Shown: piece after piece, positions 1 through 64,000 of the stretch | Numbering within the stretch: the stretch's first letter is position 1 | Layout of the letters: every line of letters starts with the position of its first letter | Origin: an uncultured Bifidobacterium sp. | GTDB lineage: Bacteria > Actinomycetota > Actinomycetes > S36-B12 > UBA5976 | NCBI GenBank assembly: GCA_964655115.1 | Contig: CAZZKM010000001.1 | Coordinates: forward strand, 91,708-155,707 | DNA: 64,000 nt | Direction of reading: 5' to 3' | The notes under the pieces: generated by a model | Told to the model about the DNA's origin: nothing | Database searches by the model: none | Seen by the model: only the letters and a program-made list of their open reading frames with translations | Program-made: the position numbers and the translations under genes

Positions 1-746
1 GGCGATGCTTGATAGGCGCTATTGCCACAGCACCTTTTGCATTTAAATCTGGAATAAACATTAATAAAAAAGCATTTAAAGCATCTTTACTTGCAGGGTT
101 TTTATTAGGAATTCATTTTGCTGTATGGATTCCATCTTTAAGATTTACAACCGTTGCGGCATCTACTGCAATGGTTGCAACACAACCTGCTTGGGCTGCT
201 TTGTTTGCAAGATTAAGAGGAGAGATTTTTCCAAAACAAGTTTGGTTTGGAATATTTGTAGCACTTATTGGAGTTATTCTTTTAACTGGAATTGATATTT
301 CACTAAATAGAAATGCTGTTATTGGAGATTTGCTGGCGTTATTAGGCGCAATTTTTGCTGCGTTATATGTAACAGTTGGTCAAAGTGCTCGAGAAAAATT
401 ATCCACAGCACAATATACTTTTATTGCTTATTCAGCTGCCGCTTTTTCACTTTTCTTAATTTGCTTAATTTTGTCAACTGAATTAACTGGTTTTAATAGA
501 CAAGTTTGGATTTATATATTTTTATTAACTTTGCTTGCTCAAATTCTTGGACATACATTATTTAATATCACTTTAAGATCACTTTCTGCCACTGTTGTTA
601 GTATGGGAATTTTGTTTGAAATGCCTGGATCAACAATTATTGCGGCACTTTTAATTGGACAAGTACCACCTTGGCAAACAATTCCAGCAATAGTTTTGTT
701 AATGACTGGAATGGTTTTTGTAGTTAAGGGATATAAAACTAAATAG
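1..746 (+). CDS. EamA/DMT-family permease, probably 5'-truncated by the window edge
   Basis: Track ORF 9..746. Multi-helix hydrophobic protein with EamA-like repeats (LRFTTVAASTAMVATQPAWAALFARL, GHTLFNITLRSLSATVVSM). The frame stays open back to base 3, so the N-terminus likely lies upstream. Confidence 0.7.
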   Translation, partial: RCLIGAIATAPFAFKSGININKKAFKASLLAGFLLGIHFAVWIPSLRFTTVAASTAMVATQPAWAALFARLRGEIFPKQVWFGIFVALIGVILLTGIDISLNRNAVIGDLLALLGAIFAALYVTVGQSAREKLSTAQYTFIAYSAAAFSLFLICLILSTELTGFNRQVWIYIFLLTLLAQILGHTLFNITLRSLSATVVSMGILFEMPGSTIIAALLIGQVPPWQTIPAIVLLMTGMVFVVKGYKTK

Positions 747-1596
747 ATTTAAGAAAAGTATCTATTTCAATTGCAGTTTTTTCTGGCATTTCTCTAGCTG
801 GTGAATGTCCTGCACCAAAAATTTCTATAAATTGACCATTCAAATTCCTTGCCATTTCTTGTTGCACAGGCAAAGGCCAAATGTCATCTTTTTCACCTGA
901 TATTACTAATACTGGAACTTTTTGATTTTCCAAAGTTTTTATTAATTTTTCACTTACAGGATTTATATGCATCAACATATTTCCAATTGTTTTTATTGAT
1001 AATGGATTTGTATTTATCCAACGTTGACGTCGCCATTTTCTAACTTTTCGAGAAAATTTTCTATATCCAACCATTTTTTCTGCAACAGTTTTTAAAAACC
1101 AAATAGTTGCCATGTTGTATTTTTCAGTTGCTTTTACAAGTCGAGGTAATCCTCCCCAACGATTTCTTGGCAATGCACCTGGTCCAGAACACATCAAAGT
1201 AATACTTGCAAACGATTTAGGGGACTTACTTACTGCAATCTGACTTACTAATCCACCAAAAGAATGTCCCATGACATGAATTGGTTCTGCAAAACTATTT
1301 GCAATATCTATTACATCTTGAGCAAGTAAATCAATTGCAAAATCTTTTTCGTCATTTGAACCATAAGTTGCAGGTTGTCCAAATTGGTCAATGGCAAAAC
1401 AATGCCAACCAAGTGAGGAAAGAATCGGCATTATTGCGACAAAGTCTTCTTTGCTACCACTAAATCCTGGAACCATCAAAATAGTTCCTGCATGAATCGA
1501 TTCTGGTTCTGAAACTAATGCACCCACTATGCAACGTTGGGTAATTAATTTTTCTTCTCTAACTCCTGCTGGATTTTTTAATAACTGTTCTTGCAT
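739..1596 (-). CDS. alpha/beta-fold hydrolase
   Basis: 285 aa with nucleophile elbow GHSFGG and C-terminal GAGHSP His motif. It has an 8-nt convergent overlap with the permease. Confidence 0.75.
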   Translation of the reverse strand: MQEQLLKNPAGVREEKLITQRCIVGALVSEPESIHAGTILMVPGFSGSKEDFVAIMPILSSLGWHCFAIDQFGQPATYGSNDEKDFAIDLLAQDVIDIANSFAEPIHVMGHSFGGLVSQIAVSKSPKSFASITLMCSGPGALPRNRWGGLPRLVKATEKYNMATIWFLKTVAEKMVGYRKFSRKVRKWRRQRWINTNPLSIKTIGNMLMHINPVSEKLIKTLENQKVPVLVISGEKDDIWPLPVQQEMARNLNGQFIEIFGAGHSPAREMPEKTAIEIDTFLKSI

Positions 1597-1599
1597 TTC

Positions 1600-1821
1600 T
1601 TAGCCAGCAAAACCTACACGTCTTTGTTCAGGAGCCCCAATTTCAACAAAAGCTAATCTATCTCCTGGAATTAAAATTTTTCTTCCTTTGTCATCAACTA
1701 GCGATAATAGAGTTTTATTTTTAACTGCATTTTCTATTTCTTTAGTAATTTCTTCAGCTGATGATTTTGTTTCAAAAATAACTTCTCGGGCACTATCTTG
1801 AACACCAATTCGTACTTCCAT
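1600..1821 (-). CDS. DUF3107-like small conserved actinobacterial protein
   Basis: Track ORF 1600..1860. The conserved part begins MEVRIGVQDSAREVIFET..., so I place the start at the internal ATG (1821). The start remains uncertain. Confidence 0.55.
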   Translation of the reverse strand: MEVRIGVQDSAREVIFETKSSAEEITKEIENAVKNKTLLSLVDDKGRKILIPGDRLAFVEIGAPEQRRVGFAG

Positions 1822-1931
1822 TTGGACCTTTTGTCTCCTAAATTCTCTTCTTTCTAACAATATAAGTAGTCAAGCACTCCTGCATCCTCTAGGTTTGCGG
1901 CTTATCTTGCGCTGACCTAAAGTGATTAATT

Positions 1932-2816
1932 ATGTTGGAAAACAATGTATTGACCAGTAATTCATCAATCAGAGTCAGAAGAGCAAATGAAGGTGCTTCT
2001 GAAAAAGTTTTGATGCTGCATGGCCTTGGTGGAACTGGTCTAAATTGGAAACACTTAATCAACACTTTTGATTCGTCATTCGATATTTTGGCACCCGATT
2101 TTCCTGGTTTTGGTTTATCAACGCCTATGACAAATAAGCAATATCATCCAAAAGATTTTGCATCAAGTATGGCCGAAGTTGTGATAAATCAATTTGGAAA
2201 TGAAAAAGTGCATCTATTTGGCAATTCACATGGTGGATCGGTAGCTGTTCATTTTGCTTCGATGTTTCCAGAATTAACAAAAACATTAACTTTAATTTCT
2301 CCTGCTTTACCTGATCTAATTCCACAATTAAGTGCTTCCCCGGTAATTCTTTCTGCAATTCCTGGAGTAGGTGAAAAGTTATTGGAAAAATATCAAGAAC
2401 TTTCTATGGAAGAAAGGGCAAAAAATACCATCAATCAATGTTTTTACGATATTAAATTAGGCGAAAAAATTTGGCTTGAGGATTTATTGCATGAGATGAA
2501 AGATAGACAAGGACAAACTTATATAAATGAATTAACTTTGATTACTTTGAGAAATCTTTTAAAAACTTATTTTGATTTTTCATCAACAAATCCTTGGCAG
2601 TTAGCTAAAAATATTAAAGAACAGGCATTATTTATTTATGGAGCCAAAGATAAACTTGTTCATCCTAAAGCTGCTCATGTTGTACATAAATATTTTGAAA
2701 ACTCAAAAGTTTTAGTTTTGCCTAAAGTAGGACATGTGGCTCACATTGAAAAGCCTCAAGCCGTGAGGGATTTCTTTTATAAGCACCACTTTTCAAAACT
2801 CTTAGTCACGGAGTAA
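1932..2816 (+). CDS. alpha/beta-fold hydrolase
   Basis: 294 aa with HGLGG, nucleophile elbow GNSHGG and VGHVAHIE His motif. Confidence 0.75.
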   Translation: MLENNVLTSNSSIRVRRANEGASEKVLMLHGLGGTGLNWKHLINTFDSSFDILAPDFPGFGLSTPMTNKQYHPKDFASSMAEVVINQFGNEKVHLFGNSHGGSVAVHFASMFPELTKTLTLISPALPDLIPQLSASPVILSAIPGVGEKLLEKYQELSMEERAKNTINQCFYDIKLGEKIWLEDLLHEMKDRQGQTYINELTLITLRNLLKTYFDFSSTNPWQLAKNIKEQALFIYGAKDKLVHPKAAHVVHKYFENSKVLVLPKVGHVAHIEKPQAVRDFFYKHHFSKLLVTE

Positions 2817-2850
2817 TGTTTAGGCCACAAGAAGAAGAGGGTGGCTAATA

Positions 2851-4233
2851 ATGGCAGCAAGCATCAAGCAATCAGCACATGCACCTTTAAAAGTTGCACA
2901 ATTAGAAGCAGATATTAAATCAGGAAAAATTGACACAGTAATTGTTGGTATTACTGACATGCAAGGTCGTTTACAAGGTAAAAGAATGCATGCACCTTTC
3001 TTTTTAAAAGACACGATGAATCATGGAACTGAAGGTTGTAACTATTTATTAGCAGTTGATGTGGACATGAACACAGTTTCAGGTTTTGCCATGAGTTCTT
3101 GGGATTCAGGTTATGGCGACATGGTTATGGCACCTGACTATGACACGCTTCGATACATTCCATGGTTACCAGGTACAGCAATGGTTTTAGCTGATTTATT
3201 AAAAACAGATCACACAGATGTTTATGCTTCTCCTAGACAAATATTAAAAAAACAAATAAATAGATTAAAAGAACATAAATTAGTTCCTTATGTTGGAACT
3301 GAATTAGAATTTATAGTTTTCAAAGATTCATTTGAAGAAGCTTGGAATAAAGGTTATAAAGATTTAATTCCAGGAAATCAATACAACGTGGATTATTCAC
3401 TTTTAGGCACCACTCGAGTCGAGGGATTGTTAAGAGCAATTCGCTTAGGTATGGATGGAGCAGGTTTAGAAGTTGAATCTGCAAAAGGTGAATGTAATTT
3501 TGGACAGCATGAAATTGCTTTCAGATTTAAAGATGCTTTAACAACTGCAGATAATCATGTTATTTATAAATTAGGCGCTAAAGAAATAGCAGCTGAACAA
3601 AACATGTCTTTAACATTCATGGCAAAGTTTAATGAGCGGGAAGGTAGTTCTTGCCACATACATTTATCTGTTCGTGGCGAAAATGATGAACCAGTAATGG
3701 CAGATGATAAAGATCCTCAGGGTTTAAGTTCATTAGGAAAATCATTTATCGCAGGTCAACTTAAATATATGAGAGAAATGACTTTATTTTTTGCCCCAAA
3801 TATTAATTCCTATAAAAGATATGTGGAAGGTTCTTTTGCACCAACTGCAATGAAGTGGGGCAGAGACAACAGAACTTGTTCCATTCGTTTAGTAGGTCAT
3901 GGACATTCACTTAGATTCGAAAACCGAGTTCCAGGTGGAGATGTGAATCCATATCTAGCAGAAGCAGCCATGATTGCTGCAGGAATTGCAGGAATTGAAG
4001 AAAAATTAACACTAGAGCCTGCGTTTGAAGGAAATGCTTATGTTTCAGATGCAGTTAGAGTTCCTTCTACTTTGACCAAAGCTGCAGATCTTTGGGAAAA
4101 GAGTGATTTTGTTGCCAAAGTATTTGGTCAAGAAGTTAAAGATCACTATTTAAATATGGCTAGAGTTGAAATCGCAGCATTTGATAGAAGCATTACTGAT
4201 TGGGAGAGATTTAGAAGTTTCGAAAGAATGTAG
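2851..4233 (+). CDS. glutamine-synthetase-family gamma-glutamyl-amine synthetase (PuuA/GlnA3/GlnA4-like)
   Basis: 460 aa with the GS type-I catalytic fold (GTELEFIVF, NFGQHEIAF, SSCHIHLS, NRTCSIRL, RFENRVPGGDVNPYL). Clustered with ALDH, SDR and a PuuD-like hydrolase. Confidence 0.75.
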   Translation: MAASIKQSAHAPLKVAQLEADIKSGKIDTVIVGITDMQGRLQGKRMHAPFFLKDTMNHGTEGCNYLLAVDVDMNTVSGFAMSSWDSGYGDMVMAPDYDTLRYIPWLPGTAMVLADLLKTDHTDVYASPRQILKKQINRLKEHKLVPYVGTELEFIVFKDSFEEAWNKGYKDLIPGNQYNVDYSLLGTTRVEGLLRAIRLGMDGAGLEVESAKGECNFGQHEIAFRFKDALTTADNHVIYKLGAKEIAAEQNMSLTFMAKFNEREGSSCHIHLSVRGENDEPVMADDKDPQGLSSLGKSFIAGQLKYMREMTLFFAPNINSYKRYVEGSFAPTAMKWGRDNRTCSIRLVGHGHSLRFENRVPGGDVNPYLAEAAMIAAGIAGIEEKLTLEPAFEGNAYVSDAVRVPSTLTKAADLWEKSDFVAKVFGQEVKDHYLNMARVEIAAFDRSITDWERFRSFERM

Positions 4234-4273
4234 TACTAAAGTAAAGCAAAAAAGAATTTAAGGGGTAATAAAA

Positions 4274-5638
4274 TTGACGACTTTGCATGATGTGATCTCA
4301 CCAATCAATGAGCAAAAGTTAACTCAAGTTCCAGCTCTTTCAGCATCTGACACAGTCGAGGCTATAACTAGATCACAAAAAGCATTTGAATCTTGGAAGA
4401 AAGTTTCACCAGCAGATAGAGCAAAACTATTAAGAAATTTTGCTAGCAAAGTTGAAGCAAATATTGAAGTTTTAGCAAAACTTGAAGTTGAAAATGCAGG
4501 TCACACCATTGGCAATGCACGTTGGGAAGCTAATAACGTCGTCAATGTTTTAAATTATTATGCAGGTGCTCCTGAAAGATTATTTGGAAGACAAATTCCA
4601 GTTCCAGGTGGAGTTGATGTAACTTTTAGAGAACCAATTGGAGTAGTTGGAATTATTGTTCCTTGGAATTTTCCAATGCCAATTGCTGGTTGGGGATTTG
4701 GACCAGCTTTGGCTGCAGGTTGCACAGTCGTTTTAAAACCAGCAGAAGTTACGCCATTGACTGCTATGAAATTAGCAGAACTTGGATTAGAAGCAGGATT
4801 ACCAGAAAATGTTTTCCAAGTAGTAACAGGTTCTGGAAAAATTGTGGGCGAAACTTTAGTGCAAGACCCAAGAGTTAGAAAAATAGTTTTTACAGGTTCA
4901 ACGGAAATTGGCACACAGATTATGGCCAAATGTGCGCCAAATGTTAAAAGAGTAACTTTAGAACTTGGTGGAAAATCTGCCAACGTTATTTTTGCTGATT
5001 CAGATTTAGAAAAAGCTGCAGCAAGTGCTCCAGGTTCTGTATTTGATAATGCCGGGCAAGATTGTTGCGCCAGATCAAGGTTATTAATTGAAAAAAGTGC
5101 TTTCGATAAATTTATGCCTCTTTTTGAAAAGGCAGTTAAAGCATTTAAATGTGCTGATCCATTTGATACCTCTACTGAAATGGGTCCACTCATTACAAAA
5201 GCTCATAAAGAAAAAGTTGCAACTTATGTTGAAGAATCATTAGTTGCCTTTAGAGGAAGTGCACCATCTGGATCTGGTTTCTGGTTTCCGCCAACTGTTT
5301 TGCATATTAAAGATAGAAACCATCGAGCACTAAAGGAAGAAATATTTGGTCCAGTTGTTTCTGTAGTTACATTTGAAGATGAACAAGATGCAATTAATTT
5401 GGCAAATGATTCTGAATTTGGGTTAAGTGGTTCTATTTGGACCAATAACGGTGCCAAAGCTTTAAGAGTTGCACGTGGAATTGAAAGTGGAAACTTGTCT
5501 GTTAACTCTCATTCATCAGTTAGATACTGGACACCATTTGGTGGCTTTAAGAAATCAGGTTTGGGACGCGAACTAGGTCCAGATGCACTAAACGCGTTTA
5601 CCGAAGAAAAGAACGTATTTATCAATACAGATATATAA
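4274..5638 (+). CDS. NAD(P)-dependent aldehyde dehydrogenase
   Basis: 454 aa, TTG start. ALDH motifs [16 protein letters not shown] (catalytic Cys) and EEIFGPV. Confidence 0.85.
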
Positions 5639-5650
5639 GGAGAAAATATC

Positions 5651-6415
5651 TTGAAAAGATTAGAAGGCAGAGTTGCCACAATAACTGGTGGCGGATCAGG
5701 AATCGGTAAAGCTACTGCTGTTCGTTTTGCATCAGAAGGTGCCCATGTAGTTATTGCTGACATGGATGAAAAAAATGGCCAAAGTGTGGCAAGTGAAGTC
5801 AATGGCACATTTATTAAGTGCAACGTCACGGATAAACAAAGTGTTGATAATTTATTTGCAGAAGTTTTCAAAAAATTTGGCAAAATTGATATTGCTTTTA
5901 ATAACGCTGGTATTTCTCCACCAGATGATGATTCAATTTTGATTACTGAACTTGAAGCATGGGACAAAGTTCAATTAGTTAATTTAACTTCTGTTTACTT
6001 ATGCTGTAAAGCTGTATTGCCTTACATGTTAGAAGCTAAAAAAGGTTCAATTATTAACACAGCATCTTTCGTTGCAACATTGGCTGCAGCTACATCACAA
6101 ATTTCTTACACCGCTTCCAAAGGTGGCGTATTAGCAATGACTAGAGAACTTGGCGTGCAATTTGCTCGCGAAGGAGTAAGAGTTAATGCTTTATCTCCAG
6201 GACCAATTAATACTCCACTTTTACAAGAATTATTTGCTAAAGACAAAGAAAGAGCACAACGTCGTTTAGTTCATATTCCGATGGGAAGATTTGGTGAAGC
6301 TCATGAAATTGCAGCAGCTGTTGCATTTTTAGCAAGTGATGATTCATCATTTATTACCGCATCAAACTTCTTAGTTGATGGTGGAATTACTGGAGCTTAC
6401 GTAACACCGCTATAA
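5651..6415 (+). CDS. short-chain dehydrogenase/reductase (SDR)
   Basis: 254 aa with [10 protein letters not shown] cofactor motif, NNAG, and YTASKGG (YxxxK). Confidence 0.85.
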
Positions 6416-6417
6416 AT

Positions 6418-7281
6418 TTATAGCGGCCTTGCGCCACTTATTCTTACAGCTTTTGCGCCTAATTGATTTGCCTTTTTTAATGTATTTTGTGGTGTTTCTT
6501 TATTAATAACACTTACTAAAAATCCTGCAGCAAATGCATCACCTGCACCAATTAAATCTTTTACTTCAACTTTTTCAGGGACTTCTTTTATTTCAGAATC
6601 ATCTGTGATCCAAAGAGTTTCTTTACTTCCTTGTTTTAAAACAAGATTTTTACATAAAGATTTTATTTTTGCTATATCTCCTAAAACTTCTGCTTCATCT
6701 TTATTAGCAAATAGATAATCCCAAGGTGCAAGTTTTTGTAACGCATCAAATCCATCGTTATCGATTAGTGGTTGGCTTGAGGCAACATCTACAGAAGTTT
6801 TTAATCCATTCTCTTTAGCAATTTTTATGATTTCTCCAATTGCATTTTTAGTATTTTTTCTTAACAAACTGTAAGCAGAAATATGAATTATTTCTGCCTG
6901 TTTAAACCAATCTTTTGGGATATCTTCACTTGTTAAAAATATATTTGCTCCAGGATCTGGAAACATAGTTCTTTCCCCAGTTGCATCAATTAAAATTGCA
7001 CAACTTCCACTTGACACATTTTCTGTTTTTACTAAATTTAAATTTAGATTTGGTCTTTTGAGTTCTTCCAATATTATTTTGCCCGTTTGATCATCACCAA
7101 TTCTTGCCACAAGGCCAACTTCTATATTTTGAGTTGACGCCCAAACTGCAGCATTGGTAGCAGAACCTCCACCTTGTATTTTTATATTTGCTTGAGTATC
7201 TGAACCAAAAGCTATTTCATCTTTATGAGAAATCAAGATGTCTTGCATGACATCGCCTACAAAAATGATTTTTATAGTCAT
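6418..7281 (-). CDS. psuK: PfkB-family carbohydrate kinase, likely pseudouridine kinase
   Basis: 287 aa with C-terminal GAGDAFAAGF PfkB signature. Its start overlaps the psuG stop by 1 nt (7281). Confidence 0.65.
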   Translation of the reverse strand: MTIKIIFVGDVMQDILISHKDEIAFGSDTQANIKIQGGGSATNAAVWASTQNIEVGLVARIGDDQTGKIILEELKRPNLNLNLVKTENVSSGSCAILIDATGERTMFPDPGANIFLTSEDIPKDWFKQAEIIHISAYSLLRKNTKNAIGEIIKIAKENGLKTSVDVASSQPLIDNDGFDALQKLAPWDYLFANKDEAEVLGDIAKIKSLCKNLVLKQGSKETLWITDDSEIKEVPEKVEVKDLIGAGDAFAAGFLVSVINKETPQNTLKKANQLGAKAVRISGARPL

Positions 7282-8177
7282 TATTTAGAAATTGCAACCG
7301 CAATTTGAGCAGCTAAACGAGCATTGCTTTTTACTAATGCAACATTTGCTTTTAGTGATTTACCTTTAGATTCAGAATGCATTAAACCTAATAAAAATGG
7401 AGTGACATTTTTACCAGAAACATGTTGCTCTTTAGCTAATTTCATACCTCTATCTAATATTTCTTTTTCTAATTTTGGATCAAATTCATCTGCCTTGTCT
7501 ATTGGATTAGCAATCAACACTGATTCAGAAAAGTTACTCTTTTTTCTAAATTTATATATTTCTGCAACTTCTTCAACACTTTCAACTTTTTCATTGATAT
7601 CAAAACCAGAATCCTTAATCCAAAATCCTGGAAAATCATTTGTTTTCCAACCATAAACTGGCACATGCCAAGTTTCTAATCTTTCTAAAGTAGCTGCCAC
7701 ATCCAAAATAGATTTAATTCCACTTGAGACCACCACTATTGGAATTTGAGCCAACGCTGTTATGTCTCCTGATTCATCAAATGTTTCTATTGAGCCTTTA
7801 TGTACTCCACCTAATCCACCAGTTGCAAAAGTTGATATTCCACTTAAGTGTGCAATCCAAGCAGTGCTTGCCACAGTGGTAGCACCTGATTGTTTTCTAG
7901 TTACACAATGGGCAATATCTCTAATACCAAGTTTTAAAATGTTTGAATCATTTGCAACTTTATTTAATTGATTGTCGTCAAGTCCGATGCAAATTTCTCC
8001 ATCTAAAATAGCAATGGTTGCAGGAGTCGCTCCTTGATCTATAACAACCTGTTCAATTTCTTGCGCGATTTTGAAATTATCAGGACGCGGTAAACCATGA
8101 GCAATAATTGTTGATTCCAATGCCACTACAGCTTTTTTGTTATTTAATGCGTCTTGAACTTTTGGACTTATTTTCAT
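7281..8177 (-). CDS. psuG: pseudouridine-5'-phosphate glycosidase
   Basis: 298 aa with the IndA/PsuG family signature VALESTIIAHGLPRP and GGLGGVHKG. Confidence 0.85.
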   Translation of the reverse strand: MKISPKVQDALNNKKAVVALESTIIAHGLPRPDNFKIAQEIEQVVIDQGATPATIAILDGEICIGLDDNQLNKVANDSNILKLGIRDIAHCVTRKQSGATTVASTAWIAHLSGISTFATGGLGGVHKGSIETFDESGDITALAQIPIVVVSSGIKSILDVAATLERLETWHVPVYGWKTNDFPGFWIKDSGFDINEKVESVEEVAEIYKFRKKSNFSESVLIANPIDKADEFDPKLEKEILDRGMKLAKEQHVSGKNVTPFLLGLMHSESKGKSLKANVALVKSNARLAAQIAVAISK

Positions 8178-8893
8178 TTTTTACTTGCTTTTACTAAAGC
8201 TTCAAATAATCTTTTATCCTCACTCATTTCAGGATGCCACTGCACACCCAATGAAAATTCTTTATTTGTATCTTCTAAAACTTCAATGGTGTCATCTTCA
8301 GCCCAACCAGTAATAGTTAAGTTTCCAGGATTTTCAACTGCCTGATGATGAGAAGAATTAACAATAGTTTCTGTGGTATTCAATATTTTTGAAATTAATG
8401 AATCTTTAGAAAATCTAGCCCCATGATTTACAAACTGAGCAGGTGCTGGTCGATGATTTAGTTTTGTCACATCTGGAAGATGTTGAATTAAAGATCCTCC
8501 TTCACTTACTGCCATTATTTGTAAACCTCGACAAATTCCCAAGAATGGTAAATTCATTTCTTTTGCTTTTTTATAAAGACTTATTTCTCCTGCATCTCTT
8601 GTAATTCTTGGCTTATCACTTGTTTCATGTGGATTTTGTTTATAAAGTCTGGCATCAATATCTGCACCACCTGCAATTATTAATCCATCTAATTTTTCTA
8701 AAACATGTGAACCTTCTTCATCAGGTGGAAGAATTACTGCACGACCACCACTTTGTGTAACTGATGAAACATATTCAAAAGGTAAAACTGCCGCAGTTAT
8801 ATCCCAAGCACCCCACTTAGCAGGTTCAACGTAACAAGAAATTCCTATAACTGGTGAATTCATGAATGTAGTCTTGCACAACTTTATTTTCAA
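8174..8893 (-). CDS. class-I glutamine amidotransferase, gamma-glutamyl-GABA hydrolase (PuuD, peptidase C26)-like
   Basis: 239 aa with GICRGLQ nucleophile Cys, SSHHQA and QWHPE motifs. The true start may be the internal MNSPVIGIS (8863). 4-nt overlap with psuG. Confidence 0.75.
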   Translation of the reverse strand: MKIKLCKTTFMNSPVIGISCYVEPAKWGAWDITAAVLPFEYVSSVTQSGGRAVILPPDEEGSHVLEKLDGLIIAGGADIDARLYKQNPHETSDKPRITRDAGEISLYKKAKEMNLPFLGICRGLQIMAVSEGGSLIQHLPDVTKLNHRPAPAQFVNHGARFSKDSLISKILNTTETIVNSSHHQAVENPGNLTITGWAEDDTIEVLEDTNKEFSLGVQWHPEMSEDKRLFEALVKASKK

Positions 8894-8898
8894 TCAAT

Positions 8899-8922
8899 GG
8901 GAGTGATTAAAAAATCACTCCC
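8899..8922 (-). terminator. 9-bp hairpin just downstream of the tRNA
   Basis: GGGAGTGAT-TAAAAA-ATCACTCCC. There is no clear U-tract, so this is a terminator or processing hairpin between the tRNA and the puuD-like gene. Confidence 0.4.
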
Positions 8923-8930
8923 ACCGAGTG

Positions 8931-9003
8931 AGCCGCTGGTGGGATTTGAACCCACACTTTTTCCCTGCGAGTGGAAATGCTCTTTCCTTTGAGCTACAGC
9001 GGC
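8931..9003 (-). tRNA. tRNA with canonical cloverleaf but atypical anticodon loop (positional anticodon UCG)
   Basis: Folded by hand from the reverse complement: GCCGCTG-TA-GCTC-AAAGGAAA-GAGC-A-TTTCC-ACTCGCA-GGGAA-AAAGT-GTGGG-TTCAAAT-CCCAC-CAGCGGC-T. The acceptor stem is 7 bp, and the D and T arms look good. CCA is not encoded. Confidence 0.7.
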
Positions 9004-9103
9004 GTCTGAATAGATTTACATTTTTAAAAACTTTTTAAAGTAAAAAAGAAATATCTGTTGATAACTTAAATCTGTGGATTAAACCAAAAGATTTACAAAA
9101 TGA

Positions 9104-9136
9104 TTGACAAGAATTTTTTAAAATGTAACAATATTC
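9104..9136 (+). promoter_or_regulatory. candidate sigma-70-type promoter for moeZ
   Basis: TTGACA, then a 16-17 nt spacer, then TAACAAT. Confidence 0.35.
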
Positions 9137-9174
9137 AAGCGAGTGGTAATAGAACAATCCTTTGAGAATTTCCC

Positions 9175-9202
9175 ATTTGGCCCCGCTAAGGCGGGGCCAA
9201 AT
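9175..9202 (+). promoter_or_regulatory. perfect 12-bp GC-rich hairpin in the moeZ leader
   Basis: ATTTGGCCCCGC-TAAG-GCGGGGCCAAAT. It lies between the candidate promoter and the moeZ start. Confidence 0.45.
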
Positions 9203-9240
9203 CATTTAAGGAATGAAACAAGATTTCATTTAAACCATTT

Positions 9241-10434
9241 ATGCCCTACGGTAGGTATGTGAAGATTCCGGCACTTGTTTCAAACTCAAAAGAAATTTCA
9301 ATTGAAGAAATTAAACGTTATTCACGCCATGTGCTTTTACCTGAAATTGGTTTAGACAATCAAAAGCGAATTTCAAACTCAAAAATATTAGTTATTGGAG
9401 CAGGAGGCCTTGGTTCACCAATCCTTCTTTATTTAGCAGCATCTGGAGTTAAAGAATTAGGAATATGTGATTTTGATGTTGTTGATGAAACTAATTTGCA
9501 ACGTCAAATACTTTTTAATGATCAAAGTATTGGTAAGGATAAAGCTTTAGAAGCAAAAGCAAAAATAAATGAACTAAATCCAAATGTGAAAGTAACAGTA
9601 TTTAATGAAATGATCACCTCAAAAAATGCTGAAAGTATTGTTAAAGATTTTGATTTAGTAATAGATGGAAGTGATAATTTTGCTACCAGATATTTGTTAA
9701 ATGATGTCTGTGTAATTTTAGATAAACCTTATATTTGGGCAAGCATTTATAGATTTGATGGACAAGTAAGTGTGTTCTGGAAGAAACATGGACCTTGTTA
9801 CAGATGTTTACACCCTGAACCTCCACCAACAAATATGGTTCAAACTTGCGCATCCGGCGGGGTATTAGCAAGCATGTGTGCCACGATTGCTTCTTTGCAA
9901 GTTACTCAAGCTTTGCAATTAATAACTGGTGTTGGAGAAGTATTGATTGGGGAAGTGCTTTCTTATTCTGCACTTGATGCAAATTTTAGAAAAGTTAAGG
10001 TTAATCAAGATCCAAATTGTGCGGTGTGTGGAAAAAATCCATCTATTACTTCATTAATTGATTATGAACAATTTTGTGGACCAGTAAAGCCTAGAAAAGA
10101 TCCTGGAATGAAAGCACTTGAATTAAAAGAAATGCTAGAAAAACGAAATAAAAATGAAATAGATTTCTTACTTGTAGATATAAGAGAAGAACCTGAAAAA
10201 AATCTTGTAGAAATCGATGGATCTGTTTTTATCAATAAAGATGACATATTTGCAAACGAGGGACTTGCTTTAATTCCAAAAGATAAACCAGTTGTGCTTT
10301 ATTGTCGCTCTGGAAATCGCTCCACTGAAGTAATGAATTATTTAAAACACAATGGATTCTTAGAAGTAACCCATTTAGAAGGTGGGATTATTTCCTGGGT
10401 AAAAGATATAGAAACCAATAAGCCTTCGTATTAG
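9241..10434 (+). CDS. moeZ: MoeB/ThiF-type adenylyltransferase fused to a rhodanese domain (MoeZ-type sulfur-carrier activating enzyme)
   Basis: 397 aa, collinear by recall with M. tuberculosis MoeZ (RYSRHVLLPEIG, VIGAGGLGSP, DGSDNFATRYLLND, CYRCLHPEPPP, YEQFCG). C-terminal rhodanese with active-site YCRSGNRS. An alternative GTG start lies at 9259. Confidence 0.85.
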   Translation: MPYGRYVKIPALVSNSKEISIEEIKRYSRHVLLPEIGLDNQKRISNSKILVIGAGGLGSPILLYLAASGVKELGICDFDVVDETNLQRQILFNDQSIGKDKALEAKAKINELNPNVKVTVFNEMITSKNAESIVKDFDLVIDGSDNFATRYLLNDVCVILDKPYIWASIYRFDGQVSVFWKKHGPCYRCLHPEPPPTNMVQTCASGGVLASMCATIASLQVTQALQLITGVGEVLIGEVLSYSALDANFRKVKVNQDPNCAVCGKNPSITSLIDYEQFCGPVKPRKDPGMKALELKEMLEKRNKNEIDFLLVDIREEPEKNLVEIDGSVFINKDDIFANEGLALIPKDKPVVLYCRSGNRSTEVMNYLKHNGFLEVTHLEGGIISWVKDIETNKPSY

Positions 10435-10538
10435 TTCTCTCACGAATTGACCCTGCAAGTAATGGTCAAACACCTCATTTCATAGACTATTTATTCGGTT
10501 ATTCAAAAAGCTGAAAAAAACTAAGAGTTAAGAGAGGT

Positions 10539-10757
10539 ATGGCAAAAGACGGGGCTATTGAACTTGAAGGCACCATTGCAGAGACCCTGCCAAATGCGAT
10601 GTTCAAAGTTCAACTAGACAACGGCCATATTGTTTTAGCTCACATCAGCGGCAAAATGAGAATGCACTACATCAGAATTTTGCCTGACGATCGCGTAATC
10701 GTGGAGTTATCTCCATACGATTTAACTCGCGGTCGGATTGTTTACCGCTACAAGTAA
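10539..10757 (+). CDS. infA: translation initiation factor IF-1
   Basis: 72 aa, [30 protein letters not shown]...GRIVYRYK. Confidence 0.95.
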
Positions 10758-10778
10758 CAACTATTACTAAAGGAAAGT

Positions 10779-10892
10779 ATGAAAGTACAACCAAGTGTTA
10801 AGAAGATTTGCGATAAATGCAAAGTTATTCGCAGACACAAAAAAGTAATGGTTATTTGTGAAAATCCAAGACACAAACAACGTCAAGGATAA
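10779..10892 (+). CDS. rpmJ: 50S ribosomal protein L36
   Basis: Not in the ORF track because it is under 60 aa. Hand translation gives [49 protein letters not shown] lies upstream, and the infA-rpmJ-rpsM position is canonical. Confidence 0.9.
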
Positions 10893-10978
10893 TGACAACT
10901 TGTAGATAACCAATTATGGTTATCCGTCACCTCAAATTAAATCTTGCCGATTTAAATAGAGAACGAAACCTCTAGTAA

Positions 10979-11040
10979 TTTCAGAAGCTAGAGACTTACC
11001 CAGGGCGGGTAAGACCGATAACCGTAACAGACTTCTGAAA
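10979..11040 (+). promoter_or_regulatory. structured RNA leader upstream of rpsM (candidate r-protein autoregulatory element)
   Basis: A 9-bp closing stem TTTCAGAAG/CTTCTGAAA encloses a 7-bp hairpin CTTACCC-AGGGC-GGGTAAG. It ends 27 nt before the rpsM ATG. Confidence 0.4.
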
Positions 11041-11067
11041 AATTAAAGAAAAGGAAAACCGCCCAAT

Positions 11068-11445
11068 ATGGCACGTTTAGCTGGAGTTGATCTTCCAAAC
11101 GACAAACGCGTGGAAGTAGCACTGCAATATATATATGGAATTGGTAAAACTCGTTCCATAGAAATGTTAAAAGCATCTGGAGTTAATCCAGATACCAGAG
11201 TAAAAGATTTAGGTGAACCTGAATTAGTAAAACTTCGTGATTATCTAGAACAAAACTTTAAAGTTGAAGGTGATCTTCGTCGTGAAGTTTCTGCAGATAT
11301 CAGACGTAAAGTTGAAATTGGTTCATATCAAGGAATTCGTCATCGTCGTGGTTTGCCAGTTCGTGGTCAAAGAACTCACACCAATGCACGCACACGTAAA
11401 GGTCCGCGCAAAACCGTTGCCGGCAAAAAGATTGCAACGAAGTAG
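11068..11445 (+). CDS. rpsM: 30S ribosomal protein S13
   Basis: 125 aa, [26 protein letters not shown]... Confidence 0.95.
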
Positions 11446-11458
11446 AGGGATTTGATTA

Positions 11459-11872
11459 ATGGCTGAAAAAGAAAAGAAAGCAAAACCGGCAGCAGCAAAA
11501 AAAGTTCGTAAAAAAACTAAAAAGAATGTTGCACATGGTCAAGCTCATATCAAATCAACTTTCAATAACACAATTGTTTCAATTACAGATTTGACTGGTG
11601 CAGTAATTGCATCATCATCAAGTGGACATGTTGGTTTCAAAGGTTCAAGAAAATCAACACCATTTGCTGCACAACTCGCGGCTGAAGATGCAGCAAAAAA
11701 AGCAATGGAACATGGACTTAAAAAAGTCGATGTTTTTGTTAAAGGGCCTGGATCTGGTAGAGAAACCGCTATTAGATCTTTACAAGCCTCTGGTCTTGAA
11801 GTTGGTTTAATTCAAGATGTCACCCCAGTTCCATTTAACGGTGTTCGTCACCGCAAACGTCGTCGCGTCTAG
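11459..11872 (+). CDS. rpsK: 30S ribosomal protein S11
   Basis: 137 aa, ...[15 protein letters not shown]...[14 protein letters not shown]... Confidence 0.95.
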
Positions 11873-11902
11873 TTAAAGAATTAAAGGAGAAAAGAAAAAC
11901 TT

Positions 11903-12529
11903 ATGGCACGTTATACAGGGGCAGATTGCAAGAGATGCCGCAGAGAAAAAGTAAAACTTTATTTAAAAGGTTCTAAATGTGATTCACCAAAGTGTCCAAT
12001 GGAATCTCGTCCATTTCCACCAGGACAACACGGAAGAAATCGTGGTAAAGAATCTGAATATTCATTACAAAAGCGTGAAAAACAAAAAGCTGCACGTATA
12101 TATGGTGTGTTAGAAAAACAATTCCGTAACTATTACGAAGAGGCATCTCGCAGAACTGGTAAGACTGGTGAAAACCTTCTTGTCATGTTAGAAAATCGTT
12201 TAGACAACGTTATTTATCGCGCAGGTTTTGCTAAGAGTCGCGACATGGCAAGACAAATTGTTCGCCATGGTCACATCTTGGTAAATGGTAAGAAATTAAA
12301 TATTCCTTCTTACCAAGTCAAAACAACTGACATCATCGAAGTTCGCCCAGAGTCACGCGAATTGACACCATTTGTGGTGGCAAGAGCTGAATCTGGTGAA
12401 AAAACAATTCCAGCATGGCTTGATGTGTCCGCACACAACATGCGCGTAATTGTTACTGCAGTACCAGTGAGATCACAAATCGACACAGCTGTTCAAGAAC
12501 AGTTGATCGTTGAGTTGTACTCCAAGTAA
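11903..12529 (+). CDS. rpsD: 30S ribosomal protein S4
   Basis: 208 aa, MARYTGADCKRCRREKVKLYLKG..., with an S4 RNA-binding domain. Confidence 0.95.
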   Translation: MARYTGADCKRCRREKVKLYLKGSKCDSPKCPMESRPFPPGQHGRNRGKESEYSLQKREKQKAARIYGVLEKQFRNYYEEASRRTGKTGENLLVMLENRLDNVIYRAGFAKSRDMARQIVRHGHILVNGKKLNIPSYQVKTTDIIEVRPESRELTPFVVARAESGEKTIPAWLDVSAHNMRVIVTAVPVRSQIDTAVQEQLIVELYSK

Positions 12530-12590
12530 TAAAAGCAATATCCCCGACAAGGGCGTCAAATAGTGGTCGCCTGAAAGGTAAGAAAAAAAT

Positions 12591-13607
12591 ATGTTAATAG
12601 CACAACGTCCGATACTGGTTGAAGAACCAATTTCAGATACTCGCGCAAGATATATTCTCGAGCCTCTAGAACCAGGTTTTGGTTATACGCTGGGAAACTC
12701 TTTACGTAGAACTCTTCTTTCTTCAATTCCAGGAGCTGCAATCACCAGCATCCGTATTGAAGGAGCTTTACATGAATTCACAAACCTTGATGGTGTTGTG
12801 GAAGATGTAACCGAAATAGTTTTGAATGTTAAAGACATCGTGGTTTCATCAGATAATGATGAACCTTCAGTGATGCATTTAAAGAAATCAGGACCTGGAG
12901 AAGTAACGGCAGGAGATATTTCTGCTCCTGCAGGTGTTGAAGTACACAATCCAAAACACCACATCGCAACCCTAAATTCCAAAGGCAAAATTGAAATGGA
13001 ATTAGTAGTTGAACGCGGTCGTGGATATGTTACTGCTGTACAAAATAAAGTAAGCGGTGCAGAAATTGGACGTATTCCAGTTGATTCTTTATATTCCCCA
13101 GTTGTCAAAGTTACTTACAAAGTAGAAGCAACTCGTGTTGAACAAAGAACAGACTTTGATCGTTTAGTTATCGAAGTTGAAACCAAACCATCCATGAAAC
13201 CTTCATATGCTGTGGCTTCAGCTGGAAGAACATTGGTTGAACTATTTGGTTTAGCTCATGAATTAAATGTCAATGCAGAAGGAATTGAAATTGGGCCAAG
13301 CCCAGTTGATGCTTATGCATTAGAACAACTAAATATGCCAATTGAACAACTTGATTTAACAGTTCGTTCTTACAACTGTCTAAAGCGCGAAGGCGTGCAC
13401 ACTGTTGGTGAATTGATCACCAGAAGTGAAGCAGATTTGATGGATGTAAGAAACTTTGGTCAAAAATCAATTGATGAAGTTCATGCCAAACTACAAATGC
13501 TTGGTTTGAAACTAAAAGATTCACCAGCTGGTTATGACAGAACCAAAGCAGCAGGCTACATCGAAGAAAACGATGAAGAAAATCTTGCTGAAGACGAGAA
13601 GTTCTAA
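12591..13607 (+). CDS. rpoA: DNA-directed RNA polymerase subunit alpha
   Basis: 338 aa. N-terminal domain [20 protein letters not shown] and C-terminal domain [22 protein letters not shown]. Confidence 0.95.
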
Positions 13608-13642
13608 AAACCAACCACGACGCTAAAAAGTAGGAGAACAAA

Positions 13643-14137
13643 ATGGCAGCACCAACCCAAGGTACGCGTCTTGGTGGTTCACCAGCACATCAAAAATTGA
13701 TATTGGCAAACCTTGCTACATCACTTTTTGAAAAAGGAAAAATCACAACCACAGAAGCAAAAGCTAAGAAACTTCGTCCCTTTGCAGAAAGAATTATTTC
13801 TCAAGCAAAAAGAGGAGACCTTGCTTCTAGAAGACGTGTGTTAGCCGTAATTAGAAACAAATCAGTAGTGCATTCATTGTTTACTGAAATTGGTCCAAGC
13901 TTTGCAAAAAGAAATGGTGGTTATTTAAGAATCACCAAACTTGGTCCAAGAAAAGGTGACAATGCACCAATGGCAGTAATTGAGTTAGTAGAAGCTTTGG
14001 CTGAAAAAGTCGTAGCGGCAGCAGAAAGTGCAACTAAGAATGCAGCAAAAGTAGAAGCTGCAGAAAGTGCACCTGTATCTACTGAAGCAAAACCTGCAAA
14101 GAAAACTGCTAAAAAAGAAACAGCAAAGAAAGCATAA
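13643..14137 (+). CDS. rplQ: 50S ribosomal protein L17 with Ala/Lys-rich C-terminal extension
   Basis: 164 aa with an L17 core ([21 protein letters not shown]...[15 protein letters not shown]) followed by an A/K/E-rich tail. Confidence 0.9.
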
Positions 14138-14152
14138 TTTTTTTAGTAGAAT

Positions 14153-15001
14153 TTGAAAATGAAAATTAATAAGCCCGCTTCTTTCGGAGGCGGGCTTATT
14201 CGTATCCGTTTAGATATTGCTTATGACGGCACAGATTTTGCAGGTTTTGGTACTCAACCACAACAGCGAACTGTGCAAGGTGAATTAAATAAAGTTTTAA
14301 AAAAATTCTTAAGAGTATCCTCGATAAAAACTATTGGAGCAGGAAGAACAGATAAAGGAGTTCATGCTCGCGGTCAAGTAGTTCATTTTGATGTTTTAGA
14401 AAATACTTGGAAAAGTATAAAAGATCCAATGTATAAATTTAGAAGATTATTACCAGTTGATTTACAAGTTAGAAAAGCAAGTATTGTGCCTCTTGATTTT
14501 GATGCCAGATATAGCGCTTTAACTAGAAGATATTCATATACAGTTTGTGACTCGAAAGAAGGTTTAGATCCATTTAATTCTAGATTTGTTTTAGATTATA
14601 GAAAAAAGTTAGATGATCACGATATGAATAAAGCAAGTCAATTATTAATTGGTTTAAATGATTTTTATGCTTTTTGTAAAACTAGAGCAGGATCTACCAC
14701 CATTAGAAATTTAATTAAATTTAGATGGACTAGAAAAAGCCAATTTTTAACCGCGGAAGTAATTGCTGATGCATTTTGCTATTCCATGGTTAGAGGACTA
14801 GTGGGAGCAGTCTTGCAGGTGGGAACAGGTAAGAAAAGTATTAATTGGCCAAAAGAAATTATGGAAAAAAGAAAGAAAGTTACTGATTTAAACGTAGTCT
14901 CTCCAAGTGCCCTTATTTTAGAAGAAGTTAGCTATCCTCACCCATCTTTATATAAATCTCAATACGAATTAACTCGTCGATTAAGAACTCTGGAAGAATA
15001 A
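14153..15001 (+). CDS. truA: tRNA pseudouridine(38-40) synthase
   Basis: 282 aa with YDGTDFAGFGTQP and the GAGRTDKGVHARGQVVHFD catalytic Asp motif. TTG start at 14153, alternative ATG at 14159. Confidence 0.85.
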   Translation: MKMKINKPASFGGGLIRIRLDIAYDGTDFAGFGTQPQQRTVQGELNKVLKKFLRVSSIKTIGAGRTDKGVHARGQVVHFDVLENTWKSIKDPMYKFRRLLPVDLQVRKASIVPLDFDARYSALTRRYSYTVCDSKEGLDPFNSRFVLDYRKKLDDHDMNKASQLLIGLNDFYAFCKTRAGSTTIRNLIKFRWTRKSQFLTAEVIADAFCYSMVRGLVGAVLQVGTGKKSINWPKEIMEKRKKVTDLNVVSPSALILEEVSYPHPSLYKSQYELTRRLRTLEE

Positions 15002-15005
15002 AGTT

Positions 15006-15836
15006 ATGTCTTCCCAAATTTGGCTAAATGATGAATTAGTCGATAGCGAAAATGCAAAGGTAAGTGTTTTTGACCACGGTTTTACAGTTGGCGATGGAGC
15101 ATTTGAAACTTTAAAAGTAGTTGATAAAAATCCAGTAGCCCTTACTCGACATATTGAAAGACTTACTTATTCCTTAAAAACAATTGGAATCGATTTTGAA
15201 AAGCAAGATTTATTAAGAAAAGCAATTGATGAAGTAATTAGTGCAAATCCTCAATTAGGTTCCACCATGAGAATGAGAATTACCTACACAAGTGGCATAG
15301 GACCTCTTGGAAGTGATCGAACTAAAGATAATTTCACACTTGTAGTAGCAGTAAGTCCAGAAGCCAATTGGCCAGAAACTGCAATCGTTGTCACAGTTGA
15401 TGAACCTAGAAATGATAAAAGTATGTTGGCAGGTTCAAAAACAACTTCTTATGCTCAAAATGCTGCAGTGTTAGCTATGGCTAAAGCTAAGAATGCCCAT
15501 GAAGCAATCATGCCTAACACGAGAAATCAATTGTGTGAAGGAACTGGCTCGAATATTTTTGTGGTTAAAGATGGAAAAGTAATGACGCCACCATTAAGCA
15601 GTGGTTGTTTAGGTGGAATTACTAGAGCATTAGTTTGCCAATGGTTTGATGTCAAAGAAGTTGATCTACCCATGTCAATCTTGAATGAAGCTGACGAAGC
15701 ATTTCTAACTTCATCGACAAGAGATATTCAACCAATTTCAAAAATAAATGATCGTGAATTAAAAGCACCCGGTCCAATAAGTATTAAGTTAAGGGATGAA
15801 TTTAAAGAAAAAATTTCCAAAAATTGGGATGCTTAA
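15006..15836 (+). CDS. class-IV (fold type IV) PLP aminotransferase / aminodeoxychorismate-lyase-like
   Basis: 276 aa with FDHGFTVGDGAFETLKV, GSNIFVVKDGKVMTPP, GITR and FLTSSTRDIQPI. Confidence 0.7.
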   Translation: MSSQIWLNDELVDSENAKVSVFDHGFTVGDGAFETLKVVDKNPVALTRHIERLTYSLKTIGIDFEKQDLLRKAIDEVISANPQLGSTMRMRITYTSGIGPLGSDRTKDNFTLVVAVSPEANWPETAIVVTVDEPRNDKSMLAGSKTTSYAQNAAVLAMAKAKNAHEAIMPNTRNQLCEGTGSNIFVVKDGKVMTPPLSSGCLGGITRALVCQWFDVKEVDLPMSILNEADEAFLTSSTRDIQPISKINDRELKAPGPISIKLRDEFKEKISKNWDA

Positions 15837-15846
15837 GCACTAATTT

Positions 15847-15926
15847 CTTGAGGAAAACAAGCCTTTGACCCTCGAATCTGGGCTGTTTGGGCCTATTGGG
15901 TAATCTGTAACCTCAAGTGTTTTTTT
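15847..15926 (+). terminator. terminator/attenuator-like structure upstream of rplM
   Basis: A 7-bp closing stem CTTGAGG...CCTCAAG encloses about 57 nt and is followed by TGTTTTTTT. Confidence 0.3.
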
Positions 15927-15967
15927 GGAAGTTAACAAAACCCCAAGGAAAAGAAGAGTAGAAAAGT

Positions 15968-16420
15968 ATGCGCACGTTCAGCCCAAAGGCTAGTGAAGTA
16001 GTTCGTCAATGGCACATTCTTGATGCCACCGATATTCCACTAGGTCGAATTGCTTCTGCTGCTGCAACTATTCTTCGCGGCAAACACAAACCAACTTTTG
16101 CACCACATGTTGATACAGGTGATTTTGTAATTGTTTTGAATGCAGGAAAAGTTTCACTTTCAGGTTCAAAGAAAACAGAAAAGAAAGCATTTTCATACTC
16201 TGGTTTTCCAGGTGGACTTACTGCAATTGGTTATGACAAATTATTAGAAAAAAATCCTGAAAAAGCAATCCAATTAGCAGTTAAGGGAATGCTTCCACAT
16301 AACAAACTTGGCAACAAAATGATCAAGAAATTAAAAGTTTATGCAGATGCAAACCATCCACATTCTGCACAAAACCCAAAGCCTTATGAAATTAAACAAA
16401 TCAAACAAGTAGCTAACTAA
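15968..16420 (+). CDS. rplM: 50S ribosomal protein L13
   Basis: 150 aa, ...[37 protein letters not shown]... Confidence 0.95.
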
Positions 16421-16431
16421 AGGAAAATATT

Positions 16432-16890
16432 TTGACTGAGTCACAAACTTATGTAACAAGTGAATCCGAAAAGTCTTTCAAACCGCTAAAGACTGGTAAA
16501 CAAGGTCCTTCAGCAGGAACTGGTAGAAGAAAAGAAGCAATTGCCAGAGTCAGAATTGTTCCAGGAAACGGCAAGTTTGTTGTTAATGGAAAAGATTTAG
16601 CGACTTATTTTCCAAACAAATTGCATCAACAATTAGTTAATGATCCTTTTAAGATTCTAGGAATTGAAAAAGCCTATGACGTTATTGCTGAAATTGTGGG
16701 CGGTGGCTCAAGTGGTCAAGCTGGAGCTTTAAGACTTGGAATTGCAAGAGCACTAAATGCAGTTGATGTAGAAGTAAATCGTCCAATTTTGAAAAAAGCA
16801 GGTTTCTTAACTCGTGATCCAAGAGTTATTGAACGTAAAAAAGCTGGATTGAAAAAAGCTCGTAAGCGCTCGCAATACAGCAAGAGATAA
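16432..16890 (+). CDS. rpsI: 30S ribosomal protein S9
   Basis: 152 aa, [17 protein letters not shown]...[21 protein letters not shown] start. Confidence 0.95.
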
Positions 16891-16894
16891 ATCT

Positions 16895-18229
16895 ATGGGC
16901 CGATTATTCGGCACCGATGGTGTGCGAGGTTGTGCAAATAAAGATCTCACTCCTGAATTAGTTTTCTCCCTTGGTAAATCTGCATCGTTAGTTATTGCTC
17001 AACAACATGGCAAAGGTAGAGCCAGTGCTGTTGTTGGAAGAGATCCACGTGCAAGTGGAGAAATGTTAGAAGCAGCTCTAATTGCAGGTCTTGCCACAGT
17101 TGGGGTTGATGTATTAAAAGTTGGAGTTTTACCAACTCCGGCAATTGCCTATTTAACTCAGTATTACAAAGCAGATTTAGGAGTTGTTTTATCTGCTTCA
17201 CATAATGTTTTTTCGGATAACGGTGTGAAATTCTTTTCAAAAGATGGAAAAAAACTTCCTGATGAAGTTGAAGATGAAATTGAAAAAAACTTAGAGACAA
17301 AAGTGCCACATCCAACTGGAAGTGAAGTTGGTCGAGTGAGAGAAATGGCTGATGCTTACGAGGCTTATTTAACTCATCTTTTAGAAACAGTTCCAAGTGC
17401 AGCCCTTAAAGGTTTAAAAGTTGTAGTGGATTGTGCAAATGGAGCAGCAAGTGAAGTAGCACCAGATTTATATCAACGCGCAGGTGCTGAAGTAATTGCC
17501 ATTCACAATTCACCAAATGGAATAAATATCAACGATAATTGCGGATCAACTCATATGGGGTCATTAATTGAAAGAGTTAAAAAAGAAAAAGCTGATATTG
17601 GAATAGCTCACGATGGCGATGCTGATAGATGTTTAGCAGTTGATGAATTGGGAAATATTATTGATGGTGATCACATATTAGCTTTGTTGGCAAAAGATTT
17701 TAAAAACTCTAAAAAATTACATGCTGAAACTGTTGTTTCTACAGTCATGGCAAATTTAGGTTTTAAAATTGCCATGAAAAATGAAGCAATTTCAATAATC
17801 GAAACTCAAGTAGGAGATCGTTACGTATTAGAGGCTATGGAAGAAAAAAATTACGTTCTAGGTGGGGAACAATCAGGACATGTAATTATGCGAAATTACT
17901 CCACCACAGGGGATGGATTATTGACAGCACTGCATTTAATGAATGTATTAAATAGTGAAAAAAAATCACTTTCAAATATTTCTCAAATAGTGAAGAAATA
18001 TCCTCAAATTTTAATAAATGTTTCAGATGTAGATAAATCAAAAATAAGTAATTCAAAATTACAAGACGCAGTAAAAAATGCTGAACAAAGTTTAAATCAA
18101 AAAGGAAGAGTTTTATTAAGACCAAGTGGCACAGAGTCTTTGATTAGAGTAATGGTTGAAGCTGAAACTCAAGATTTGGCAGAAAAAATTGCCCAAGAAT
18201 TAGTAGCAGTAGTTAAAAGTACTTGCTAA
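16895..18229 (+). CDS. glmM: phosphoglucosamine mutase
   Basis: 444 aa with FGTDGVRG, the phospho-Ser motif SASHNVFSDNGVKFF, HDGDADRC and GGEQSGH. Confidence 0.9.
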   Translation: MGRLFGTDGVRGCANKDLTPELVFSLGKSASLVIAQQHGKGRASAVVGRDPRASGEMLEAALIAGLATVGVDVLKVGVLPTPAIAYLTQYYKADLGVVLSASHNVFSDNGVKFFSKDGKKLPDEVEDEIEKNLETKVPHPTGSEVGRVREMADAYEAYLTHLLETVPSAALKGLKVVVDCANGAASEVAPDLYQRAGAEVIAIHNSPNGININDNCGSTHMGSLIERVKKEKADIGIAHDGDADRCLAVDELGNIIDGDHILALLAKDFKNSKKLHAETVVSTVMANLGFKIAMKNEAISIIETQVGDRYVLEAMEEKNYVLGGEQSGHVIMRNYSTTGDGLLTALHLMNVLNSEKKSLSNISQIVKKYPQILINVSDVDKSKISNSKLQDAVKNAEQSLNQKGRVLLRPSGTESLIRVMVEAETQDLAEKIAQELVAVVKSTC

Positions 18230-18825
18230 GCAAGAAGTAATTTATCAAAAATAGAATAAATTAAGTCGACCCATTTTTCTTTATCCATAGGAACAGTACT
18301 TATATCGTCAACCACAATTCCAATTGTGTAAGCCTGAACAAATACTGCGATTACTTTTGGATCTAATTCTTTTTTAATAAATCCTTTTTCTTGAGCTTCT
18401 CTAAAAACATCAGTTAGTGCATTAGTTAATCGATCTTGTGATTCTGCTAATTGAGCACCAAGTCGTGGATTATTTCTAGTAAGTGAAATAGTTTCAGTTC
18501 TTTCTAATCTAAAAGGTGCTCTTTCTGAACTATGACTATAAGTTGCATACTCTCTTAAAACTTTGAGAATATCTTCTCTTGATTTTGAGGCACTCAAATG
18601 ATTAGTCAAGGTAATAATTGATTCATCTACCCATTGACTAAATCTTCTAACTCTGACAGTTTCAACTAATTCACCAAAATCATCAAAATGATGATACAAA
18701 GAACCTTTGGTAATTCCTGAAGTCTCAAGGACCATATCTGAAGTTATCTCATGCCAACTATTAGATTTAGATAAATCAAGAAAAGTTTGAATTAACTTTT
18801 CTTTAGTTGGATGAATTATGGTCAT
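18226..18825 (-). CDS. TetR-family transcriptional regulator
   Basis: 199 aa with the N-terminal HTH TSDMVLETSGITKGSLYHHF. 4-nt convergent overlap with glmM. Confidence 0.8.
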   Translation of the reverse strand: MTIIHPTKEKLIQTFLDLSKSNSWHEITSDMVLETSGITKGSLYHHFDDFGELVETVRVRRFSQWVDESIITLTNHLSASKSREDILKVLREYATYSHSSERAPFRLERTETISLTRNNPRLGAQLAESQDRLTNALTDVFREAQEKGFIKKELDPKVIAVFVQAYTIGIVVDDISTVPMDKEKWVDLIYSIFDKLLLA

Positions 18826-18842
18826 AAGAATAAGTTATCTTA

Positions 18843-19532
18843 CTAAGACGCAATTACATCCAAATACCAACAAGTTTTACTCGTTGGCTTAATTAATTCT
18901 GACTTAAATTTTTTATTTACTAGCTTCTGTAACTCTTGAGGTGTCTTTGGAGGTTTACTTGATTGTACTAAAAGTTTAGTTACCTCGCCCCGGGTCTTTT
19001 TTGACATGTGAGTTACAACAGATTTTTTACCGTTCTTCAATGTGAACACTCTTATTCCTACTGTTTTATTTAAATCTGGAGCCCAGACTCCTTGATAGGT
19101 ACTAGATCTACAATCAACAATTAAATTAGTTTTTATTTTTTCTAAAGCTTGCGGTAATACTTTTTTCCATAAAGAATTTAAAGAACCTATTTTGGGCAAT
19201 GACTTTGCCATATCCAATTTGTAGCTTGGAATTTTATCTTCTAATTTAACTGCGCCAAATAATGCAGAAATAATGACAATACTTTTAATCGCTCTTTTTT
19301 TACTCTTAGAATCTAATGAATTAAAATCAAGTGCTTGATACAAAACTCCTGAATAAACATCAATTGCTTTTGCAGTGGGAAGTTTATTTACTTTTGTACC
19401 CATTGCATCCCAAGTTTTCTTTCTGGTGCTGGTTAAGTCTTTAGCAAAAGACAGACTAGACAAATTGACTAATTTGCCCTTTTCAACAGAGTTCTTGCCT
19501 TCACTGGGTGGCAAAAGGATGAGCACAGACAT
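18843..19532 (-). CDS. yaaA: YaaA/DUF328-family peroxide-stress protein
   Basis: Track ORF 18843..19547. The family N-terminus MSVLILLPPSEGK places the likely start at 19532. Confidence 0.7.
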   Translation of the reverse strand: MSVLILLPPSEGKNSVEKGKLVNLSSLSFAKDLTSTRKKTWDAMGTKVNKLPTAKAIDVYSGVLYQALDFNSLDSKSKKRAIKSIVIISALFGAVKLEDKIPSYKLDMAKSLPKIGSLNSLWKKVLPQALEKIKTNLIVDCRSSTYQGVWAPDLNKTVGIRVFTLKNGKKSVVTHMSKKTRGEVTKLLVQSSKPPKTPQELQKLVNKKFKSELIKPTSKTCWYLDVIAS

Positions 19533-19574
19533 AAACATTACCTTCAAGTTTGGTTCGTCTAGGCTGTTAACACA

Positions 19575-21425
19575 ATGTGTGGAATTGTCGGTTATGTAGG
19601 AAATAAGCAGGCTCTTAATGTTGTAGTTGAGGGCTTACGAAAACTTGAGTATCGAGGTTATGACTCAGCTGGTGTTGCTGTTGTTAATGACAACAAATTA
19701 AATGTTAGAAAAAAAGCAGGTAAATTAACTAATTTAGAAACTCTCATCGGATCAGATCCACTTCCTGACTCAACAACTGCAATAGGTCACACTCGCTGGG
19801 CAACACATGGAATCCCAAATGATGCTAATGCACATCCTCACGTTGATGAATCAAATGAAATAGCAGTTATTCATAACGGAATAATTGAAAACTTTGCAGA
19901 ATTAAGAAAAGAATTACAAAATAATGGAGTCAAACTAAATAGTGATACTGACACTGAAGTTGTAGCCCATTTACTTAATGTGGAATATCCAAAATCAAAT
20001 AATGATTTAGCAGAAAGTATGCGAAAAGTTGTGAGAAGACTTAAAGGCGCATTTACTTTAGTTGCAGTTCATGCTCAACAACCAGACGTTGTAGTAGGTG
20101 CTAGAAGAAATTCACCCTTGGTGGTTGGTAAAGGAAATGGAGAAAACTTTTTAGCATCAGATGTAGCAGCATTTATTGCACACACAAAGAATGCAATTGA
20201 ATTAGGTCAAGATCAAGTCGTTGAACTAAGACACAACAAAATCACTATTACAGATTTTGATGGCAAGCCTGCACAAACTAAAGAATTTGTAGTTAATTGG
20301 GATGCAAAAGCTGCTGAGAAAGGTGGCTTTGATTTATTTATGTTGAAAGAAATTTTTGAGCAACCAAAAGCAGTAGCTGAAACTTTAGTGGGAAGACTTG
20401 CTCAAGATGGAAAATTGGTTTTAGAAGAAATGAAACTTTCTATCGGAGAAATTGCCAACATTGAAAAAATAATATTTGTAGCTTGTGGAACCGCTTATCA
20501 CTCAGGACTAATTGGTAAATATGCCATGGAACGCTGGACCAGAATTCCTTGCGAAGTAGAACTTGCCAGTGAATTTAGATATCGAGATCCAATATTAAAT
20601 GAAAGAACTTTAGTTGTTGCAATTTCTCAAAGTGGTGAAACTATGGACACGTTGATGGCGATAAGACATGCTAAATCTCAAAAAGCAAAAGTATTGGCTA
20701 TTTGCAATACACAAGGTTCCACAATTCCACGAGAATCAGATGCAGTTTTATATACCCGTGGCGGACCAGAAATTGCAGTAGCTTCTACAAAAGCATTTTT
20801 AACTCAAGTAGTGGCTGTGGAATTATTAGCACTTTATTTTGCTGAATTAAGACTAGATAAACCAACGGAAGAAATAAAACAAGTGATGACTGAATTGGCA
20901 GATATTTCTCATCAAATAGACACAGTTTTAGATACCACAGATGCTGTTAATGAATTGGCTAAAAAATATGTAAATGCTCAAAGTGTTTTGTTTATTGGAA
21001 GACATGTGGGTTATCCAGTTGCTTTAGAAGGTGCATTAAAACTTAAAGAACTTGCTTATATGCATGCTGAAGGTTTTGCTGCCGGTGAATTAAAACATGG
21101 CCCTATTGCATTAATTGAAGAGGGAATTCCCGTAGTTATTGTGGTGCCAAGTGTGAGAGAAGAAAAGGAATTACACGAAAAAGTAGTTTCAAATATTCAG
21201 GAAGTAAGAGCAAGAGGAGCAAAAACAATATTGGTAGTTGAAGAAGGAGATGATTCAATAGTTGATTTTGCAGATCACATAATCAGAATTCCAAAAACAA
21301 GTTCACTTTTACAACCACTTGTTGCTACAGTTCCATTGCAAGTATTTTCATGCGCACTAGCCACACTCAAAGGTCACGATGTTGACCAACCCCGTAATCT
21401 GGCTAAATCAGTCACAGTTGAATAA
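19575..21425 (+). CDS. glmS: glutamine--fructose-6-phosphate aminotransferase (isomerizing)
   Basis: 616 aa with N-terminal MCGIVGY nucleophile, two SIS domains and C-terminal NLAKSVTVE. Confidence 0.95.
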   Translation: MCGIVGYVGNKQALNVVVEGLRKLEYRGYDSAGVAVVNDNKLNVRKKAGKLTNLETLIGSDPLPDSTTAIGHTRWATHGIPNDANAHPHVDESNEIAVIHNGIIENFAELRKELQNNGVKLNSDTDTEVVAHLLNVEYPKSNNDLAESMRKVVRRLKGAFTLVAVHAQQPDVVVGARRNSPLVVGKGNGENFLASDVAAFIAHTKNAIELGQDQVVELRHNKITITDFDGKPAQTKEFVVNWDAKAAEKGGFDLFMLKEIFEQPKAVAETLVGRLAQDGKLVLEEMKLSIGEIANIEKIIFVACGTAYHSGLIGKYAMERWTRIPCEVELASEFRYRDPILNERTLVVAISQSGETMDTLMAIRHAKSQKAKVLAICNTQGSTIPRESDAVLYTRGGPEIAVASTKAFLTQVVAVELLALYFAELRLDKPTEEIKQVMTELADISHQIDTVLDTTDAVNELAKKYVNAQSVLFIGRHVGYPVALEGALKLKELAYMHAEGFAAGELKHGPIALIEEGIPVVIVVPSVREEKELHEKVVSNIQEVRARGAKTILVVEEGDDSIVDFADHIIRIPKTSSLLQPLVATVPLQVFSCALATLKGHDVDQPRNLAKSVTVE

Positions 21426-21437
21426 AAGGATTTATAA

Positions 21438-21809
21438 ATGATTATTGGTATTGGTGTTGATGTAGTTGATACTCCAAGATTTCAAGGATCATTAATTAGA
21501 ACTCCAGGATTATCAACCAGATTATTTACACCAAAAGAATTAGCTCAACCAGGCGGTAAAGGTGAAAATGCAGTTTCGCTTGCTGCAAGATTTGCTGCAA
21601 AAGAAGCAGTTGCAAAAGCATTAGGTGCTCCAGCAGGCTTAAGTTGGCAAGATTGCGAAATTCTTCTGGGGGATCGCGGAAAACCTTATTTAGAAGTAAG
21701 TGGAACTGTATTAAAAGAATCTCAACGCCAAGGAATTACCAATTGGCATTTATCTTTATCCCACGATGGAAATGTGGCAACAGCTTTTGTTATTGCCGAA
21801 AAACAATAA
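21438..21809 (+). CDS. acpS: holo-[acyl-carrier-protein] synthase
   Basis: 123 aa, [11 protein letters not shown]...[12 protein letters not shown]...SLSHDG. Confidence 0.85.
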
Positions 21810-21829
21810 AAATTTAGGAAAAATTACTA

Positions 21830-22960
21830 ATGAGTAATTTAAGAAGTGCATATGTTGATTTATCAGCAATCAGAGACAACGTAAAAGTATTGCAAGGTTT
21901 TGCTAAAAATTCAGAAATAATGGCAGTCGTAAAAGCAGATGCTTATGGTCATGGTCTTATTGAAGTTTCAAAAGCAGCAAGACAAGGTGGTGCAACTTGG
22001 CTTGGGACCGCACTTTTGGAAGAAGCAATTAGTTTAAGAAATGCAGGCGACAAAGGAAGAATTCTTACTTGGCTTGGATCTCCAAATGATAAGTGGCAAG
22101 AATGTATTTCTTTGGATATTGATATCTCAGTTTCTTCAATAGAAATTTTATCGGAAGTAATTAGTGCCTCAAAAAAAATTGGAAAACCTGCAAGAGTGCA
22201 TATTAAAGTTGATACTGGCTTAGGTCGAAATGGAGTTATGCCAGATGATTTAGAAGAACTTTCTAAATTATTAGAAGAAGCAAAAGCTTTAGGATTAGTT
22301 GAAGTAGTTGCAGTATGGACACATTTTGCTTTAGCAGATGCACCAAGTAGTCCAACTATTAAAAGACAATTAATTATTCTTGATGATTGTTTTAAATATC
22401 TAGAGTCAAGAGGCTTTAAAAATTTAATGAAACATGCAGCAAATAGCGCAGCAACTTTAACTTCACCTGATGCTCACTTTGATTTAGTAAGACCAGGAAT
22501 TGCCGTTTATGGAATAACTCCAGGTGGAGAGTTAAAAAGTGCTAGTGAATATGGTTTAAGACCTGCAATGAGTTTAAAAGCCCAAGTTGCTTTGGTCAAA
22601 GAAGTACCAGCAGGTCATGGCATTTCTTATGGGGCTGAATATGTGACAAAGACAAATACCAAAATTGCTCTTATTCCACTTGGTTATGCAGATGGAATTC
22701 CTCGAATCGCTGGAAACAAAGGACCAGTAGTTGCTAAGGGTAAAAAATTTAGCGTGGCAGGAAGAGTTTGTATGGATCAATTTGTTATCGATATTGGAGA
22801 TTTAGATTTAAAAATGGGAGATGAGGTTACTCTTTTTGGTGATTTATCAAAAAATGAACCAGATGTTGAAGAATGGGCTAAAGCTTCATTAAGTATTGGT
22901 TATGAAATTGTCACTAGATTAGGGCCAAGAGTTCCTAGAGTTTATTTAAACGAAATTTAA
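21830..22960 (+). CDS. alr: alanine racemase
   Basis: 376 aa with the PLP-Lys motif AVVKADAYGHG and VCMDQFVID. Confidence 0.9.
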   Translation: MSNLRSAYVDLSAIRDNVKVLQGFAKNSEIMAVVKADAYGHGLIEVSKAARQGGATWLGTALLEEAISLRNAGDKGRILTWLGSPNDKWQECISLDIDISVSSIEILSEVISASKKIGKPARVHIKVDTGLGRNGVMPDDLEELSKLLEEAKALGLVEVVAVWTHFALADAPSSPTIKRQLIILDDCFKYLESRGFKNLMKHAANSAATLTSPDAHFDLVRPGIAVYGITPGGELKSASEYGLRPAMSLKAQVALVKEVPAGHGISYGAEYVTKTNTKIALIPLGYADGIPRIAGNKGPVVAKGKKFSVAGRVCMDQFVIDIGDLDLKMGDEVTLFGDLSKNEPDVEEWAKASLSIGYEIVTRLGPRVPRVYLNEI

Positions 22961-22961
22961 A

Positions 22962-23414
22962 ATGGTTTTAAAAATAACGTCAAAATCAAATAAAGAAACT
23001 AAAGATCTAGGCGCTAAACTAGGCAAATTATTAAAAGCAGGCGATGCTGTTTTATTAGATGGTGAACTTGGGGTTGGAAAAACAACTTTTACTCAAGGTT
23101 TAGCAAGTAGTTTAAATATAAAAGGTGAAGTAACAAGCCCTACTTTTGTTATTGCACGAGAACATAAATCTTTAGATAACAAAGCAAACTTAGTGCATGT
23201 AGATGCTTATCGACTATCAACTTTAGCTGAAATTTCACAACTTGATTTAACAAGTGACTTAGAAGAATCAATTTTAGTTGTGGAATGGGGTAAAGGCTTA
23301 GTTAATGATTTAGTTGATAATCCAATAAAAGTCAAAATAACTCATACAGAAAATGAAAATGAACGTGAAATTGAAATTGATGCACCTGAAACAATAATAG
23401 GAAAACTTTCATGA
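22962..23414 (+). CDS. tsaE: tRNA t6A37 biosynthesis ATPase TsaE
   Basis: 150 aa with P-loop GELGVGKTTF, SPTF and HVDAYRL. Confidence 0.85.
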   Translation: MVLKITSKSNKETKDLGAKLGKLLKAGDAVLLDGELGVGKTTFTQGLASSLNIKGEVTSPTFVIAREHKSLDNKANLVHVDAYRLSTLAEISQLDLTSDLEESILVVEWGKGLVNDLVDNPIKVKITHTENENEREIEIDAPETIIGKLS

Positions 23415-24088
23415 GCGCACCTAACAATGTTTTAGCTATAGATACTTCAACAAATCGAATAGCTGTTGGACTAATTCAATTTGCAAAAGATGAAAGAATA
23501 ATTGTGAAAGATGATGCACTAAGACATGCAGAATATGCCTCACAATTAATAGGTGAAATTGTTGATAGTTCTAAATTAAATTTTTCTGAAATAGGTGCGA
23601 TTGTTTGTGGAATTGGTCCTGGCCCTTTTACAGGATTAAGAGTAGGAATTGTAAGTGCGCAAACAATTGGTTTTGCTTTAAATATTCCTGTTTATGGGGT
23701 ATGTAGTCATGATGCTATTGCGTCTGAATTTAATTTAAACAATCCCAATAAAGAGGTCACTGTAATTACAGACGCCAGAAGAAAAGAAGTGTATTGGACC
23801 CATTATGCAAATGGAAAAAGAATTTCTACTCCTAAGGTTTCAAAATTAGATGAGGTAGTAATCAAAGGGACAAAACTGCTACATCAGCCGCTTAATCCTT
23901 TATTTTTAGCCAAGGCAGCAATTGAGGCATTGAATAGATCAGAAATTGGTAAAGAAATAAATAGTTTTTCCACAGATCATGCTTTGGGTGATGGATCTGT
24001 GGTATCTCTTCCCAATCAAGTACTGCTTCCTCCTATTCCTCTTTATTTAAGAAAACCAGATGCATTGACTTTGGCTGAGCGATCATGA
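23411..24088 (+). CDS. tsaB: tRNA t6A37 biosynthesis protein TsaB
   Basis: 225 aa, LAIDTST...GPGPFTGLRVGI. 4-nt overlaps with tsaE and rimI. Confidence 0.8.
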   Translation: MSAPNNVLAIDTSTNRIAVGLIQFAKDERIIVKDDALRHAEYASQLIGEIVDSSKLNFSEIGAIVCGIGPGPFTGLRVGIVSAQTIGFALNIPVYGVCSHDAIASEFNLNNPNKEVTVITDARRKEVYWTHYANGKRISTPKVSKLDEVVIKGTKLLHQPLNPLFLAKAAIEALNRSEIGKEINSFSTDHALGDGSVVSLPNQVLLPPIPLYLRKPDALTLAERS

Positions 24089-24537
24089 ATTTAACAATTA
24101 CAGATTTTTCCTGGTGGCATGTTGCAAAAGCACACAAAATAGATCAAGCAGCATTCAATGCCACAGCTTGGTCATTGGAAACTTTTTGGTCAGAACTTTC
24201 AGCACTAAACCGTTATTACATTGCCTTAATTGATGATAATAAAGAAATTGTAGGTTTTGCAGGTCTTGCATTTAACGGATCAGATGCTGATGTTCAAACT
24301 ATGGTTGTAAAACCTGAATATCAAAATCTAGGATATGGAAAAAAACTATTAGATAATCTAATTGAAAAAATTAAAGAGAAAAAAATAAATAGAGTTTTTC
24401 TAGAAGTTGTTGCAGATAATGAGCCAGCAATAAAATTATACAAATCAAGAGATTTTGAAATAATCTCTAAAAGAAGTAATTATTATCCAAACGGTAAAGA
24501 TGCTGTAATTATGCAATTAGATTTGAGAAAAAAATGA
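24085..24537 (+). CDS. rimI: ribosomal-protein-alanine N-acetyltransferase (GNAT)
   Basis: 150 aa with the GNAT acetyl-CoA motif [15 protein letters not shown]. Canonical tsaB-rimI-tsaD position. Confidence 0.8.
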
Positions 24538-25574
24538 ATCCTTTAATTCTAGGAATTGAAACTTCTTGTGATGAAACTGGAATTGGCATAGTTAGAGGAT
24601 CAGAATTATTAGCAGATGTTTTAGCATCATCTGTTGAAGAACAAGCAAGATTTGGTGGGGTGGTTCCAGAAGTTGCATCAAGAGCTCATGTGGAAGCTAT
24701 GGTGCCAATTTTAAAAAGAGTTGTTCAAAAAGCAGGAGTTAAATTAACTGATCTTGACGCAATTGCAGTAACCAGTGGTCCGGGTTTAGCAGGTGCGTTA
24801 GTTGTAGGGGTTGCAGCTGCAAAAGCTTTAGCAGTTTCTTTAAATAAACCAATTTATGGAGTAAATCATTTAGCAGCACACGTTGCAGTTGATACTTTAG
24901 AAAATGGTGATTTGCCAGAACCTTGTTTAGCACTTTTAGTAAGTGGAGGACATTCTTCGCTCTTGCAAGTAGACAATATTTCTTACAAAATAACTTCTTT
25001 AGGAAAAACTTTGGATGATGCAGCTGGAGAAGCATTTGACAAAGTTGCTCGAGTTTTGGGTTTACCATTTCCAGGTGGTCCTTGGATTGATAAAGCAAGC
25101 CAATGTGGAGATCCTTTAAGTATTGAATTTCCAAAAGGTTTAATGAGCAAAGAAGATTTACTTGAACATAAATTTGATTTTTCTTTTTCAGGATTAAAAA
25201 CAGCAGTTGCAAGATGGGTTGAGGCTTGGCAAAAAACTGGAGAAATCTTGCCAGTTTCTGATATTGCAGCCTCTTTTCAAGAAGCAGTTGTTGAAGTCTT
25301 AATTAAAAAAACTTTAATGGCTGCAAAAGATACTGGAATTGAAACTGTAGTAATTGGGGGAGGAGTTGCTGCAAATTCAAGATTAAGAACTATGGCACAA
25401 AGCATGGCAGAAAAAGAAAATATTAAAGTAAGAATTCCTCGATCTGGATTATGCACAGATAATGGAGCCATGGTGGCTGCATTAGGTTCACATTTATTTA
25501 AAAATCAAATCGAATTTTCAAATATTACTTTTGAAGTTGATCCGATTTTACCTATTACAATTCAAAAGAATTAA
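24534..25574 (+). CDS. tsaD: tRNA N6-adenosine threonylcarbamoyltransferase
   Basis: 346 aa with [25 protein letters not shown] and CTDNGAM. Confidence 0.9.
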
Positions 25575-26158
25575 AGTTTAAAACTTGGATATTCATCAGT
25601 TACTAAAATAACTGCATATCCTAAAACTCTATTCCAGTATTGAAATGTTCTATATACAAAATCTCCAGCCCATTTTGGATATTGAGCTGTGATAAAGGTA
25701 TAAACCCAGGCAATTAAAGTTAAAAGGATTGCAATTGCTAAATAGATAAATCCAACTATGGCCAAAGGAAGTGCTAATAGCCATTTAATTAGTGGCAGAA
25801 ACCTATTTAACTTTTTTCCACCATTTATTTCTGGAAAGGAAATTTTTACTACCGGATTTTCTTCAATTGATGGATATTTATCTGTTAGTAAATAAAGATA
25901 AGCTAAAAATCTAGTTCCTAATCCAAGAAGGTCTTTATTGAAGTTTAAAAAGTAACTTGGATAAATTCCTGTGAACAAAAGGGATAAAACAATTGGCAAA
26001 GAAAATAAAACCACAGGTCCCCAAGCATTAGGTGAAAATTGGCTAATGATTGCGATAAAGGCAGCTACTGGCAGAGCATAAATTAAACGAAAGAAAACAC
26101 TTAAACGATCTCTTTTAACGTAGCTAATTTTAATTTGAGTTTGAATTTGATTTTTCAT
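25571..26158 (-). CDS. DUF4389-like integral membrane protein
   Basis: 195 aa with 4-5 TM helices, [14 protein letters not shown] and a C-terminal TDEYPSF motif. Shares a TTAA stop with tsaD. Confidence 0.5.
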
Positions 26159-26251
26159 TACTACCTTTCTGGGCGTTATTTTTCAGACTACTGCCAAAAA
26201 TGCAGTTACTAGGCCCAAGGCGAGCGCATTGAGGTCAAATTCACCAAGGCT

Positions 26252-26278
26252 CTGGCACTCAAGTTGAGGGAGTGCTAA
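26252..26278 (+). promoter_or_regulatory. CIRCE operator (HrcA binding site) overlapping the groES promoter
   Basis: CTGGCACTC-N9-GAGTGCTAA versus the consensus TTAGCACTC-N9-GAGTGCTAA. A candidate -35 TTGAGG (26264-26269) lies inside it, and a -10 TAAGTT (26287-26292) follows 17 nt downstream. Confidence 0.8.
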
Positions 26279-26370
26279 AGCATTGGTAAGTTATCTCTTA
26301 AGACCTTTTAGGGAGAAATCCTCAAAGAGGTTCAATAAAACACTCAATCCCATGAAGGGGTAACAGATCC

Positions 26371-26670
26371 GTGGCGGTCCAAATTAAACCATTAGAGGAT
26401 CGAATCCTCGTTGAAGTACTAGACGCTGAAACCAAAACTGCGTCAGGCTTAGTAATTCCTGACACTGCTAAAGAAAAACCTCAAGAAGGAAAAGTCTTGG
26501 CAGTTGGCCCAGGTCGTTTTGATGAAGATGGCGAAAAGCGCATTCCTATGGATATCAAAGTAGGAGACACCGTTATTTTCTCTAAATACGGCGGAACCGA
26601 AGTTAGCTATGACGGCAAAGACTATTTGTTGTTATCAGCACGCGATGTGCTCGCAGTCGTTTCAAAATAA
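26371..26670 (+). CDS. groES: co-chaperonin GroES
   Basis: 99 aa, GTG start, [12 protein letters not shown]...[23 protein letters not shown]. Confidence 0.95.
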
Positions 26671-26688
26671 GAAACCTTAATTATCAAA

Positions 26689-28358
<1,670 letters not shown>

Positions 28359-28373
28359 TTAGTAATTAATTTT

Positions 28374-28411
28374 AAGAGGCGCTTAAATATTTAAGCGCCT
28401 CTTATTTTTTT
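28374..28411 (+). terminator. intrinsic terminator of groEL
   Basis: AAGAGGCGCTTAAAT/ATTTAAGCGCCTCTT palindrome followed by ATTTTTTTT. It overlaps the 3' end of the convergent CopC gene. Confidence 0.8.
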
Positions 28412-28887
28412 CGCATTTTTAAGAAAAAAGTAATTGCTACACCAATCGCAGCACCCAAAGATAACCATTGCAGCCAGGAAATGTTGGAATTTGATTCTGG
28501 ATTTGGAGCAATTATTGGCATAGGGGTTTCAACTACTTCTTCTACAGTAATTTGGTCTTGTTCGATAGCCAATTGATAAACCAGTTCACCATCTAGGGGA
28601 TGACCATCACTTGCAACTGTTTTATAAGCAATTGAAAAACTTGTTCCTGTTAAGTCTTGTGGAATTGAAATAAATAAATTGGCTTCTTCAATTCGAATAC
28701 TTGCTTCTACACTTCCTGATTCTGAAGTGATAGAAGCAAAAGTTCCATCCGTAATTACAGGTTCTGAAAAAGATAATTTAACTTCAGTTGGTAAAACTGT
28801 CAGCGTTTGATTTGTATCAGGTTCAACACTTACTACTTCTGTGTGAGCAAAAGAAATAGTGGGGATTAACAAAAAAGTGCTTACCAA
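28402..28887 (-). CDS. CopC-domain copper-binding periplasmic protein with C-terminal TM anchor
   Basis: 161 aa. The mature N-terminus HTEVVSVEPDTNQTLTVLPTEVKLSFSEPV matches the CopC pattern, and a C-terminal TM helix is present. The start is possibly upstream at an AUU codon (28920; see findings). Confidence 0.7.
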   Translation of the reverse strand: MVSTFLLIPTISFAHTEVVSVEPDTNQTLTVLPTEVKLSFSEPVITDGTFASITSESGSVEASIRIEEANLFISIPQDLTGTSFSIAYKTVASDGHPLDGELVYQLAIEQDQITVEEVVETPMPIIAPNPESNSNISWLQWLSLGAAIGVAITFFLKMRKK

Positions 28888-28895
28888 AAAAATTT

Positions 28896-29633
28896 TTAGC
28901 GTGTTCTTAAGATTAAGAATTGAAATCTTCCTTCCATGAAATATGTACGCGAGTACATAATTGGTTCTCCATCGCCAGCGTAGTGTATCTGTTGTAATAA
29001 AAGGAATAAATCATTAGTGGGACGTTGGTCACCCCATCCAATATTTTTATCAATTACTGCATGAACTTCTGCTAAAGCTCTTAAAGGTCGTTGATTAATT
29101 GAATCTAAACTGGAAAAAACACTTCCAGTTTTCATTTCTTCAACTACTTCTGGTGGCACTGAGGCAATATTTATGGTGTCGTATGAGTAAGCAACTGCTT
29201 TGTTATCAGCCAATACTGCTCTTTCTAAATAAAGAACTGAATCGGCATTATCAAGTTGAAGTTTCTCTATTTCTTGTTTGTTGGCAGGCCTGATTACTGC
29301 AGTTTTGTATTCCATTCCTGGGCTATATCCAAGTTCACTGATTGTTTCTGACATGGATCTAAGTTCATTTAGTCCAGTAGGTATGGCTCTTCCAAAATCA
29401 TTTACATAAGTTCCTGAACCATGACGAATATCGACCAGCCCTTGATACTCCAATGTTTTAAGAGCGGTGCGAACTGTGACTCGAGAGACTTTGTAGGTAG
29501 AAGCTAATTCAGATTCACTATGAATTTTTTCTCCCGGATGCCATTCTTTGTTAAGAATTCGTCGACGAATGTCATCGCTAATGCGACGGGTGAGACTAGC
29601 CCTTGCCCCAAACTGCTCTGGAGAGCTACTCAT
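28896..29633 (-). CDS. GntR/HutC-family transcriptional regulator (wHTH + UTRA effector domain)
   Basis: 245 aa with SESELASTYKVSRVTVRTALKTLEYQGLV and a C-terminal UTRA-like domain. Divergent from the mtnA-like operon. Confidence 0.85.
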   Translation of the reverse strand: MSSSPEQFGARASLTRRISDDIRRRILNKEWHPGEKIHSESELASTYKVSRVTVRTALKTLEYQGLVDIRHGSGTYVNDFGRAIPTGLNELRSMSETISELGYSPGMEYKTAVIRPANKQEIEKLQLDNADSVLYLERAVLADNKAVAYSYDTINIASVPPEVVEEMKTGSVFSSLDSINQRPLRALAEVHAVIDKNIGWGDQRPTNDLFLLLQQIHYAGDGEPIMYSRTYFMEGRFQFLILRTR

Positions 29634-29715
29634 ATAGACCCCATTTTCATTTCTATTTGATAACGCTTTTCCTTAGGGAGTTGACAATTTACACGATATC
29701 TATGAGGCTATTCCC

Positions 29716-29736
29716 AATAGTTGTAGGACAACTATT
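29716..29736 (+). promoter_or_regulatory. palindromic operator, copy 1 (candidate GntR/HutC site)
   Basis: AATAGTTGT-AGG-ACAACTATT, a perfect 9+9 inverted repeat 22 nt upstream of the mtnA-like TTG start. A TTGACA box lies at 29681-29686. Confidence 0.6.
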
Positions 29737-29758
29737 GACTAACAAATAAGGATGGAAG

Positions 29759-30799
29759 TTGAGCGCAGATATAAGAGCCATTTCTTGGGTAGATGATGGG
29801 TTGACCCTTATTGACCAAACCAAATTGCCACACGCAGAAATAAATTTAAACATTAATACTGTTGATCAATTGGTTGAAGCAATTCAAAAACTTTCAGTCA
29901 GAGGTGCACCTGCACTTGGAGCAGCTGGTGCTTGGGGAGTAGTTGTCGCGATGCGGCAAGCTCAAAAAGAAAATTGGAACCAAGAAAAATTAAACAAAGA
30001 AATTTTAAGAATCAGAGATGCAAGACCAACTGCAGTTAATTTAGCTTGGGGTGTAGACAAAGTAAGTCATTTTATTTCTGAAGGTGTTGAAAAAGTTTTA
30101 GAGCAAGCAAATCAAATTGCTAAAGAAGATGAAGAGGGCAATCGAAAAATGGGAAAGTTTGGTTCAGATTGGATTGAATCAAAAGTAAAAAATAGACCAA
30201 TTAGAGCTTTGACGCATTGCAACACAGGATCTCTTGCTACTACAACTTGGGGAACTGCATTAGGTGTTATTAGAGAAATGAATTCAAGAGGAATTTTAAA
30301 ACATGTATTTGCAGATGAAACAAGACCATTATTACAAGGTGGAAGATTAACTGCTTGGGAATTAGCACACGAAAATATTGAACATTTTGTAATTGCAGAT
30401 GGCGCTGCTACAAGTATTATTGCTCGCGGTGAAGTTGATGTTGCATTAATAGGTGCCGATCGAGTTGCTGCAAATGGTGACACAGCAAATAAAATCGGAT
30501 CTTTTGCAGTTGCACTTGCTTGTAAATATGCAGGTATTCCGTTTGTAGTAGTAGCACCAGAATCAACTGTTGATGTGTCTACTAAATCTGAAAAAGATAT
30601 TCATATTGAATATCGGGATGAAAACGAAATATTAAGTTTAAATGGACAAAGAATTTCTCCATTGAAATCAAAAGGACTAAATCCAGCTTTTGATGTGACT
30701 CCTGCTGAGTTGATTTCAGCATTAGTTACAGAAAAAGGTGTTTATGAAATCAATAAGGGCGTTACCCCAGAATCGAAGATGGCAGGAATTAACAAGTGA
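29759..30799 (+). CDS. mtnA: eIF-2B/MtnA-family aldose-1-phosphate isomerase (5-methylthioribose-1-P / 5-deoxyribose-1-P isomerase-like)
   Basis: 346 aa, LIDQTKLPHAE...VRGAPALGAAGAWG...HCNTGSLAT...ADETRPLLQGGRLTAWEL...GADRVAANGDTANKIG. TTG start with RBS AAGGA. Confidence 0.8.
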   Translation: MSADIRAISWVDDGLTLIDQTKLPHAEINLNINTVDQLVEAIQKLSVRGAPALGAAGAWGVVVAMRQAQKENWNQEKLNKEILRIRDARPTAVNLAWGVDKVSHFISEGVEKVLEQANQIAKEDEEGNRKMGKFGSDWIESKVKNRPIRALTHCNTGSLATTTWGTALGVIREMNSRGILKHVFADETRPLLQGGRLTAWELAHENIEHFVIADGAATSIIARGEVDVALIGADRVAANGDTANKIGSFAVALACKYAGIPFVVVAPESTVDVSTKSEKDIHIEYRDENEILSLNGQRISPLKSKGLNPAFDVTPAELISALVTEKGVYEINKGVTPESKMAGINK

Positions 30800-32784
30800 C
30801 AATTCCTAAACCACTTCAAGATTTAGTTGAAAGATCAAAATTTTTAGGCAACAATCAAGATTTTGTTGTTTATGGTGGGGGAAATACATCGGCAAAAGGT
30901 GAAATAGTAGATCACTTAAAGAGACCAAAAAATGTTTTGTGGGTCAAAGGTTCAGGCGCAGACATGATGAATGCTGAAGCTGTTGATTACCCTGCACTTT
31001 ATTTGGATGAATTGATTGCTTTAAAGCAATTTGAAAAATTAAGTGATGAGGAAATGACTGACTTAGTGGGGAAAGCTTTAGTTGACCCAAACAGCAGAAG
31101 ACCCTCCATTGAAACCTTGTTGCATGCATTCTTACCTTTTAAGCACATTGATCATGTGCATGCAGATGCAATTTGTGCTTTAACAAATCATAAAGATGGA
31201 AATAAAGCGGTAAAAGAAGCATTGGGTGAAAATTTTGCTTACGTTGATTGGATTCGACCTGGATTTGAACTAAGCAAACAAGCTTCTCAATTAGCAGATT
31301 CAGAAGGAATAATTTTGGCACATCATGGATTAATAGTTTGGTCTGACGATAGTGATGAATGCAAACAAAAGAATACAGATGTGATAAATAAAGTTGAAAA
31401 TTATTTATCGAGTTTAACTAAAAGACCAGAATCTATTTTTAATCACACAACCTATTCAGATGAAGAATTTGAAAATTTATTGTTATTAGTAAGAGGAAAA
31501 TTAAATAAAAAATCTAAAAAAATAATTTCAGTAGATTCAAGATTAAAAGAAACTTCAGATAGAAAAGATATAAAAGAAATAGTTCAAGCTGGAGTATCAA
31601 GTGCTGATCATATGTTGAGAATTAAACCTTGGTCTGCAGTTATAGAAAATGGCAAAAATGATCAATCCATCTTTGAATCTATAGATAAATATTCGAATTC
31701 ATACAAAACATACTTTGAAAATAATAAAAATTTATTACCTCAGGGTTATTCAATGCATGATTCAGATCCTAAAGTTTTGTTAGCTCCAGGAATCGGTGCA
31801 TTGACTGTTGGATTAAGTAAATCTGAATGCAAAATGCTTGCAGATATTTCTTTTCATACTCACAAAACTGCTTCAATGGCAAAAGATGCTTTTGGCAACG
31901 TTGAAGCTTTGCCTGATTCAGAAGTTTTTGGTTTTGACTACTGGCCAATGGAACTTTACAAGTTAGCAAGTAGACCTGCACCAAAGAAATTTGCCGGACA
32001 TGTCTTCATAGTTACGGGTGCTGGAAGCGGTATAGGTCGTGGAATAGCAGTTGAACTTGCCAAGCAAGGTGCAAGTTTAGTTTTAGCAGATCTTGATGCA
32101 AAAGGACTTGCAACTGTAGAAAGTGAAATAAAAAACTACAAAGGATCTAGTCCTCAGATTATTCAAGGGGATCAATCAGATGAAAAAGTTGTTAAGCAAA
32201 CGGTTTCTGAAGCGATAAAAACTTTTGGTGGAATTGATGGAGTGGTATTTAGCGCAGGGATCGCAGTCACAGATAGTTTGCAAGATTTGACAATTGAAAA
32301 ATGGAATAAAGGATTAAGTGTTAACTTAACTAGTTCATTTTTATTAACTAAATATGCGATGAAGGCATTAACCAAACAAAATTCAGGTGGATCACTTGTT
32401 TATATCGCAAGTAAAAATGCATTTTCACCAGGAATTGGTTTTGGAGGATATTCAGTAAGTAAAGCAGGAATGATTCAACTAATGCGCATGGCTGCATTAG
32501 AGGGTGGATCTCATCAAATCAGATCCAATGCAATTAATCCTGATGCAATTTTTGATAACAGCAAATTATGGGAAGGAGGAATCAGAGAGGAAAGAGCTAG
32601 AGCTCATGGCATTAAACCTGAAGAGTTAGAAGATTTTTATGCCAAGAGAAATATTTTAAAATCCCATGTTTCATCAATTGATGTTGCGAATATGACAAGC
32701 TTTTTACTTTCAGATGATTCCGCCAAAACAACAGGCTCGGTCATTGCCGTCGACGGCGGAGTGGCTGCTGCATTTCCGCGCTAA
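30796..32784 (+). CDS. bifunctional class-II aldolase / short-chain dehydrogenase (RhaEW / RhaD-aldolase-ADH family)
   Basis: 662 aa. N-terminal aldolase/adducin-type domain (YGGGNTSAKG, HVHADAI) and C-terminal SDR (VTGAGSGIGRG, YSVSKAG). The GTG start overlaps the mtnA stop (GTGA). Confidence 0.85.
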   Translation: MTIPKPLQDLVERSKFLGNNQDFVVYGGGNTSAKGEIVDHLKRPKNVLWVKGSGADMMNAEAVDYPALYLDELIALKQFEKLSDEEMTDLVGKALVDPNSRRPSIETLLHAFLPFKHIDHVHADAICALTNHKDGNKAVKEALGENFAYVDWIRPGFELSKQASQLADSEGIILAHHGLIVWSDDSDECKQKNTDVINKVENYLSSLTKRPESIFNHTTYSDEEFENLLLLVRGKLNKKSKKIISVDSRLKETSDRKDIKEIVQAGVSSADHMLRIKPWSAVIENGKNDQSIFESIDKYSNSYKTYFENNKNLLPQGYSMHDSDPKVLLAPGIGALTVGLSKSECKMLADISFHTHKTASMAKDAFGNVEALPDSEVFGFDYWPMELYKLASRPAPKKFAGHVFIVTGAGSGIGRGIAVELAKQGASLVLADLDAKGLATVESEIKNYKGSSPQIIQGDQSDEKVVKQTVSEAIKTFGGIDGVVFSAGIAVTDSLQDLTIEKWNKGLSVNLTSSFLLTKYAMKALTKQNSGGSLVYIASKNAFSPGIGFGGYSVSKAGMIQLMRMAALEGGSHQIRSNAINPDAIFDNSKLWEGGIREERARAHGIKPEELEDFYAKRNILKSHVSSIDVANMTSFLLSDDSAKTTGSVIAVDGGVAAAFPR

Positions 32785-32799
32785 ACGGAAATGAAAACA

Positions 32800-32825
32800 A
32801 ACGAATAAATACAAATTTATTCGTT
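32800..32825 (+). promoter_or_regulatory. 11-bp hairpin between the aldolase/SDR and SBP genes
   Basis: AACGAATAAAT-ACAA-ATTTATTCGTT, followed by the RBS AAGGAGAAGG of the SBP gene. Confidence 0.4.
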
Positions 32826-32841
32826 AAAAGAAGGAGAAGGA

Positions 32842-33942
32842 ATGGTAAGAAATAAAAGCAAAGCTTTGGCTGGTATTTCAGTCGTTGCTGCGTTACTTCT
32901 TGCTGCATGTGCACAAAGTGGTAGTGATACCGCTGCACCAGCGGCAGAAGAAGGAACTGTTGAAGAAGCAACTGCAACTAAGCCTGCACCATTTGATGCT
33001 GGCCCAGTAAAAATTGCAATTGTTCAAAACAGTGGTGCTGGAGATTATTTCCAACAATGGACAAACGGTGCTAATCAACAAGCTGAAGCAATCGGATTTG
33101 AAGTTCAAATTTATGATGCTCAAGCAGATAACGCAAAACAAGCAACAGATATGGAAACTGCTATTGCTTCAGGAGTAGCAGGCATCATTGTTGATCACGG
33201 TCAAAAAGACACTATGTGTCCATTGATTAAAAAAGCAACCGATGCAGGAATTCCTGTAGTTGTTTATGACGTAGTTGTAAATGATTGCGCACCAGATGCA
33301 GTTCAAACACAACAAAGTGATGCATCACTTGCACAAGCTGTGTTGGATCAAATGGCTGCAGATCTAGGTAAAGATGCCAAAGTCGGTTATGTAAACGTTT
33401 TGGGTATTGCACCTCTAGATCGTCGTCACGTTGTATGGGAAAAAATTGTTGCTGACAACAATTGGACCCAATCATTCTTCGTTGGAAAATTCACCAACGC
33501 AGTTGCAACAGATAACGCACAATTAGTTGATGCTGCACTTAAAGCTAATCCAGACGTAGTGGGAATTTTTGCTCCATACGATGAATTAACAAAAGGTACA
33601 GTTTCTGCAATTGAACAAAACAATCTACAAGCTTCAATCAGAGCTTATGGAATTGATATTTCAAATGCTGATATTGAAATCATGACCAAAGAAGGAAGTC
33701 CATGGACTGCAACTGCAGGTACTGATCCAAACGCGATTGGTGCAGCAGTAGTTAGAAACATGGCTCTTGAACTTGCTGGTCAACTTGGAACTAAGTCAGT
33801 TGATTTCCCAGGTGTACTTATTACTGCACAATTCCTAAAGGACAATGCAGTTAAGAACATGGTAGATCTACGTGCTGCACTTCCAGAATTGAATCTTGCA
33901 GAAGTAAGTTCTGCAGATTGGATTCCAGCAGTTAAGTTCTAG
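32842..33942 (+). CDS. CUT2 (ribose/RbsB-like) sugar ABC transporter substrate-binding lipoprotein
   Basis: 366 aa with signal peptide and lipobox LLLAAC, and a type-1 periplasmic-binding fold (IAIVQNSGAGDYFQQ..., GIIVDHG). Confidence 0.85.
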   Translation: MVRNKSKALAGISVVAALLLAACAQSGSDTAAPAAEEGTVEEATATKPAPFDAGPVKIAIVQNSGAGDYFQQWTNGANQQAEAIGFEVQIYDAQADNAKQATDMETAIASGVAGIIVDHGQKDTMCPLIKKATDAGIPVVVYDVVVNDCAPDAVQTQQSDASLAQAVLDQMAADLGKDAKVGYVNVLGIAPLDRRHVVWEKIVADNNWTQSFFVGKFTNAVATDNAQLVDAALKANPDVVGIFAPYDELTKGTVSAIEQNNLQASIRAYGIDISNADIEIMTKEGSPWTATAGTDPNAIGAAVVRNMALELAGQLGTKSVDFPGVLITAQFLKDNAVKNMVDLRAALPELNLAEVSSADWIPAVKF

Positions 33943-33970
33943 ATTTAACTAGAAACTAAGGATAGGTGAG

Positions 33971-35479
33971 TTGATGGCAACGGCAGTTGAAGTAAGAGAT
34001 ATCTCAATGTCATTTGGTTCAAACCAAGTGCTAACTGGAGTAGATCTTGCTATCAATAAAGGACAAACCACTGCACTATTAGGTGCAAATGGAGCCGGAA
34101 AGTCAACATTGATAAAAATTTTGTCAGGAGTTTATTCATCCTTTACCGGACAAATAATTATCGATGGACAACTTGTAACCATCGACTCACCTGTCACTGC
34201 AAGAGCATCAGGAATAGAAACAGTTCATCAAAGAATTGATGAAGGTGTAATTCCTGGATTAACGGTAGCTGAAAATCTACTTTTCGAAAGAATAGTTACA
34301 GGAGATATTAAAAAAACTATTTCTCCAAATGAAGTTATTGATATTGCAAGTGAAATAGCAAAGGCATTAGATTTAAATTGGAATAATAATATCCTTAAAA
34401 AAGATGTCTTTGAAATCGGAATTGCTGAACAACAACTTTTGATATTAGCAAGAGCTCTTTCAAGAAAACCAAAATTATTGATTTTAGATGAGCCAACTTC
34501 AGCCCTTTCAGCTTCTGAAAGTCAAAATCTTTTTAAAGTAATTAAAAATTTAGAAAATCAAGGAATTGCAATTCTTTATGTTTCGCATAAATTAAGCGAA
34601 ATTGAACAAATTGCACAAAGATTAGTAGTTATTCGTGATGGAAAAATCAGAAATGAACAGAGCGCTCCATTTAGTTGGGAAGATGCTCTTAAAGAAATGT
34701 TAGGACAAGAGTCTCTAAATAAAAATAATGAATTTGATGTAGTTGAAGGAAAAGGCGTGGTATTAAAATTAAATAACATAAAACTTTTTAAAGAAAGTGA
34801 ACCTATAAATGTTGAATTTAGAAAAGGTGAAGTGACTGGAGTTATTGGCCTTCTTGGAGCTGGGAAAACAGAATTAGCAAAAATCATTTTTGGTGCTGAT
34901 AAACCTTTAACAGGTGAAATGATTCTTGAGGGAAAAAAATATGAACCAAAACATCCTGCCGAAGCTGTTAATAAAGATATATTTTTAGTCCCAGAAGATC
35001 GTGCTGCAGAATCAATGATTTCAGGTTGGAATATTAGTGAGACTTCAACGTTGCCTTTTATGAAAAAGTTTTCGAGTAGAGGTGTAATTAATAAAATAAG
35101 TGAACTTGCAAGAGGTAAAAAACTTGTTGAAGATTTAAATGTAGTAACTACATCTCATATTGCACCTGTTGATTCACTTTCAGGTGGTAATCAACAGAAG
35201 GTGGTTGTGGGCCGCTGGTTGCAAGAGTCACCAAAAATGATGATGCTGGATGAACCTTTTAGAGGTGTAGATATTGGGGCCAGAAGAGATATTTCAAAAA
35301 GAGTGAGAAATCTTGCAGCAAATGATGTAGCTGTTTTGGTTCTTGCTTCTGATGTAGATGAAATATTAGAAGTTGCTGATCGAATTATTGTTTTAGTCGA
35401 AGGAAAAATAGTTCTTGATGTAAGTTCCACAAATACATCAAAAGATAAAATAGTTAACAAAATGTCGGAGGTGGCATAA
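33971..35479 (+). CDS. sugar ABC transporter ATP-binding protein (duplicated ATPase, RbsA-like)
   Basis: 502 aa. Walker A GANGAGKST, LILDEPTSAL, and a second half with LSGGNQQKV and MLDEPFRGVD. Confidence 0.9.
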   Translation: MMATAVEVRDISMSFGSNQVLTGVDLAINKGQTTALLGANGAGKSTLIKILSGVYSSFTGQIIIDGQLVTIDSPVTARASGIETVHQRIDEGVIPGLTVAENLLFERIVTGDIKKTISPNEVIDIASEIAKALDLNWNNNILKKDVFEIGIAEQQLLILARALSRKPKLLILDEPTSALSASESQNLFKVIKNLENQGIAILYVSHKLSEIEQIAQRLVVIRDGKIRNEQSAPFSWEDALKEMLGQESLNKNNEFDVVEGKGVVLKLNNIKLFKESEPINVEFRKGEVTGVIGLLGAGKTELAKIIFGADKPLTGEMILEGKKYEPKHPAEAVNKDIFLVPEDRAAESMISGWNISETSTLPFMKKFSSRGVINKISELARGKKLVEDLNVVTTSHIAPVDSLSGGNQQKVVVGRWLQESPKMMMLDEPFRGVDIGARRDISKRVRNLAANDVAVLVLASDVDEILEVADRIIVLVEGKIVLDVSSTNTSKDKIVNKMSEVA

Positions 35480-36508
35480 ATGTCAGTAGGGATAACCAAA
35501 GAAGGTCAAGGTTTTGACACTAGAGAATTTGTTGTCAAATACGGATTTATCGTCGTAACTGTTTCACTATTTCTGTGGTTTGCCATAACAGAGCCATCAT
35601 TTAGAATGCAATCTACTTTATTTTCCATGCTTAAATTTACCTCTGTTGTAGCCATCACAGGTCTTGGTGTGACTTTAACGATGGTAGTTGGAGGATTAGA
35701 TTTATCTGTTGGCTCAGTAGCTGGATTATCAGTAACACTTTCGGCGATGACGATGGTTATTTATGCTCAAACAGGTGGAGTTGCTTTAATTGTAGTTTTA
35801 TTAGGTGGAGCTTTAGTTGGTTTGTTTAATGCATTTTTAATTGTTGTTTTAAAAATTCCAGATTTATTGGCAACATTAGCAACTATGTTTACGATTATGG
35901 GATTAAAACTTGTTCCGGTTGATGGCCAATCTGTTTCTTCAGGTTTAATTTTAAGAGATGGAAGTGTTGCCCCTGGAAAATTTACTCCCGGATTTTTATT
36001 AATTGACAGAGCCTATATTGGGCCAGTGCCACTTCCTGTTGCAATATTTTTTATTCTTGCATTTGTTGTGTGGTTCTTTTTAACAAGAACTAGGTGGGGC
36101 AGAGTCATGTATGCAATCGGCTCTAATCCAGAAGCTGCAAGACTTGCAGGTGTCAGAGTAAAAAGATATCGAGCATTTGCATATGTCATGTCTGGTGTTT
36201 TTGCATCAATTGGTGGATTAATTTTGTCTTCTCGAATTGGTCAAGGAGATATCAGTGCTGGAAATTCACTTCTTTTAGATGCAGTAGCTGTAGCTTTAGT
36301 TGGAACATCAGTTCTAGGAATTGCAAAGCCAAATGCTTGGGGCACCATTCTTGGTGCAGTACTAATTGGAATCGTGATTACTGGCTTAACTATTAAAGGT
36401 TTTCCATATTATGCACAAGATGTAGTAAAGGGATTAGTGCTTTTAACTGCTCTAATTTTCTCATTTACTTTATCTCGAAAGAAATCAAAATTCGTTCCAG
36501 CGGTGTAA
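35480..36508 (+). CDS. sugar ABC transporter permease (RbsC-like)
   Basis: 342 aa with about 10 TM helices and GGLDLSVGS. Its start abuts the ATPase stop. Confidence 0.85.
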   Translation: MSVGITKEGQGFDTREFVVKYGFIVVTVSLFLWFAITEPSFRMQSTLFSMLKFTSVVAITGLGVTLTMVVGGLDLSVGSVAGLSVTLSAMTMVIYAQTGGVALIVVLLGGALVGLFNAFLIVVLKIPDLLATLATMFTIMGLKLVPVDGQSVSSGLILRDGSVAPGKFTPGFLLIDRAYIGPVPLPVAIFFILAFVVWFFLTRTRWGRVMYAIGSNPEAARLAGVRVKRYRAFAYVMSGVFASIGGLILSSRIGQGDISAGNSLLLDAVAVALVGTSVLGIAKPNAWGTILGAVLIGIVITGLTIKGFPYYAQDVVKGLVLLTALIFSFTLSRKKSKFVPAV

Positions 36509-36518
36509 AGGAAAAAAT

Positions 36519-37745
36519 ATGGCAAATGATTACGAATATTTAAGTAAAGACAATATTTCACAATATTTGAAAAGTAAATCAGTTTTCAATAATTTAATTG
36601 ATGCCGATAATATTGTGGAATTTAACGAAGTCGGAGACGGTAATTTAAATCTAGTTTTTATTCTTAAAGATTCAAAAGGAAAAGGAGTTGTACTTAAGCA
36701 AGCACTTCCTTACGTAAGACTGGTTGGACCAGATTGGCCTATGACGCCAAGTCGAGCACGAATTGAATCTGAAACAACAATAATTCATTCAAAATTTGCT
36801 AAGGATTTAGTTCCAGAAATTTATGATTTTGATGAAGAGCGTTTTATTATCGCTATGGAAGATCTTTCTGATCATCGAGTATGGCGCGGAGCATTAAATG
36901 AAGGTTTGCGTTACGAAGGTGTCGCAAAACCATTAGGTGAGTACGTTGCTAAAACAGCATTTGGCACATCTGTATTCGGTTTGGGCCATGACAAGCATAA
37001 ACAAGAAGTTGCCAGAGCGATTAATCCAGAACTTTGTCTAATAACTGAAGACTTAGTTTTTACTGAACCATATTTTGATAATGGCCGAAACTCGGTCCTA
37101 GAAACAAATAAAAAAGATGCTGAAGATTTAGCAAATGACAAAGACATGGTTAGAGAAATAGGTTTACTCAAATATAAATTTATGACTTCTGCCGAAAGTT
37201 TAATACACGGAGATCTTCATACTGGATCTGTCATGATCAAAGGAAATGACCAAGAACAAGCAATAAGCGTGAAGGCAATTGATTGCGAGTTTGCATTCTA
37301 TGGACCACTTGGATTTGATTTAGGGGCATTAATTGCAAACTACACAATTGCAGCAGCAAGAGCTAGAGCACTTGGAAATGTTGAACAAATGAAATGGCTT
37401 TTATCATTAGCAGAGCAAACCTGGGAAGGTTTTGAATCGACAATTAGAAAGTTATGGCCAACAAGAGTAGATAAAAGAGTATTTAATGATGAAGTTTTTG
37501 AAAACTTGATTAAAACTTGGAAATCAGATGCTCAAGGTTACGCTGGAGCAAAGATGGCTAGAAGAATTGTGGGTTTAGCAAAAACATCAGATATAGAAAC
37601 CCTGGAACCAAATTTAAGAGAAGGCGCTGCACGGGCTGTGTTACAAATGGCAAGACTTTCAACTAAAGAAAGAGATTTAGGCAAATCTTGGAAAAACATT
37701 GCCCAACAATTTGAAACAATAATCGAAAAAACCGTTACGAAGTAA
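36519..37745 (+). CDS. mtnK: MtnK-family 5-methylthioribose (or 5-deoxyribose) 1-kinase
   Basis: 408 aa with EVGDGNLNLVF, the APH-type catalytic loop HGDLHTGS and IDCEFAFYGPLGFDLG. Confidence 0.8.
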   Translation: MANDYEYLSKDNISQYLKSKSVFNNLIDADNIVEFNEVGDGNLNLVFILKDSKGKGVVLKQALPYVRLVGPDWPMTPSRARIESETTIIHSKFAKDLVPEIYDFDEERFIIAMEDLSDHRVWRGALNEGLRYEGVAKPLGEYVAKTAFGTSVFGLGHDKHKQEVARAINPELCLITEDLVFTEPYFDNGRNSVLETNKKDAEDLANDKDMVREIGLLKYKFMTSAESLIHGDLHTGSVMIKGNDQEQAISVKAIDCEFAFYGPLGFDLGALIANYTIAAARARALGNVEQMKWLLSLAEQTWEGFESTIRKLWPTRVDKRVFNDEVFENLIKTWKSDAQGYAGAKMARRIVGLAKTSDIETLEPNLREGAARAVLQMARLSTKERDLGKSWKNIAQQFETIIEKTVTK

Positions 37746-37753
37746 GGAAAAAT

Positions 37754-38113
37754 ATGAAAACTCCTAGAGAAATTGCTGAATCTTATTGGAAAGCAGAATG
37801 CGCAAGGGATACTGAAGCAGTCCTTGCTCACTACCACTTGGATGCAACATTTTGTCCTCCTGGACAAGTTCTAAAAGGACACGAACAAATCAGAACTTTT
37901 TATGATTCATCAGGAGAATCTTTTCCAGGTTTAAAAGTAGATATCGTTCATGAAGTTAGAAATGGTGACGAAAGTTGCATTGAATGGTATGCGACGTTAA
38001 CGGATAAAAAAGGAAATGTTTTTAATATTCCAGGTGTTAACGTTATAAAAATTAGAGATGGAAAATTTGAATCAGTTCATGCCTATTTTGATCCAACTGT
38101 TTTGAATTCTTAA
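37754..38113 (+). CDS. NTF2/SnoaL-like small protein
   Basis: 119 aa with a ketosteroid-isomerase/SnoaL-like pattern (ESYWKAECARDTEAVLAHYHLDATF...IKIRDGKFESVHAYFD). Last gene of the plus-strand operon. Confidence 0.6.
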   Translation: MKTPREIAESYWKAECARDTEAVLAHYHLDATFCPPGQVLKGHEQIRTFYDSSGESFPGLKVDIVHEVRNGDESCIEWYATLTDKKGNVFNIPGVNVIKIRDGKFESVHAYFDPTVLNS

Positions 38114-39213
38114 TTTTCGAATCTTTCAACGCTTTTTCTTAAATTAGACGCATTCTCTAATAAATTTCCTCGGTGTAAAGCGCCACCAATCAATAAAACA
38201 GTGTCATTACCAAAAAATCCAACTAGTTCATCAATTCGATCTAACGTCATTCCTCCACCTGGGCTTGGAAAAATAGTTTTTAAATTACTAAATTCATTTC
38301 TGCAACTACGTGAAATTCGTAAGCATTCTTCTTTTGTAAAACTAAATCTTCCTCCATAATTAGGAAATACTGTTATATCTGCACCACTTAAGCGCATTAA
38401 TTTTGCTAAGACAATTTCATGATTTATTCCATGATTTGGATTCATAAATAATGAACCAAGCATCGAAGGATGACTCATTATAGGTAAATTAATTTCGTCT
38501 GAATCTGCAATACTTCTCATCGCATCAAAACTTGAAACTCCAGGTAAAACCATTAGAGCCCCTGCTCCTAGTTTTCTTGCAGTTGTTGCTTTTTCAAATA
38601 TTTGATGTGAGGGAAGGTTCACACTAGGTGCATAAACTGAATTTCTATTAAATTTTACATTTGCAGTATTAACTGCATCTGAAATTATTTTGACTCTCTC
38701 ATCCCAAGTCGCCCAAGGTTGGTTTGCCAAACTGTGGTCATCTTTTATTAAATCAATTCCTGCTTCAACCATGGTTGCTGCGATAACGGCTAATTCTTTT
38801 GCACCCAATCCCATTGGCTTTAGAGCCGTTGCCAAAATTGGTCTTGATTTTGCATTAAAAAGTTTTCTAACTCCTTGGATTCCGAAACGAGGACCTTTAA
38901 ACTTATTTAAAAAAACTTCATCAAATTGAATATCTGTGATACGGACTTCTGGAAACATTGAAACGTTACCCCAAAGTACATTTAAAAACTGGGGTAGTTC
39001 ATAACCTGTGGTGTCAAGATTAAAAGAAATCTTTATTTCAGATCTTTTTTCAGTTAACTTCTTGCTTGAAACAAAGTGAGCAACTACTTCATTTTGAATC
39101 CAGGCGGGAGCAAGGTCAAAAGGAAACTCTATAGTTTGTTCTACCCTAATTGCTTCAATTATTTCTTTTTCATTACTTGAATTAATTTCGTAAGTTACTT
39201 CGAAATTGCGCAT
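38110..39213 (-). CDS. form-IV RuBisCO-like protein (RLP), short N-terminal domain
   Basis: 367 aa with a large-subunit barrel. By-eye alignment to RuBisCO motifs: GNVSMF (GNVFGF), LKPMGL (KPKLG), IDLIKDDHSL (DFTKDDE), SHPS, PSPGGG, LIGGAL. Confidence 0.8.
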   Translation of the reverse strand: MRNFEVTYEINSSNEKEIIEAIRVEQTIEFPFDLAPAWIQNEVVAHFVSSKKLTEKRSEIKISFNLDTTGYELPQFLNVLWGNVSMFPEVRITDIQFDEVFLNKFKGPRFGIQGVRKLFNAKSRPILATALKPMGLGAKELAVIAATMVEAGIDLIKDDHSLANQPWATWDERVKIISDAVNTANVKFNRNSVYAPSVNLPSHQIFEKATTARKLGAGALMVLPGVSSFDAMRSIADSDEINLPIMSHPSMLGSLFMNPNHGINHEIVLAKLMRLSGADITVFPNYGGRFSFTKEECLRISRSCRNEFSNLKTIFPSPGGGMTLDRIDELVGFFGNDTVLLIGGALHRGNLLENASNLRKSVERFEN

Positions 39214-39218
39214 TGCCT

Positions 39219-40241
39219 TTATAGCGCCTCTGCTTTAGCAGTGCTATGAACGTCAATTTCTCTAGAAATTTCTAAATCTTTTTCAGATATGTCTAATTGT
39301 TTTTCAATTAGTCCTTCTATTGTTGAGATTAATCGTTTTGCGCCTAGATCGTATTTATTTAACAAATATTTCAAAGAAGCTCCATGGGCGTAAGTATCAT
39401 TAAGTCCAATTCGAACCAATTTTTTGCCAATTCCTTCTTCTGCCATAATTTCTGAAACCGCGGTTCCTAATCCACCAACAATTGTGTGGTTTTCCATAGT
39501 TATTACGCCATGTTTAGCAGTTTTTATTGCTTCAATAATTTGTGGATCTGTTAAAGGTTTAATTGTAGAAACGTGTAAATGTTGAATAGTTACACCTTTA
39601 TTTTTTAATGCAGGTATGGCTCGTAAAGCTTCTTCGGTTGAAATTCCAGAAGAAATTACTGTTACATCAAAACCATGACTTAAAATTCTTGCTTTATTAA
39701 ATTCCATAACCTCATTTCGAGGAAATATTCTTGAAATCTCTCCGCGAAGCATACGAATGTAAACAGGTCCGTCAATTTTATGTGCTACATCTAAAACGGA
39801 TTCAACTTCTGTAGCATCACCTGTTTCTAGAATTGTCATATTTGGGATTCCACGCATAACATTTATGTCATCAATTGCTTGATGAGTAACGCCACCTGGT
39901 GTAGTGATTCCTGGTAAAAATCCCACCATTCTCACAGGTAGATTTGGATAAGCAACTGACATTTGTAATTGATCAAGAGGTCTTCTGTAAATAAAAACAG
40001 CAAAAGTGTGAATCCAAGGCTGGAATCCCTCACGGGCTAGACCTCCAGCAAAGCCCAACATATTTTGCTCACCTAATCCAAAAGAAAAAAATCTGTCTGG
40101 GTAGGTATCTCTAAATTTTCCAACTTCGCATGAGCTAGTTAAGTCGGCAGATAAGACTACGACTTCTGGTTTGTATTTGCTCCACTTAACAAAATTTTCA
40201 ACGTGAGGTCTTTTTACAATTTCATAAGCCATTATTTCCAC
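39219..40241 (-). CDS. transketolase, C-terminal (pyrimidine-binding + C-domain) subunit
   Basis: 340 aa with FSFGLGEQNMLGFAGGLAREG, HQAIDDINVMRGIPN and NHTIVGGLG. Confidence 0.85.
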   Translation of the reverse strand: MEIMAYEIVKRPHVENFVKWSKYKPEVVVLSADLTSSCEVGKFRDTYPDRFFSFGLGEQNMLGFAGGLAREGFQPWIHTFAVFIYRRPLDQLQMSVAYPNLPVRMVGFLPGITTPGGVTHQAIDDINVMRGIPNMTILETGDATEVESVLDVAHKIDGPVYIRMLRGEISRIFPRNEVMEFNKARILSHGFDVTVISSGISTEEALRAIPALKNKGVTIQHLHVSTIKPLTDPQIIEAIKTAKHGVITMENHTIVGGLGTAVSEIMAEEGIGKKLVRIGLNDTYAHGASLKYLLNKYDLGAKRLISTIEGLIEKQLDISEKDLEISREIDVHSTAKAEAL

Positions 40242-41152
40242 CTACTTAAAAATTGCATATATTTATTTTTTTCAAAAACATTTGCAAATCTCACATAATG
40301 AAGTGCATCAGGTCTGTCTTTTAAGATTTCAATACCTTTTGTTGGATCTGTGTAACCTAAAATAACTTTTGGTTTATCACCAATATTTAATCCAGAATTA
40401 AGAATTTGCTTTATATCATTTCCATCAATTTCATCAACATCCCAACCAAAACTTCTAATACGATCTGCTAAGGGTTCAATTTTCATAACTTTATCCATTG
40501 GTCCATCTACTTGATTTTTATTTACGTCAACCAAAATTCTTAAATTATTTAGTTCATGAAACGAAATAGCACCGAGGGCTTCCCAAGTTTGACCTTCTTG
40601 GAATTCTCCATCTGACATAAAAATCCAAGTTTTCCCAGATTCACCTTTTAGCTTTCTGGCTAATGCAACACCACCGGCTTGTGAAATTGCTTGAGCAAGA
40701 GAACCGGTTGTTGTTTCAAAACCTGGAGAGTGTTCTGCGCCAATCATTTCCACTGTAGAGCCATCTTTATTAAATTTCTCTAAAGATTTTTCTGTTAATC
40801 TTTTGCATTCGATTAGCGCAGCATAAACAACCAATGCATAATGTGCAGGACTAATAAATAAGCGATCTAATTCTGGTTTTTTTTCTCCATGAAACTCTGC
40901 TCCAGTTATGTAGTCTTTAAAATTTTTGCTTGGAACGTTTACAAATTCTCTTGGGTCTAATGGTTCTTTTAAAGGAGATAAGTTGACTAATCGGGAGTAC
41001 AAACTTGCCAACATTTCAGCAGCTGAGCAAGCTTGGCTTAGATAGCCCCCGTTGTTTATTACTGTATGTTCCAGGACTCGATGTCTGATCCCATGGGCCA
41101 TAGAGGCAATTTTTGATACTTCTGTCTCTGCGACAGTTTCGGAAGTAGTCAT
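40232..41152 (-). CDS. transketolase, N-terminal (ThDP-binding) subunit
   Basis: 306 aa with GGYLSQACSAAEMLASLY, GSLAQAISQAGG and the SDGEFQEGQTWEA ThDP motif. 10-nt overlap with the C-subunit gene. Confidence 0.85.
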   Translation of the reverse strand: MTTSETVAETEVSKIASMAHGIRHRVLEHTVINNGGYLSQACSAAEMLASLYSRLVNLSPLKEPLDPREFVNVPSKNFKDYITGAEFHGEKKPELDRLFISPAHYALVVYAALIECKRLTEKSLEKFNKDGSTVEMIGAEHSPGFETTTGSLAQAISQAGGVALARKLKGESGKTWIFMSDGEFQEGQTWEALGAISFHELNNLRILVDVNKNQVDGPMDKVMKIEPLADRIRSFGWDVDEIDGNDIKQILNSGLNIGDKPKVILGYTDPTKGIEILKDRPDALHYVRFANVFEKNKYMQFLSRWK

Positions 41153-41172
41153 TGCCTCAGAATAGCAAAGAG

Positions 41173-41193
41173 AATAGTTGTCCTACAAGTTTT
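41173..41193 (-). promoter_or_regulatory. operator copy 2 upstream of the transketolase/RLP operon
   Basis: The minus strand reads AAAACTTGTAGGACAACTATT. This is 19/21 identical to copy 1, with an identical 16-mer TTGTAGGACAACTATT, and lies 20 nt upstream of the ATG. Confidence 0.55.
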
Positions 41194-41207
41194 ATTTTTA
41201 AGGGTTT

Positions 41208-41246
41208 AAGGGCTCTTGGGGATTATTCAAGAGCCCTTATTTTTTT
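41208..41246 (+). terminator. 11-bp hairpin with plus-strand U-tract between whiB3 and the transketolase operon
   Basis: AAGGGCTCTTG-N9-CAAGAGCCCTT followed by ATTTTTTTT. Confidence 0.45.
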
Positions 41247-41272
41247 GGAGGGTTATTAGGGATAAGACTTAA

Positions 41273-41572
41273 TTAGCCAGCTACTGGCATTACTTCTTTA
41301 ACTGGTGCATAGAGTGCTTCGCGATCATCTTCACTCATCGCACCCCACACACCGTATGGTTCTCTAACTTCCAATGCATGTGCAGCACATTGCTTTAACA
41401 CTGGACAAGTTGCACAGATAGATTTCGCTAAAGCAATTCTTTGCTCGCGAGCAGGTCCACGCTCACCTTCGGGGTGAAAGAAGATTTCTGGATCTTCACC
41501 ACGGCAAGCACCCTTTAATTGCCAATCCCAAAGATCGGCATTTGGTCCAGGAAGTCTGGTTATGTCGGCCAT
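41273..41572 (-). CDS. whiB3: WhiB-family Fe-S transcription factor (WhiB3/WhiD orthologue)
   Basis: 99 aa. LPGPNADLWDWQLKGACRG...CATCPVLKQCAAHALEVREPYGVWGAMSE matches, by recall, the M. tuberculosis WhiB3 N-terminus and its four Cys. Confidence 0.9.
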   Translation of the reverse strand: MADITRLPGPNADLWDWQLKGACRGEDPEIFFHPEGERGPAREQRIALAKSICATCPVLKQCAAHALEVREPYGVWGAMSEDDREALYAPVKEVMPVAG

Positions 41573-41648
41573 TTTGAGATAAATCCTTTGTTAGAGCTTG
41601 TTTTATCTAAATATACAAAATTGTTCATAACTTAGTCAATCGCCCCGG

Positions 41649-42722
41649 ATGACTAATTTTGTGAAGTCGCTCTCACTTAGGCCTCGAATAGCCAAAGTTG
41701 TTCACTTGGTGAACAATATGCTCATGGGTTTAAATCCTGAGGAAGAAAACGTCATCACCCTAGGGCTCACGGTAGCCGTGGTGGCAAGACGTGTGGGGGT
41801 AGCTCCAGCGACCTTAAGAACCTGGGAACGCCGGTATGGCCTATGTCCCACGGATAGATCTCAAGGTGGACACCGCCGATATTGCATCACCGATATTGCT
41901 CGTCTAGAAATAATGCGAAAGTTAGTTCTTTCAGGAATGCCAGCAGGAGAAGCTGCCAAAGTTGCTTTAAATACCAAAGTTGAAAATATTTCAAATATCT
42001 CTCCAGTTGATCCAAACTCATTAAGTAGCAAAATAGAAAATTTAGTTAAAACTCTTGATCATTCAGAAAAATTTGGCCATCCAGGTGGAGGTCAAGTTTT
42101 ATCGATGGAAGGTGCTTCAAGTGCGGCTAGAGGACTTGCAAAAGCTGCTCACTCATTAGATAACCAGGCATGTAATCAAATAATTGCAGCAAGTATTAAC
42201 TCTCGAGGAGTTATTTGGACTTGGGAAAATTTAATTTCAAAAGTTTTAATCGCCATTGGTGCTAAATGGGAACAAACTGGTGATGGTATTGAAGCAGAAC
42301 ATGTTTTAAGTGAAGCAATTATTGGTCAAATGAGACTTAGAGCAGATCAATTAATTGCTCCTGTAAATATTCGACCTGTATTAATGGCATCTGCTCCAGA
42401 TGAATTACATACCATTCCACAATATGTAACTGCTGCAGCTTTAGCAGAAAGAAGAATTAGTTCCAAAGTATTGGGAGCAAGAGTTCCTTACACATCATTA
42501 ATAAATTCAGTAAAAAGACTTGCCCCAGCTGCAGTTTTAATCTGGGCTCAAATTCCTGTGAAAAATATTGATCCCGAATTAGAGAACTTAAGTAATTTAA
42601 GACCAAGTCCACTCATGTTGGTGGCAGGTCCTGGATGGCCTATGCAACTACCAAGTAATTTTAAAAGAAGTAGTGATTTAACGAGCACAATTACTGCAAT
42701 TACAAATTCTGTAGGTTTATAA
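41649..42722 (+). CDS. MerR-family regulator with CarH/LitR-like B12-binding C-terminal module
   Basis: 357 aa. MerR HTH LTVAVVARRVGVAPATLRTWERRYGL, W-x9-EH motif (KWEQTGDGIEAEH), and the ExHxx(G/P) B12-ligand motif ELHTIP. The start is probably an internal ATG at 41718 or 41724. Confidence 0.65.
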   Translation: MTNFVKSLSLRPRIAKVVHLVNNMLMGLNPEEENVITLGLTVAVVARRVGVAPATLRTWERRYGLCPTDRSQGGHRRYCITDIARLEIMRKLVLSGMPAGEAAKVALNTKVENISNISPVDPNSLSSKIENLVKTLDHSEKFGHPGGGQVLSMEGASSAARGLAKAAHSLDNQACNQIIAASINSRGVIWTWENLISKVLIAIGAKWEQTGDGIEAEHVLSEAIIGQMRLRADQLIAPVNIRPVLMASAPDELHTIPQYVTAAALAERRISSKVLGARVPYTSLINSVKRLAPAAVLIWAQIPVKNIDPELENLSNLRPSPLMLVAGPGWPMQLPSNFKRSSDLTSTITAITNSVGL

Positions 42723-42758
42723 AGAAACTTAAACATTCCATGAATCGTCTTATGATTC

Positions 42759-43292
42759 ATGAACATATTAGTCATAGAAGAAAACTTATCCAGAAGAAAG
42801 ATTATCCACAGAAAACTTCAGTTAACAAAAATACAATCTCAAATTATGTTAGTTCGAAATTTTAGACAAGCCCTTATATATTTAAGAAATTCTAAGATAG
42901 ATTTAGTTTTAATAAATACACAAATGTTCAATATTCTTTCAGAAATACAAAAAAAAGTTTTAAAAAACAGAAATGTAATTCTTTTAAGTATAAATAAAGA
43001 GATTTCTAAATCAAAAAATTCAACTCTATTTATTGAAGCAGAAGTTTCAGAGTATAAAAATCTTTTAATTAAAAATATGGCTAAAAAGCCTAAGATTAAA
43101 GTATTAAGTAAAAGAGAAAAAGAAATACTATTTTTAATAAGCCATGGCTTAAACAATAAAAAAATAGCCAAGAACTTAAAAATTCAAGATGCCACGATTA
43201 AGACTCATCTTCGAAGAATCAGGATTAAACTTCGCACAGAAAATAGGGCTCATTCTGTGGCCATGGCCCTAAGAAAAGGCGCCATCTCTTGA
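42759..43292 (+). CDS. LuxR-family HTH protein with degenerate receiver-like N-domain
   Basis: 177 aa. C-terminal LSKREKEILFLISHGLNNKKIAKNLKIQDATIKTHLRRIRIKL. N-terminal ILVIEEN...DLVLIN is receiver-like but atypical. The gene is very AT-rich by eye. Confidence 0.7.
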   Translation: MNILVIEENLSRRKIIHRKLQLTKIQSQIMLVRNFRQALIYLRNSKIDLVLINTQMFNILSEIQKKVLKNRNVILLSINKEISKSKNSTLFIEAEVSEYKNLLIKNMAKKPKIKVLSKREKEILFLISHGLNNKKIAKNLKIQDATIKTHLRRIRIKLRTENRAHSVAMALRKGAIS

Positions 43293-43357
43293 ACATGCTT
43301 TTGCTTGTTTTAGTCCTAAACAGCCAATATTTCTAACTCAAGATAGGCTTCTTTTTT

Positions 43358-44470
43358 GTGGCCGAAGTAGAAATTGGTGGAACCAAACGAGGCAGAGTTG
43401 CCTATTCATTTGACGATATCGCCCTTGTCCCAACCAGAAGAACTAGAAATCCAGAGGAAGTTTCAACCTCCTGGAAAATTGATGCTTACGAATTTGAATT
43501 TCCAATTATGGCTGCCCCCATGGATTCTGTGGTTTCTCCAGAAGTTGCAATTAGTTATGGCAAATTAGGTGGCTTAGCTGTTTTAAATCTTGAAGGATTA
43601 TGGACTCGTTATGAAGATCCTAAAAAAGAATTTAAAAAGATCATTGAAGCAAAACCAGAAACTGGTGTACAAGTTTTGCAACAAATATATAGTGCCGAAA
43701 TAAAACCAGAATTAATTAAAGAGAGAATCAAAGAAATTAAATCTGCTGGGGTAATAGCTGCAGCTGCACTTTCACCAAGATCAGTTACAAAATATTTTAA
43801 AGCTGTTATGGAAGCAGGAATTGATATTTTTGTAATTAGAGGTACAACAGTTAGTGCTGAACATGTTTCAAAAAATGAAGAACCAATTAATTTAAAGAAC
43901 TTTATTTATGAACTAGATGTTCCAGTAATTGTCGGAGGATGCGCTTCGAATCAAGCAGCTTTACATTTAATGAGAACAGGTGCTGCTGGAGTTTTAGTTG
44001 GATTTGGTGGAGGAGCAACACACACAACCTCTGATGTGTTGGGTGTAAAAGTTCCTATGGCAACTGCAGTTGCCGATGTAGCTTCGGCTAGAAGAGAATA
44101 TTTGGATGAATCAGGCGGAAGATACGTTCACGTCATTGCAGATGGCTCAATTGGTAAAAGTGGAGATATTAGTAAAGCAATAGCAATGGGTGCAGATGCA
44201 GTAATGATTGGTTCTGCTCTTGCCAGATCAAATTCGGCACCAGGATTTGGAAAGCATTGGGGAGTTGAAGCTGTTCATAAAGATTTACCTCGTGGTCAAG
44301 TTGTTGAACTTGGCACAGTAGGAACTCTTGAACAAATATTGTTTGGACCTTCCACAAATGCACAAGGAAATTTAAATCTAGTTGGTGCATTGAAGAAAGC
44401 CATGGCTACCACAGGTTATAGCGACTTAAAAGAATTACAAAGAATAGAAATAGTAGTAAATCCAGAATAA
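43358..44470 (+). CDS. IMP-dehydrogenase-family protein without CBS insert (GuaB3-like)
   Basis: 370 aa, GTG start, with a TIM barrel (FPIMAAPMDSV, IADGSIGKSGDISKAIAMGADAVMIGS). Confidence 0.8.
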   Translation: MAEVEIGGTKRGRVAYSFDDIALVPTRRTRNPEEVSTSWKIDAYEFEFPIMAAPMDSVVSPEVAISYGKLGGLAVLNLEGLWTRYEDPKKEFKKIIEAKPETGVQVLQQIYSAEIKPELIKERIKEIKSAGVIAAAALSPRSVTKYFKAVMEAGIDIFVIRGTTVSAEHVSKNEEPINLKNFIYELDVPVIVGGCASNQAALHLMRTGAAGVLVGFGGGATHTTSDVLGVKVPMATAVADVASARREYLDESGGRYVHVIADGSIGKSGDISKAIAMGADAVMIGSALARSNSAPGFGKHWGVEAVHKDLPRGQVVELGTVGTLEQILFGPSTNAQGNLNLVGALKKAMATTGYSDLKELQRIEIVVNPE

Positions 44471-44498
44471 ATTTTTGTTTTTAAGTTAGTATCAAAGT

Positions 44499-44846
44499 AT
44501 GGAAATAATTTATAACACGTTTGTTTTATTGCACTTCATTGGTTTAGCAGCTTTGTTTGGTGGATTCTTTGTACAAATGAGTTCAGCAACAAAAGTTGTA
44601 AATCCTGCCATGTTTCATGGTTCTCTTACTCAATTAGTTACAGGAATTGTCATGGTTGGTTTGGCAGAATCTGGAGCTGTTGAGGAAGATTTAAACATGA
44701 CCAAAATCAGTATTAAGTTACTGATTGTTTTAATTATTACAGGAATAGTTTTTGTTAACAGAAAGAAATCATCTGTTTCAAATTCAATTTGGTTAAGTAT
44801 TGGTTTATTGACTTTAGCCAATATGGCAATAGCAGTTTATATTTAA
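44499..44846 (+). CDS. small integral membrane protein, unknown function
   Basis: 115 aa with 4 predicted TM helices. I recognise no motif. Confidence 0.45.
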   Translation: MEIIYNTFVLLHFIGLAALFGGFFVQMSSATKVVNPAMFHGSLTQLVTGIVMVGLAESGAVEEDLNMTKISIKLLIVLIITGIVFVNRKKSSVSNSIWLSIGLLTLANMAIAVYI

Positions 44847-45589
44847 GCGTTAACCACAAAAAACATTTCAGCTAACTTACCCTCGGGTAAGTTAGCTGCT
44901 TTTGCAGCCATTGTTAACCAAGTTGTAACTCGTTCTCTTAAATCACCAACGTGTGCTGTCTGAGAAACATGTTGTTGTAAGGCCTCAAATTTTTTCTCCA
45001 CCACATTTGTAATATCAACAAAATGACTTGGTGAATGATGGGATAAAACCCAAATTAAAGGCACACTCCAAGGCTCTAAACCTTCCTTTAACAAATGTGG
45101 AAAAGCAAATTGATTTCTAGCATCTGGATAAACAGCTTGAATTGCAGTTTCTCCAACTGCTAAATGATCTGGATGAGATGCTGGCATTCTGGCCCAGTTT
45201 CTTTCAGGTGATTGGGTGATTAAAACATCTGGTTTTACTTTTCGAATCACTTTTACAAAATCTTCTCTCAAAGAAAGAGTTGGAACAATTGATCCATCAT
45301 CTTTTCCTAAATAAATTACTTCTTTAACCCCTAAAACTTTTGCGGCATCACTTTGTTCTGTGCGACGAATTTTTCTCATTTCATCTCTTGAAATACTTGC
45401 ATCTTCGCCACCTTGATGACCATCTGTTGTGATGCAATAGGTGACTTCCACACCACTTTGTACTAATAAAGCGATAGTTCCTGCACCACCAAAATCAATA
45501 TCATCTGGATGAGCAGTTATTACTAATACTTTGGATCCGGGTTTAGGAAATTCCAGAGGTGTTAGAACAGGCGAAGTCATATAGAACAA
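44843..45589 (-). CDS. PIG-L/LmbE-family deacetylase (MshB/Mca-related)
   Basis: 248 aa with the VLVITAHPDDIDFGGAG zinc-site motif and HPDH. Confidence 0.8.
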   Translation of the reverse strand: MFYMTSPVLTPLEFPKPGSKVLVITAHPDDIDFGGAGTIALLVQSGVEVTYCITTDGHQGGEDASISRDEMRKIRRTEQSDAAKVLGVKEVIYLGKDDGSIVPTLSLREDFVKVIRKVKPDVLITQSPERNWARMPASHPDHLAVGETAIQAVYPDARNQFAFPHLLKEGLEPWSVPLIWVLSHHSPSHFVDITNVVEKKFEALQQHVSQTAHVGDLRERVTTWLTMAAKAANLPEGKLAEMFFVVNA

Positions 45590-45603
45590 TTTAGACTTAA
45601 GCA

Positions 45604-47823
45604 GTGTCTCTTACTCAATCGGCTTTAGATGATTTAAATCCTCAGCAAAAAGCTGCGGTTATGCATCAAGGCTCTCCCTTACTAATTGTGGCTGGCGCAG
45701 GATCTGGGAAAACTCGAGTTCTAACCAGAAGAATTGCTTATTTATTAAGTGATCTAGGAGTTTCTCCTCAAGAAATTCTGGCTATTACTTTTACAAATAA
45801 AGCCGCAGGAGAGATGAAAGAAAGAGTTTTAGACCTAGTTGGCAACAAAGCGAAATTGATGCAAGTTTCAACATTTCACTCAGCGTGTGTTCGATTCTTA
45901 AGAGCAGATGCTCAAAGGCTAGGTCGTACTTCAACTTTTTCAATCTATGATTCGCAAGATTCCTTACGCTTAATAACCATGGTTGCAGCTGGACTAGAAA
46001 TTAATTCAAAAGTATTAAGCCCTAGATCTTTAGCAGCACAAATATCTAATGCCAAAAGTGAATTAATTGATCATGAAACCTATATGAGTAAAGCTGAAAC
46101 TGAGCAAGAAAGATTAGTAGGACAAGTTTATTCAGAATATGATCAAAGATTAGCTAGAGCTAATGCATTTGATTTTGATGATTTAATCGGTGCCACAGTT
46201 GCACTATTACAACTTTTTCCAGATATTAAACAAAAGTATCGTCACAGATTTAAACATATTTTGGTTGATGAATATCAAGACACAAATCATGCTCAATATA
46301 TTTTGATTAAAGAATTAGTTGGTTCTGAAAAAGATGGATTACTTCCAGCAGAACTTTGTGTTGTTGGGGATGCTGATCAATCAATCTATGCATTTCGGGG
46401 AGCCACAATCAGAAATATTGAAGAATTTGAGAGAGATTATCCCAATGCAAAAACTATATTATTAGAACAAAATTATCGATCTACTCAAAATATTTTAACT
46501 GCAGCAAATTCTGTCATTTCACAAAATGCAGAAAGAAGAGAGAAAAAACTTTGGACAGACGCAGGCCAAGGTGAACCAATTGTTGGCTATGTTGCTGACA
46601 ATGAACACGATGAAGCATCTTTTGTTGCTTTAGAAATAGAAAAATTACGAGAAGAGTTTGAATACAAATATGGACAAATTTCAGTTTTTTATAGAACTAA
46701 TAATCAATCAAGAGCTTTTGAAGAAGTATTTATAAGAATTGGTATTCCTTACAGAGTTGTTGGGGGATTAAAGTTTTATGAAAGAAAAGAAGTTAAAGAT
46801 GTCTTAGCTTATTTAAGAGCAGTTATTAATTTTGATGATGAATTATCAATAAGAAGAATAATTAATGTTCCTAAAAGAGGTATTGGAGAAAAAGCAGAAG
46901 AATTAATTGATTCATTTGCTAGAAAAAATAAACTAACATATGGCCAAGCTATTCAAAATGCTGAAAAAATAAGTGAACTTACCCCTAAAGCAAGAGCTGC
47001 GTTAATTGATTTTGCCCAAATGATGAATGTATTTCGAGAGATGTTTTTAAAAGATGCTAAACCTTCAGAGATAGTTCATACAGTTTTAGAGAAATCAAGC
47101 TACTTAGAAATTTTATTTAATTCAGAAGATCCTCAAGATCAAAGTAGAGTTGAAAATCTTACTGAACTTGAATCAGTTGCAAGAGAATTCGAAAACTCAA
47201 ATAGTGCTGGAGAAAATGGATTAGCTCAGTTTTTAGAACATGTTTCGCTTGTTGCTGATTCAGATGATGTGCCAGGAAACAACGAAGGACTAGTTACTTT
47301 GATGACACTTCACACTGCAAAAGGTTTGGAATTTCCAATTACTTTTTTAACTGGTATGGAAGAAGGAATTTTTCCACATTCAAGATCGCAAGTTAATGAT
47401 AAAGAATTAGCTGAAGAAAGAAGACTTGCTTATGTTGGAATTACAAGAGCTAGAGAAAGACTTTATGTCACAAGATCTATTTCTCGATCTGTATGGGGAG
47501 CGCCTTCTTATAATTCAAGTTCAAGATTTTTAGATGAAATTCCTGCTTCTTTAATTAGTTGGCAAAGACTTGAACCTATGAATCAAAGTTACTCCTCAAG
47601 TGGTTTTGGAGCAGCACCTTCTATGGTTAAAGCAAGTAAACCAAGAGTTGAAAAACAATATTTAGTTTTAAATCCAGGAGATAAAGTTTTACATGAAAGA
47701 TTTGGTCTAGGCACAGTTAAAGAAACTGCTGGAAGTGGTGAAGGTTCTGAAGCCACAATTGATTTTGGATCTCACGGCACAAAGCGATTACTACTTAGAT
47801 ATGCACCAGTTGAAAAACTTTAA
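45604..47823 (+). CDS. pcrA: ATP-dependent DNA helicase PcrA (UvrD family)
   Basis: 739 aa with AGAGSGKT, ILVDEYQDTN, QNYRST, TLHTAKGLEF and VGITRA, plus a C-terminal Tudor-like tail. Confidence 0.9.
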   Translation: MSLTQSALDDLNPQQKAAVMHQGSPLLIVAGAGSGKTRVLTRRIAYLLSDLGVSPQEILAITFTNKAAGEMKERVLDLVGNKAKLMQVSTFHSACVRFLRADAQRLGRTSTFSIYDSQDSLRLITMVAAGLEINSKVLSPRSLAAQISNAKSELIDHETYMSKAETEQERLVGQVYSEYDQRLARANAFDFDDLIGATVALLQLFPDIKQKYRHRFKHILVDEYQDTNHAQYILIKELVGSEKDGLLPAELCVVGDADQSIYAFRGATIRNIEEFERDYPNAKTILLEQNYRSTQNILTAANSVISQNAERREKKLWTDAGQGEPIVGYVADNEHDEASFVALEIEKLREEFEYKYGQISVFYRTNNQSRAFEEVFIRIGIPYRVVGGLKFYERKEVKDVLAYLRAVINFDDELSIRRIINVPKRGIGEKAEELIDSFARKNKLTYGQAIQNAEKISELTPKARAALIDFAQMMNVFREMFLKDAKPSEIVHTVLEKSSYLEILFNSEDPQDQSRVENLTELESVAREFENSNSAGENGLAQFLEHVSLVADSDDVPGNNEGLVTLMTLHTAKGLEFPITFLTGMEEGIFPHSRSQVNDKELAEERRLAYVGITRARERLYVTRSISRSVWGAPSYNSSSRFLDEIPASLISWQRLEPMNQSYSSSGFGAAPSMVKASKPRVEKQYLVLNPGDKVLHERFGLGTVKETAGSGEGSEATIDFGSHGTKRLLLRYAPVEKL

Positions 47824-48555
47824 TTAATCTTTACCCCAAAGCCAAACCCAAGGATTTCTAAAACTTCCATTGACTAAAACTTCAAAATGTAAGTGTGCGC
47901 CAAATGCTTTTCCAGATGCTCCGATATTTCCAATTCTTTGTCCAACATCTACTTCATCTCCTGCATTAACTCTTATGCGAGATAAATGTGCATATCTTGT
48001 TACTGCACCGTCTGGATGTTTAATTTCAATTGTTCTTCCGTAAGAAGGACGCCAACCTGTGAATAAAACAGTTCCAACTCTTGCTGCATAAACTGGATCA
48101 CCGTAATTGCCATTGAAATCTGTTCCAGTGTGCCATCCTAAATCCCAAATTCTTCCTCTTCTTCCATACGGAACAGAAATTCTTGCTCGAGCAGGATTAA
48201 CTGTGTATTTAGCTCTTAAGGCACGTCTTTCTGCTGCTTGCTTTGCTTTTTCAGCTGCAATTCTTGCTTGTTCTCTTGCTGCAATTACTGCTGCTTGATC
48301 TTTAAATCTTTGAATTTTTTCAACTGTGGCAGGAGCACCTAATTTTGCAGTTATTGGTTTTTCAATAATTGGTAACTCAGCAGCACCGACATCTTGATTT
48401 GCAACTGATAATTCTTGTGGCGCATCAGCAACAACTACTGGATCACTTGATGCAGAAAAATTAGATGGCAAAGCCATTGCAATGGTTAAACCAATTGCAA
48501 CTACCAGGATTCCACCTGAGAGCCAACGATTATTTGGTGCTTTCAGTTTCATCAT
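47824..48555 (-). CDS. M23-family metallopeptidase with N-terminal anchor and Ala/Lys/Arg-rich coiled segment
   Basis: 243 aa with HTGTDF and GAHLHFEV zinc motifs. Its stop abuts the pcrA stop with no gap. Confidence 0.85.
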   Translation of the reverse strand: MMKLKAPNNRWLSGGILVVAIGLTIAMALPSNFSASSDPVVVADAPQELSVANQDVGAAELPIIEKPITAKLGAPATVEKIQRFKDQAAVIAAREQARIAAEKAKQAAERRALRAKYTVNPARARISVPYGRRGRIWDLGWHTGTDFNGNYGDPVYAARVGTVLFTGWRPSYGRTIEIKHPDGAVTRYAHLSRIRVNAGDEVDVGQRIGNIGASGKAFGAHLHFEVLVNGSFRNPWVWLWGKD

Positions 48556-48814
48556 CGTCTACTCAACCATGCCAGATGTCACATCTGTAACACACGGGGT
48601 TCGAGATTTATCTCATTTGTAGTTCAAAAGCGATGGGCTCTCGCTCAAAATCTTGACTAGGCTTATCCAATAAATAATCAATTTTATCAATTTTTCTCAG
48701 AATTCTTTAAGGTTAGATTTATAATTTTCTCAACTTTAACCCTTTTAATAAGAAGTAAGATGAAGGATTATCAATTTGAAACAAATTATTTTCCTCATCA
48801 GAAAAGAAAAGAGA

Positions 48815-49192
48815 ATGCAAATGCAATTAAGTAAAAAAATAGTTTCAATAGCACTTGGAACTCTTTTGATTTCTGGTTTAAGTGCAAATGCTGCATTGGC
48901 TGATACTCAAAGTCAAGAAGCAAAAGCACAATACAGATCTCAAATTACCGCATTCAAAACTGCAAATACGGCTTACAAAGAAGCAAGAGCTTCTATAAAA
49001 GCTACTTTTGCAAATGCAAAAGCAAGTGCTCTTGCAACTAAAAATGCTGCTCTCTCAGCTGCGACTACTGAAGAGCAAAAAGTTCAAGCAAGAACTGCAT
49101 TTAAAGAAGCAATTGCACAAGCAAAAGCAACAAGAGACCAGGCTCTAGCTGCTCTTGGTGCAAAACCAGTTAAACCAGCAAGACCAAGTTAA
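48815..49192 (+). CDS. small secreted Ala/Lys-rich helical protein, unknown function
   Basis: Track ORF 48776..49192. The signal peptide MQMQLSKKIVSIALGTLLISGLSANAALA begins at the ATG at 48815. The mature part is a repetitive A/K/T helix (TAFKTANTAYKEA, TAFKEAIAQAKA). Confidence 0.5.
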   Translation: MQMQLSKKIVSIALGTLLISGLSANAALADTQSQEAKAQYRSQITAFKTANTAYKEARASIKATFANAKASALATKNAALSAATTEEQKVQARTAFKEAIAQAKATRDQALAALGAKPVKPARPS

Positions 49193-49198
49193 TAAGAA

Positions 49199-49235
49199 TT
49201 TCTAGCCCTATGGATCAAAACCATAGGGCTAGAAA
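49199..49235 (+). terminator. 15-bp hairpin terminator
   Basis: TTTCTAGCCCTATGG-ATCAAAA-CCATAGGGCTAGAAA followed by TTAAATTT. Confidence 0.6.
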
Positions 49236-49286
49236 TTAAATTTAAACATTTTAAATTTAACTTTTTATCAAAGTAAAAAGGAGTAC

Positions 49287-50012
49287 GTGCAAAGTATCTT
49301 GCGAAACAAATCTAATAGATTAGATCGCGTGAAAACCTCCCTAGCTCGAATTCTTGTTGTGGAAGACGAGACTTCACTTAATGATCTACTGCAAGATGCT
49401 TTGCGAATGAATGGATATGAAACCATTTCAGCAAAGCATGGACTTGAAGCTTTAAGACTCGTAAGAGACGATAAACCAGATCTTGTAATTCTAGATATAA
49501 ATATGCCTCAAATGGATGGCTTTGAAGTCTTGAAAAAATTGAGAAAAGAAAATAACGATATTCCAGTAATAGTGCTTACCGCTAGGGATCAAAAAGATGA
49601 TAAAGCAATTGGATTTGGACTTGGTGCTGATGATTTTGTCACAAAACCATTTGGTCTTGAAGAGTTACTTATGAGAGTTGCTGCAGTTTTGCGAAGATTT
49701 AAGAAAAATGAACCAATTAATAATCTTTTAAGCATAGGTAATCTGGAATTAGATCTTCATAAATATAGATTAAAAATTAATAACAAAGAAGTTGAAATTT
49801 CTCCAACTGAATTTAAATTACTTCAGTATTTAATGACAAACTCTGGAAGAGTATTAACTAGAGAACAGATATTAAGCGCTGTTTGGGGATTAGATTTTGA
49901 AACAGATGGTGCAATTCTTGATACATATATTTCTTATTTAAGAAAAAAAATAGGAGTAAATGCAAATATTAGAACTGTTAGAGGAATCGGATATCAGATA
50001 GAAGCGTCATGA
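49287..50012 (+). CDS. OmpR/PhoB-family response regulator
   Basis: 241 aa, GTG start after AAAGGAG. Receiver domain (VVEDE, DLVILDINMP, LTAR, KPF) plus a winged helix (VRGIGYQ). Confidence 0.9.
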   Translation: MQSILRNKSNRLDRVKTSLARILVVEDETSLNDLLQDALRMNGYETISAKHGLEALRLVRDDKPDLVILDINMPQMDGFEVLKKLRKENNDIPVIVLTARDQKDDKAIGFGLGADDFVTKPFGLEELLMRVAAVLRRFKKNEPINNLLSIGNLELDLHKYRLKINNKEVEISPTEFKLLQYLMTNSGRVLTREQILSAVWGLDFETDGAILDTYISYLRKKIGVNANIRTVRGIGYQIEAS

Positions 50013-51328
50013 AATTAAGAACTCAAATTTCCTTAATGGTTGCAATACTTTCTGCAATTCCAGTTTTTGTATTAGGTGGCGTAGCGATTTTTAATGCTCA
50101 AAGATCTTTTAATAATGCAATAGATAATTCTTTGATAGAAACCATAAAAGAACCAAGATTATTAAAAGAATTAAGAGGTAATTTAGTTTCTCCCATTAGA
50201 GGATTGGCAGACTCATTTATTTCTATTGCGCGTTATGAAAATGACGGAAGTTTGACGGTCTTAAGGTCTGCAGGAAATTTATCTGATGACGATTTATTTC
50301 CAGAGTTAACGAATGAGCAAATCAGTCAAGCCAATCAAAGAATTATTACTGTGAAGGATGACGGGGAATATAGAGTTCTTGCATTTGAAAGTAAAAAAAA
50401 TGAGATTTTTGTTCTAGCAGCATCACTTGAGGGTGCGCAAGAGTCAATAAAAGAAGTTATTAGTAGAACTCTTTTTGCAGCAATTGCTATTTCTCTTCTT
50501 AGTGGAACGCTGGCTTGGTTTTTCGTTTCTCGAATTTTCAAACCAATAAATCAAATCGTAGATTCAGCTCATTCTGTTGCATTAGGAAATTTTGCTCAAA
50601 ATATGCCAGTTGCAAAATCTGGGACAGAATTTGGTGAATTAACAAGTGCTATAAACAAAATGCTTAATTCGTTAAAACAATTTGTTTCTGATGCATCTCA
50701 TGAATTGCGTACTCCCTTGACTGTAATTCGGGGATATTCAGAACTGTTACAAAAACCAAATTTAAATAAAGAACAACACGATAGGGCAGTTGCAAGGATT
50801 GAAACTGAGAGTTTAAGAATGGAGAAATTAGTAAAGGATCTATTAACTTTGACTAGAGAAGATGAAATTAATTTACAATCGTTTAGCTCTATTAATCTAA
50901 GTCAAATTTTAAGGGAGTATTTAGAAGACTTAAAAATCCAAAATCCAAATCGAGAAATAAATAACTTATTGGCAAAAGATATAATCATCAATGCAAATGA
51001 AGATTCATTACGACAACTATTTTCAAATATTGTTCAAAACATAGTTAGACACACTCCAAATGATTCGATTATCGAAATAAGTTCAGTAGAAAAAGCTGAT
51101 TCGATTGAAATAATTATTGATGACTCTGGGCCAGGAATACCAGAACATTTAAGGGATCAGGTTTTCGAAAGATTTTCTCGCCTTGATGACTCAAGGTCTA
51201 GAGACACAGGAGGATTTGGTCTTGGAATGAGCATCATTAAAGCTGTTATGGATAAACATAAGGGAGATGTAAAACTTGAGGCTTCAAAATTTAATGGTCT
51301 TCGAATTAGATTAAATTTCCCTAAATAG
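50009..51328 (+). CDS. sensor histidine kinase (2 TM, HAMP, HisKA, HATPase_c)
   Basis: 439 aa with H-box SHELRTPLT, and the N and G boxes (DDSGPGIP, GGFGLGMSI). 4-nt overlap with the regulator gene. Confidence 0.85.
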   Translation: MKLRTQISLMVAILSAIPVFVLGGVAIFNAQRSFNNAIDNSLIETIKEPRLLKELRGNLVSPIRGLADSFISIARYENDGSLTVLRSAGNLSDDDLFPELTNEQISQANQRIITVKDDGEYRVLAFESKKNEIFVLAASLEGAQESIKEVISRTLFAAIAISLLSGTLAWFFVSRIFKPINQIVDSAHSVALGNFAQNMPVAKSGTEFGELTSAINKMLNSLKQFVSDASHELRTPLTVIRGYSELLQKPNLNKEQHDRAVARIETESLRMEKLVKDLLTLTREDEINLQSFSSINLSQILREYLEDLKIQNPNREINNLLAKDIIINANEDSLRQLFSNIVQNIVRHTPNDSIIEISSVEKADSIEIIIDDSGPGIPEHLRDQVFERFSRLDDSRSRDTGGFGLGMSIIKAVMDKHKGDVKLEASKFNGLRIRLNFPK

Positions 51329-51473
51329 AATTAAAAAATTCCTCAGTAGACCCAGTGCAACAAATGCTTTGTGGAATAAAAAAGTAAATAAATAGTCTCA
51401 ATAAAGATTCAATTGAGGGACTCAATAGGATTATCTAGGCTTATATAACTATTAGGGAGTTTGACAAAAAATC

Positions 51474-52652
51474 GTGGATTTGTACGAATATCAAGCAAAA
51501 GAGTTATTTGCTCTTAATCAAATTTCTACCCAAGTTGGAAAAGTTGTTACTAATGCAGAAGATGCAAAAAAAGCAGCAGAGGATTTTAATAAACCAGTAG
51601 TTGTCAAAGCACAAGTTAAAACTGGAGGTAGAGGAAAAGCAGGTGGGGTAAAACTTGCCAATAATCCAGAAGAAGCATTTGAAAAAGCTAAAAACATTTT
51701 AGGTTTAGACATCAAAGGTCATATTGTTAAAAAAGTTCTTATTACTCCAGCAGAAGATATCAAAGAAGAATATTATGTTTCATTTTTACTAGATAGAACT
51801 AACAGAACATTTTTAGCTATGGCAAGTGTGGCAGGTGGAATGGACATTGAAGAAGTTGCTGCAAAGACTCCAGAAAAGCTTGCAAAAATTTCGATTAATC
51901 CAATCACGGGTGTAGATCAAATTAAAGCAAAAGAAATTGCTCAAAAAGCAGGTATTCCCACAGAAGTTCTAACTCAAGTAGCTGAATTAATTGAAAAAAT
52001 GTGGAAAGCCTTTATAGAAGTTGATGCAACATTAATTGAAATAAATCCATTGGTAAGAACAAACGATGATCGAATAATTGCTTTAGATGGAAAAGTAACC
52101 CTTGATGATAACGCTTTATTTAGACATCCTGATTTTGAAAAATTCATAGATACAGCAAATGTTGATCCATTAGAAACAAGAGCAAAAGAAAAAGATTTAA
52201 ATTATGTAAAACTTGATGGATCTGTGGGAATTATTGGAAATGGCGCAGGTTTAGTTATGAGCACTTTAGATGTGGTTGCTTATGCCGGTGAAAAATTTGG
52301 GCAAGTAAAACCAGCAAATTTTCTAGACATAGGTGGTGGTGCATCTGCTCAAGTTATGGCAGATGGTCTAGGAATAATTTTGTCAGATCAATCAGTTAAA
52401 TCAGTTTTTGTAAACGTTTTTGGTGGAATCACAGCATGCGATGCAGTTGCAAACGGAATCGTTCAAGCTTTAGAAATACTAAAAAATGATTCAACCATTA
52501 AACCAAGACCAATAGTGGTTCGTCTTGATGGAAATAATGCGCAAGAAGGATTAAGAATTCTAAAAAGTGCAAACATTGAAAATGTAGAAATAGTTGACAC
52601 TATGGATAATGCAGCAGCAAAAGCTGCACAACTTGCAGCAGGTGTTAAATAA
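51474..52652 (+). CDS. sucC: succinate--CoA ligase (ADP-forming) subunit beta
   Basis: 392 aa, GTG start, [12 protein letters not shown]...[10 protein letters not shown]... Confidence 0.95.
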
Positions 52653-53530
52653 TGGCAATTTTCTTAGACCAAAACAGCAAAGTTATTGTTCAAGGCATGA
52701 CTGGTGCTGAAGGGAAAAAACATAGTGAACGAATGATTAAATCTGGAACTCAAATAGTTGCAGGAGTAACACCTGGAAAAGGTGGGCAAACTTTAGAAGT
52801 TGCAGGTAAAAATCTTCCCATTTTTAATTCAGTTAATGAAGCAATGGATCAAACAGGTGCAAATGTTTCGGTAGTTTTTGTTCCACCGAAATTTGCAAAA
52901 GCTGCAGTGATTGAAGCAGTGGATGCATTCATGCCTTTAGTTGTAGTAATTACTGAAGGAATACCAGTTCATGACACCGCAAACTTTTTTGCACATTCTC
53001 AAAAAGTTGGGAAAACAAGAATTATCGGTCCAAATTGTCCTGGAATAATTTCACCAAGTTTAAGTAATGCTGGAATAATTCCTGCAGATATAACTAATAA
53101 AGGAATAATTGGTTTAGTTTCTAAATCAGGAACACTTACTTATCAAATGATGTATGAATTAAGAGATTTAGGTTTTACGACTGCAATCGGAATTGGGGGA
53201 GACCCAATAATTGGAACAACTCATATTGATGCTTTACGTGAATTTGAAAAAGATCCTGACACAAAAGCAATTGTGATGATTGGTGAAATTGGTGGAGATG
53301 CTGAAGAAAGAGCTGCAGATTTTATTAAAGAAAATATAACTAAACCTGTCGTTGCCTATGTAGCCGGTTTTACTGCACCTGAAGGTAAAACCATGGGACA
53401 TGCTGGAGCAATTGTCTCTGGATCTAGTGGAACAGCAGAAGCCAAAAAAATTGCTTTAGAAAAAGTTGGAGTTAAAGTTGGTAAAACTCCAAGTGAAACA
53501 GCACTTTTGTTACGCGCAGCCATAAAATAA
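52652..53530 (+). CDS. sucD: succinate--CoA ligase subunit alpha
   Basis: 292 aa with [17 protein letters not shown] and the GHAGAIVSG phospho-His motif. Confidence 0.95.
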
Positions 53531-53533
53531 ATT

Positions 53534-54727
53534 GTGGCTGATTCACCAGTTCAACGACATAACGTTGTAGTTGCTGGCTTACTCGTTACATTCTGGACTT
53601 TTTTAATTACTTTTGGTTTATCTGTGACTTTAGTATTTACAACTTGGATTCTTGCTGGAGATAGATCTAGTTCTTTGACAGATGCTTTCAAAGTTGTGGT
53701 GTGGGGATTTCTAGCAATGCAAGGAGTTCCTTTAGTAATAAATTCGGTTACTTTATCTTTACCATTTCTGGGTTTTATTTTTATAACTTTAATTTCTCTT
53801 TATAGGTCTTCTAGATGGGCAATAAGATCTGCTTTACATGAAGAGATGAAACGACCAACCTTAATTTCTCTTTTAGTTGTAAGTATTGCTTCTATTTCAT
53901 ATGGATTAGTTATAGCTTTATTGAGATTTTTAGTTAGTCCAGAAAATATTAACTGGCTAGAGGTAATGCTCAAACCTTCTATCATGGTTATTTCAATGTC
54001 TATTTTGGCTGTTGGCACAGTTGGTGGCACGTGGTCTTTAATCTTTGACGATTTAGATGAGCCGATAAAAAGAATAATTAAATTAATTTTTAGATTTAGT
54101 TTATTTACTTTATTGGTTTCGATGATCTTAATTTTTGTAGCTATTGGGTTTAATTATGAAAATATGCTTTTAATGCAATCTTCACTACTTGGGGGAATAG
54201 TGGCAATAATTGCCGTAGTTATTTCTGGAATCGGGTGGTTTCCAAACTTTATTCTCTGGGGTTGGGCATTTTTAACTAATTCCACAATAATTTTAGGAAC
54301 AGGATCAAGTATTAATTTAAATTCGGTAACTATTGCACAGTTGCCTGCTTGGCCTTGGTTTGGTTTAGTGCCAACAATTTTGCCAAGCTATATGAAATAT
54401 CTTTATCTGATTCCCATACTTTTTGGAATTCTTATGGCTATAAGTACAAGAAATAAGAATCCTGGAATTTGGATTGTCTCTGCAATATTTGTTTCTCTTG
54501 GCACAGCAAGTGCTATTTCTTTATTAAGTTTCTTAAGTACAGGTTCATTGGGTAGCAATCTTTTACTTAACTTTGGAGTAAGTTCTCGAGAAGTTTTTCA
54601 AAAAAGTATGATTTGGTTTTTAATCGGAGAAACTATTTTTATTGCATTAGTTTTACTTTGGCAAAGTGCCAAAAATAGAAACAAAATTGAAGAGGACCAA
54701 GTAGATCCTAGGCTTTCTCAAAGTTAA
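53534..54727 (+). CDS. polytopic membrane protein (PerM/DUF6350-like by position)
   Basis: 397 aa with about 10 TM helices. It sits between sucD and purH, as perM does in M. tuberculosis. The assignment rests on synteny and topology only. Confidence 0.5.
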   Translation: MADSPVQRHNVVVAGLLVTFWTFLITFGLSVTLVFTTWILAGDRSSSLTDAFKVVVWGFLAMQGVPLVINSVTLSLPFLGFIFITLISLYRSSRWAIRSALHEEMKRPTLISLLVVSIASISYGLVIALLRFLVSPENINWLEVMLKPSIMVISMSILAVGTVGGTWSLIFDDLDEPIKRIIKLIFRFSLFTLLVSMILIFVAIGFNYENMLLMQSSLLGGIVAIIAVVISGIGWFPNFILWGWAFLTNSTIILGTGSSINLNSVTIAQLPAWPWFGLVPTILPSYMKYLYLIPILFGILMAISTRNKNPGIWIVSAIFVSLGTASAISLLSFLSTGSLGSNLLLNFGVSSREVFQKSMIWFLIGETIFIALVLLWQSAKNRNKIEEDQVDPRLSQS

Positions 54728-54815
54728 GCCACCTATTTCTGGCATCAAAAGTCTTGTAGGTAGGCTTCCTATGTCTAACTAATTGGAATGCTTTTGAAGG
54801 GAAATTTTTACCACT

Positions 54816-56363
54816 ATGTCTAATAAGAAATTGAGTAAAGCCTTAGTAAGTGTTTCCAATAAAGATGGTTTAGAGGACTTAGTAAAAGCCTTACATAGTA
54901 AAAATATTGAAATAGTCTCCACAGGTAAAACTGCAGAATTTATTTCTCAATTAAATATTCCAGTGACTAAAGTCAGTGAAGTTACAAATAGTGAAGAAAT
55001 ATTAAGTGGCAGAGTAAAAACTTTGCATCCTAATATTCATGGCGCAATTTTGGCAGATATAAATAATTCAGAACACAATCAAGAATTACAAAAAATGGGT
55101 GTAACACCATTTGATTTAGTAGTAGTAAATCTTTACCCATTCCTAGATACCGTTTCTTCTGGTGCAGATTTTGAAGATTGTATTGAGCAGATAGATATTG
55201 GGGGAGTGGCATTAATTAGAGCTGCAGCTAAAAATTTTGAGCATATCTCAGTAGTGGTTTCACCAAATGAATACAAAAACTTAATTGCGCAATTAGATTC
55301 TGGAATTTCCCGTGAACAAAGAATGCAATGGTCTGCAGAGGCCTTTTCTCACACAGCAACTTATGACACTTTGATCGCTAGATGGTTTTCGAGAAAAGTT
55401 ACAAATGAGCAAGATGCTCCTAAATGGGTAGGCGCCTCATTCAAACGAACTCAAGTTTTACGTTACGGAGAAAATCCGCATCAAACTGCGGCTTTGTATT
55501 CAGGTATTAGTTCCGAAAAAGGCATTGCACAAGCAAAGCAACTTGCTGGAAAAGAAATGTCTTATAACAATTTTATTGACGCCGATGCAGCTAGAAATGC
55601 TGCTTTTGATCACGTTGAACCTTGTGCAGTAATTATTAAGCATGCAAATCCATGTGGTCTTGCTATAGCATATGATTTAGCGTCAGCATTCGAAAAAGCT
55701 TTAGCGACAGATCCAATTTCAGCTTTTGGTGGAGTAATTGGAACAAATAGAAAAATAGATAAGAAAACTGCAAATTTAATTAATGATGTTTTTACAGAAG
55801 TCGTTGTAGCACCAGCGTTTGACGAAGATGCTTTAGAAATTTTGAAACAAAAAGGTAATTTAAGAATTCTCCAAATATCAGGACCACATATGGGCAAACG
55901 GGTTGAATGGCGAACTGTTTCAGGTGGAGTACTAATGCAAACAGTTGATGATGTTGAAGGTTACGGAGATGATCCTGAAGAATGGAAATTAGTTGCTGGA
56001 ACAAAAGCTAATGAAGATATTTTGAAAGATCTAGAATTTGCTTGGAGAAGTGTTCGAGCACCTAAATCAAATGCCATTGTTTTAGCAAAAGATGGCGCAA
56101 TGGTCGGGGTGGGAATGGGACAAGTAAACAGAGTTTCTGCTGCAAAACTTGCAGTAGAGGGTGCAAAAGAAAGATCAAAAAATAGTGTTGCAGCAAGTGA
56201 TGCGTTCTTTCCATTTGCAGATGCTTTAGAAGTTTTAATAAAGGCAGGAGTTACTGCCGTAGTTCATCCTGGTGGATCGAAAAATGATGAAGAAGTTATT
56301 GCTCTTGCAAAAAATGCAGGAATAACTATGTACTTAACTGGAGTTAGACATTTTTCTCATTGA
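54816..56363 (+). CDS. purH: bifunctional AICAR transformylase / IMP cyclohydrolase
   Basis: 515 aa with ALVSVSNKDG, GRVKTLHP, NLYPF and a C-terminal TGVRHFSH. Confidence 0.95.
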   Translation: MSNKKLSKALVSVSNKDGLEDLVKALHSKNIEIVSTGKTAEFISQLNIPVTKVSEVTNSEEILSGRVKTLHPNIHGAILADINNSEHNQELQKMGVTPFDLVVVNLYPFLDTVSSGADFEDCIEQIDIGGVALIRAAAKNFEHISVVVSPNEYKNLIAQLDSGISREQRMQWSAEAFSHTATYDTLIARWFSRKVTNEQDAPKWVGASFKRTQVLRYGENPHQTAALYSGISSEKGIAQAKQLAGKEMSYNNFIDADAARNAAFDHVEPCAVIIKHANPCGLAIAYDLASAFEKALATDPISAFGGVIGTNRKIDKKTANLINDVFTEVVVAPAFDEDALEILKQKGNLRILQISGPHMGKRVEWRTVSGGVLMQTVDDVEGYGDDPEEWKLVAGTKANEDILKDLEFAWRSVRAPKSNAIVLAKDGAMVGVGMGQVNRVSAAKLAVEGAKERSKNSVAASDAFFPFADALEVLIKAGVTAVVHPGGSKNDEEVIALAKNAGITMYLTGVRHFSH

Positions 56364-56472
56364 GAAAGCAAGTATTCCTCTTTCAATTGCACTTGCATTT
56401 ATAGCTGGAGTAGCTGCGACTTTACAAGCAAGTGTCAGTGGCCAATTAGCGCATGAATTAAATGATGGAATT

Positions 56473-57273
56473 ATGGCAGCTTTGATCTCAAATATTGGTG
56501 GCACCATTTTTATGAGCATATTTTTGTTAAATCCTGAAGTAAGAAATAAATTTAGAAAGTTAATTAAATTAATAAAAGAAAAGAGGTTTGCTAAATGGCA
56601 ACTCTTAGGAGGAGTTGCAGGTGCAGTTTATATTTCAACTGCTTCAAGCACGGTAAGTATTATTGGAACAGGATTATTCACAGTAGTTCTTGTTGCATCA
56701 CAAAATATAAGTGGAATTTTTGTAGATAAGTTTGGATTTAGTTCTGGTAAAAAAAGAAATATTACACAGAAAAGATTTTTAGCTATGTCTATTGGAATAG
56801 TTGCTGTGTTTTTTTCAGTGTCTGAATTTAATGGAGATATATTGTGGATTCCAATTATTGCTGTAGTAATTGCAGGTTTAGCTGTGACCATGCAATTTGC
56901 ACTCAATGCACGAGTTACAAAAGCAGCTAACTCGCAAGTTTCAGCCTTTATTAATTTTCCTATGTCTATGTTTGCTGTAACCATAACTTTAATTTTGATG
57001 AATCTTTTTGGAAAAGATTGGACTAATTGGCCAAGCCAATGGTGGCTTTATACAGCAGGAATTCTTGGTGCGATTGTGGTTTATCTAGCAGCTGCTGTGG
57101 TTAGAACTTTAGGAGTATTACTTTTCAGTTTGGCAACTGTGGCTGGTCAACTTGTAACTTCCATTTTCCTAGACGTGATCATGCCAAATGCAAACATAAA
57201 TGTGGGCTGGGCTTTAATTTTTGGAGCAGCATTGATGCTATTTGCTGTCTATCTGGCAAGTGATTTAAGGTAG
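56473..57273 (+). CDS. DMT-superfamily YdcZ/DUF606 duplicated transporter (N-terminus probably extends to 56350)
   Basis: 266 aa from the first ATG. The in-frame upstream 37 codons encode the expected first helix (SIPLSIALAFIAGVAATLQASVSGQL) but contain no ATG, GTG or TTG (see findings). Confidence 0.65.
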   Translation: MAALISNIGGTIFMSIFLLNPEVRNKFRKLIKLIKEKRFAKWQLLGGVAGAVYISTASSTVSIIGTGLFTVVLVASQNISGIFVDKFGFSSGKKRNITQKRFLAMSIGIVAVFFSVSEFNGDILWIPIIAVVIAGLAVTMQFALNARVTKAANSQVSAFINFPMSMFAVTITLILMNLFGKDWTNWPSQWWLYTAGILGAIVVYLAAAVVRTLGVLLFSLATVAGQLVTSIFLDVIMPNANINVGWALIFGAALMLFAVYLASDLR

Positions 57274-57282
57274 TGTGAATTT

Positions 57283-57633
57283 ATGCCTGTGACAAATCCA
57301 GCATCCAATTCTGAAAATAGAAATTTGAGAGCTATTTCAAATAATGAAGTTGATATAAAAGTAAATCGTTGGCAAAAATTAATTAGAAGACAATGGCCAA
57401 CTTTATTACCTATAGCAATTACAATTTTGGGAATATTTCTAGCAACTCAAATGAATTTTCGAATTGGTGTTTTAGTGTTTTCATTTGGAGTGGCAGTTTC
57501 TGCAGTGTTACGTGCATCACTTCCAAGATTTTCTCTTGGCTGGCTTTATGTCCGAACTAAATGGATTGATGTAACAGTATTAACATTTTTTTCAGTTTTC
57601 TTAATAATTCTTTCTATAGTTGTGCCCTCATAA
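57283..57633 (+). CDS. small membrane protein (DUF3017-like)
   Basis: 116 aa with 3 TM helices after a polar N-terminus. The family call is tentative. Confidence 0.45.
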   Translation: MPVTNPASNSENRNLRAISNNEVDIKVNRWQKLIRRQWPTLLPIAITILGIFLATQMNFRIGVLVFSFGVAVSAVLRASLPRFSLGWLYVRTKWIDVTVLTFFSVFLIILSIVVPS

Positions 57634-57703
57634 ATTCAAATCCTTAATCCTTACTAGAATTGACTTTGTAATTTGAAATCTTTTGAAGGGCTTGTGATAA
57701 AAC

Positions 57704-58660
57704 TTGGCTAGATCGGGCAAAGTCTCAGTTATAGGAGCAGGTTTCTACGGTTCAACCACCGCAATGCGTTTAGCTGAATATGACATTTTTGAAACTGTGG
57801 TTTTAACCGATGTTGTGGAAGGTAAAGCAGAAGGTCTAGCACTTGATATGAATCAATCAAGACCTATACAAAATTTTGAAACAAAAATCATTGGCCAGAC
57901 AACTTTGCCCGATGGTAAAGGTTATGAAGCCATTAAAGATTCTTCAATAGTAGTAATTACTGCAGGACTTCCAAGAAAACCTGGAATGAGCAGAATGGAT
58001 TTAATTGAAACTAATGCCAAAATTGTTCGACAAGTTTCAGAAAATATTGCTAAACATGCTCCTAATTCAGTTGTAATAGTAGTTTCAAATCCATTGGATG
58101 AAATGACAGCTCTTGCCCAAATTGCAACTGGTTTTGCAAAAAATAAAGTAATGGGTCAAGCAGGAATGTTAGATACTGCAAGATTTTCGTATTTTGTTGC
58201 AGAAAAAACTGGAGCATTAATCAGTGAAGTAAAGACTTTAACTTTAGGTTCTCATGGTGAAACTATGGTTCCAGTTCCAAGTCAATCAAGTGTTAAAGGT
58301 AAATCATTAAGTGAAGTATTACCAAAAGACGAAATAGATAAATTAGTTGAACGCACCAGAAATGGTGGAGCAGAAGTTGTGGCATTATTAAAGACTGGTT
58401 CTGCTTACTATGCACCAAGTGCAGCAGCTGCTGAAATGGCAAAAGCAGTTGCAACAAATTCAAATAAAGTGATGCCCGTATGTGCTTGGGTTGATGGCGA
58501 ATATGGAATTGATGGAGTTTATTTAGGTGTTGAAGCTCAACTTGGATCAAATGGAATTAATAAAGTTGTGGAAACTAAATTAACAAATGATGAATTAGCA
58601 GCTTTAAAAGTTGCTGCTGAAGCTGTAAGAACTAAGCAAGCAGATGTAAAGAATCTTTAA
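57704..58660 (+). CDS. mdh: malate dehydrogenase (LDH-like type)
   Basis: 318 aa, TTG start, with VSVIGAGFYGSTTA, GLPRKPGMSRMDL and SHGETMVP. Confidence 0.9.
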   Translation: MARSGKVSVIGAGFYGSTTAMRLAEYDIFETVVLTDVVEGKAEGLALDMNQSRPIQNFETKIIGQTTLPDGKGYEAIKDSSIVVITAGLPRKPGMSRMDLIETNAKIVRQVSENIAKHAPNSVVIVVSNPLDEMTALAQIATGFAKNKVMGQAGMLDTARFSYFVAEKTGALISEVKTLTLGSHGETMVPVPSQSSVKGKSLSEVLPKDEIDKLVERTRNGGAEVVALLKTGSAYYAPSAAAAEMAKAVATNSNKVMPVCAWVDGEYGIDGVYLGVEAQLGSNGINKVVETKLTNDELAALKVAAEAVRTKQADVKNL

Positions 58661-58669
58661 AGGAAAAAA

Positions 58670-59881
58670 ATGGCAAAAATTAAAGTAGCAAATCCAGTTG
58701 TTGAACTAGATGGCGATGAAATGACTCGCATCATTTGGCAATTTATTAAAGATGAGTTGATTTTGCCTTATCTAGATGTCAATTTAGAGTATTACGATTT
58801 AAGTATTGAACATAGAGATAAAACTGATGATCAAGTAACTATTGATTCTGCGAATGCAATAAAAAAACATGGAGTTGGTGTCAAATGTGCAACCATTACT
58901 CCAGACGAAGCAAGAGTTAAAGAATTTGGTTTAAAGAAAATGTGGAAATCTCCAAATGGAACTATTCGAAATATTTTAGGCGGAGTAATTTTTCGTGAGC
59001 CAATTATTATTTCTAACATTCCACGACTTGTACCAAGTTGGACTAAACCAATTGTGATTGGTCGTCATGCTCATGGAGATCAATATAAAGCAACTGATTT
59101 TGTGGTTCCAGGTCCTGGAAAAGTTACACTTACTTATCAACCAGAAGATGGTTCAAAACCTATGGAGTTTGAAGTAGCAAATTTCAAAGATTCTGGTGTA
59201 GCTATGGGTATGTATAACTTTGATGAGAGCATTAAAGATTTTGCCAGAGCTTCTTTTAGATATGGATTATCAAGAAATTATCCAGTTTATTTATCAACTA
59301 AAAATACAATTTTAAAAGCCTATGATGGAAGATTCAAAGATATTTTTGCAGAAATTTATGAAAATGAATTTAGAAAAGAATTTGAACAACAAGGATTAAC
59401 TTACGAACATCGATTAATTGATGACATGGTTGCTACTGCTTTAAAGTGGAGTGGTGGATATGTCTGGGCATGTAAAAATTATGATGGCGATGTGCAAAGT
59501 GACACCGTTGCACAAGGTTTTGGTTCCTTAGGATTGATGACAAGTGTTTTGATGACACCAGATGGCAAAATCGTTGAATCAGAAGCAGCACATGGAACAG
59601 TCACAAGACATTACAGAAAATATCAAGCAGGTCAACCAACTTCTACAAATCCAATTGCATCTATTTTTGCTTGGACAGGTGGCTTGAAACATCGCGGAAC
59701 TCTAGACAACAACAAAGAGTTAATTGGATTTGCAAACCAATTAGAACAAGCATGCATTAAAACTGTTGAATCAGGATTAATGACAAAAGATTTGGCAAGA
59801 TTAATCAGTCCAGAGCAAGCTTGGGCAACAACTGAGGAATATTTGGCTGGAATTAAGCGCCAATTAGACTCAAGCCTCTAA
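58670..59881 (+). CDS. icd: NADP-dependent isocitrate dehydrogenase (homodimeric, eukaryote-like subfamily)
   Basis: 403 aa with [30 protein letters not shown] and NYDGDVQSD. Confidence 0.9.
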
Positions 59882-59915
59882 AGCGAAAACTTAAACTAGG
59901 TAATATTAAAAAAAT

Positions 59916-61193
59916 ATGAGTACTTGGGTTAGTGCCCTAATCGTTCTAGTTTTTATCATGATTGGCGGTTTTTTTGCCGCGGCTGAAATTGCTTTAGTTT
60001 CAGTTAGAGAATCTCAAGTAAAAAGATTAGCTGAAACTAAGGGAAGGCGTGGACGTTTATTAAAAGAACTTCATGATCATCCAAATAGGTTTTTAGCTTC
60101 AGTTCAAGTAGGGGTAACTGTTGCAGGATTTATTGGGGCAGGTTTTGGTGCCTCAAGTTTAACGCCGGTTCTTTCTCCAATTTTAGATCAATTTTTACCA
60201 GAGTCTGTGGTTTCAATTTTGGCTTTTATATTGATAACACTTTTTATTTCTTATTTTTCTTTAGTTTTGGGTGAACTTGTACCAAAACGGTTAGCATTAC
60301 AAAATTCTGAAAGCTGGGCTTTGATTGCGGTTTACCCAATTGAAATATTGGCAAGAATTAGTAGACCTTTTATTTGGCTTTTGAGTCACTCAACAAATTT
60401 AATTGTTAGATTTTTGGGTGGAGATCCAACTGCAAGTAGACAAGAATTAAGTGGGGAAGATTTAAGAGATTTAGTAGCAGGACATGAAGAATTAAGTGAT
60501 AACGAGCGCGCTCTAATCGATGACGTCTTTGAAGCAGATGATCGAGAAATTAAAGAGGTGATGACTCCTAGAACTGAGGTTGAATTCTTAGATGCCGAAT
60601 TAACTTTGGCAGATGCGTGTAAAAAAGTGGAGAAACTACCTCACACAAAATATCCAATAATTAATAAAAATGCAGATGAAATTTTGGGATATGTCCACAT
60701 TAGGCAATTAATAACTAATGATGCAAGAAATTCCTCGAAAACATTGAAAGAGATTTCTTCTCCCGTGGAAGTAATTCCTGGAACGACCTCAATTTTGAAT
60801 GCTCTAGGTCAAATGAGAAAAAGAAATCATCACATAATGATTGTGGCAGATGAATATGGTGGTACAGCAGGAATTGTTACTTTAGAGGATTTAGTTGAAG
60901 AATTAATTGGTGACATTAGACATGAGAATGATCAAGTTAAAGAAGAAATAAACGAACTTGATTTTCATGGCGAAGTCGAAGTCGATGGTTTAATGAATTT
61001 AGATGATTTTGCAGATTTAACTCATATTCATTTACCGGAAGGCCCATACGAAACAGTAGCTGGTTTTGTAATCTCAAGATTAAAAACTCTTCCAACATTA
61101 GGAAAATCAATAATTTCAGAGCAATGTAGATTTGAAATTACTGCTATGGATGTTAGAAGGATTGCAAAAGTTAAGGTTACTCGTATTGAATAA
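59916..61193 (+). CDS. CNNM/TlyC-family protein (DUF21 + CBS pair + CorC_HlyC)
   Basis: 425 aa with N-terminal 4-TM DUF21 (GELVPKRLAL), a CBS pair (VMTPRTEV) and a C-terminal transporter-associated domain. Confidence 0.85.
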   Translation: MSTWVSALIVLVFIMIGGFFAAAEIALVSVRESQVKRLAETKGRRGRLLKELHDHPNRFLASVQVGVTVAGFIGAGFGASSLTPVLSPILDQFLPESVVSILAFILITLFISYFSLVLGELVPKRLALQNSESWALIAVYPIEILARISRPFIWLLSHSTNLIVRFLGGDPTASRQELSGEDLRDLVAGHEELSDNERALIDDVFEADDREIKEVMTPRTEVEFLDAELTLADACKKVEKLPHTKYPIINKNADEILGYVHIRQLITNDARNSSKTLKEISSPVEVIPGTTSILNALGQMRKRNHHIMIVADEYGGTAGIVTLEDLVEELIGDIRHENDQVKEEINELDFHGEVEVDGLMNLDDFADLTHIHLPEGPYETVAGFVISRLKTLPTLGKSIISEQCRFEITAMDVRRIAKVKVTRIE

Positions 61194-61277
61194 ATTAACT
61201 TTAGGTTGAGTTTAATCAAAAAAATAGAGTTAATAGGTATTATTATTTTTACGTTAAACTACAAAAGTTGGTGAAAA

Positions 61278-62270
61278 ATGGCAAATAAGCCAAGTGTGCT
61301 CTCAGGCATTCAGCCAACTGCAGATTCATTTCATATTGGTAATTGGTTTGGAGCTTTGCGTCAGTGGGTTCAAATGCAAGAAACCCATAATTGTTTTTAT
61401 TCAGTAGTTGATTTGCATGCCATAACAGCAGATTTTGATCCAAAATTATTAAAGAAAAGAACTTTAACTTCATTTGCACAACTTTTAGCAGTTGGTGTTG
61501 ATCCATCAAAAAGTACGATTTTTGTTCAAAGCCAAGTACCCCAACATGCTCAACTTGCTTGGGTATTAAGTTGCTTCACCGGTTTTGGTGAAGCTAACAG
61601 GATGACGCAGTTTAAAGATAAAACTCATAAAGGAGGCAGTGAAAGATCCTCAGTTGGATTATTTACTTATCCAATATTGCAAGCAGCAGATATCTTGCTT
61701 TATCAAGCAAACCAAGTTCCAGTTGGAGAAGATCAACGTCAACACTTGGAATTAACAAGAGATTTAGCAACTAGATTTAATAACCAGTTTGGACAAACTT
61801 TTACAGTTCCTGAAGCTTATATTGTAAAAGAGACCGCAAAAATTCTTGATTTACAAGATCCAACTTCAAAAATGAGTAAATCCTCACCTTCAGGTTGTAT
61901 TTTTATTTTGGATGAACCAAGTGCGGTAATGAAAAAATTCAAGACTGCTGTCACCGATTCTGGTAAAGAAATTAAATATGATCCAGAAAATAAACCAGGA
62001 GTTTCAAATTTAATATCAATAATTAAATCAGTAACTAATCAAAGTATTCAAGAAATTGAAGATAGTTTTGTGGATAAAGGTTATGGTGATTTAAAAACCT
62101 ATGCCGGAGAAGTTGTGGTTGAACAAGTAATCAATCCGTTTAGAGAGAAGACAAATAACTTATTAAACGATGAAAAGACTTTAACTAATTTAATGTCTGA
62201 GGGTGCTCAAAAAGCAGAACAAGTGGCATCTAATACTTTAAAGAATGTTTATGAAAAAGTTGGGTTTTAA
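61278..62270 (+). CDS. trpS: tryptophan--tRNA ligase
   Basis: 330 aa with [15 protein letters not shown] (HIGH), [16 protein letters not shown] and KMSKS. Confidence 0.9.
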
Positions 62271-63022
62271 CTAGATTTTCTTCTAGTAATCGTTTGACCT
62301 AACCAAACTAGAGGATCGTACTTTTTATCAACAACTCTTTCTTTCATTGGAATGATTGCATTGTCTGTAATTTTGATATGTTCAGGGCAAACTTCTGTGC
62401 AACATTTTGTAATGTTACACATTCCAAGTCCATGATTTTCTTGAGACTCTTTTTTGCGATCTAGTTGATCCAGAGGATGCATATCTAGTTCTGCTAAACG
62501 AATAAAAAATCTAGGGCCTGCAAATTTAGGTTTGTTATCTTCATGGTCGCGAATTACGTGACACACATCTTGGCATAAGAAGCATTCAATACATTTTCTA
62601 AATTCTTGACTTCTTTCCACGTCTACTTGTTGCATTCGATATTCACCAGGTTTTAGACCTTCTGGACCTTTAAATGCTGGAACTTCTCTTGCTTTTTGAT
62701 AGTTAAATGAAACATCTGTAACTAAATCTTTGATGACTGGAAATGTTCTTAATGGGGTGACGGTAATTTCTTGATCTTCATCAAAAGTGTTCATTCTGGT
62801 CATACACATCAAACTTGGTTTACCGTTTATTTCTGCACTACAGGAACCACATTTTCCAGCTTTGCAGTTCCATCTAACTGCTAAATCAGGACTTTCAGTT
62901 GCTTGAATTCTATGAATTACATCAAGTAGAACTTCGCCTTCAGCAACATCTACTTGGTAGTTTTGTAATTCACCTTTTTCTTTGTTGCCACGCCAAACTC
63001 TTAATTTTGCAAGATAACCCAT
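62267..63022 (-). CDS. sdhB: succinate dehydrogenase / fumarate reductase iron-sulfur subunit
   Basis: 251 aa with 2Fe-2S ([21 protein letters not shown]), 4Fe-4S ([11 protein letters not shown]) and 3Fe-4S ([12 protein letters not shown]) clusters. Confidence 0.9.
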
Positions 63023-63024
63023 GA

Positions 63025-64000
63025 TTAGGCTCCCATTCCAAGTTGAGCAAGTTCTTCGGGCAACATATATTTTGCTAATTCTTCCTTATCGAATAATTCA
63101 GCTAATTCTTTTGGCATAGCAGGCAGTGTTTCAATTCTAGTTTCAATCTTTGATCCATTCCATGAACAAATGACATGTTTTGATCTCCAGTTTTTATCCA
63201 TAGTAGGGAAATCATTTCTGGTATGACCTCCACGAGATTCTTCTCTTGCTAATGCACTTTTGGCAATTGTTTCACTTACTAATAACATATTTTGTAGATC
63301 AAGAGATAAGTGCCAGCCAGGATTAAATTGTTTTCCACCAGATACGCCTAAGTTTTTAGTTTTTTGTTTCAAAACCTCTAATTTTTCAATTGCTTCTTTC
63401 ATTTCTTGACCATCTCTAATGATTCCCACAAGATCATTCATCATTTGTTGCAATTCTTGATGTAGAGAATATGGATTTTCTTTGTTTGATGAATTCAAAG
63501 GTGCTTCAGCATCATTAAGTGCTTTTTCTAGATTTTTTTCATCAACTTTTGGTCTGGTGGTTAAATTCATTACATATTGACTTGCCCCAATTCCTGCACG
63601 TCGACCAAAAACTAAAAGATCTGATAATGAATTTCCACCCAAACGATTAGAACCATGCATGCCACCTGCAGCCTCACCGGCAGCAAATAATCCTTCAACA
63701 CCAGTTGCAGCACCAGAATCTGGATCAACTTGAATTCCACCCATTACATAATGACAAGTTGGACCAACTTCCATTGGTTGTTCAGTGATATCGACATCTG
63801 CTAATTCTTTAAATTGATGCCACATAGATGGCAATCTTTTTTTAATTACTTCAGGCTTTAAGCGAGTTGAGACATCTAGGAAAACTCCACCATGAGGAGA
63901 ACCTCTGCCAGCTTTTACTTCAGCATTAATTGCACGGGCAACTTCATCTCTTGGTAATAATTCTGGTGGTCGTCTATTTGAATCAGGATTTTCATACCAA
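63025..64000 (-). CDS. sdhA: succinate dehydrogenase flavoprotein subunit, 5'-truncated by the window edge
   Basis: The track ORF 63025..63834 starts at an internal TTG. The frame continues upstream (..KPEVIKKRLPSMWHQ..) to the window end. Motifs: HYVMGG, GMHGSNRLGGNSL, RGGHTRNDFP. Confidence 0.9.
   Translation of the reverse strand, partial: WYENPDSNRRPPELLPRDEVARAINAEVKAGRGSPHGGVFLDVSTRLKPEVIKKRLPSMWHQFKELADVDITEQPMEVGPTCHYVMGGIQVDPDSGAATGVEGLFAAGEAAGGMHGSNRLGGNSLSDLLVFGRRAGIGASQYVMNLTTRPKVDEKNLEKALNDAEAPLNSSNKENPYSLHQELQQMMNDLVGIIRDGQEMKEAIEKLEVLKQKTKNLGVSGGKQFNPGWHLSLDLQNMLLVSETIAKSALAREESRGGHTRNDFPTMDKNWRSKHVICSWNGSKIETRIETLPAMPKELAELFDKEELAKYMLPEELAQLGMGA

Follow-up and report, generated by a model that had tools for sequence, protein, structure and literature searches.

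A candidate 5-methylthioribose salvage regulon pairing a RuBisCO-like protein with an atypical split thiamine-diphosphate enzyme in a freshwater-type actinobacterium

5-Methylthioribose (MTR) is the sugar left from 5'-methylthioadenosine (MTA) and a by-product sugar of S-adenosylmethionine. The RuBisCO-like protein (RLP) of R. rubrum and RLP1 of R. palustris have been shown by experiment to be 5-methylthioribulose-1-P (MTRu-1-P) 1,3-isomerases, and R. palustris runs an RLP/cupin route and an Ald2 route in parallel (PMC5893883). The two fates of the ketose-1-P that an earlier note had proposed for the DNA analysed here, a 64-kb stretch referred to as the window, therefore have a precedent in R. 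palustris.

The locus and its junctions

All gene calls agree with the earlier note, as do the shared operator and the GTGA, TAATG and TTAA junctions re-read in the sequence. The locus comprises the following features:

28896-29633, minus strand: GntR/HutC-family repressor, winged HTH and UTRA effector domain (PF00392 68 bits, PF07702 55 bits)
29716-29736, GntR/mtnA intergenic region: operator 1, AATAGTTGTCCTACAACTATT
29759-30799, plus strand: MtnA, 5-methylthioribose-1-P (or 5-deoxyribose-1-P) isomerase (TIGR00512 414 bits, cut-off 279)
30796-32784, plus strand: class-II (RhaD-like) aldolase/SDR fusion (PF00596 and PF13561/PF00106; TIGR02632 544 bits, cut-off 568)
32842-33942, plus strand: CUT2 sugar-binding lipoprotein, SBP (PF13407 118 bits; lipobox LLLAAC)
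33971-35479, plus strand: tandem ABC ATPase of the CUT2 importer (two PF00005 domains)
35480-36508, plus strand: single CUT2 permease (PF02653 142 bits)
36519-37745, plus strand: MtnK, 5-methylthioribose (or 5-deoxyribose) 1-kinase (TIGR01767 398 bits, cut-off 275)
37754-38113, plus strand: small SnoaL/NTF2-like accessory protein (PF12680 58 bits)
38110-39213, minus strand: RLP, DeepYkr type (PF00016; best PDB match 3qfw)
39219-40232, minus strand: TK-C, beta subunit (Pyr and C-terminal domains) of an atypical split ThDP enzyme (PF02779, PF02780; best PDB match 6yaj)
40232-41152, minus strand: TK-N, alpha subunit (PP domain) of the same enzyme (transketolase models below cut-off; best PDB match 6yak)
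41173-41193, upstream of TK-N: operator 2, AATAGTTGTCCTACAAGTTTT, a copy with two mismatches to operator 1

The mtnA and aldolase genes overlap via GTGA (30796-30799), the permease start directly follows the ATPase stop (35479/35480), and TTAA (38110-38113) contains the overlapping stop codons of the SnoaL and RLP genes. The stop codon of TK-N and the start codon of TK-C share the sequence TAATG, so that TK-C most likely starts at ATG 40232 and not at GTG 40241 (its homologues have 337 aa); a 5-nt gap separates TK-C from the RLP gene. The SnoaL/NTF2-like gene adjoins mtnK in the closest of the related loci only (L001, L014-L016, L063).

The RuBisCO-like protein and its genomic partners

The RLP matches 3qfw over its full length (E 1.6e-63), with the MtnW enolases at E 1e-40 or weaker. 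A neighbour-joining tree puts all 84 related RLPs with 3qfw and leaves 4nas, 3fk4 and 2oek outside. It shares the 3qfw residue at 12 of 12 discriminating positions (N78, N83, A130, P133, H160, Q165, P196, P224, N285, R289, F290 and G320), at each of which three MtnW enolases all differ from 3qfw. We take 3qfw to be R. palustris RLP1; the PDB table names it RuBisCO large subunit only, and one paper that cites it says no more than that it is an RLP structure. Match, tree and residues together place the RLP in the DeepYkr type and the R. rubrum/R. palustris isomerase clade, and its predicted activity is that of an MTRu-1-P 1,3-isomerase.

Gene neighbourhoods were compared in the 62 informative RLP loci, those whose upstream sequence is 2.2 kb or longer. 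In 42 of these (36-75% GC) TK-C lies directly upstream of the RLP gene on the same strand, and an independent look-up of five TK-C homologues found an RLP gene immediately downstream of every one. TK-linked loci carry the labels Actinomycetota, Symbiobacterium and Herpetosiphonaceae. Synteny of RLP homologues with mtnA and mtnK as well as the split TK was thus seen in many genomes. Loci L084 and L088 carry SBP-ATPase-permease-MtnK-MtnA-TKN-TKC-RLP without the aldolase, Symbiobacterium terraclitae (L094) has every gene of the set, a class-II aldolase among them, and a Herpetosiphonaceae locus (L096) retains MtnA-TKN-TKC-RLP. TK-N, TK-C and RLP, commonly accompanied by MtnA, are the best-conserved part of the locus, although in L100, which has TKN-TKC-RLP, mtnA was not found within 8 kb.

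RLP relatives at 53-64% identity instead adjoin a cupin methylsulfurylase of the Rru_A2000 type, O-acetylhomoserine sulfhydrylase and MTA phosphorylase. In L010 the divergent order is MTAP-like < | MtnA > AldSDR > cupin > RLP, the cupin having Rru_A2000 as its best PDB match (E 4e-41). L017 is close to the window in RLP (64% identity), AldSDR (69%), MtnA (65%) and the neighbouring CopC (56%), yet at the RLP it has cupin < O-acetylhomoserine sulfhydrylase < | RLP > (sulfhydrylase TIGR01326 595 bits, cut-off 495), whereas the window has TK-N > TK-C > RLP at the same spot. In line with the earlier note, no cupin, MTA phosphorylase or nucleosidase is encoded in the 64-kb window, and a methanethiol-capturing sulfhydrylase was likewise not found there. 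In the tree, TK-linked RLPs are intermixed with cupin-linked ones, and the discriminating positions have the same residues in both. The split ThDP pair thus takes the place of the cupin methylsulfurylase beside the RLP. A further 13 of the 62 loci read MtnA > AldSDR > RLP and have no adjacent TK or cupin gene, which does not fit this pattern cleanly.

The split thiamine-diphosphate enzyme

The enzyme had been described as a split transketolase; it is indeed split, but its active site differs from that of a transketolase. In all 41 alpha subunits of the family an invariant GYLSQACS replaces canonical His26 with Tyr, VEMIGAEHSPG replaces the GHP loop that holds His100, SDG stands where the canonical enzyme has GDG, and a 30-aa insertion is present. 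The 51 beta subunits invariantly have FLPG(I/L)TT-PGGxTHQ in place of THxG..GEDGxxHQ, so that His461 becomes Leu and Glu468-Asp469 becomes Pro-Gly. Retained are His66 (38 of 41 alpha sequences), Arg358 (Lys in 2 of 51), Ser385 (Asn in 2 of 51), His473, Glu411, Arg520, Asn185 and the Asp of GDG; the residues that bind thiamine diphosphate and phosphate are kept. TK-C is still 59-71% identical in loci where the RLP is down to 41-49%. The pair constitutes a distinct and very conserved ThDP enzyme family.

Canonical transketolase identity is rejected on the invariant replacement of His26, the His100 loop, His461 and Asp469, and with it the proposal that the RLP feeds an ordinary transketolase. The comparison with apiose and sulfoquinovose catabolism also fails at the sequence level (OiaX 86 bits, cut-off 700). 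In canonical transketolase His461 and Asp469 contact the glyceraldehyde-3-P part of the donor; with these contacts lost, 1-methylthioxylulose-5-P may not bind in the canonical pose. Since the family occupies the position of the cupin methylsulfurylase, plain C2 transfer is unlikely.

Regulation, entry genes and proposed pathway

The arms of operator 1, AATAGTTGT-AGG-ACAACTATT, are perfectly complementary around a 3-nt centre. Operator 1 is centred 34 nt before the start of mtnA, and operator 2 is centred 30 nt before that of TK-N. Both sites fit the pattern at three or fewer mismatches, where chance would give 0.01 matches; 100 shuffles never yielded that number. The core GTTGT-CCT-ACAAC is found again ahead of mtnA in 14 related loci, at a distance of 21-36 nt, and ahead of the TK alpha gene, at a distance of 22-70 nt, in L001, L006, L008, L014-L016, L029, L045, L050 and L056, so that it is kept at these genes in loci spanning 36 to 68% GC; L008 and L056 have both sites, like the window. 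The GntR gene is divergent from mtnA here and in L002, L004, L005, L007, L008, L028, L053 and others. The common operator that had been noted for the two operons is thus found in diverged relatives as well, which supports a single GntR/HutC-controlled regulon.

MtnK and MtnA, both above equivalog cut-offs, belong to the families previously assigned. The best PDB match of MtnK is the B. subtilis MTR kinase 2olc (E 4e-69), and those of MtnA are the MtnA structures 1t9k and 2yrf, ribose-1,5-bisphosphate isomerase reaching 89 bits only. Such models are not expected to tell MTR enzymes from their 5-deoxyribose paralogues, and the substrates given here for all enzymes are predicted ones. The SBP matches the RbsB, RhaS and XylF models weakly, and its best named matches (ribose, rhizopine and rhamnose binders) have very low scores; operons of this type in Symbiobacterium (L094), L084 and L088 encode SBPs 30-35% identical to it. 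Contrary to the earlier note, the route is not hard-wired to the importer. Importer and MtnK are accessory parts that vary from locus to locus: they are missing from the otherwise identical loci L002, L004, L005 and L007, and in L029, L045, L050 and L056 they are replaced by an MTAP-like phosphorylase, an MTA/5'-deoxyadenosine-deaminase-like hydrolase and a Bmp-type nucleoside SBP gene. This module, which links the locus type to MTA, is divergent from TKN-TKC-RLP, with the exact operator core in between in L029 and L056 and a one-mismatch copy in L045 and L050.

In the proposed pathway, the SBP and CUT2 transporter would bring in the sugar, MtnK would phosphorylate C1 of MTR, and MtnA would convert the product to MTRu-1-P. 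A pathway intermediate binding the UTRA domain would presumably release the repressor from both operators. In one branch, with the same logic as the DHAP shunt, the aldolase/SDR may cleave the ketose-1-P to DHAP and an aldehyde, which would then be reduced or oxidised; this role is suggested by its family and its motifs (PSIE, HxH as DHVH, HHG, TGxxxGIG, YxxxK), its TIGR02632 score being slightly below cut-off. Many related loci are without this gene. RhaD makes and cleaves L-threo diols; the aldolase domain is RhaD-like, whereas MTRu-1-P is D-erythro, an uneasy fit for this branch.

In the other branch, the RLP would shift the carbonyl of MTRu-1-P to give 1-methylthio-D-xylulose-5-P, which the dedicated, translationally coupled alpha/beta ThDP enzyme would use up, probably by a cleavage that releases methanethiol. 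The chemistry that we prefer, although only tentatively and at somewhat less than even odds, begins with ThDP attack at C2 and breakage of the C2-C3 bond, with glyceraldehyde-3-P leaving. The 2-(methylthio)-1-hydroxyethyl-ThDP enamine would then expel methanethiolate, leaving acetyl-ThDP to depart as acetate, acetyl-P or acetyl-CoA. There are precedents in phosphoketolase, in sulfoacetaldehyde acetyltransferase and in the reaction of pyruvate decarboxylases with fluoropyruvate. Methanethiol would be caught by O-acetylhomoserine sulfhydrylase and methionine remade.

The earlier interpretation is partly supported. The host is a low-GC, freshwater-type actinobacterium; WhiB-like and GuaB3 genes in the 64 kb seen, and close relatives labelled Nanopelagicales, make a planktonic actinobacterium dependent on reduced sulfur plausible. 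The pairing of an RLP with an atypical transketolase-like enzyme is common in nature, and no earlier description of it was found. We consider it reasonably probable that the locus forms one regulon, under a GntR/HutC repressor, for MTR uptake and salvage via the RLP/ThDP enzyme and aldolase/SDR branches, which very likely also handles 5-deoxyribose.

Organization and control of the locus

The locus at 28896-41193 comprises a regulator gene, a plus-strand operon and a convergent minus-strand operon, and ORF calling combined with HMM scans reproduced the gene list that the earlier note had drawn up:

28896-29633, minus strand: GntR/UTRA regulator (PF00392, PF07702)
29759-30799, plus strand: MtnA (TIGR00512, 414 bits, cut-off 279)
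30796-32784, plus strand: class-II aldolase/SDR fusion (TIGR02632, 544 bits, cut-off 568)
32842-36508, plus strand: CUT2 importer, comprising sugar-binding lipoprotein (SBP), double ATPase and permease (PF13407, two PF00005 domains, PF02653)
36519-37745, plus strand: MtnK (TIGR01767, 398 bits, cut-off 275)
37754-38113, plus strand: SnoaL-like protein (PF12680)
38110-39213, minus strand: RuBisCO-like protein, RLP (PF00016, 92 bits)
39219-40232, minus strand: TK-C, beta subunit of a split transketolase (TK)-like ThDP enzyme (PF02779, PF02780)
40232-41152, minus strand: TK-N, alpha subunit of the same enzyme (transketolase models, all under cut-off)

At the level of sequence, the family membership of each of these proteins is established. 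MtnK and MtnA both score above their family cut-offs and have PDB matches in 2olc and 1t9k, and in the PDB search MtnA resembled MtnA structures far more than ribose-1,5-bisphosphate isomerase. The aldolase domain, of the RhaD-like kind, forms a fusion with an SDR, and the catalytic motifs of both domains are intact (PSIE, DHVH and HHG in the aldolase). The importer fits the CUT2 (ribose-type) set, with a Peripla_BP_4 SBP carrying a lipoprotein signal, a fused double ATPase and a BPD_transp_2 permease; the best named match of the SBP is RbsB, at 49 bits against a cut-off of 337. Gene packing proved to be as tight as previously described when the junctions were re-read in the sequence: the mtnA and aldolase genes overlap in GTGA, the ATPase stop codon abuts the permease start, the convergent SnoaL and RLP genes have overlapping stop codons (TTAA), the two TK parts overlap in TAATG, and a gap of 5 nt separates the TK-C and RLP genes. 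The GC content of the region is 35%, and the flanking groEL, CopC-like, WhiB-like and guaB3 genes, identified by the same ORF calling and HMM scans, indicate an actinobacterium.

The regulator combines a GntR helix-turn-helix with a UTRA domain, and an inverted-repeat site, its predicted operator, lies at both regulated promoters. The first copy, AATAGTTGTCCTACAACTATT, is a 21-nt palindrome-containing site between the GntR gene and mtnA (29716-29736), while the second (41173-41193) differs by two mismatches and is centred 30 nt upstream of the TK-N start. In many actinobacterial loci the core GTTGT-CCT-ACAAC is found 21-36 nt upstream of mtnA or 22-70 nt upstream of TK-N, and two of the collected related loci (L008 and L056) possess both sites, like the window. 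The claim that the two operons carry the same operator is therefore borne out by the low number of matches expected by chance (0.01) and by the conservation of both sites at the same promoters in diverged genomes, and the sequences establish a conserved operator common to both promoters. The same evidence, together with synteny across several phyla, already contradicts the reading that the two operons are adjacent by chance and their palindrome coincidental or unrelated, which is extremely improbable.

Several further features were observed in and around the locus. The 119-aa SnoaL/NTF2-like protein (37754-38113) is encoded 3' of mtnK only in the closest relatives (L001, L014-L016 and L063), and a sugar anomerase or mutarotase-like function is possible for it. 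Between the second operator and the WhiB-like gene (41273-41572, minus strand), a strong hairpin with a 14-bp stem followed by T7 (41207-41239, plus strand) is oriented as a plus-strand terminator, yet has no plus-strand gene upstream. The MerR-type regulator encoded at 41649-42722 shows similarity to CarH-like (B12/light-dependent) repressors at 73 bits, under cut-off; its gene diverges from the WhiB-like gene, with a LuxR-type HTH gene next in line, an arrangement kept in L001, L014 and L016. Elsewhere in the window, the genes at 2851-8893 resemble a gamma-glutamyl-polyamine-type catabolic set and encode a glutamine-synthetase-like ligase, an aldehyde dehydrogenase, an SDR, a PfkB-family kinase, an unannotated 298-aa ORF and a gamma-glutamyl-GABA-hydrolase-like amidotransferase; this set is apparently unrelated to the RLP/TK locus.

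The RuBisCO-like protein and its ThDP partner

Alignment to RLP structures identifies the window RLP as a form IV protein, in which the motif ALKPMGL retains K175 with K177 changed to Met, and IKDDH has His in place of E204. Its best PDB relative is 3qfw, which we take to be Rhodopseudomonas palustris RLP1 (one paper cites it merely as an RLP structure), with an end-to-end alignment at E 1.6e-63, compared with 7.6e-48 for 4nas, which groups outside the YkrW types, 1e-37 to 1e-40 for the YkrW/MtnW-type structures (3fk4, 2oek/2oej, 2zvi), approximately 1e-34 for the Photo type and 1e-20 for 3nwr. In a neighbour-joining tree of 84 relatives and four structures, all 84 relatives branched with 3qfw, outside the three enolase-type structures. 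Furthermore, at all twelve sites where 3qfw differs from all three enolases, the window RLP carries the 3qfw residue (N78, N83, A130, P133, H160, Q165, P196, P224, N285, R289, F290 and G320), and these residues, which include the KDDE-to-KDDH change, are invariant or nearly so in the 84 relatives. The catalytic Lys of the enolases (FGKLS motif) is Asn83 in all 84, and because it is absent the MtnW enolase role was dropped; the YkrW/MtnW models likewise scored low (TIGR03332, 159 against 514 bits; NF007095, 217 against 409 bits). The apiose-pathway RLP (OiaX/OiaC) was also rejected, at 86 bits against a cut-off of 700 (NF042437). The placement of the RLP among the form IV clades that had been called for was made by PDB scores, tree and diagnostic positions: it is of the DeepYkr type and is predicted to be a 5-methylthioribulose-1-P 1,3-isomerase. 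This activity has been established experimentally for R. palustris RLP1 and the Rhodospirillum rubrum RLP, whose product, 1-methylthioxylulose-5-P, is the substrate of a cupin methylsulfurylase (PMC5893883).

The protein encoded immediately upstream of the RLP had been described as a split transketolase. The division into two parts stands, but the active site is not that of a transketolase, as His26, His100, His461 and Asp469 (E. coli numbering) are lost. The enzyme shares its fold and ThDP-Mg motif with E. coli TktA and the split transketolase of Carboxydothermus hydrogenoformans, and its alpha/beta division with the latter. Its residues were compared with those of the active C. hydrogenoformans enzyme (6yak/6yaj) and human transketolase, and invariance was scored over 41 alpha and 51 beta sequences. 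The ThDP-Mg motif is kept as SDG...N (SDGE..N211), as are the cofactor-activating Glu (in GEQN), Glu411, His66, His473, the His of the LHYxRF motif and the phosphate binders Arg358, Ser385 and Arg520, with conservative Arg358-to-Lys and Ser385-to-Asn exceptions in two of the 51 beta sequences each. By contrast, His26 is replaced by Tyr (Tyr37, in GYLSQACS) and the GHP loop with His100 by VEMIGAEHSPG, both invariantly in the 41 alpha sequences, while His461 has become Leu (Leu109) and Glu468-Asp469 Pro-Gly (Pro115-Gly116) in every one of the 51 beta sequences. The beta subunit has also gained a conserved His78 and Arg86, along with Tyr85 in 50 of 51, and the alpha subunit contains a 30-residue insertion.

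The active site of transketolase subunits lies at the subunit interface, and the residues lost here are those that in the canonical enzyme hold the donor C1 hydroxyl, catalyse C2-C3 cleavage and hold the acceptor C2 hydroxyl. Their loss suggests that the donor has no C1 hydroxyl and that the C2 fragment is processed in another way, and the conserved replacements clearly point to an active site rebuilt for a non-transketolase reaction. The enzyme also falls outside two established families by score: all transketolase (EC 2.2.1.1) equivalog HMMs scored far under cut-off (190 against 488 bits), as did that for 1-deoxy-D-xylulose-5-P (DXP) synthase (TIGR00204, 147 against 466 bits).

These residues also bear on the proposal that the locus degrades ribose or nucleoside-derived ribose-1-P, MtnK and MtnA giving ribulose-1-P, the aldolase producing DHAP and glycolaldehyde from it, and the RLP converting it to xylulose-5-P for ordinary C2 transfer by a transketolase feeding the pentose phosphate pathway. 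Such chemistry would supply a natural transketolase donor, RbsB is the best named SBP match despite its low score, and class-II ribulose-1-P aldolases are known in archaeal nucleoside catabolism, their NCBIfam model (NF053831) matching the Symbiobacterium aldolase at 100 bits, under cut-off. However, the four canonical residues that would be needed for this donor and acceptor are lost, a housekeeping transketolase would suffice, and MtnA matches MtnA structures much better than ribose-1,5-bisphosphate isomerase. The ribose proposal, which additionally leaves unexplained the links of related loci to MTA phosphorylase, an MTA/5'-deoxyadenosine-deaminase-like hydrolase, cupin methylsulfurylase and sulfhydrylase, is considered improbable.

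Among 1.84 billion cluster representatives searched, the RLP-linked TK family was confined to a handful of representatives of at least 55% identity, some of them subunit-fused, followed by other atypical TK-like families at no more than 46% identity with variant motifs, and then by canonical enzymes. The TK-C subunit is strongly conserved, being 59-71% identical across phyla where RLP identity falls to 41-49%. Among the proteins found in protein searches, P0361, P0362, P0364 and P0365 are single chains of 575-875 aa in which alpha and beta are fused; P0364 has approximately 280 extra N-terminal residues without a Pfam match. Several other split TK-like families (P0372-P0402) also lack His461 and Asp469 and show motif variants such as GFMPGVSS-PGG, GFTPGIST-FLG and ALPGLTT-GYG. 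Such families point to a broader radiation of atypical transketolase-fold enzymes that has yet to be characterised.

Related loci and the partners of the RLP

Nine genome loci (single RLP query) and 80 metagenome loci (alignment query) were collected, with RLP identities of 41-98% and GC contents of 36-75%, and the window proteins were mapped onto them. The order TK-N, TK-C, RLP on one strand was found in 42 of the 62 loci with enough upstream sequence, the apparent spacing between TK-C and RLP (aligned ends) being mostly <60 nt. Conversely, an RLP gene directly follows each of the five TK-C homologues taken from protein searches; among their carriers are Symbiobacterium terraclitae and two MAGs, one of Herpetosiphonaceae and one labelled Rudaea. 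The expected synteny of the RLP with mtnA, mtnK and the split TK in other genomes was also recovered, two complete operons (L084 and L088) holding all of them.

In place of the TK pair, other relatives (L009-L013, L017 and L018) carry a cupin. On the 1.4-Mb contig of L010, an MTAP-like gene is divergent from a set ordered MtnA, aldolase/SDR, cupin, RLP, and the cupin is approximately 50% identical (E 4e-41) to Rru_A2000, the R. rubrum methylsulfurylase. The near relative L017 (RLP 64%, aldolase/SDR 69% and MtnA 65% identical to those of the window, with the same CopC-like neighbour) has a cupin and an O-acetylhomoserine sulfhydrylase where the window has the TK pair. A tblastn search of the 64-kb window with the L010 cupin returned nothing at E 1e-3, and the window contains no MTAP-like gene. 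The TK pair thus alternates with cupin plus sulfhydrylase, and RLPs with a TK neighbour are mixed in the tree with those beside a cupin, the diagnostic positions not telling them apart; the simplest reading of this is that the two sets are alternative ways of handling the same RLP product. A third type of locus, MtnA, aldolase/SDR and RLP with neither TK nor cupin adjacent, accounts for 13 of the 62 (L019-L021, L027, L028, L032-L034, L037-L039, L044 and L048); in L034 (484-9083), the genes ahead of this set encode a rhodanese, a GFO/IDH oxidoreductase, a 587-aa ApnL-like lactonase (263 bits, under cut-off) and an SDR. In a separate observation, DHDPS-family and class-V aminotransferase-family genes precede TK-N, TK-C and RLP in L100 (4754-10174), with no mtnA within 8 kb, which places the TK-RLP pair in another context.

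The alternation is relevant to the possibility that the branch serves 5-deoxyribose (from 5'-deoxyadenosine) instead of 5-methylthioribose (MTR), the RLP making DXP from 5-deoxyribulose-1-P and a DXP synthase-related ThDP enzyme cleaving or re-using it, with glyceraldehyde-3-P as one product and an 'active acetaldehyde', either set free or transferred, as the other. In the DHAP shunt, enzymes of the MtnK/MtnA type use both MTR and 5-deoxyribose. The beta subunit is almost equally close to DXP synthases (107 bits) and human transketolase (116 bits), faint Pfam DXP_synthase_N matches occur on the alpha subunits of relatives, and the lost His100 loop and His26 fit a donor without a C1 hydroxyl. 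Nevertheless, cleavage of DXP would merely duplicate the yield of the aldolase branch, and DXP, being useful in itself, would call for no further enzyme downstream of the RLP. What we take to be the DXP synthase counterparts of Asp469 and His26 (Asp427 and His49) are likewise missing from the ThDP pair, and the exchange with a C-S-cleaving cupin and an adjacent O-acetylhomoserine sulfhydrylase points to a methylthio compound. The 5-deoxyribose alternative therefore seems unlikely.

The remaining genes vary between loci. L002, L004, L005 and L007 lack the importer and MtnK. In L029 these are retained downstream, with a Bmp-type nucleoside SBP, an MTA/5'-deoxyadenosine-deaminase-like hydrolase and an MTAP-like phosphorylase divergently upstream of TK; the same module occurs in L045, L050 and L056 (the SBP gene was not seen on the shorter L050), and the operator is located between it and the TK genes. 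The aldolase is absent from the complete operons of L084 and L088 (SBP, ATPase, permease, MtnK, MtnA, TK-N, TK-C, RLP) and from L096 (MtnA, TK-N, TK-C, RLP). Two MtnA paralogues are present in each of L069 (1-9074), L071 and L074, one beside a full-length aldolase/SDR fusion 30% identical to that of the window and the other in the order MtnK, MtnA, TK-N, TK-C, RLP, which suggests separate isomerases for two substrates or parallel branches. In Symbiobacterium terraclitae, a single operon encodes TK-N, TK-C, RLP, two SBPs, a SorC-type regulator, ATPase, permease, MtnK, MtnA and a class-II aldolase.

The aldolase-free loci also weigh against a role of the ThDP enzyme after the aldolase, separate from that of the RLP. 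In one version of this proposal the enzyme would attack 2-(methylthio)acetaldehyde and expel methanethiol, much as sulfoacetaldehyde acetyltransferase acts; in the other, free MTR or 5-deoxyribose would serve as acceptor, as for the Synechococcus transketolase that makes 7-deoxysedoheptulose, transketolase action on 5-deoxyribose having been documented in that organism (PMC8102628). The aldolase and TK belong to one regulon, and the loss of phosphate-binding His461 and of Asp469 would fit a small unphosphorylated aldehyde. Yet TK-N, TK-C and RLP occur with MtnA, with or without MtnK, in aldolase-free loci (L084, L088, L096, L041, L070 and L073), TK is always linked to the RLP and not to the aldolase, and the substrate-phosphate binders Arg358, Ser385 and Arg520 are conserved, so that a post-aldolase role can be given little credence. 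Compared with MTR salvage through the RLP and the ThDP enzyme, each of the 5-deoxyribose, ribose and post-aldolase alternatives is the weaker account of the alternation with cupin and sulfhydrylase, of the rebuilt active site or of the operons that lack an aldolase.

Predicted route of methylthioribose salvage

The assignment of the locus to MTR salvage, via MtnK and MtnA to the RLP and the ThDP enzyme, is regarded as rather likely. After its import, MTR would receive a phosphate from MtnK, and MtnA would isomerise the resulting sugar phosphate; the aldolase/SDR would then yield DHAP and a C2 aldehyde or alcohol, while the RLP would yield 1-methylthioxylulose-5-P, which is D-threo-configured like the substrates cleaved by enzymes of the transketolase fold. 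This product would be split by the ThDP enzyme, releasing glyceraldehyde-3-P and leaving a 2-(methylthio)-1-hydroxyethyl-ThDP enamine whose beta substituent is a good leaving group. On the model of phosphoketolase, sulfoacetaldehyde acetyltransferase (Xsc) and the fluoropyruvate reaction, the enamine may eliminate methanethiolate to give acetyl-ThDP, a chemistry that is conceivable but falls somewhat short of probable. The likeness to phosphoketolase and Xsc lies in this proposed chemistry alone: the only sequence tie found is the ThDP fold, and the leaving group here would be methanethiolate. The methanethiol would be the same as that of the cupin route, formed without a thiol co-substrate, and all the carbon would enter central metabolism. 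Equally tentatively, the RLP-linked alpha/beta protein may represent a new kind of ThDP enzyme, a '1-methylthioxylulose-5-phosphate ketolase / C-S lyase', which would convert the RLP product to glyceraldehyde-3-P, an acetyl unit and free methanethiol as a redox-neutral replacement of the cupin, and which would be the majority partner of the sampled DeepYkr-type RLPs in Actinomycetota, Chloroflexota and Symbiobacterium. ThDP-dependent carboligation of the C2 unit with glyoxylate to 2-oxo-4-methylthiobutyrate was considered and rejected, as no dehydratase is associated and nothing else speaks for it.

The closest known system is the MTA-isoprenoid shunt of R. rubrum and R. palustris (MtnP, MtnA, DeepYkr RLP, cupin 1-methylthioxylulose-5-P methylsulfurylase and O-acetylhomoserine sulfhydrylase), which shares with the locus the succession of MtnA and a DeepYkr-type RLP with the same diagnostic residues; close actinobacterial relatives even have the Rru_A2000-type cupin and sulfhydrylase by the RLP. 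In contrast to the shunt, the window has the atypical split ThDP enzyme in place of the cupin, entry is by ABC import and MtnK instead of MtnP, and the route has an operon and an operator in common with an aldolase branch. A link to isoprenoids is probably lacking, since DXP is an unlikely product. The aldolase branch follows the same order of kinase, 1-P isomerase, class-II aldolase and aldehyde-handling dehydrogenase as the DHAP shunt (MtnK or MtnP, MtnA, Ald2, alcohol dehydrogenase) and DrdK-DrdI-DrdA, and in R. palustris the DHAP shunt runs alongside the RLP route (PMC5893883). However, the window aldolase is not FucA-like as Ald2 is, but RhaD-like and SDR-fused as in the rhamnose RhaEW type; it is co-regulated with the RLP/ThDP branch and absent from many TK-RLP loci. 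Split TK-like and/or RLP genes are also found in the sugar catabolic clusters for apiose (AptAB, OiaC/OiaX) and in the sulfo-TK pathway, but mtnK and mtnA are the partners in this locus; a pathway of the apiose or sulfoquinovose type was rejected on HMM scores far under cut-off and the absence of its other genes from the locus. The absence of a cupin and a phosphorylase that the earlier note had read from the locus is borne out across the 64-kb window.

A full-text search, outside which subscription papers fall, returned no paper linking an RLP with a transketolase in MTA or MTR metabolism; earlier notice, for example in Warlick's 2013 DeepYkr thesis, is possible. MTA/MTR salvage via MtnA and a DeepYkr RLP is the known part, and the activity of the ThDP pair is probably the new element. 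As Symbiobacterium terraclitae is cultured and holds the complete gene set in one operon, the model is testable now.

The model would give a role to a large and environmentally abundant share of form IV RLPs, since approximately two thirds of the sampled DeepYkr-clade RLPs are TK-linked, and their partner constitutes a very conserved new ThDP enzyme family. If the proposed chemistry is true, the cupin methylsulfurylase and the DHAP/ethylene route would be joined by a third means of recovering methylthio sulfur from MTA, one needing no glutathione-type thiol; to our knowledge, the lineages carrying the TK-RLP pair do not make glutathione. The tie between the route and a repressor-controlled importer with a lipoprotein SBP suggests a trade in SAM by-products, as dissolved organic sulfur, among streamlined freshwater actinobacteria; methanethiol could also arise from the route. 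Freshwater actinobacteria are described as needing reduced sulfur, and if the RLP-linked pair does act as a ketolase and C-S lyase, the importer would make dissolved methylthioribose a source of both sulfur and carbon for these abundant organisms.

Follow-up and report, generated by a model that had tools for sequence, protein, structure and literature searches.

A form IV RuBisCO-like protein of the DeepYkr/RLP1 type is encoded with a divergent two-subunit transketolase-like enzyme in the place of its usual cupin partner

The window, i.e. the whole 64-kb stretch of DNA that was analysed, carries a gene for a RuBisCO-like protein (RLP) at the end of a minus-strand operon, facing a plus-strand operon that runs from mtnA to mtnK. 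The region is laid out as follows.

28896–29633, minus strand: regulator of the GntR/HutC family, transcribed divergently from mtnA; candidate repressor acting at both operators
29718–29734, plus strand: perfect palindrome resembling an operator, TAGTTGT-AGG-ACAACTA, 25 nt before the start of mtnA
29759–30799, plus strand: MtnA, S-methyl-5-thioribose-1-P isomerase (414 bits with TIGR00512, cut-off 279)
30796–32784, plus strand: class II aldolase/short-chain dehydrogenase (SDR) fusion, 662 aa (NCBIfam bifunctional aldolase/SDR models, 544–571 bits)
32842–36508, plus strand: ribose-type ABC importer (substrate-binding protein 32842–33942, ATPase 33971–35479, permease 35480–36508)
36519–37745, plus strand: MtnK, S-methyl-5-thioribose kinase (397.8 bits with TIGR01767, cut-off 275)
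37754–38113, plus strand: gene for a SnoaL/NTF2-like protein of 119 aa, at the end of the mtnA…mtnK operon; its stop overlaps the rlp stop
38110–39213, minus strand: RuBisCO-like protein (form IV, DeepYkr/RLP1-like), 367 aa; predicted 5-methylthioribulose-1-P (or 5-deoxyribulose-1-P) 1,3-isomerase
39219–40241, minus strand: TktC, 340 aa, the subunit with the pyrimidine-binding and C-terminal parts of a split, divergent transketolase-like ThDP enzyme (Pfam Transket_pyr and Transketolase_C)
40232–41152, minus strand: TktN, 306 aa, this enzyme's ThDP-binding subunit (Pfam Transketolase_N)
41175–41191, minus strand: palindrome resembling an operator, AACTTGTAGGACAACTA, 23 nt before the start of tktN
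41207–41239, strand not assigned: GC-rich hairpin of 14 bp, lying between whiB and the tkt operon

The RLP reading frame runs from ATG to stop on the minus strand, which the preliminary description of this DNA had left unstated. The tktN, tktC and rlp genes are tightly packed, tktN and tktC overlapping by 10 nt and rlp starting 5 nt past tktC, in keeping with the earlier proposal that rlp is the terminal gene of a transketolase operon. The 17-nt palindromic operator-like site is common to the tktN-tktC-rlp and the mtnA-(aldolase/SDR)-ABC importer-mtnK operons and is conserved in front of both mtnA and tktN in related genomes; moreover, some genomes (L058, L063, L089 and L104) have a single operon, mtnA-ald/SDR-tktN-tktC-rlp. 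Together, the common operator and the single-operon genomes argue for co-regulation of the RLP with MtnA and MtnK, as had been suggested. The GntR regulator is co-located with mtnA in many loci. Transcription of whiB probably stops at the hairpin (41207–41239), which would insulate the tkt-rlp operon. Searching positions 28000–43000 against Rfam (E≤0.1) gave no riboswitch for these operons, the only hit being a sub-threshold match to an L20 leader that is unrelated to them.

Within the plus-strand operon the aldolase/SDR gene overlaps mtnA by 4 nt. The PDB search matched its N-terminal part to 3M4R, an uncharacterised class II aldolase, and otherwise returned generic SDRs; the fusion is predicted to form a DHAP-shunt branch that would split MTRu-1P into DHAP and methylthioacetaldehyde, followed by a redox step. 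The known DHAP shunt, which serves the by-products MTA and 5'-deoxyadenosine through MtnK or MtnP, MtnA and Ald2, has MtnK, MtnA and a class II aldolase in common with the window, where they stand under one operator. Unlike in that shunt, the aldolase here is fused to an SDR (RhaD-aldolase/ADH type) and the operon also holds the ABC importer and the SnoaL-like gene. R. rubrum and R. palustris, like the window, combine an aldolase branch with an RLP branch (PMC5893883). The SnoaL-like gene after mtnK is conserved in 13 genome loci and its protein has weak PDB matches.

The barrel that the preliminary description had recognized was found as the Pfam RuBisCO_large catalytic domain (PF00016) at residues 111–347 (E 5.3e-26), and the protein has the two-domain large-subunit fold with a shortened N-terminal domain that marks RLPs of ~365–380 aa. 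Its best solved relative is PDB 3QFW, R. palustris RLP1 (E 1.6e-63, residues 7–358 covered). A structural model had been called for earlier; the AF2 model (pLDDT 89.5) was placed by Foldseek nearest to 3QFW (TM 0.88–0.92). Scores from phmmer follow the order 3QFW (218 bits), 4NAS (167), 2OEK (141) and 1YKW (121), and BLASTP identity is highest for 3QFW (36.8%, the others at 32.3% and 28.5%). The nearest characterised or solved relative is accordingly of the RLP1 type and not MtnW, Photo RLP or RuBisCO. Fusions of an RLP with a Cupin_2 domain occur among the relatives at 38–48% identity.

Active-site residues were mapped through alignment to the MtnW of G. kaustophilus (2OEK), in its own numbering (K98, K147, K173, D175, E176). 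The alignment pairs K147 of 2OEK with K132 of the window protein, and K173, D175 and E176 with K157, D159 and H160. Expressed in RuBisCO numbering, this bears out the assignments previously made by eye: K175, K201, D203 and H294 are kept, K177 is Met, E204 is His and R295 is Pro, and N123 of the GNV motif is kept as N83. All the motifs that had been named (LKPMGL, IKDDH, SHPS, FPNYGGRF, PSPGGG, IGGAL and WGNVS) are present, and the N-terminal offset from RuBisCO is about 43 residues where about 40 had been estimated, with residue 132 as the K175 equivalent. For loop 6, the canonical H327 and K334 are indeed gone, but the loop is not simply replaced, as the preliminary description had it: in a gapless register, read against the spinach loop 6 motif, V282 falls at H327 and R289 at K334. 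Arginine stands for K334 in 136 of 142 relatives, the window's R289 being invariant. S379 is changed as well, to Gly. The catalytic residues are therefore altered as stated, but this is not peculiar to the protein, since the signature N123/K175/KDDH/HP/FPNxGGRF/IGG is common to 3QFW and to 120–141 of the 142 relatives (motif table) and is the norm in the short-RLP radiation, R. palustris RLP1 included. The RLP itself is thus less unusual than had been scored.

An alignment that restored the carboxylase residues would, according to the preliminary description, have spoken against its reading; ours did not restore them. K177, E204, R295 and H327 are replaced and the NCBIfam cut-offs for type III and type II RuBisCO are missed by a factor of at least 3 (type III, 135 against 497), so that bona fide RuBisCO of forms I–III is ruled out by the residue set and the curated scores. 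Residues and scores likewise led to the rejection of an MtnW enolase (NF007095, 216.7 against 409; TIGR03332, 159.3 against 513.6), and the OiaX/OiaC type of RLP from the apiose pathway was rejected with 86.4 against a cut-off of 700 (NF042437). Judged by its sequence, the window RLP is a non-carboxylating form IV RLP of the known DeepYkr/RLP1 type. The RLP1 signature, the best structural match and the absence of the MtnW base support the earlier proposal of enolase or isomerase chemistry on a phosphorylated ketose and narrow it to a predicted isomerase.

MtnW/YkrW RLPs (B. subtilis; G. kaustophilus 2OEK) share with the window RLP the fold (28–32% identity), K175, the carbamylatable K201, D203, H294 and the R295→P change, and have MtnK and MtnA as neighbours too. 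In contrast to them, the window protein has Asn (N83; WGNVS, not FGKLS) in place of the catalytic Lys at the N123 position (K98 of 2OEK), His (H160; KDDH, not KDDE) for Glu at 204 and another loop 6. In an NJ tree with a star-like backbone and no RuBisCO outgroup, the actinobacterial RLPs form a clade inside the short-RLP radiation with 3QFW and apart from MtnW; the MtnW clade has a bootstrap of 100%, the actinobacterial clade joins MtnW in 13 of 100 replicates and, in this poorly resolved tree, the actinobacterial subclade is distinct from that of 3QFW. The window RLP also differs from 3QFW (37% identity) and its subclade in six additional residues in the loop after HP(A/S)xxG, whose long form is found in the window's clade and in MtnW.

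The DeepYkr clade includes experimentally shown 5-methylthioribulose-1-P 1,3-isomerases (PMC5893883, PMC4958253); in R. rubrum, Rru_A1998 is the proven isomerase and Rru_A2000 the proven MTXu-5P sulfurylase (PMC4958253, PMC5893883). With DeepYkr RLPs such as Rru_A1998 and R. palustris RLP1 the window protein shares the short two-domain fold, the active-site signature (N123, K175, KDDH, HP, FPNYGGRF, IGG) and linkage to mtnA. DeepYkr RLPs are furthermore linked to cupins: orthologues in the window's own actinobacterial clade adjoin a cupin of the Rru_A2000 type, and many relatives are RLP-cupin fusions. What is said here of the R. rubrum mechanism draws, beside the two papers cited for it, in part on general background. 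The window departs from these systems in its supply, which is MtnK and an ABC importer rather than MtnP, and in its partner: a tblastn search of the 64 kb with six cupin domains and two N-terminal extension segments found no cupin homologue, and a divergent split transketolase is co-transcribed instead.

This enzyme, TktNC, has the ThDP-binding fold, the cofactor Glu and the ThDP/Mg motif, with GEQN and SDGE…N conserved, and the best PDB match of TktC is the split transketolase 6YAJ. The division into N and C subunits, the ThDP/Mg motif and the activating Glu are common to it and to the split transketolase of C. hydrogenoformans (6YAK/6YAJ); the enzyme also retains counterparts of human His77 and His258. 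The residues that bind substrate in canonical transketolases are, by contrast, changed. With yeast numbering, His30 is Tyr37, His103 is absent, His469 is Leu109 and Asp477 is Gly116; the alignment of TktN with 6YAK and human TKT likewise gives Tyr37 for His37, no His110 and a retained His77. Relative to E. coli, TktC has H461→L and D469→G, with H473 and the cofactor Glu kept, and these changes are conserved in 46 homologues; in TktN homologues, GGY, SPAHYA and MIGAEHSPGFE are invariant. TktNC departs from a canonical transketolase in that substrate-binding residues are lost and the proteins score below all curated transketolase and DXS cut-offs (best model, 190.8 against 488); the score of TktC with the DXS model TIGR00204 is 147 bits. 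This subtype, unlike canonical transketolases, is almost always followed by an RLP gene, directly so in 47 of 53 metagenome loci spanning 36–72% GC.

Across 80 genome loci, the gene just upstream of the RLP is a split transketolase in 48 and a cupin in 7, and no locus has both. In one locus syntenic with the window (L009), cupin and CoA-binding genes occupy the place of tktNC. The cupin beside RLP orthologues that are 52–58% identical to the window RLP matches Rru_A2000 (3JZV) with E 2.4e-44. In another 21 of the 80 loci, which are of the Planktophila type (mtnA-ald/SDR-rlp), the 21-kb locus contains neither a cupin nor a transketolase. In most of the 80 loci mtnA is linked to the RLP, and the flanks of the 48 transketolase-type loci carry the aldolase/SDR in 29 and mtnA in 27. 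Mtn genes are absent around the tktN-tktC-rlp trio in some genomes (L083 and several metagenome loci), and the trio stands alone in a 63% GC genome among the contigs for related RLP clusters. The usual cupin partner is thus replaced here by a divergent two-subunit transketolase-like enzyme, and this partner is the new and unusual point; the literature that we searched held no link between an RLP and a transketolase. What the window encodes is probably the MTA-isoprenoid shunt in a form that is new in its downstream part.

We propose, with a probability of roughly 0.6, that the RLP is a MTRu-1P isomerase of the DeepYkr/RLP1 type acting in a methylthioribose/5-deoxyribose regulon and followed by a transketolase-like ThDP enzyme in the cupin's place. 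The reactions that we infer for the two enzymes would fit into one regulon for imported methylthioribose or 5-deoxyribose, in which the ABC importer would take up the sugar, MtnK would phosphorylate it and MtnA would turn the product into a ribulose-1-phosphate. From there one branch would lead through the aldolase/SDR fusion (DHAP shunt) and the other through the RLP and the co-transcribed split enzyme. The RLP would most likely convert 5-methylthio-D-ribulose-1-phosphate to 1-methylthio-D-xylulose-5-phosphate and its ribulose epimer, and probably also 5-deoxyribulose-1-P to DXP. Since the former product would be xylulose-5-P, the classic transketolase donor, with SCH3 for the 1-OH, the ThDP enzyme is expected to cleave it to glyceraldehyde-3-P and a ThDP-bound C2 unit. 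The C2 unit would lose methanethiol to give acetyl-ThDP, to be released as acetate or acetyl-P. Phosphoketolase and Xsc (sulfoacetaldehyde acetyltransferase) offer precedents for heteroatom loss by β-elimination from a C2 unit bound to ThDP. The more specific assignment of TktNC as a new ThDP-dependent lyase that makes glyceraldehyde-3-P, methanethiol and an acetyl unit from 1-methylthio-xylulose-5-P is tentative, with odds below even; the ribulose epimer might be accepted too because the Asp that reads stereochemistry is lost. The same loss, together with that of the phosphate-binding His, leaves room for a substrate that is no analogue of xylulose-5-P. Against the main reading also count the 21 loci with neither partner and the identity of only 37% between the window RLP and the nearest characterised enzyme. 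The aldolase branch would make the branch of RLP and transketolase partly redundant in a streamlined genome.

A less probable reading is that the main substrate is 5-deoxyribulose-1-P, derived from 5'-deoxyadenosine (a radical-SAM by-product) or imported 5-deoxyribose. The RLP would then form 1-deoxyxylulose-5-P, which the transketolase/DXS-like enzyme would cleave or interconvert (glyceraldehyde-3-P and hydroxyethyl-ThDP, released as acetaldehyde) or whose pool it would balance. The 21 loci with RLP, mtnA and aldolase/SDR and neither partner fit a product that needs no desulfurylation; they suggest that the RLP product may not always need a dedicated partner, as would hold for DXP. The match of TktC to DXS models points the same way, and the loss of the residue for binding the donor C1-OH would suit 1-deoxy and 1-methylthio donors alike. 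Sets of MtnK, MtnA and aldolase are known to handle both methylthioribose and 5-deoxyribose (PMC10986504, PMC6079011). However, the alternating cupin is an orthologue of the methylsulfurylase, which is needed for the methylthio substrate only, and the scores of MtnK and MtnA are those of methylthio-specific equivalogs. Use of one substrate does not preclude use of the other.

It is improbable that the RLP and the transketolase act on another sugar phosphate supplied by the ribose-type transporter, perhaps with the transketolase before the RLP and an incidental link to mtnA and mtnK. The trios that lack mtn genes, the recruitment of RLPs elsewhere, e.g. to apiose (OiaC/OiaX), and the strongly remodelled transketolase pocket would suit it; it is opposed by the aldolase/SDR and mtnA genes flanking many transketolase-type loci, by the genomes in which all share one operon, by the operator that ties both operons together, by the cupin alternation, which points to MTXu-5P as the intermediate, and, for the apiose type, by the low OiaX score (86 against 700). 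A 1-phospho-ketose such as MTRu-1P presumably cannot serve a transketolase as donor, so that chemistry would favour the RLP acting first and the transketolase second. Least probable of all is a Bacillus-type methionine salvage with the RLP as an MtnW-like 2,3-diketo-5-methylthiopentyl-1-P enolase and the aldolase domain of the fusion as MtnB dehydratase: MtnW model NF007095 is the best NCBIfam match of the RLP, the N-terminal domain of the fusion falls within the class II aldolase superfamily that also includes MtnB, and the longer loop after HP(A/S)xxG is kept as in MtnW, but both MtnW scores lie far under their cut-offs, Asn83, KDDH and a FPNYGGRF loop identical to that of RLP1 are at odds with it, orthologues pair with the MTXu-5P cupin, and no cupin was found in the window by cupin-domain queries.

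Under the preferred reading, of an isomerase followed by the ThDP enzyme, the window RLP carries the known family of MTRu-1P 1,3-isomerases into the lineage of bacteria that is most abundant in fresh water, and the presence of such an RLP in these actinobacteria would explain the annotation "RuBisCO large chain" despite no CO2 fixation. Of more consequence than the RLP itself is that its pairing with this transketolase, remodelled and alternating with the cupin methylsulfurylase, is conserved. Should 1-methylthioxylulose-5-P be what the transketolase consumes, the enzyme would represent a new enzymatic release of methanethiol and a new reaction type for the transketolase family, and would feed glycolysis from a SAM by-product excreted by other microbes. 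This would be a third route, independent of cupin and thiol, that recovers the sulfur and all the carbon of methylthioribose, and would bear on how plankton with streamlined genomes obtain their sulfur. Freshwater acI/Nanopelagicales actinobacteria depend on reduced sulfur. The transketolase-RLP module is widespread (36–72% GC) and is prominent in this group.

The RuBisCO-like protein (RLP) gene studied here lies among the following features.

38110-39213, minus strand: rlp, an ORF encoding 367 aa
39219-40241, minus strand: tktC, second subunit gene of a divergent split transketolase-like ThDP enzyme
40232-41152, minus strand: tktN, the other subunit gene of this enzyme
29759-30799, plus strand: mtnA, overlapping the next gene by 4 nt
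37754-38113, plus strand: gene of a SnoaL/NTF2-like protein
41207-41239: 14-bp hairpin after whiB, with its T-run on the plus strand and both flanking genes on the minus strand

Exploring the RLP sequence, we found the RuBisCO large-chain catalytic domain (PF00016, E 5.3e-26), and an AlphaFold model built on a 12-sequence alignment was confident (pLDDT 89.5). Among solved structures, 3QFW, entitled "Rubisco-like protein from Rhodopseudomonas palustris", is the closest both in sequence (E 1.6e-63, full length) and in fold (TM 0.88-0.92); we took it to be R. palustris RLP1 because RLP2 of this organism has another entry, 2QYG. RLP1 is an enzyme of the DeepYkr clade, and in vivo as well as in vitro work has shown that it is the 5-methylthioribulose-1-P (MTRu-1P) 1,3-isomerase (PMC5893883); its R. 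rubrum orthologue is Rru_A1998 (PMC4958253). Given that identity to 3QFW is modest (36.8%, versus 32.3% and 28.5% to two proteins of the enolase type, MtnW), we sought independent evidence of family. When 1.84 billion cluster representatives were searched exhaustively, 274 clusters emerged at E<1e-30, and all of the best 150 among them score higher than MtnW would. We scanned the ten longest of these relatives; eight are RLP-Cupin_2 fusions, 38-48% identical to our RLP and joining the same partners as R. rubrum Rru_A1998 and the cupin Rru_A2000 (1-methylthio-xylulose-5-P sulfurylase). In a neighbor-joining tree with a star-like backbone, the MtnW anchors fell outside a large radiation of short RLPs; the actinobacterial clade belongs to this radiation along with 3QFW and the cupin fusions, and joined MtnW in only 13 of 100 bootstraps. 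The RLP scored far below the cut-offs of the curated models for MtnW (216.7 vs 409), type III RuBisCO (135 vs 497) and OiaX (86 vs 700). Together, the data indicate that the RLP is a new member of a known, DeepYkr-like kind, forming its own subclade. Of the relatives, P0127 (residues 1-280) and P0134 (1-215) carry long low-complexity extensions in which a motif resembling (E/D)DMF(A/L)(A/C)SP(A/S)xLKK(M/L) is repeated 3-5 times, and P0129 is an RLP-cupin fusion with a long low-complexity linker; these extensions look eukaryote-like.

All motifs quoted in the preliminary description were found in the RLP. We mapped its residues by aligning it in phmmer with MtnW of G. kaustophilus (2OEK), in whose numbering K98 is the enolase base, at the position of RuBisCO N123. 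The alignment places K157/D159/H160 of the RLP at 2OEK K173/D175/E176, K132 at K147 and N83 at K98. RuBisCO N123 is retained as N83; in agreement with the earlier mapping, K175 (as K132), K201, D203 and H294 are retained as well, and K177, E204 and R295 are Met, His and Pro. Loop 6, previously described as replaced, is instead remodelled, since R289, which hardly varies among relatives, falls at the position of K334 in a gapless register. The altered residues are no peculiarity of this protein: across 142 relatives plus 3QFW they are the rule. K175 is present in 141 and His occupies position 204 in 122; Pro replaces R295 in 138, Arg stands where K334 would be in 136, and 134 have Asn at 123. 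This common signature rules out an RLP with unprecedented active-site changes.

The plus strand carries, in order, mtnA, a class II aldolase/short-chain dehydrogenase (ald/SDR) fusion, a ribose-type ABC importer, mtnK and the SnoaL-like gene, whose end overlaps that of rlp. On the minus strand, tktN and tktC overlap by 10 nt and tktC is separated from rlp by 5 nt, a strong hairpin dividing the trio from the upstream whiB; this hairpin may act as a terminator that is bidirectional or needs no U-tract. Positioned 25 nt before mtnA is a perfect 7-3-7 palindrome (TAGTTGT-AGG-ACAACTA), and 23 nt before tktN a copy with two mismatches. There are 3 matches in the window, one of them being the mtnA palindrome read on the reverse strand, versus 0.25 expected by chance, and the 11-nt core recurs in related genomes at exactly the mtnA and tktN sites. 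In several genomes (L058, L063, L089, L104) mtnA-ald/SDR-tktN-tktC-rlp form a single operon. Palindromes at both operons, their recurrence in relatives and these single-operon genomes make co-regulation well supported, and with the tight packing they bear out the proposal that rlp is the terminal gene of a transketolase operon co-regulated with mtnA and mtnK. A GntR/HutC regulator encoded divergently from mtnA presumably acts on both palindromes; a search for riboswitches around the operons found none.

The window, a 35% GC actinobacterial fragment (WhiB, GuaB3) related to acTH1/Nanopelagicales MAGs and almost identical to contigs from freshwater metagenomes (L085, 97-100%), encodes no cupin within its 64 kb. 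We grouped 80 loci from genomes according to which gene lies immediately upstream of RLP and found a split transketolase in 48, a cupin plus a CoA_binding_2 protein in 7, neither in 21 (Planktophila type, mtnA-ald/SDR-rlp) and too short a flank to classify in 4, while transketolase and cupin together occurred in none. The cupin is a clear Rru_A2000 orthologue (PDB 3JZV, E 2.4e-44). In locus L009, which has an RLP sister to the window subclade, the order is GuaB3-MerR-WhiB-[cupin, CoA-binding]-RLP-ald/SDR-MtnA-CopC-GroEL; the window shows the same genes on either side, with tktN-tktC filling the bracket, so that the exchange looks like in-situ non-orthologous replacement. From the transketolase side, a search with a TktN-subtype profile brought up metagenome loci spanning 36-72% GC, and an RLP gene directly followed tktC in 47 of the 53 with enough downstream sequence. 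Outside the actinobacteria, the three nearest RLP clusters are transketolase-linked too, one as a bare tktN-tktC-rlp trio on a 5.2-Mb contig of 63% GC.

Neither TktN nor TktC reached any of the curated cut-offs for transketolase or DXS. Comparison with the human and C. hydrogenoformans transketolases revealed that the ThDP/Mg motif, the cofactor Glu, human His77 and probably His258 (register one residue off) are retained, and that the yeast His481 position (human Gln428) is His (TktC H120). Human His37 (yeast His30) is Tyr, His110 (His103) is missing, His416 (His469) is Leu and Asp424 (Asp477) is Gly, all four changes being invariant in 39-46 homologues and the 63% GC genome. In transketolase, yeast His103 touches the donor C1-OH, His30 the substrate carbonyl/C3 region, His469 binds phosphate and Asp477 reads sugar configuration. 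By its scores and residues, the enzyme is no ordinary transketolase.

From the gene content and linkage of the RLP/transketolase module, which are direct observations, we infer a pathway in which imported methylthioribose (or 5-deoxyribose) would be phosphorylated by MtnK and isomerised by MtnA. In one branch the ald/SDR fusion would yield DHAP and a C2 aldehyde, which its SDR domain would oxidise or reduce. In the other, RLP would convert MTRu-1P to 1-methylthio-xylulose-5-P, that is, the canonical transketolase donor xylulose-5-P with SCH3 for the 1-OH. The ThDP enzyme is a natural candidate for cleaving this compound because its 1-OH-binding His is lost; the products would be G3P and ThDP-bound 2-methylthio-1-hydroxyethylidene, which should readily eliminate methanethiolate, by analogy with water loss in phosphoketolase and sulfite loss in Xsc, leaving acetyl-ThDP. 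Methanethiol could then enter methionine synthesis via O-acetylhomoserine sulfhydrylase, as in R. rubrum. Speculatively, loss of Asp477 might let the enzyme accept both xylulose and ribulose epimers from RLP. The module is probably a new form of the MTA-isoprenoid shunt. A mainly 5-deoxy role, with RLP making 1-deoxyxylulose-5-P directly, is compatible with this explanation and fits the 21 loci without any partner (no transketolase, no cupin). That RLP and transketolase serve an unrelated sugar pathway is unlikely in view of the common operator and the single-operon arrangements, and an MtnW-type enolase conflicts with the lack of the catalytic Lys, with the KDDH motif and with orthologues linked to a cupin. 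A literature search, to which the key primary DeepYkr papers lay outside reach so that a prior mention is possible, found no connection of any RLP with a transketolase; a thesis on the DeepYkr family is cited in PMC5893883.

Several further features accompany these loci. In all cupin-type loci the cupin gene shares its transcription unit with that of a small CoA_binding_2 (PF13380) protein (L059:9488-9934, minus strand; equivalents in L009, L011, L012, L017, L019 and L060), which might supply or handle a thiol co-substrate in actinobacteria without glutathione. Ca. Planktophila-type loci (e.g. IMCC26103; L046:4398-11098) comprise a polar-amino-acid ABC transporter, mtnA, ald/SDR and rlp but lack mtnK, transketolase and cupin genes in the vicinity; the 3' end of rlp extends into a FUSC-like exporter ORF. 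One contig with the tktN-tktC-rlp trio also carries a second, distant RLP-like segment (L111:11342-11857, plus strand; 31% identity) adjoining a GntR gene. Exceptionally, in L147 the transketolase subtype is one fused 683-aa protein (5992-8043, plus strand) with no RLP downstream; it adjoins Cys_Met_Meta_PP (MetY/MetB-like) PLP enzyme and PALP-family genes (2792-4066 and 4059-5507, both minus strand), a weak hint of a sulfur-amino-acid link. A sub-threshold Rfam L20 leader match across the groEL 3' end (28303-28413, plus strand; 37 bits vs gathering 58.7) is probably due to chance. Wherever the ABC importer is present, mtnK is followed by the SnoaL/NTF2-like gene (13 loci from genomes, several from metagenomes); the product of this gene has only weak PDB matches, and the gene's position, recalling RbsD in ribose operons, makes a sugar anomerase or epimerase conceivable.

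Follow-up and report, generated by a model that had tools for sequence, protein, structure and literature searches.

Operators of the GntR family follow the consensus NyGTNxACNy (PMC4494728). Within the family, most HutC-family sites read GTMTAKAC, with the GT and the AC 4 nt apart, although exceptions exist among HutC-family regulators, and the consensus of the FadR subfamily is NyGTM-N0-1-KACNy (PMC4494728). The effectors of HutC-subfamily regulators are usually phosphorylated sugars (PMC4494728; see also PMC4333415 and PMC4918961). The closest parallels to the regulator analyzed here are NagR/YvoA of Bacillus subtilis and DasR of Streptomyces (dre sites), which also consist of a winged-HTH GntR domain and a UTRA domain. 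Common to all of them are a dyad operator fitting NyGTNxACNy, a regulator gene divergent from its target operon and a single motif repeated before several catabolic or transport operons. The differences concern the centre of the operator, which in our case is GT-AGG-AC (3 nt), as opposed to the 4 nt of most HutC sites (GTMTAKAC), and the predicted targets, which are MtnA, MtnK and aldolase genes together with RuBisCO-like protein (RLP) and transketolase genes, and not amino-sugar genes. The core GT-A-G-G-AC fits exactly the GTM-N-KAC of FadR-subfamily operators; regulators of that subfamily, on the other hand, have an all-helical C-terminal domain, whereas the one studied here has a UTRA domain of the HutC type.

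Two shunts provide the nearest metabolic precedents. The DHAP shunt of Rhodospirillum rubrum and Rhodopseudomonas palustris comprises MtnK or MtnP, MtnA and Ald2 (PMC5893883, PMC4958253), while the MTA-isoprenoid shunt involves the DeepYkr RLP Rru_A1998, the cupin Rru_A2000 and O-acetylhomoserine (OAH) sulfhydrylase (PMC5893883, PMC4958253), the RLP Rru_A1998 being the enzyme that isomerises methylthioribulose-1-P (PMC4958253; PMC5893883).

The locus described here lies in a stretch of 64,000 nucleotides that was analyzed in its entirety, hereafter the window. With the R. rubrum and R. palustris shunts it shares an MtnK and an MtnA above their equivalog cut-offs and a class II aldolase, and it departs from them in the fusion of this aldolase to an SDR, in the inclusion of an ABC importer and in its control by a predicted GntR/HutC repressor. 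With respect to the MTA-isoprenoid shunt, the RLP of the window is closest to the short RLP structure 3QFW, and sister loci pair the RLP with a full-length Rru_A2000 homologue and an OAH sulfhydrylase, whereas the window has a split transketolase in place of the cupin and the sulfhydrylase. The cluster is composed of the following features:

28896..29633, minus strand: GntR/HutC regulator (winged HTH and UTRA), both Pfam domains above cut-off
29759..38113, plus strand: operon 1 (MtnA, aldolase/SDR, ABC importer, MtnK, SnoaL-like)
29759-30799, plus strand: MtnA-like isomerase (TIGR00512, 414 bits, above cut-off)
30796-32784, plus strand: class II aldolase/SDR fusion (TIGR02632, 544 bits, just under the cut-off of 568)
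32842-36508, plus strand: sugar ABC importer (binding protein, ATPase and permease, from family matches)
36519-37745, plus strand: MtnK-like kinase (TIGR01767, 398 bits, above cut-off)
37754-38113, plus strand: SnoaL-like protein (from family matches)
38110..41152, minus strand: operon 2 (TK-N, TK-C, RLP)
40232-41152, minus strand: transketolase N-terminal half (TK-N), 306 aa
39219-40241, minus strand: transketolase C-terminal half (TK-C), 340 aa
38110-39213, minus strand: RLP, 367 aa
41207..41239, T-run on the plus strand: hairpin with a 14-bp stem, between whiB and the TK-N promoter

The regulator gene is divergent from the plus-strand operon, on which the minus-strand operon converges, and the cluster is flanked by groEL and copC on one side and by whiB (41273-41572), followed by housekeeping genes, on the other. 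The class II aldolase/SDR fusion and the SnoaL-like gene of operon 1 had gone unmentioned in the initial annotation of this DNA. The stop codons of the two convergent operons overlap at 38110-38113 (TTAA), and there is therefore no terminator between them. The sole strong hairpin with a T-run on the plus strand of the cluster (41207-41246) lies beyond the TK operon, so that any transcription continuing past operon 1 would run antisense to the RLP, TK-C and TK-N genes. The hairpin at 41207..41239 parts the TK operon from whiB transcription. An E-value scan of positions 28000-42000 against Rfam revealed no riboswitch or leader RNA relevant as a competing control. At 28303-28413, in the space that separates groEL and the CopC-domain gene, Rfam gives a sub-threshold match to the leader of ribosomal protein L20 (37 bits, E 2.7e-4, where the gathering score is 58.7), which probably reflects a terminator-like structure.

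A putative operator is found in front of each of the two operons:

29715..29737, plus strand: operator copy 1, a perfect 10+3+10 palindrome, CAATAGTTGT-AGG-ACAACTATTG
41173..41193, minus strand: operator copy 2, which reads AAAACTTGTAGGACAACTATT from 41193 to 41173

Copy 1 is located in the divergent intergenic region between the GntR and MtnA genes, with 22 nt between position 29736 and the TTG start of MtnA at 29759. It is thus nearer the structural operon than the regulator gene, which is 82 nt away, as is usual in such divergons (PMC4494728). Copy 2 is an imperfect dyad (left arm AAAACTTGT against AATAGTTGT, with 7 of 9 positions equal) and is separated by 20 nt, counted between 41173 and the ATG at 41152, from the 306-aa ORF of TK-N. 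In both cases the AGG centre points the same way with respect to the gene that follows, and the 16-mer TTGTAGGACAACTATT has exactly two matches in the window, at 29721-29736 (plus strand) and 41173-41188 (minus strand). The coordinates, the sequence, the 20- and 22-nt distances, the identity of the 16-mer and the common orientation of AGG had all been reported in the initial annotation, and are borne out by the letters themselves.

The same annotation had also treated the identity of the 16-mer as evidence in its own right, a use that the composition of the DNA does not sustain. The window has a GC content of 36% and contains 19 repeated 16-mers (about 14 independent pairs), where first-order Markov simulations give 6.5 on average and 22 at most; repeated 16-mers being this common, identity alone is weak evidence and is not significant per se. 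These figures would agree with a chance repeat, in which an AT-rich window simply yields identical 16-mers and the two copies have no common function. We consider such a coincidence extremely improbable, given that the two copies are the sole high-scoring matches in the window to a PWM of the site, both at promoters, and that relatives with as much as 68% GC keep the site at the orthologous promoters, in flanks that cannot otherwise be aligned. The PWM (21 columns) was built from 30 distinct sites in related sequences, including sites identical to those of the window. It assigns 28.9 bits to copy 2 and 28.2 bits to copy 1, for 9.2 bits in the next-best match of the window and maxima of 6.6-13.9 bits in simulated sequence. 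These only two strong matches in 64 kb each lie just 5' of the first gene of an operon. Since the PWM was built partly from window-identical sites, it is conservation in relatives that constitutes the decisive evidence. A duplicated segment or mobile repeat was discarded, as just 16 nt are common to the two copies and their flanks differ.

The comparison was based on 89 loci retrieved with the RLP from genomes and from metagenomes, which cover GC contents of 33-68% and RLP identities to the window from 98% down to 37% (52-55% for most of the distant loci). The presence of whiB identifies the organism as an actinobacterium, and among public sequences its nearest relatives are MAGs that carry the label Actinomycetota or Candidatus Nanopelagicales. 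Lineages were counted as clusters at 80% RLP identity, and 1.07 Mb of related loci were scanned with the PWM. The core RSTTGTAGGACRACT is kept at the MtnA and TK-N promoters over GC contents of 36-68% and RLP identities down to 53%, in flanks that are otherwise unalignable, and protein identities of 53-55% exclude that the related loci are recent horizontal copies of one DNA segment. The MtnA site is present in 21 of 21 related loci with a divergent GntR gene and absent from 23 of the 25 loci that lack GntR and in which the region upstream of MtnA is visible. The examination of related genomes that the initial annotation had proposed, and for which it took a lack of the site 5' of orthologous TK/RLP operons as contrary evidence, found both sites in each of the 15 loci with GntR and both promoters visible (8 clusters), and the TK-N site in 28 related loci in total; many of these loci, nonetheless, are close relatives, so that all such counts overstate independence and correspond to about 8 independent lineages. 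MtnA and TK-N promoters account for 51 of the 52 strong PWM matches in the 1.07 Mb, and the remaining one lies 5' of a PfkB kinase gene that adjoins RLP in L006. Loci L033-L036 have neither the GntR gene nor either of the sites. The orientation of the site, which had been described as conserved, is kept in most lineages, but it is flipped at the TK-N promoter of L006 and L008, where TTGTCC occupies the -35 position.

Gene order among the relatives takes several forms, which include a convergent operon pair like that of the window, the same pair without importer and kinase, and arrangements without transketolase. In three loci the genes are fused into a single operon, providing a further link between them. 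These operons are GntR<>MtnA-Ald/SDR-TKN-TKC-RLP in L074, which has a single site, in front of MtnA, and lacks one before the internal TK-N gene; Ald/SDR-ABC-MtnK-SnoaL-TKN-TKC-RLP in L087; and the minimal MtnA-MtnK-TKN-TKC-RLP in L085. The proposal of the initial annotation that the MtnA/MtnK/ABC and TK/RLP operons form one functionally linked regulon is supported at the sequence level by the presence of both sites in all 15 loci with GntR and both promoters visible and by the co-occurrence of site and regulator gene; given this conservation, a common switching of the two operons is almost certain. Its contention that adjacency alone would not show such a linkage also stands, for it is the conserved common operator that ties the two operons together.

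Both copies are probably operators of one dimeric repressor of the GntR/HutC family, the product of the gene at 28896-29633. This protein matches PF00392 (GntR) with 67.9 bits (cut-off 27) over residues 15-77 and PF07702 (UTRA, a chorismate-lyase-fold effector domain) with 55.5 bits (cut-off 23.8) over residues 101-237. Against the NCBIfam equivalogs it reaches no cut-off, the best matches being PhnF and HutC at about 87 bits. In the assembly collection, 50 indexed blocks contain the exact protein. Eleven GntR orthologues (49-84% identity) show hardly any variation in the recognition helix V(S/A)RVT(V/I)RTA or in the wing RHGSG, and these DNA-reading residues match an operator core that is itself invariant. 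The site, AGTTGT-AGG-ACAACT, fits NyGTNxACNy. Between its GT and its AC there are 3 nt (GTAGGAC), as in FadR-type operators, and it falls short of the HutC-typical 4-nt core; other exceptions are listed for the HutC family (PMC4494728), and hence the 3-nt spacing does not exclude membership of the protein in that family. The half-sites TTGTA and TTGTC each satisfy GTM, which places the asymmetric AGG centre within the degeneracy of GntR-family operators. Despite this degeneracy the strict conservation of the centre is notable, since it is invariant save for one CAGTA variant (L085) and one ATG variant (L006).

The same spacing, GT-N3-AC, typical of FadR-type and not of HutC-type sites, would be expected if these were real operators bound by some other transcription factor. 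Two further observations agree with this alternative: L006 has sites although no GntR homologue was found in its 21 kb, and L019 and L021 keep both sites even though the adjacent GntR gene has been replaced. The latter case counts against our model; in these two loci the regulator gene might lie at another place in the genome, or the sites might be occupied by a different protein. Against a different factor stand the strict co-occurrence of site and regulator in 44 of the 46 informative loci and the near invariance of the DNA-reading residues. A variant of this alternative, in which the GntR protein activates instead of repressing, is at odds with the location of the sites on the -35 element and at about +1 to +21, which suits repression and neither class I nor class II activation. 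Taken as a whole, the alternative appears unlikely, and we retain the GntR/HutC repressor as the preferred candidate.

The location of the sites was established with respect to the following predicted elements:

29681..29709, plus strand: predicted MtnA promoter, with TTGACA (29681-29686), a 17-nt spacer and GAGGCT (29704-29709)
29749-29753, plus strand: MtnA Shine-Dalgarno sequence AAGGA, 3' of operator copy 1
41159..41188, minus strand: predicted TK-N promoter, with TTGTAG (41188-41183), an 18-nt spacer, TATTCT (41164-41159), 6 nt and the ATG

A generic sigma-70 scan calls no promoter at either site, and the promoter positions are consequently taken from the comparative conservation of TANNNT alone. 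The TTGTAG -35 hexamer of the predicted TK-N promoter sits inside operator copy 2, the centre of which is at about -31 from the TK-N start codon, which is also the predicted transcription start. The succession of TTGT(AG/CC), 17-18 nt, TANNNT, 6-9 nt and ATG or GTG is found in 24 of the 25 distinct site-bearing TK-N upstream sequences, and no Shine-Dalgarno sequence is conserved among the 25. With TANNNT only 6-9 nt from the start codon and no conserved Shine-Dalgarno sequence, the TK-N transcript is most likely leaderless or nearly so. At MtnA, the pattern formed by TTGACA, 16-17 nt, TANNNT or GAGGCT, 7-12 nt (11 in the window) and TTGTAGGAC recurs in the window clade (with GAGGCT), in L008, L051 and L068 and in L054/L074/L089, and the operator is predicted to span approximately +1 to +21. 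The spacing to the start codon had been put forward as conserved between the two copies; the distances are right, but their likeness is coincidental, because the 20-nt spacer holds a -10 box at TK-N and the 22-nt spacer a Shine-Dalgarno sequence at MtnA. Equal start-codon spacing was thus dropped as evidence for a common mechanism.

Given that the TTGTAG half is in the -35 position at TK-N, with a conserved spacer of 17-18 nt to TANNNT, the conserved sequence might be taken for a promoter element, such as a -35-like hexamer read by a dedicated sigma factor, instead of a repressor site. This interpretation is very unlikely. The sequence is a dyad and occurs in either orientation (flipped in L006 and L008); at MtnA it lies 3' of the TTGACA-17-TANNNT/GAGGCT promoter and 5' of the Shine-Dalgarno sequence; and in L033-L036 it is lost along with the GntR gene while the TANNNT boxes stay.

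The positions of the two sites, on the -35 element of TK-N and at about +1 to +21 of MtnA, suit repression, and the regulatory model that we favour is that of a GntR/HutC repressor common to both operons. The effector-free repressor would bind RSTTGTAGGACRACT at both sites. At TK-N, where the site overlaps the -35 hexamer of the presumably leaderless promoter, it would exclude RNA polymerase, and at MtnA a repressor covering approximately +1 to +21 would block initiation or promoter escape. Copy 1 would probably also repress the divergent regulator gene, in a case of autoregulation. Both operons would then be released at once when an intermediate of the pathway occupies the UTRA domain; the effector is likely to be a sugar 1-phosphate, for example 5-methylthioribose-1-P, 5-methylthioribulose-1-P or one of their 5-deoxy analogues. 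As a result, importer, kinase, isomerase and aldolase/SDR would be made along with the RLP/transketolase pair. The binding itself, the choice of repression over activation, the effector and the transcription start sites are all predictions that we infer from sequence.

A number of variants of the site and of its surroundings were observed among the relatives. In L019 (12770-12790) and L021 (12932-12952) the TK-N site is unaltered, while the MtnA site is substituted at a position that does not vary elsewhere (TTGTAGGCCAAC); the place of the GntR gene beside MtnA is taken by a sequence whose end resembles the C-terminal part of a tyrosine recombinase (...MLGHSD...). L006 and L008 have, at about 7900-8020, an additional and weaker site, AAGTAGGACAACTAAC (AGTTAGGACAACTAAC in L006), in front of a DeoC/LacD-type aldolase and of a small divergent cupin that does not belong to the Rru_A2000 type. 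L006 also has a variant site, GTTGTATGACAAC (L006:12048-12068), 5' of its PfkB kinase gene; xylose-isomerase-like and Dak1 genes are found further along, and the MtnA module is absent. A two-mismatch variant, AGTTGCAGTACAACT, is present at L085:5651-5671, with no adjacent GntR.

Different dyads, also conserved, are found 5' of MtnA in close relatives without GntR. One of them, TTCAAGACCTTGAA, belongs to the L044 group (within L044-L079, with MtnA-Ald/SDR-RLP operons), and another, ACAGTATTCTGT, to L025-L031. The RLPs of L054 and L089 are more than 80% identical to those of the L044 group, yet these two loci have kept GntR and its site. Regulators thus appear to have been swapped among near relatives.

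Three further sequence features concern coding regions or the surroundings of TK-N. A half-site-like string, AAAACTTGTAGGACATG, occurs inside the SnoaL-like coding sequence of one clade (L014:10606, L019:4635, L020:11331, L021:4797, L022:11331, L023:1963 and L024:6284) and does not occur in the window; it probably reflects conservation of the encoded peptide (KLVGH) and not an operator. In the high-GC loci L004, L005, L007, L058 and L082, a second half-site-like string of the form TTGTA(G/C) overlaps the TK-N -10 box (ACTTTGTAGCCT), 23 nt after the first, and could be an auxiliary box or simply -10 context. In L002, L004, L005 and L007 a divergent ORF starts some 115 nt (100-120) from the TK-N start on the opposite strand, and the intergenic region that it has in common with TK-N holds the operator. 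Judging by eye from its N-terminus, this ORF looks like a candidate sugar kinase of the xylulokinase type (FGGY).

RLP is associated with MtnA in most relatives, as it is in the window. Among solved structures, the RLP of the window is best matched by 3QFW (218 bits, E 1.6e-63, over the full length and with the KDDH motif in common), which we take to be the DeepYkr RLP of R. palustris; the scores are 133-167 bits for MtnW-type structures and 115-121 bits for Photo RLPs. The transketolase is a split chain, with PF00456 (ThDP-binding N-terminal) on the 306-aa protein and PF02779 and PF02780 on the 340-aa protein, and the best solved structure for TK-N is 6YAK, also a split-chain transketolase. 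The best NCBIfam scores of the transketolase halves are 150 and 191 bits, for a cut-off of 488, and the dxs (DXP synthase) model gives 147 bits, for a cut-off of 466; both equivalog cut-offs are thus far from reached.

Loci without transketolase encode an orthologous RLP, 56-65% identical to that of the window, which is divergent from an operon for OAH sulfhydrylase, a CoA-binding protein and a cupin of the Rru_A2000 type (L025, L027-L031, L038-L043, L047, L050, L009 and L073). The sulfhydrylase of this operon matches TIGR01326 with 596 bits, above cut-off, and the cupin is a full-length match to Rru_A2000 (E 9e-39). No locus among the relatives examined has cupin and transketolase together, and the window contains no homologue of the cupin or of MetY (OAH sulfhydrylase). 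The small cupin divergent from TK-N in L006/L008 was set aside as an instance of coexistence, since it is not of the Rru_A2000 type. As no locus has both, transketolase and cupin look like alternative partners of the same RLP, which suggests that the transketolase acts on the RLP product. Together with the minimal operon of L085, this pattern also suggests, by inference, the order MtnK, MtnA, RLP and transketolase.

On this basis we put forward, tentatively and as a possibility that is rather less than probable, that these abundant, uncultured and mostly aquatic actinobacteria possess a branch of methylthioribose/5-deoxyribose salvage not yet described, marked by the common operator, in which the RLP would be followed by a dedicated split transketolase. 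In such a branch, a DeepYkr-type RLP would isomerise the MtnK/MtnA product to a 1-substituted xylulose-5-phosphate, and the split transketolase would then cleave this compound or transfer part of it, a step that would replace the cupin methylsulfurylase and OAH sulfhydrylase route of Rhodospirillum. The mutual exclusion of transketolase and cupin and the minimal MtnA-MtnK-TKN-TKC-RLP operon of L085 are in agreement with this proposal. The literature searched yielded no description of an RLP-transketolase-MtnA/MtnK cluster and, for a transketolase variant in 5-deoxyribose salvage, only work on a promiscuous transketolase that makes 7-deoxysedoheptulose in Synechococcus.

The regulation postulated here is in itself ordinary and of a textbook kind, with one GntR-type repressor, one dyad motif and two operons. 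Its value resides in the functional evidence that it supplies, as it ties an uncharacterised split transketolase and an RLP to a module for sugar import, with kinase, isomerase and aldolase, whose sugars would be methylthioribose-like or 5-deoxyribose-like, in a lineage whose sequences recur in many environmental metagenomes. It also provides a defined predicted operator and a candidate repressor, the effector of which should be an intermediate of the pathway, and the transketolase-type and cupin-type loci offer a natural comparison that points to the substrate of the transketolase.
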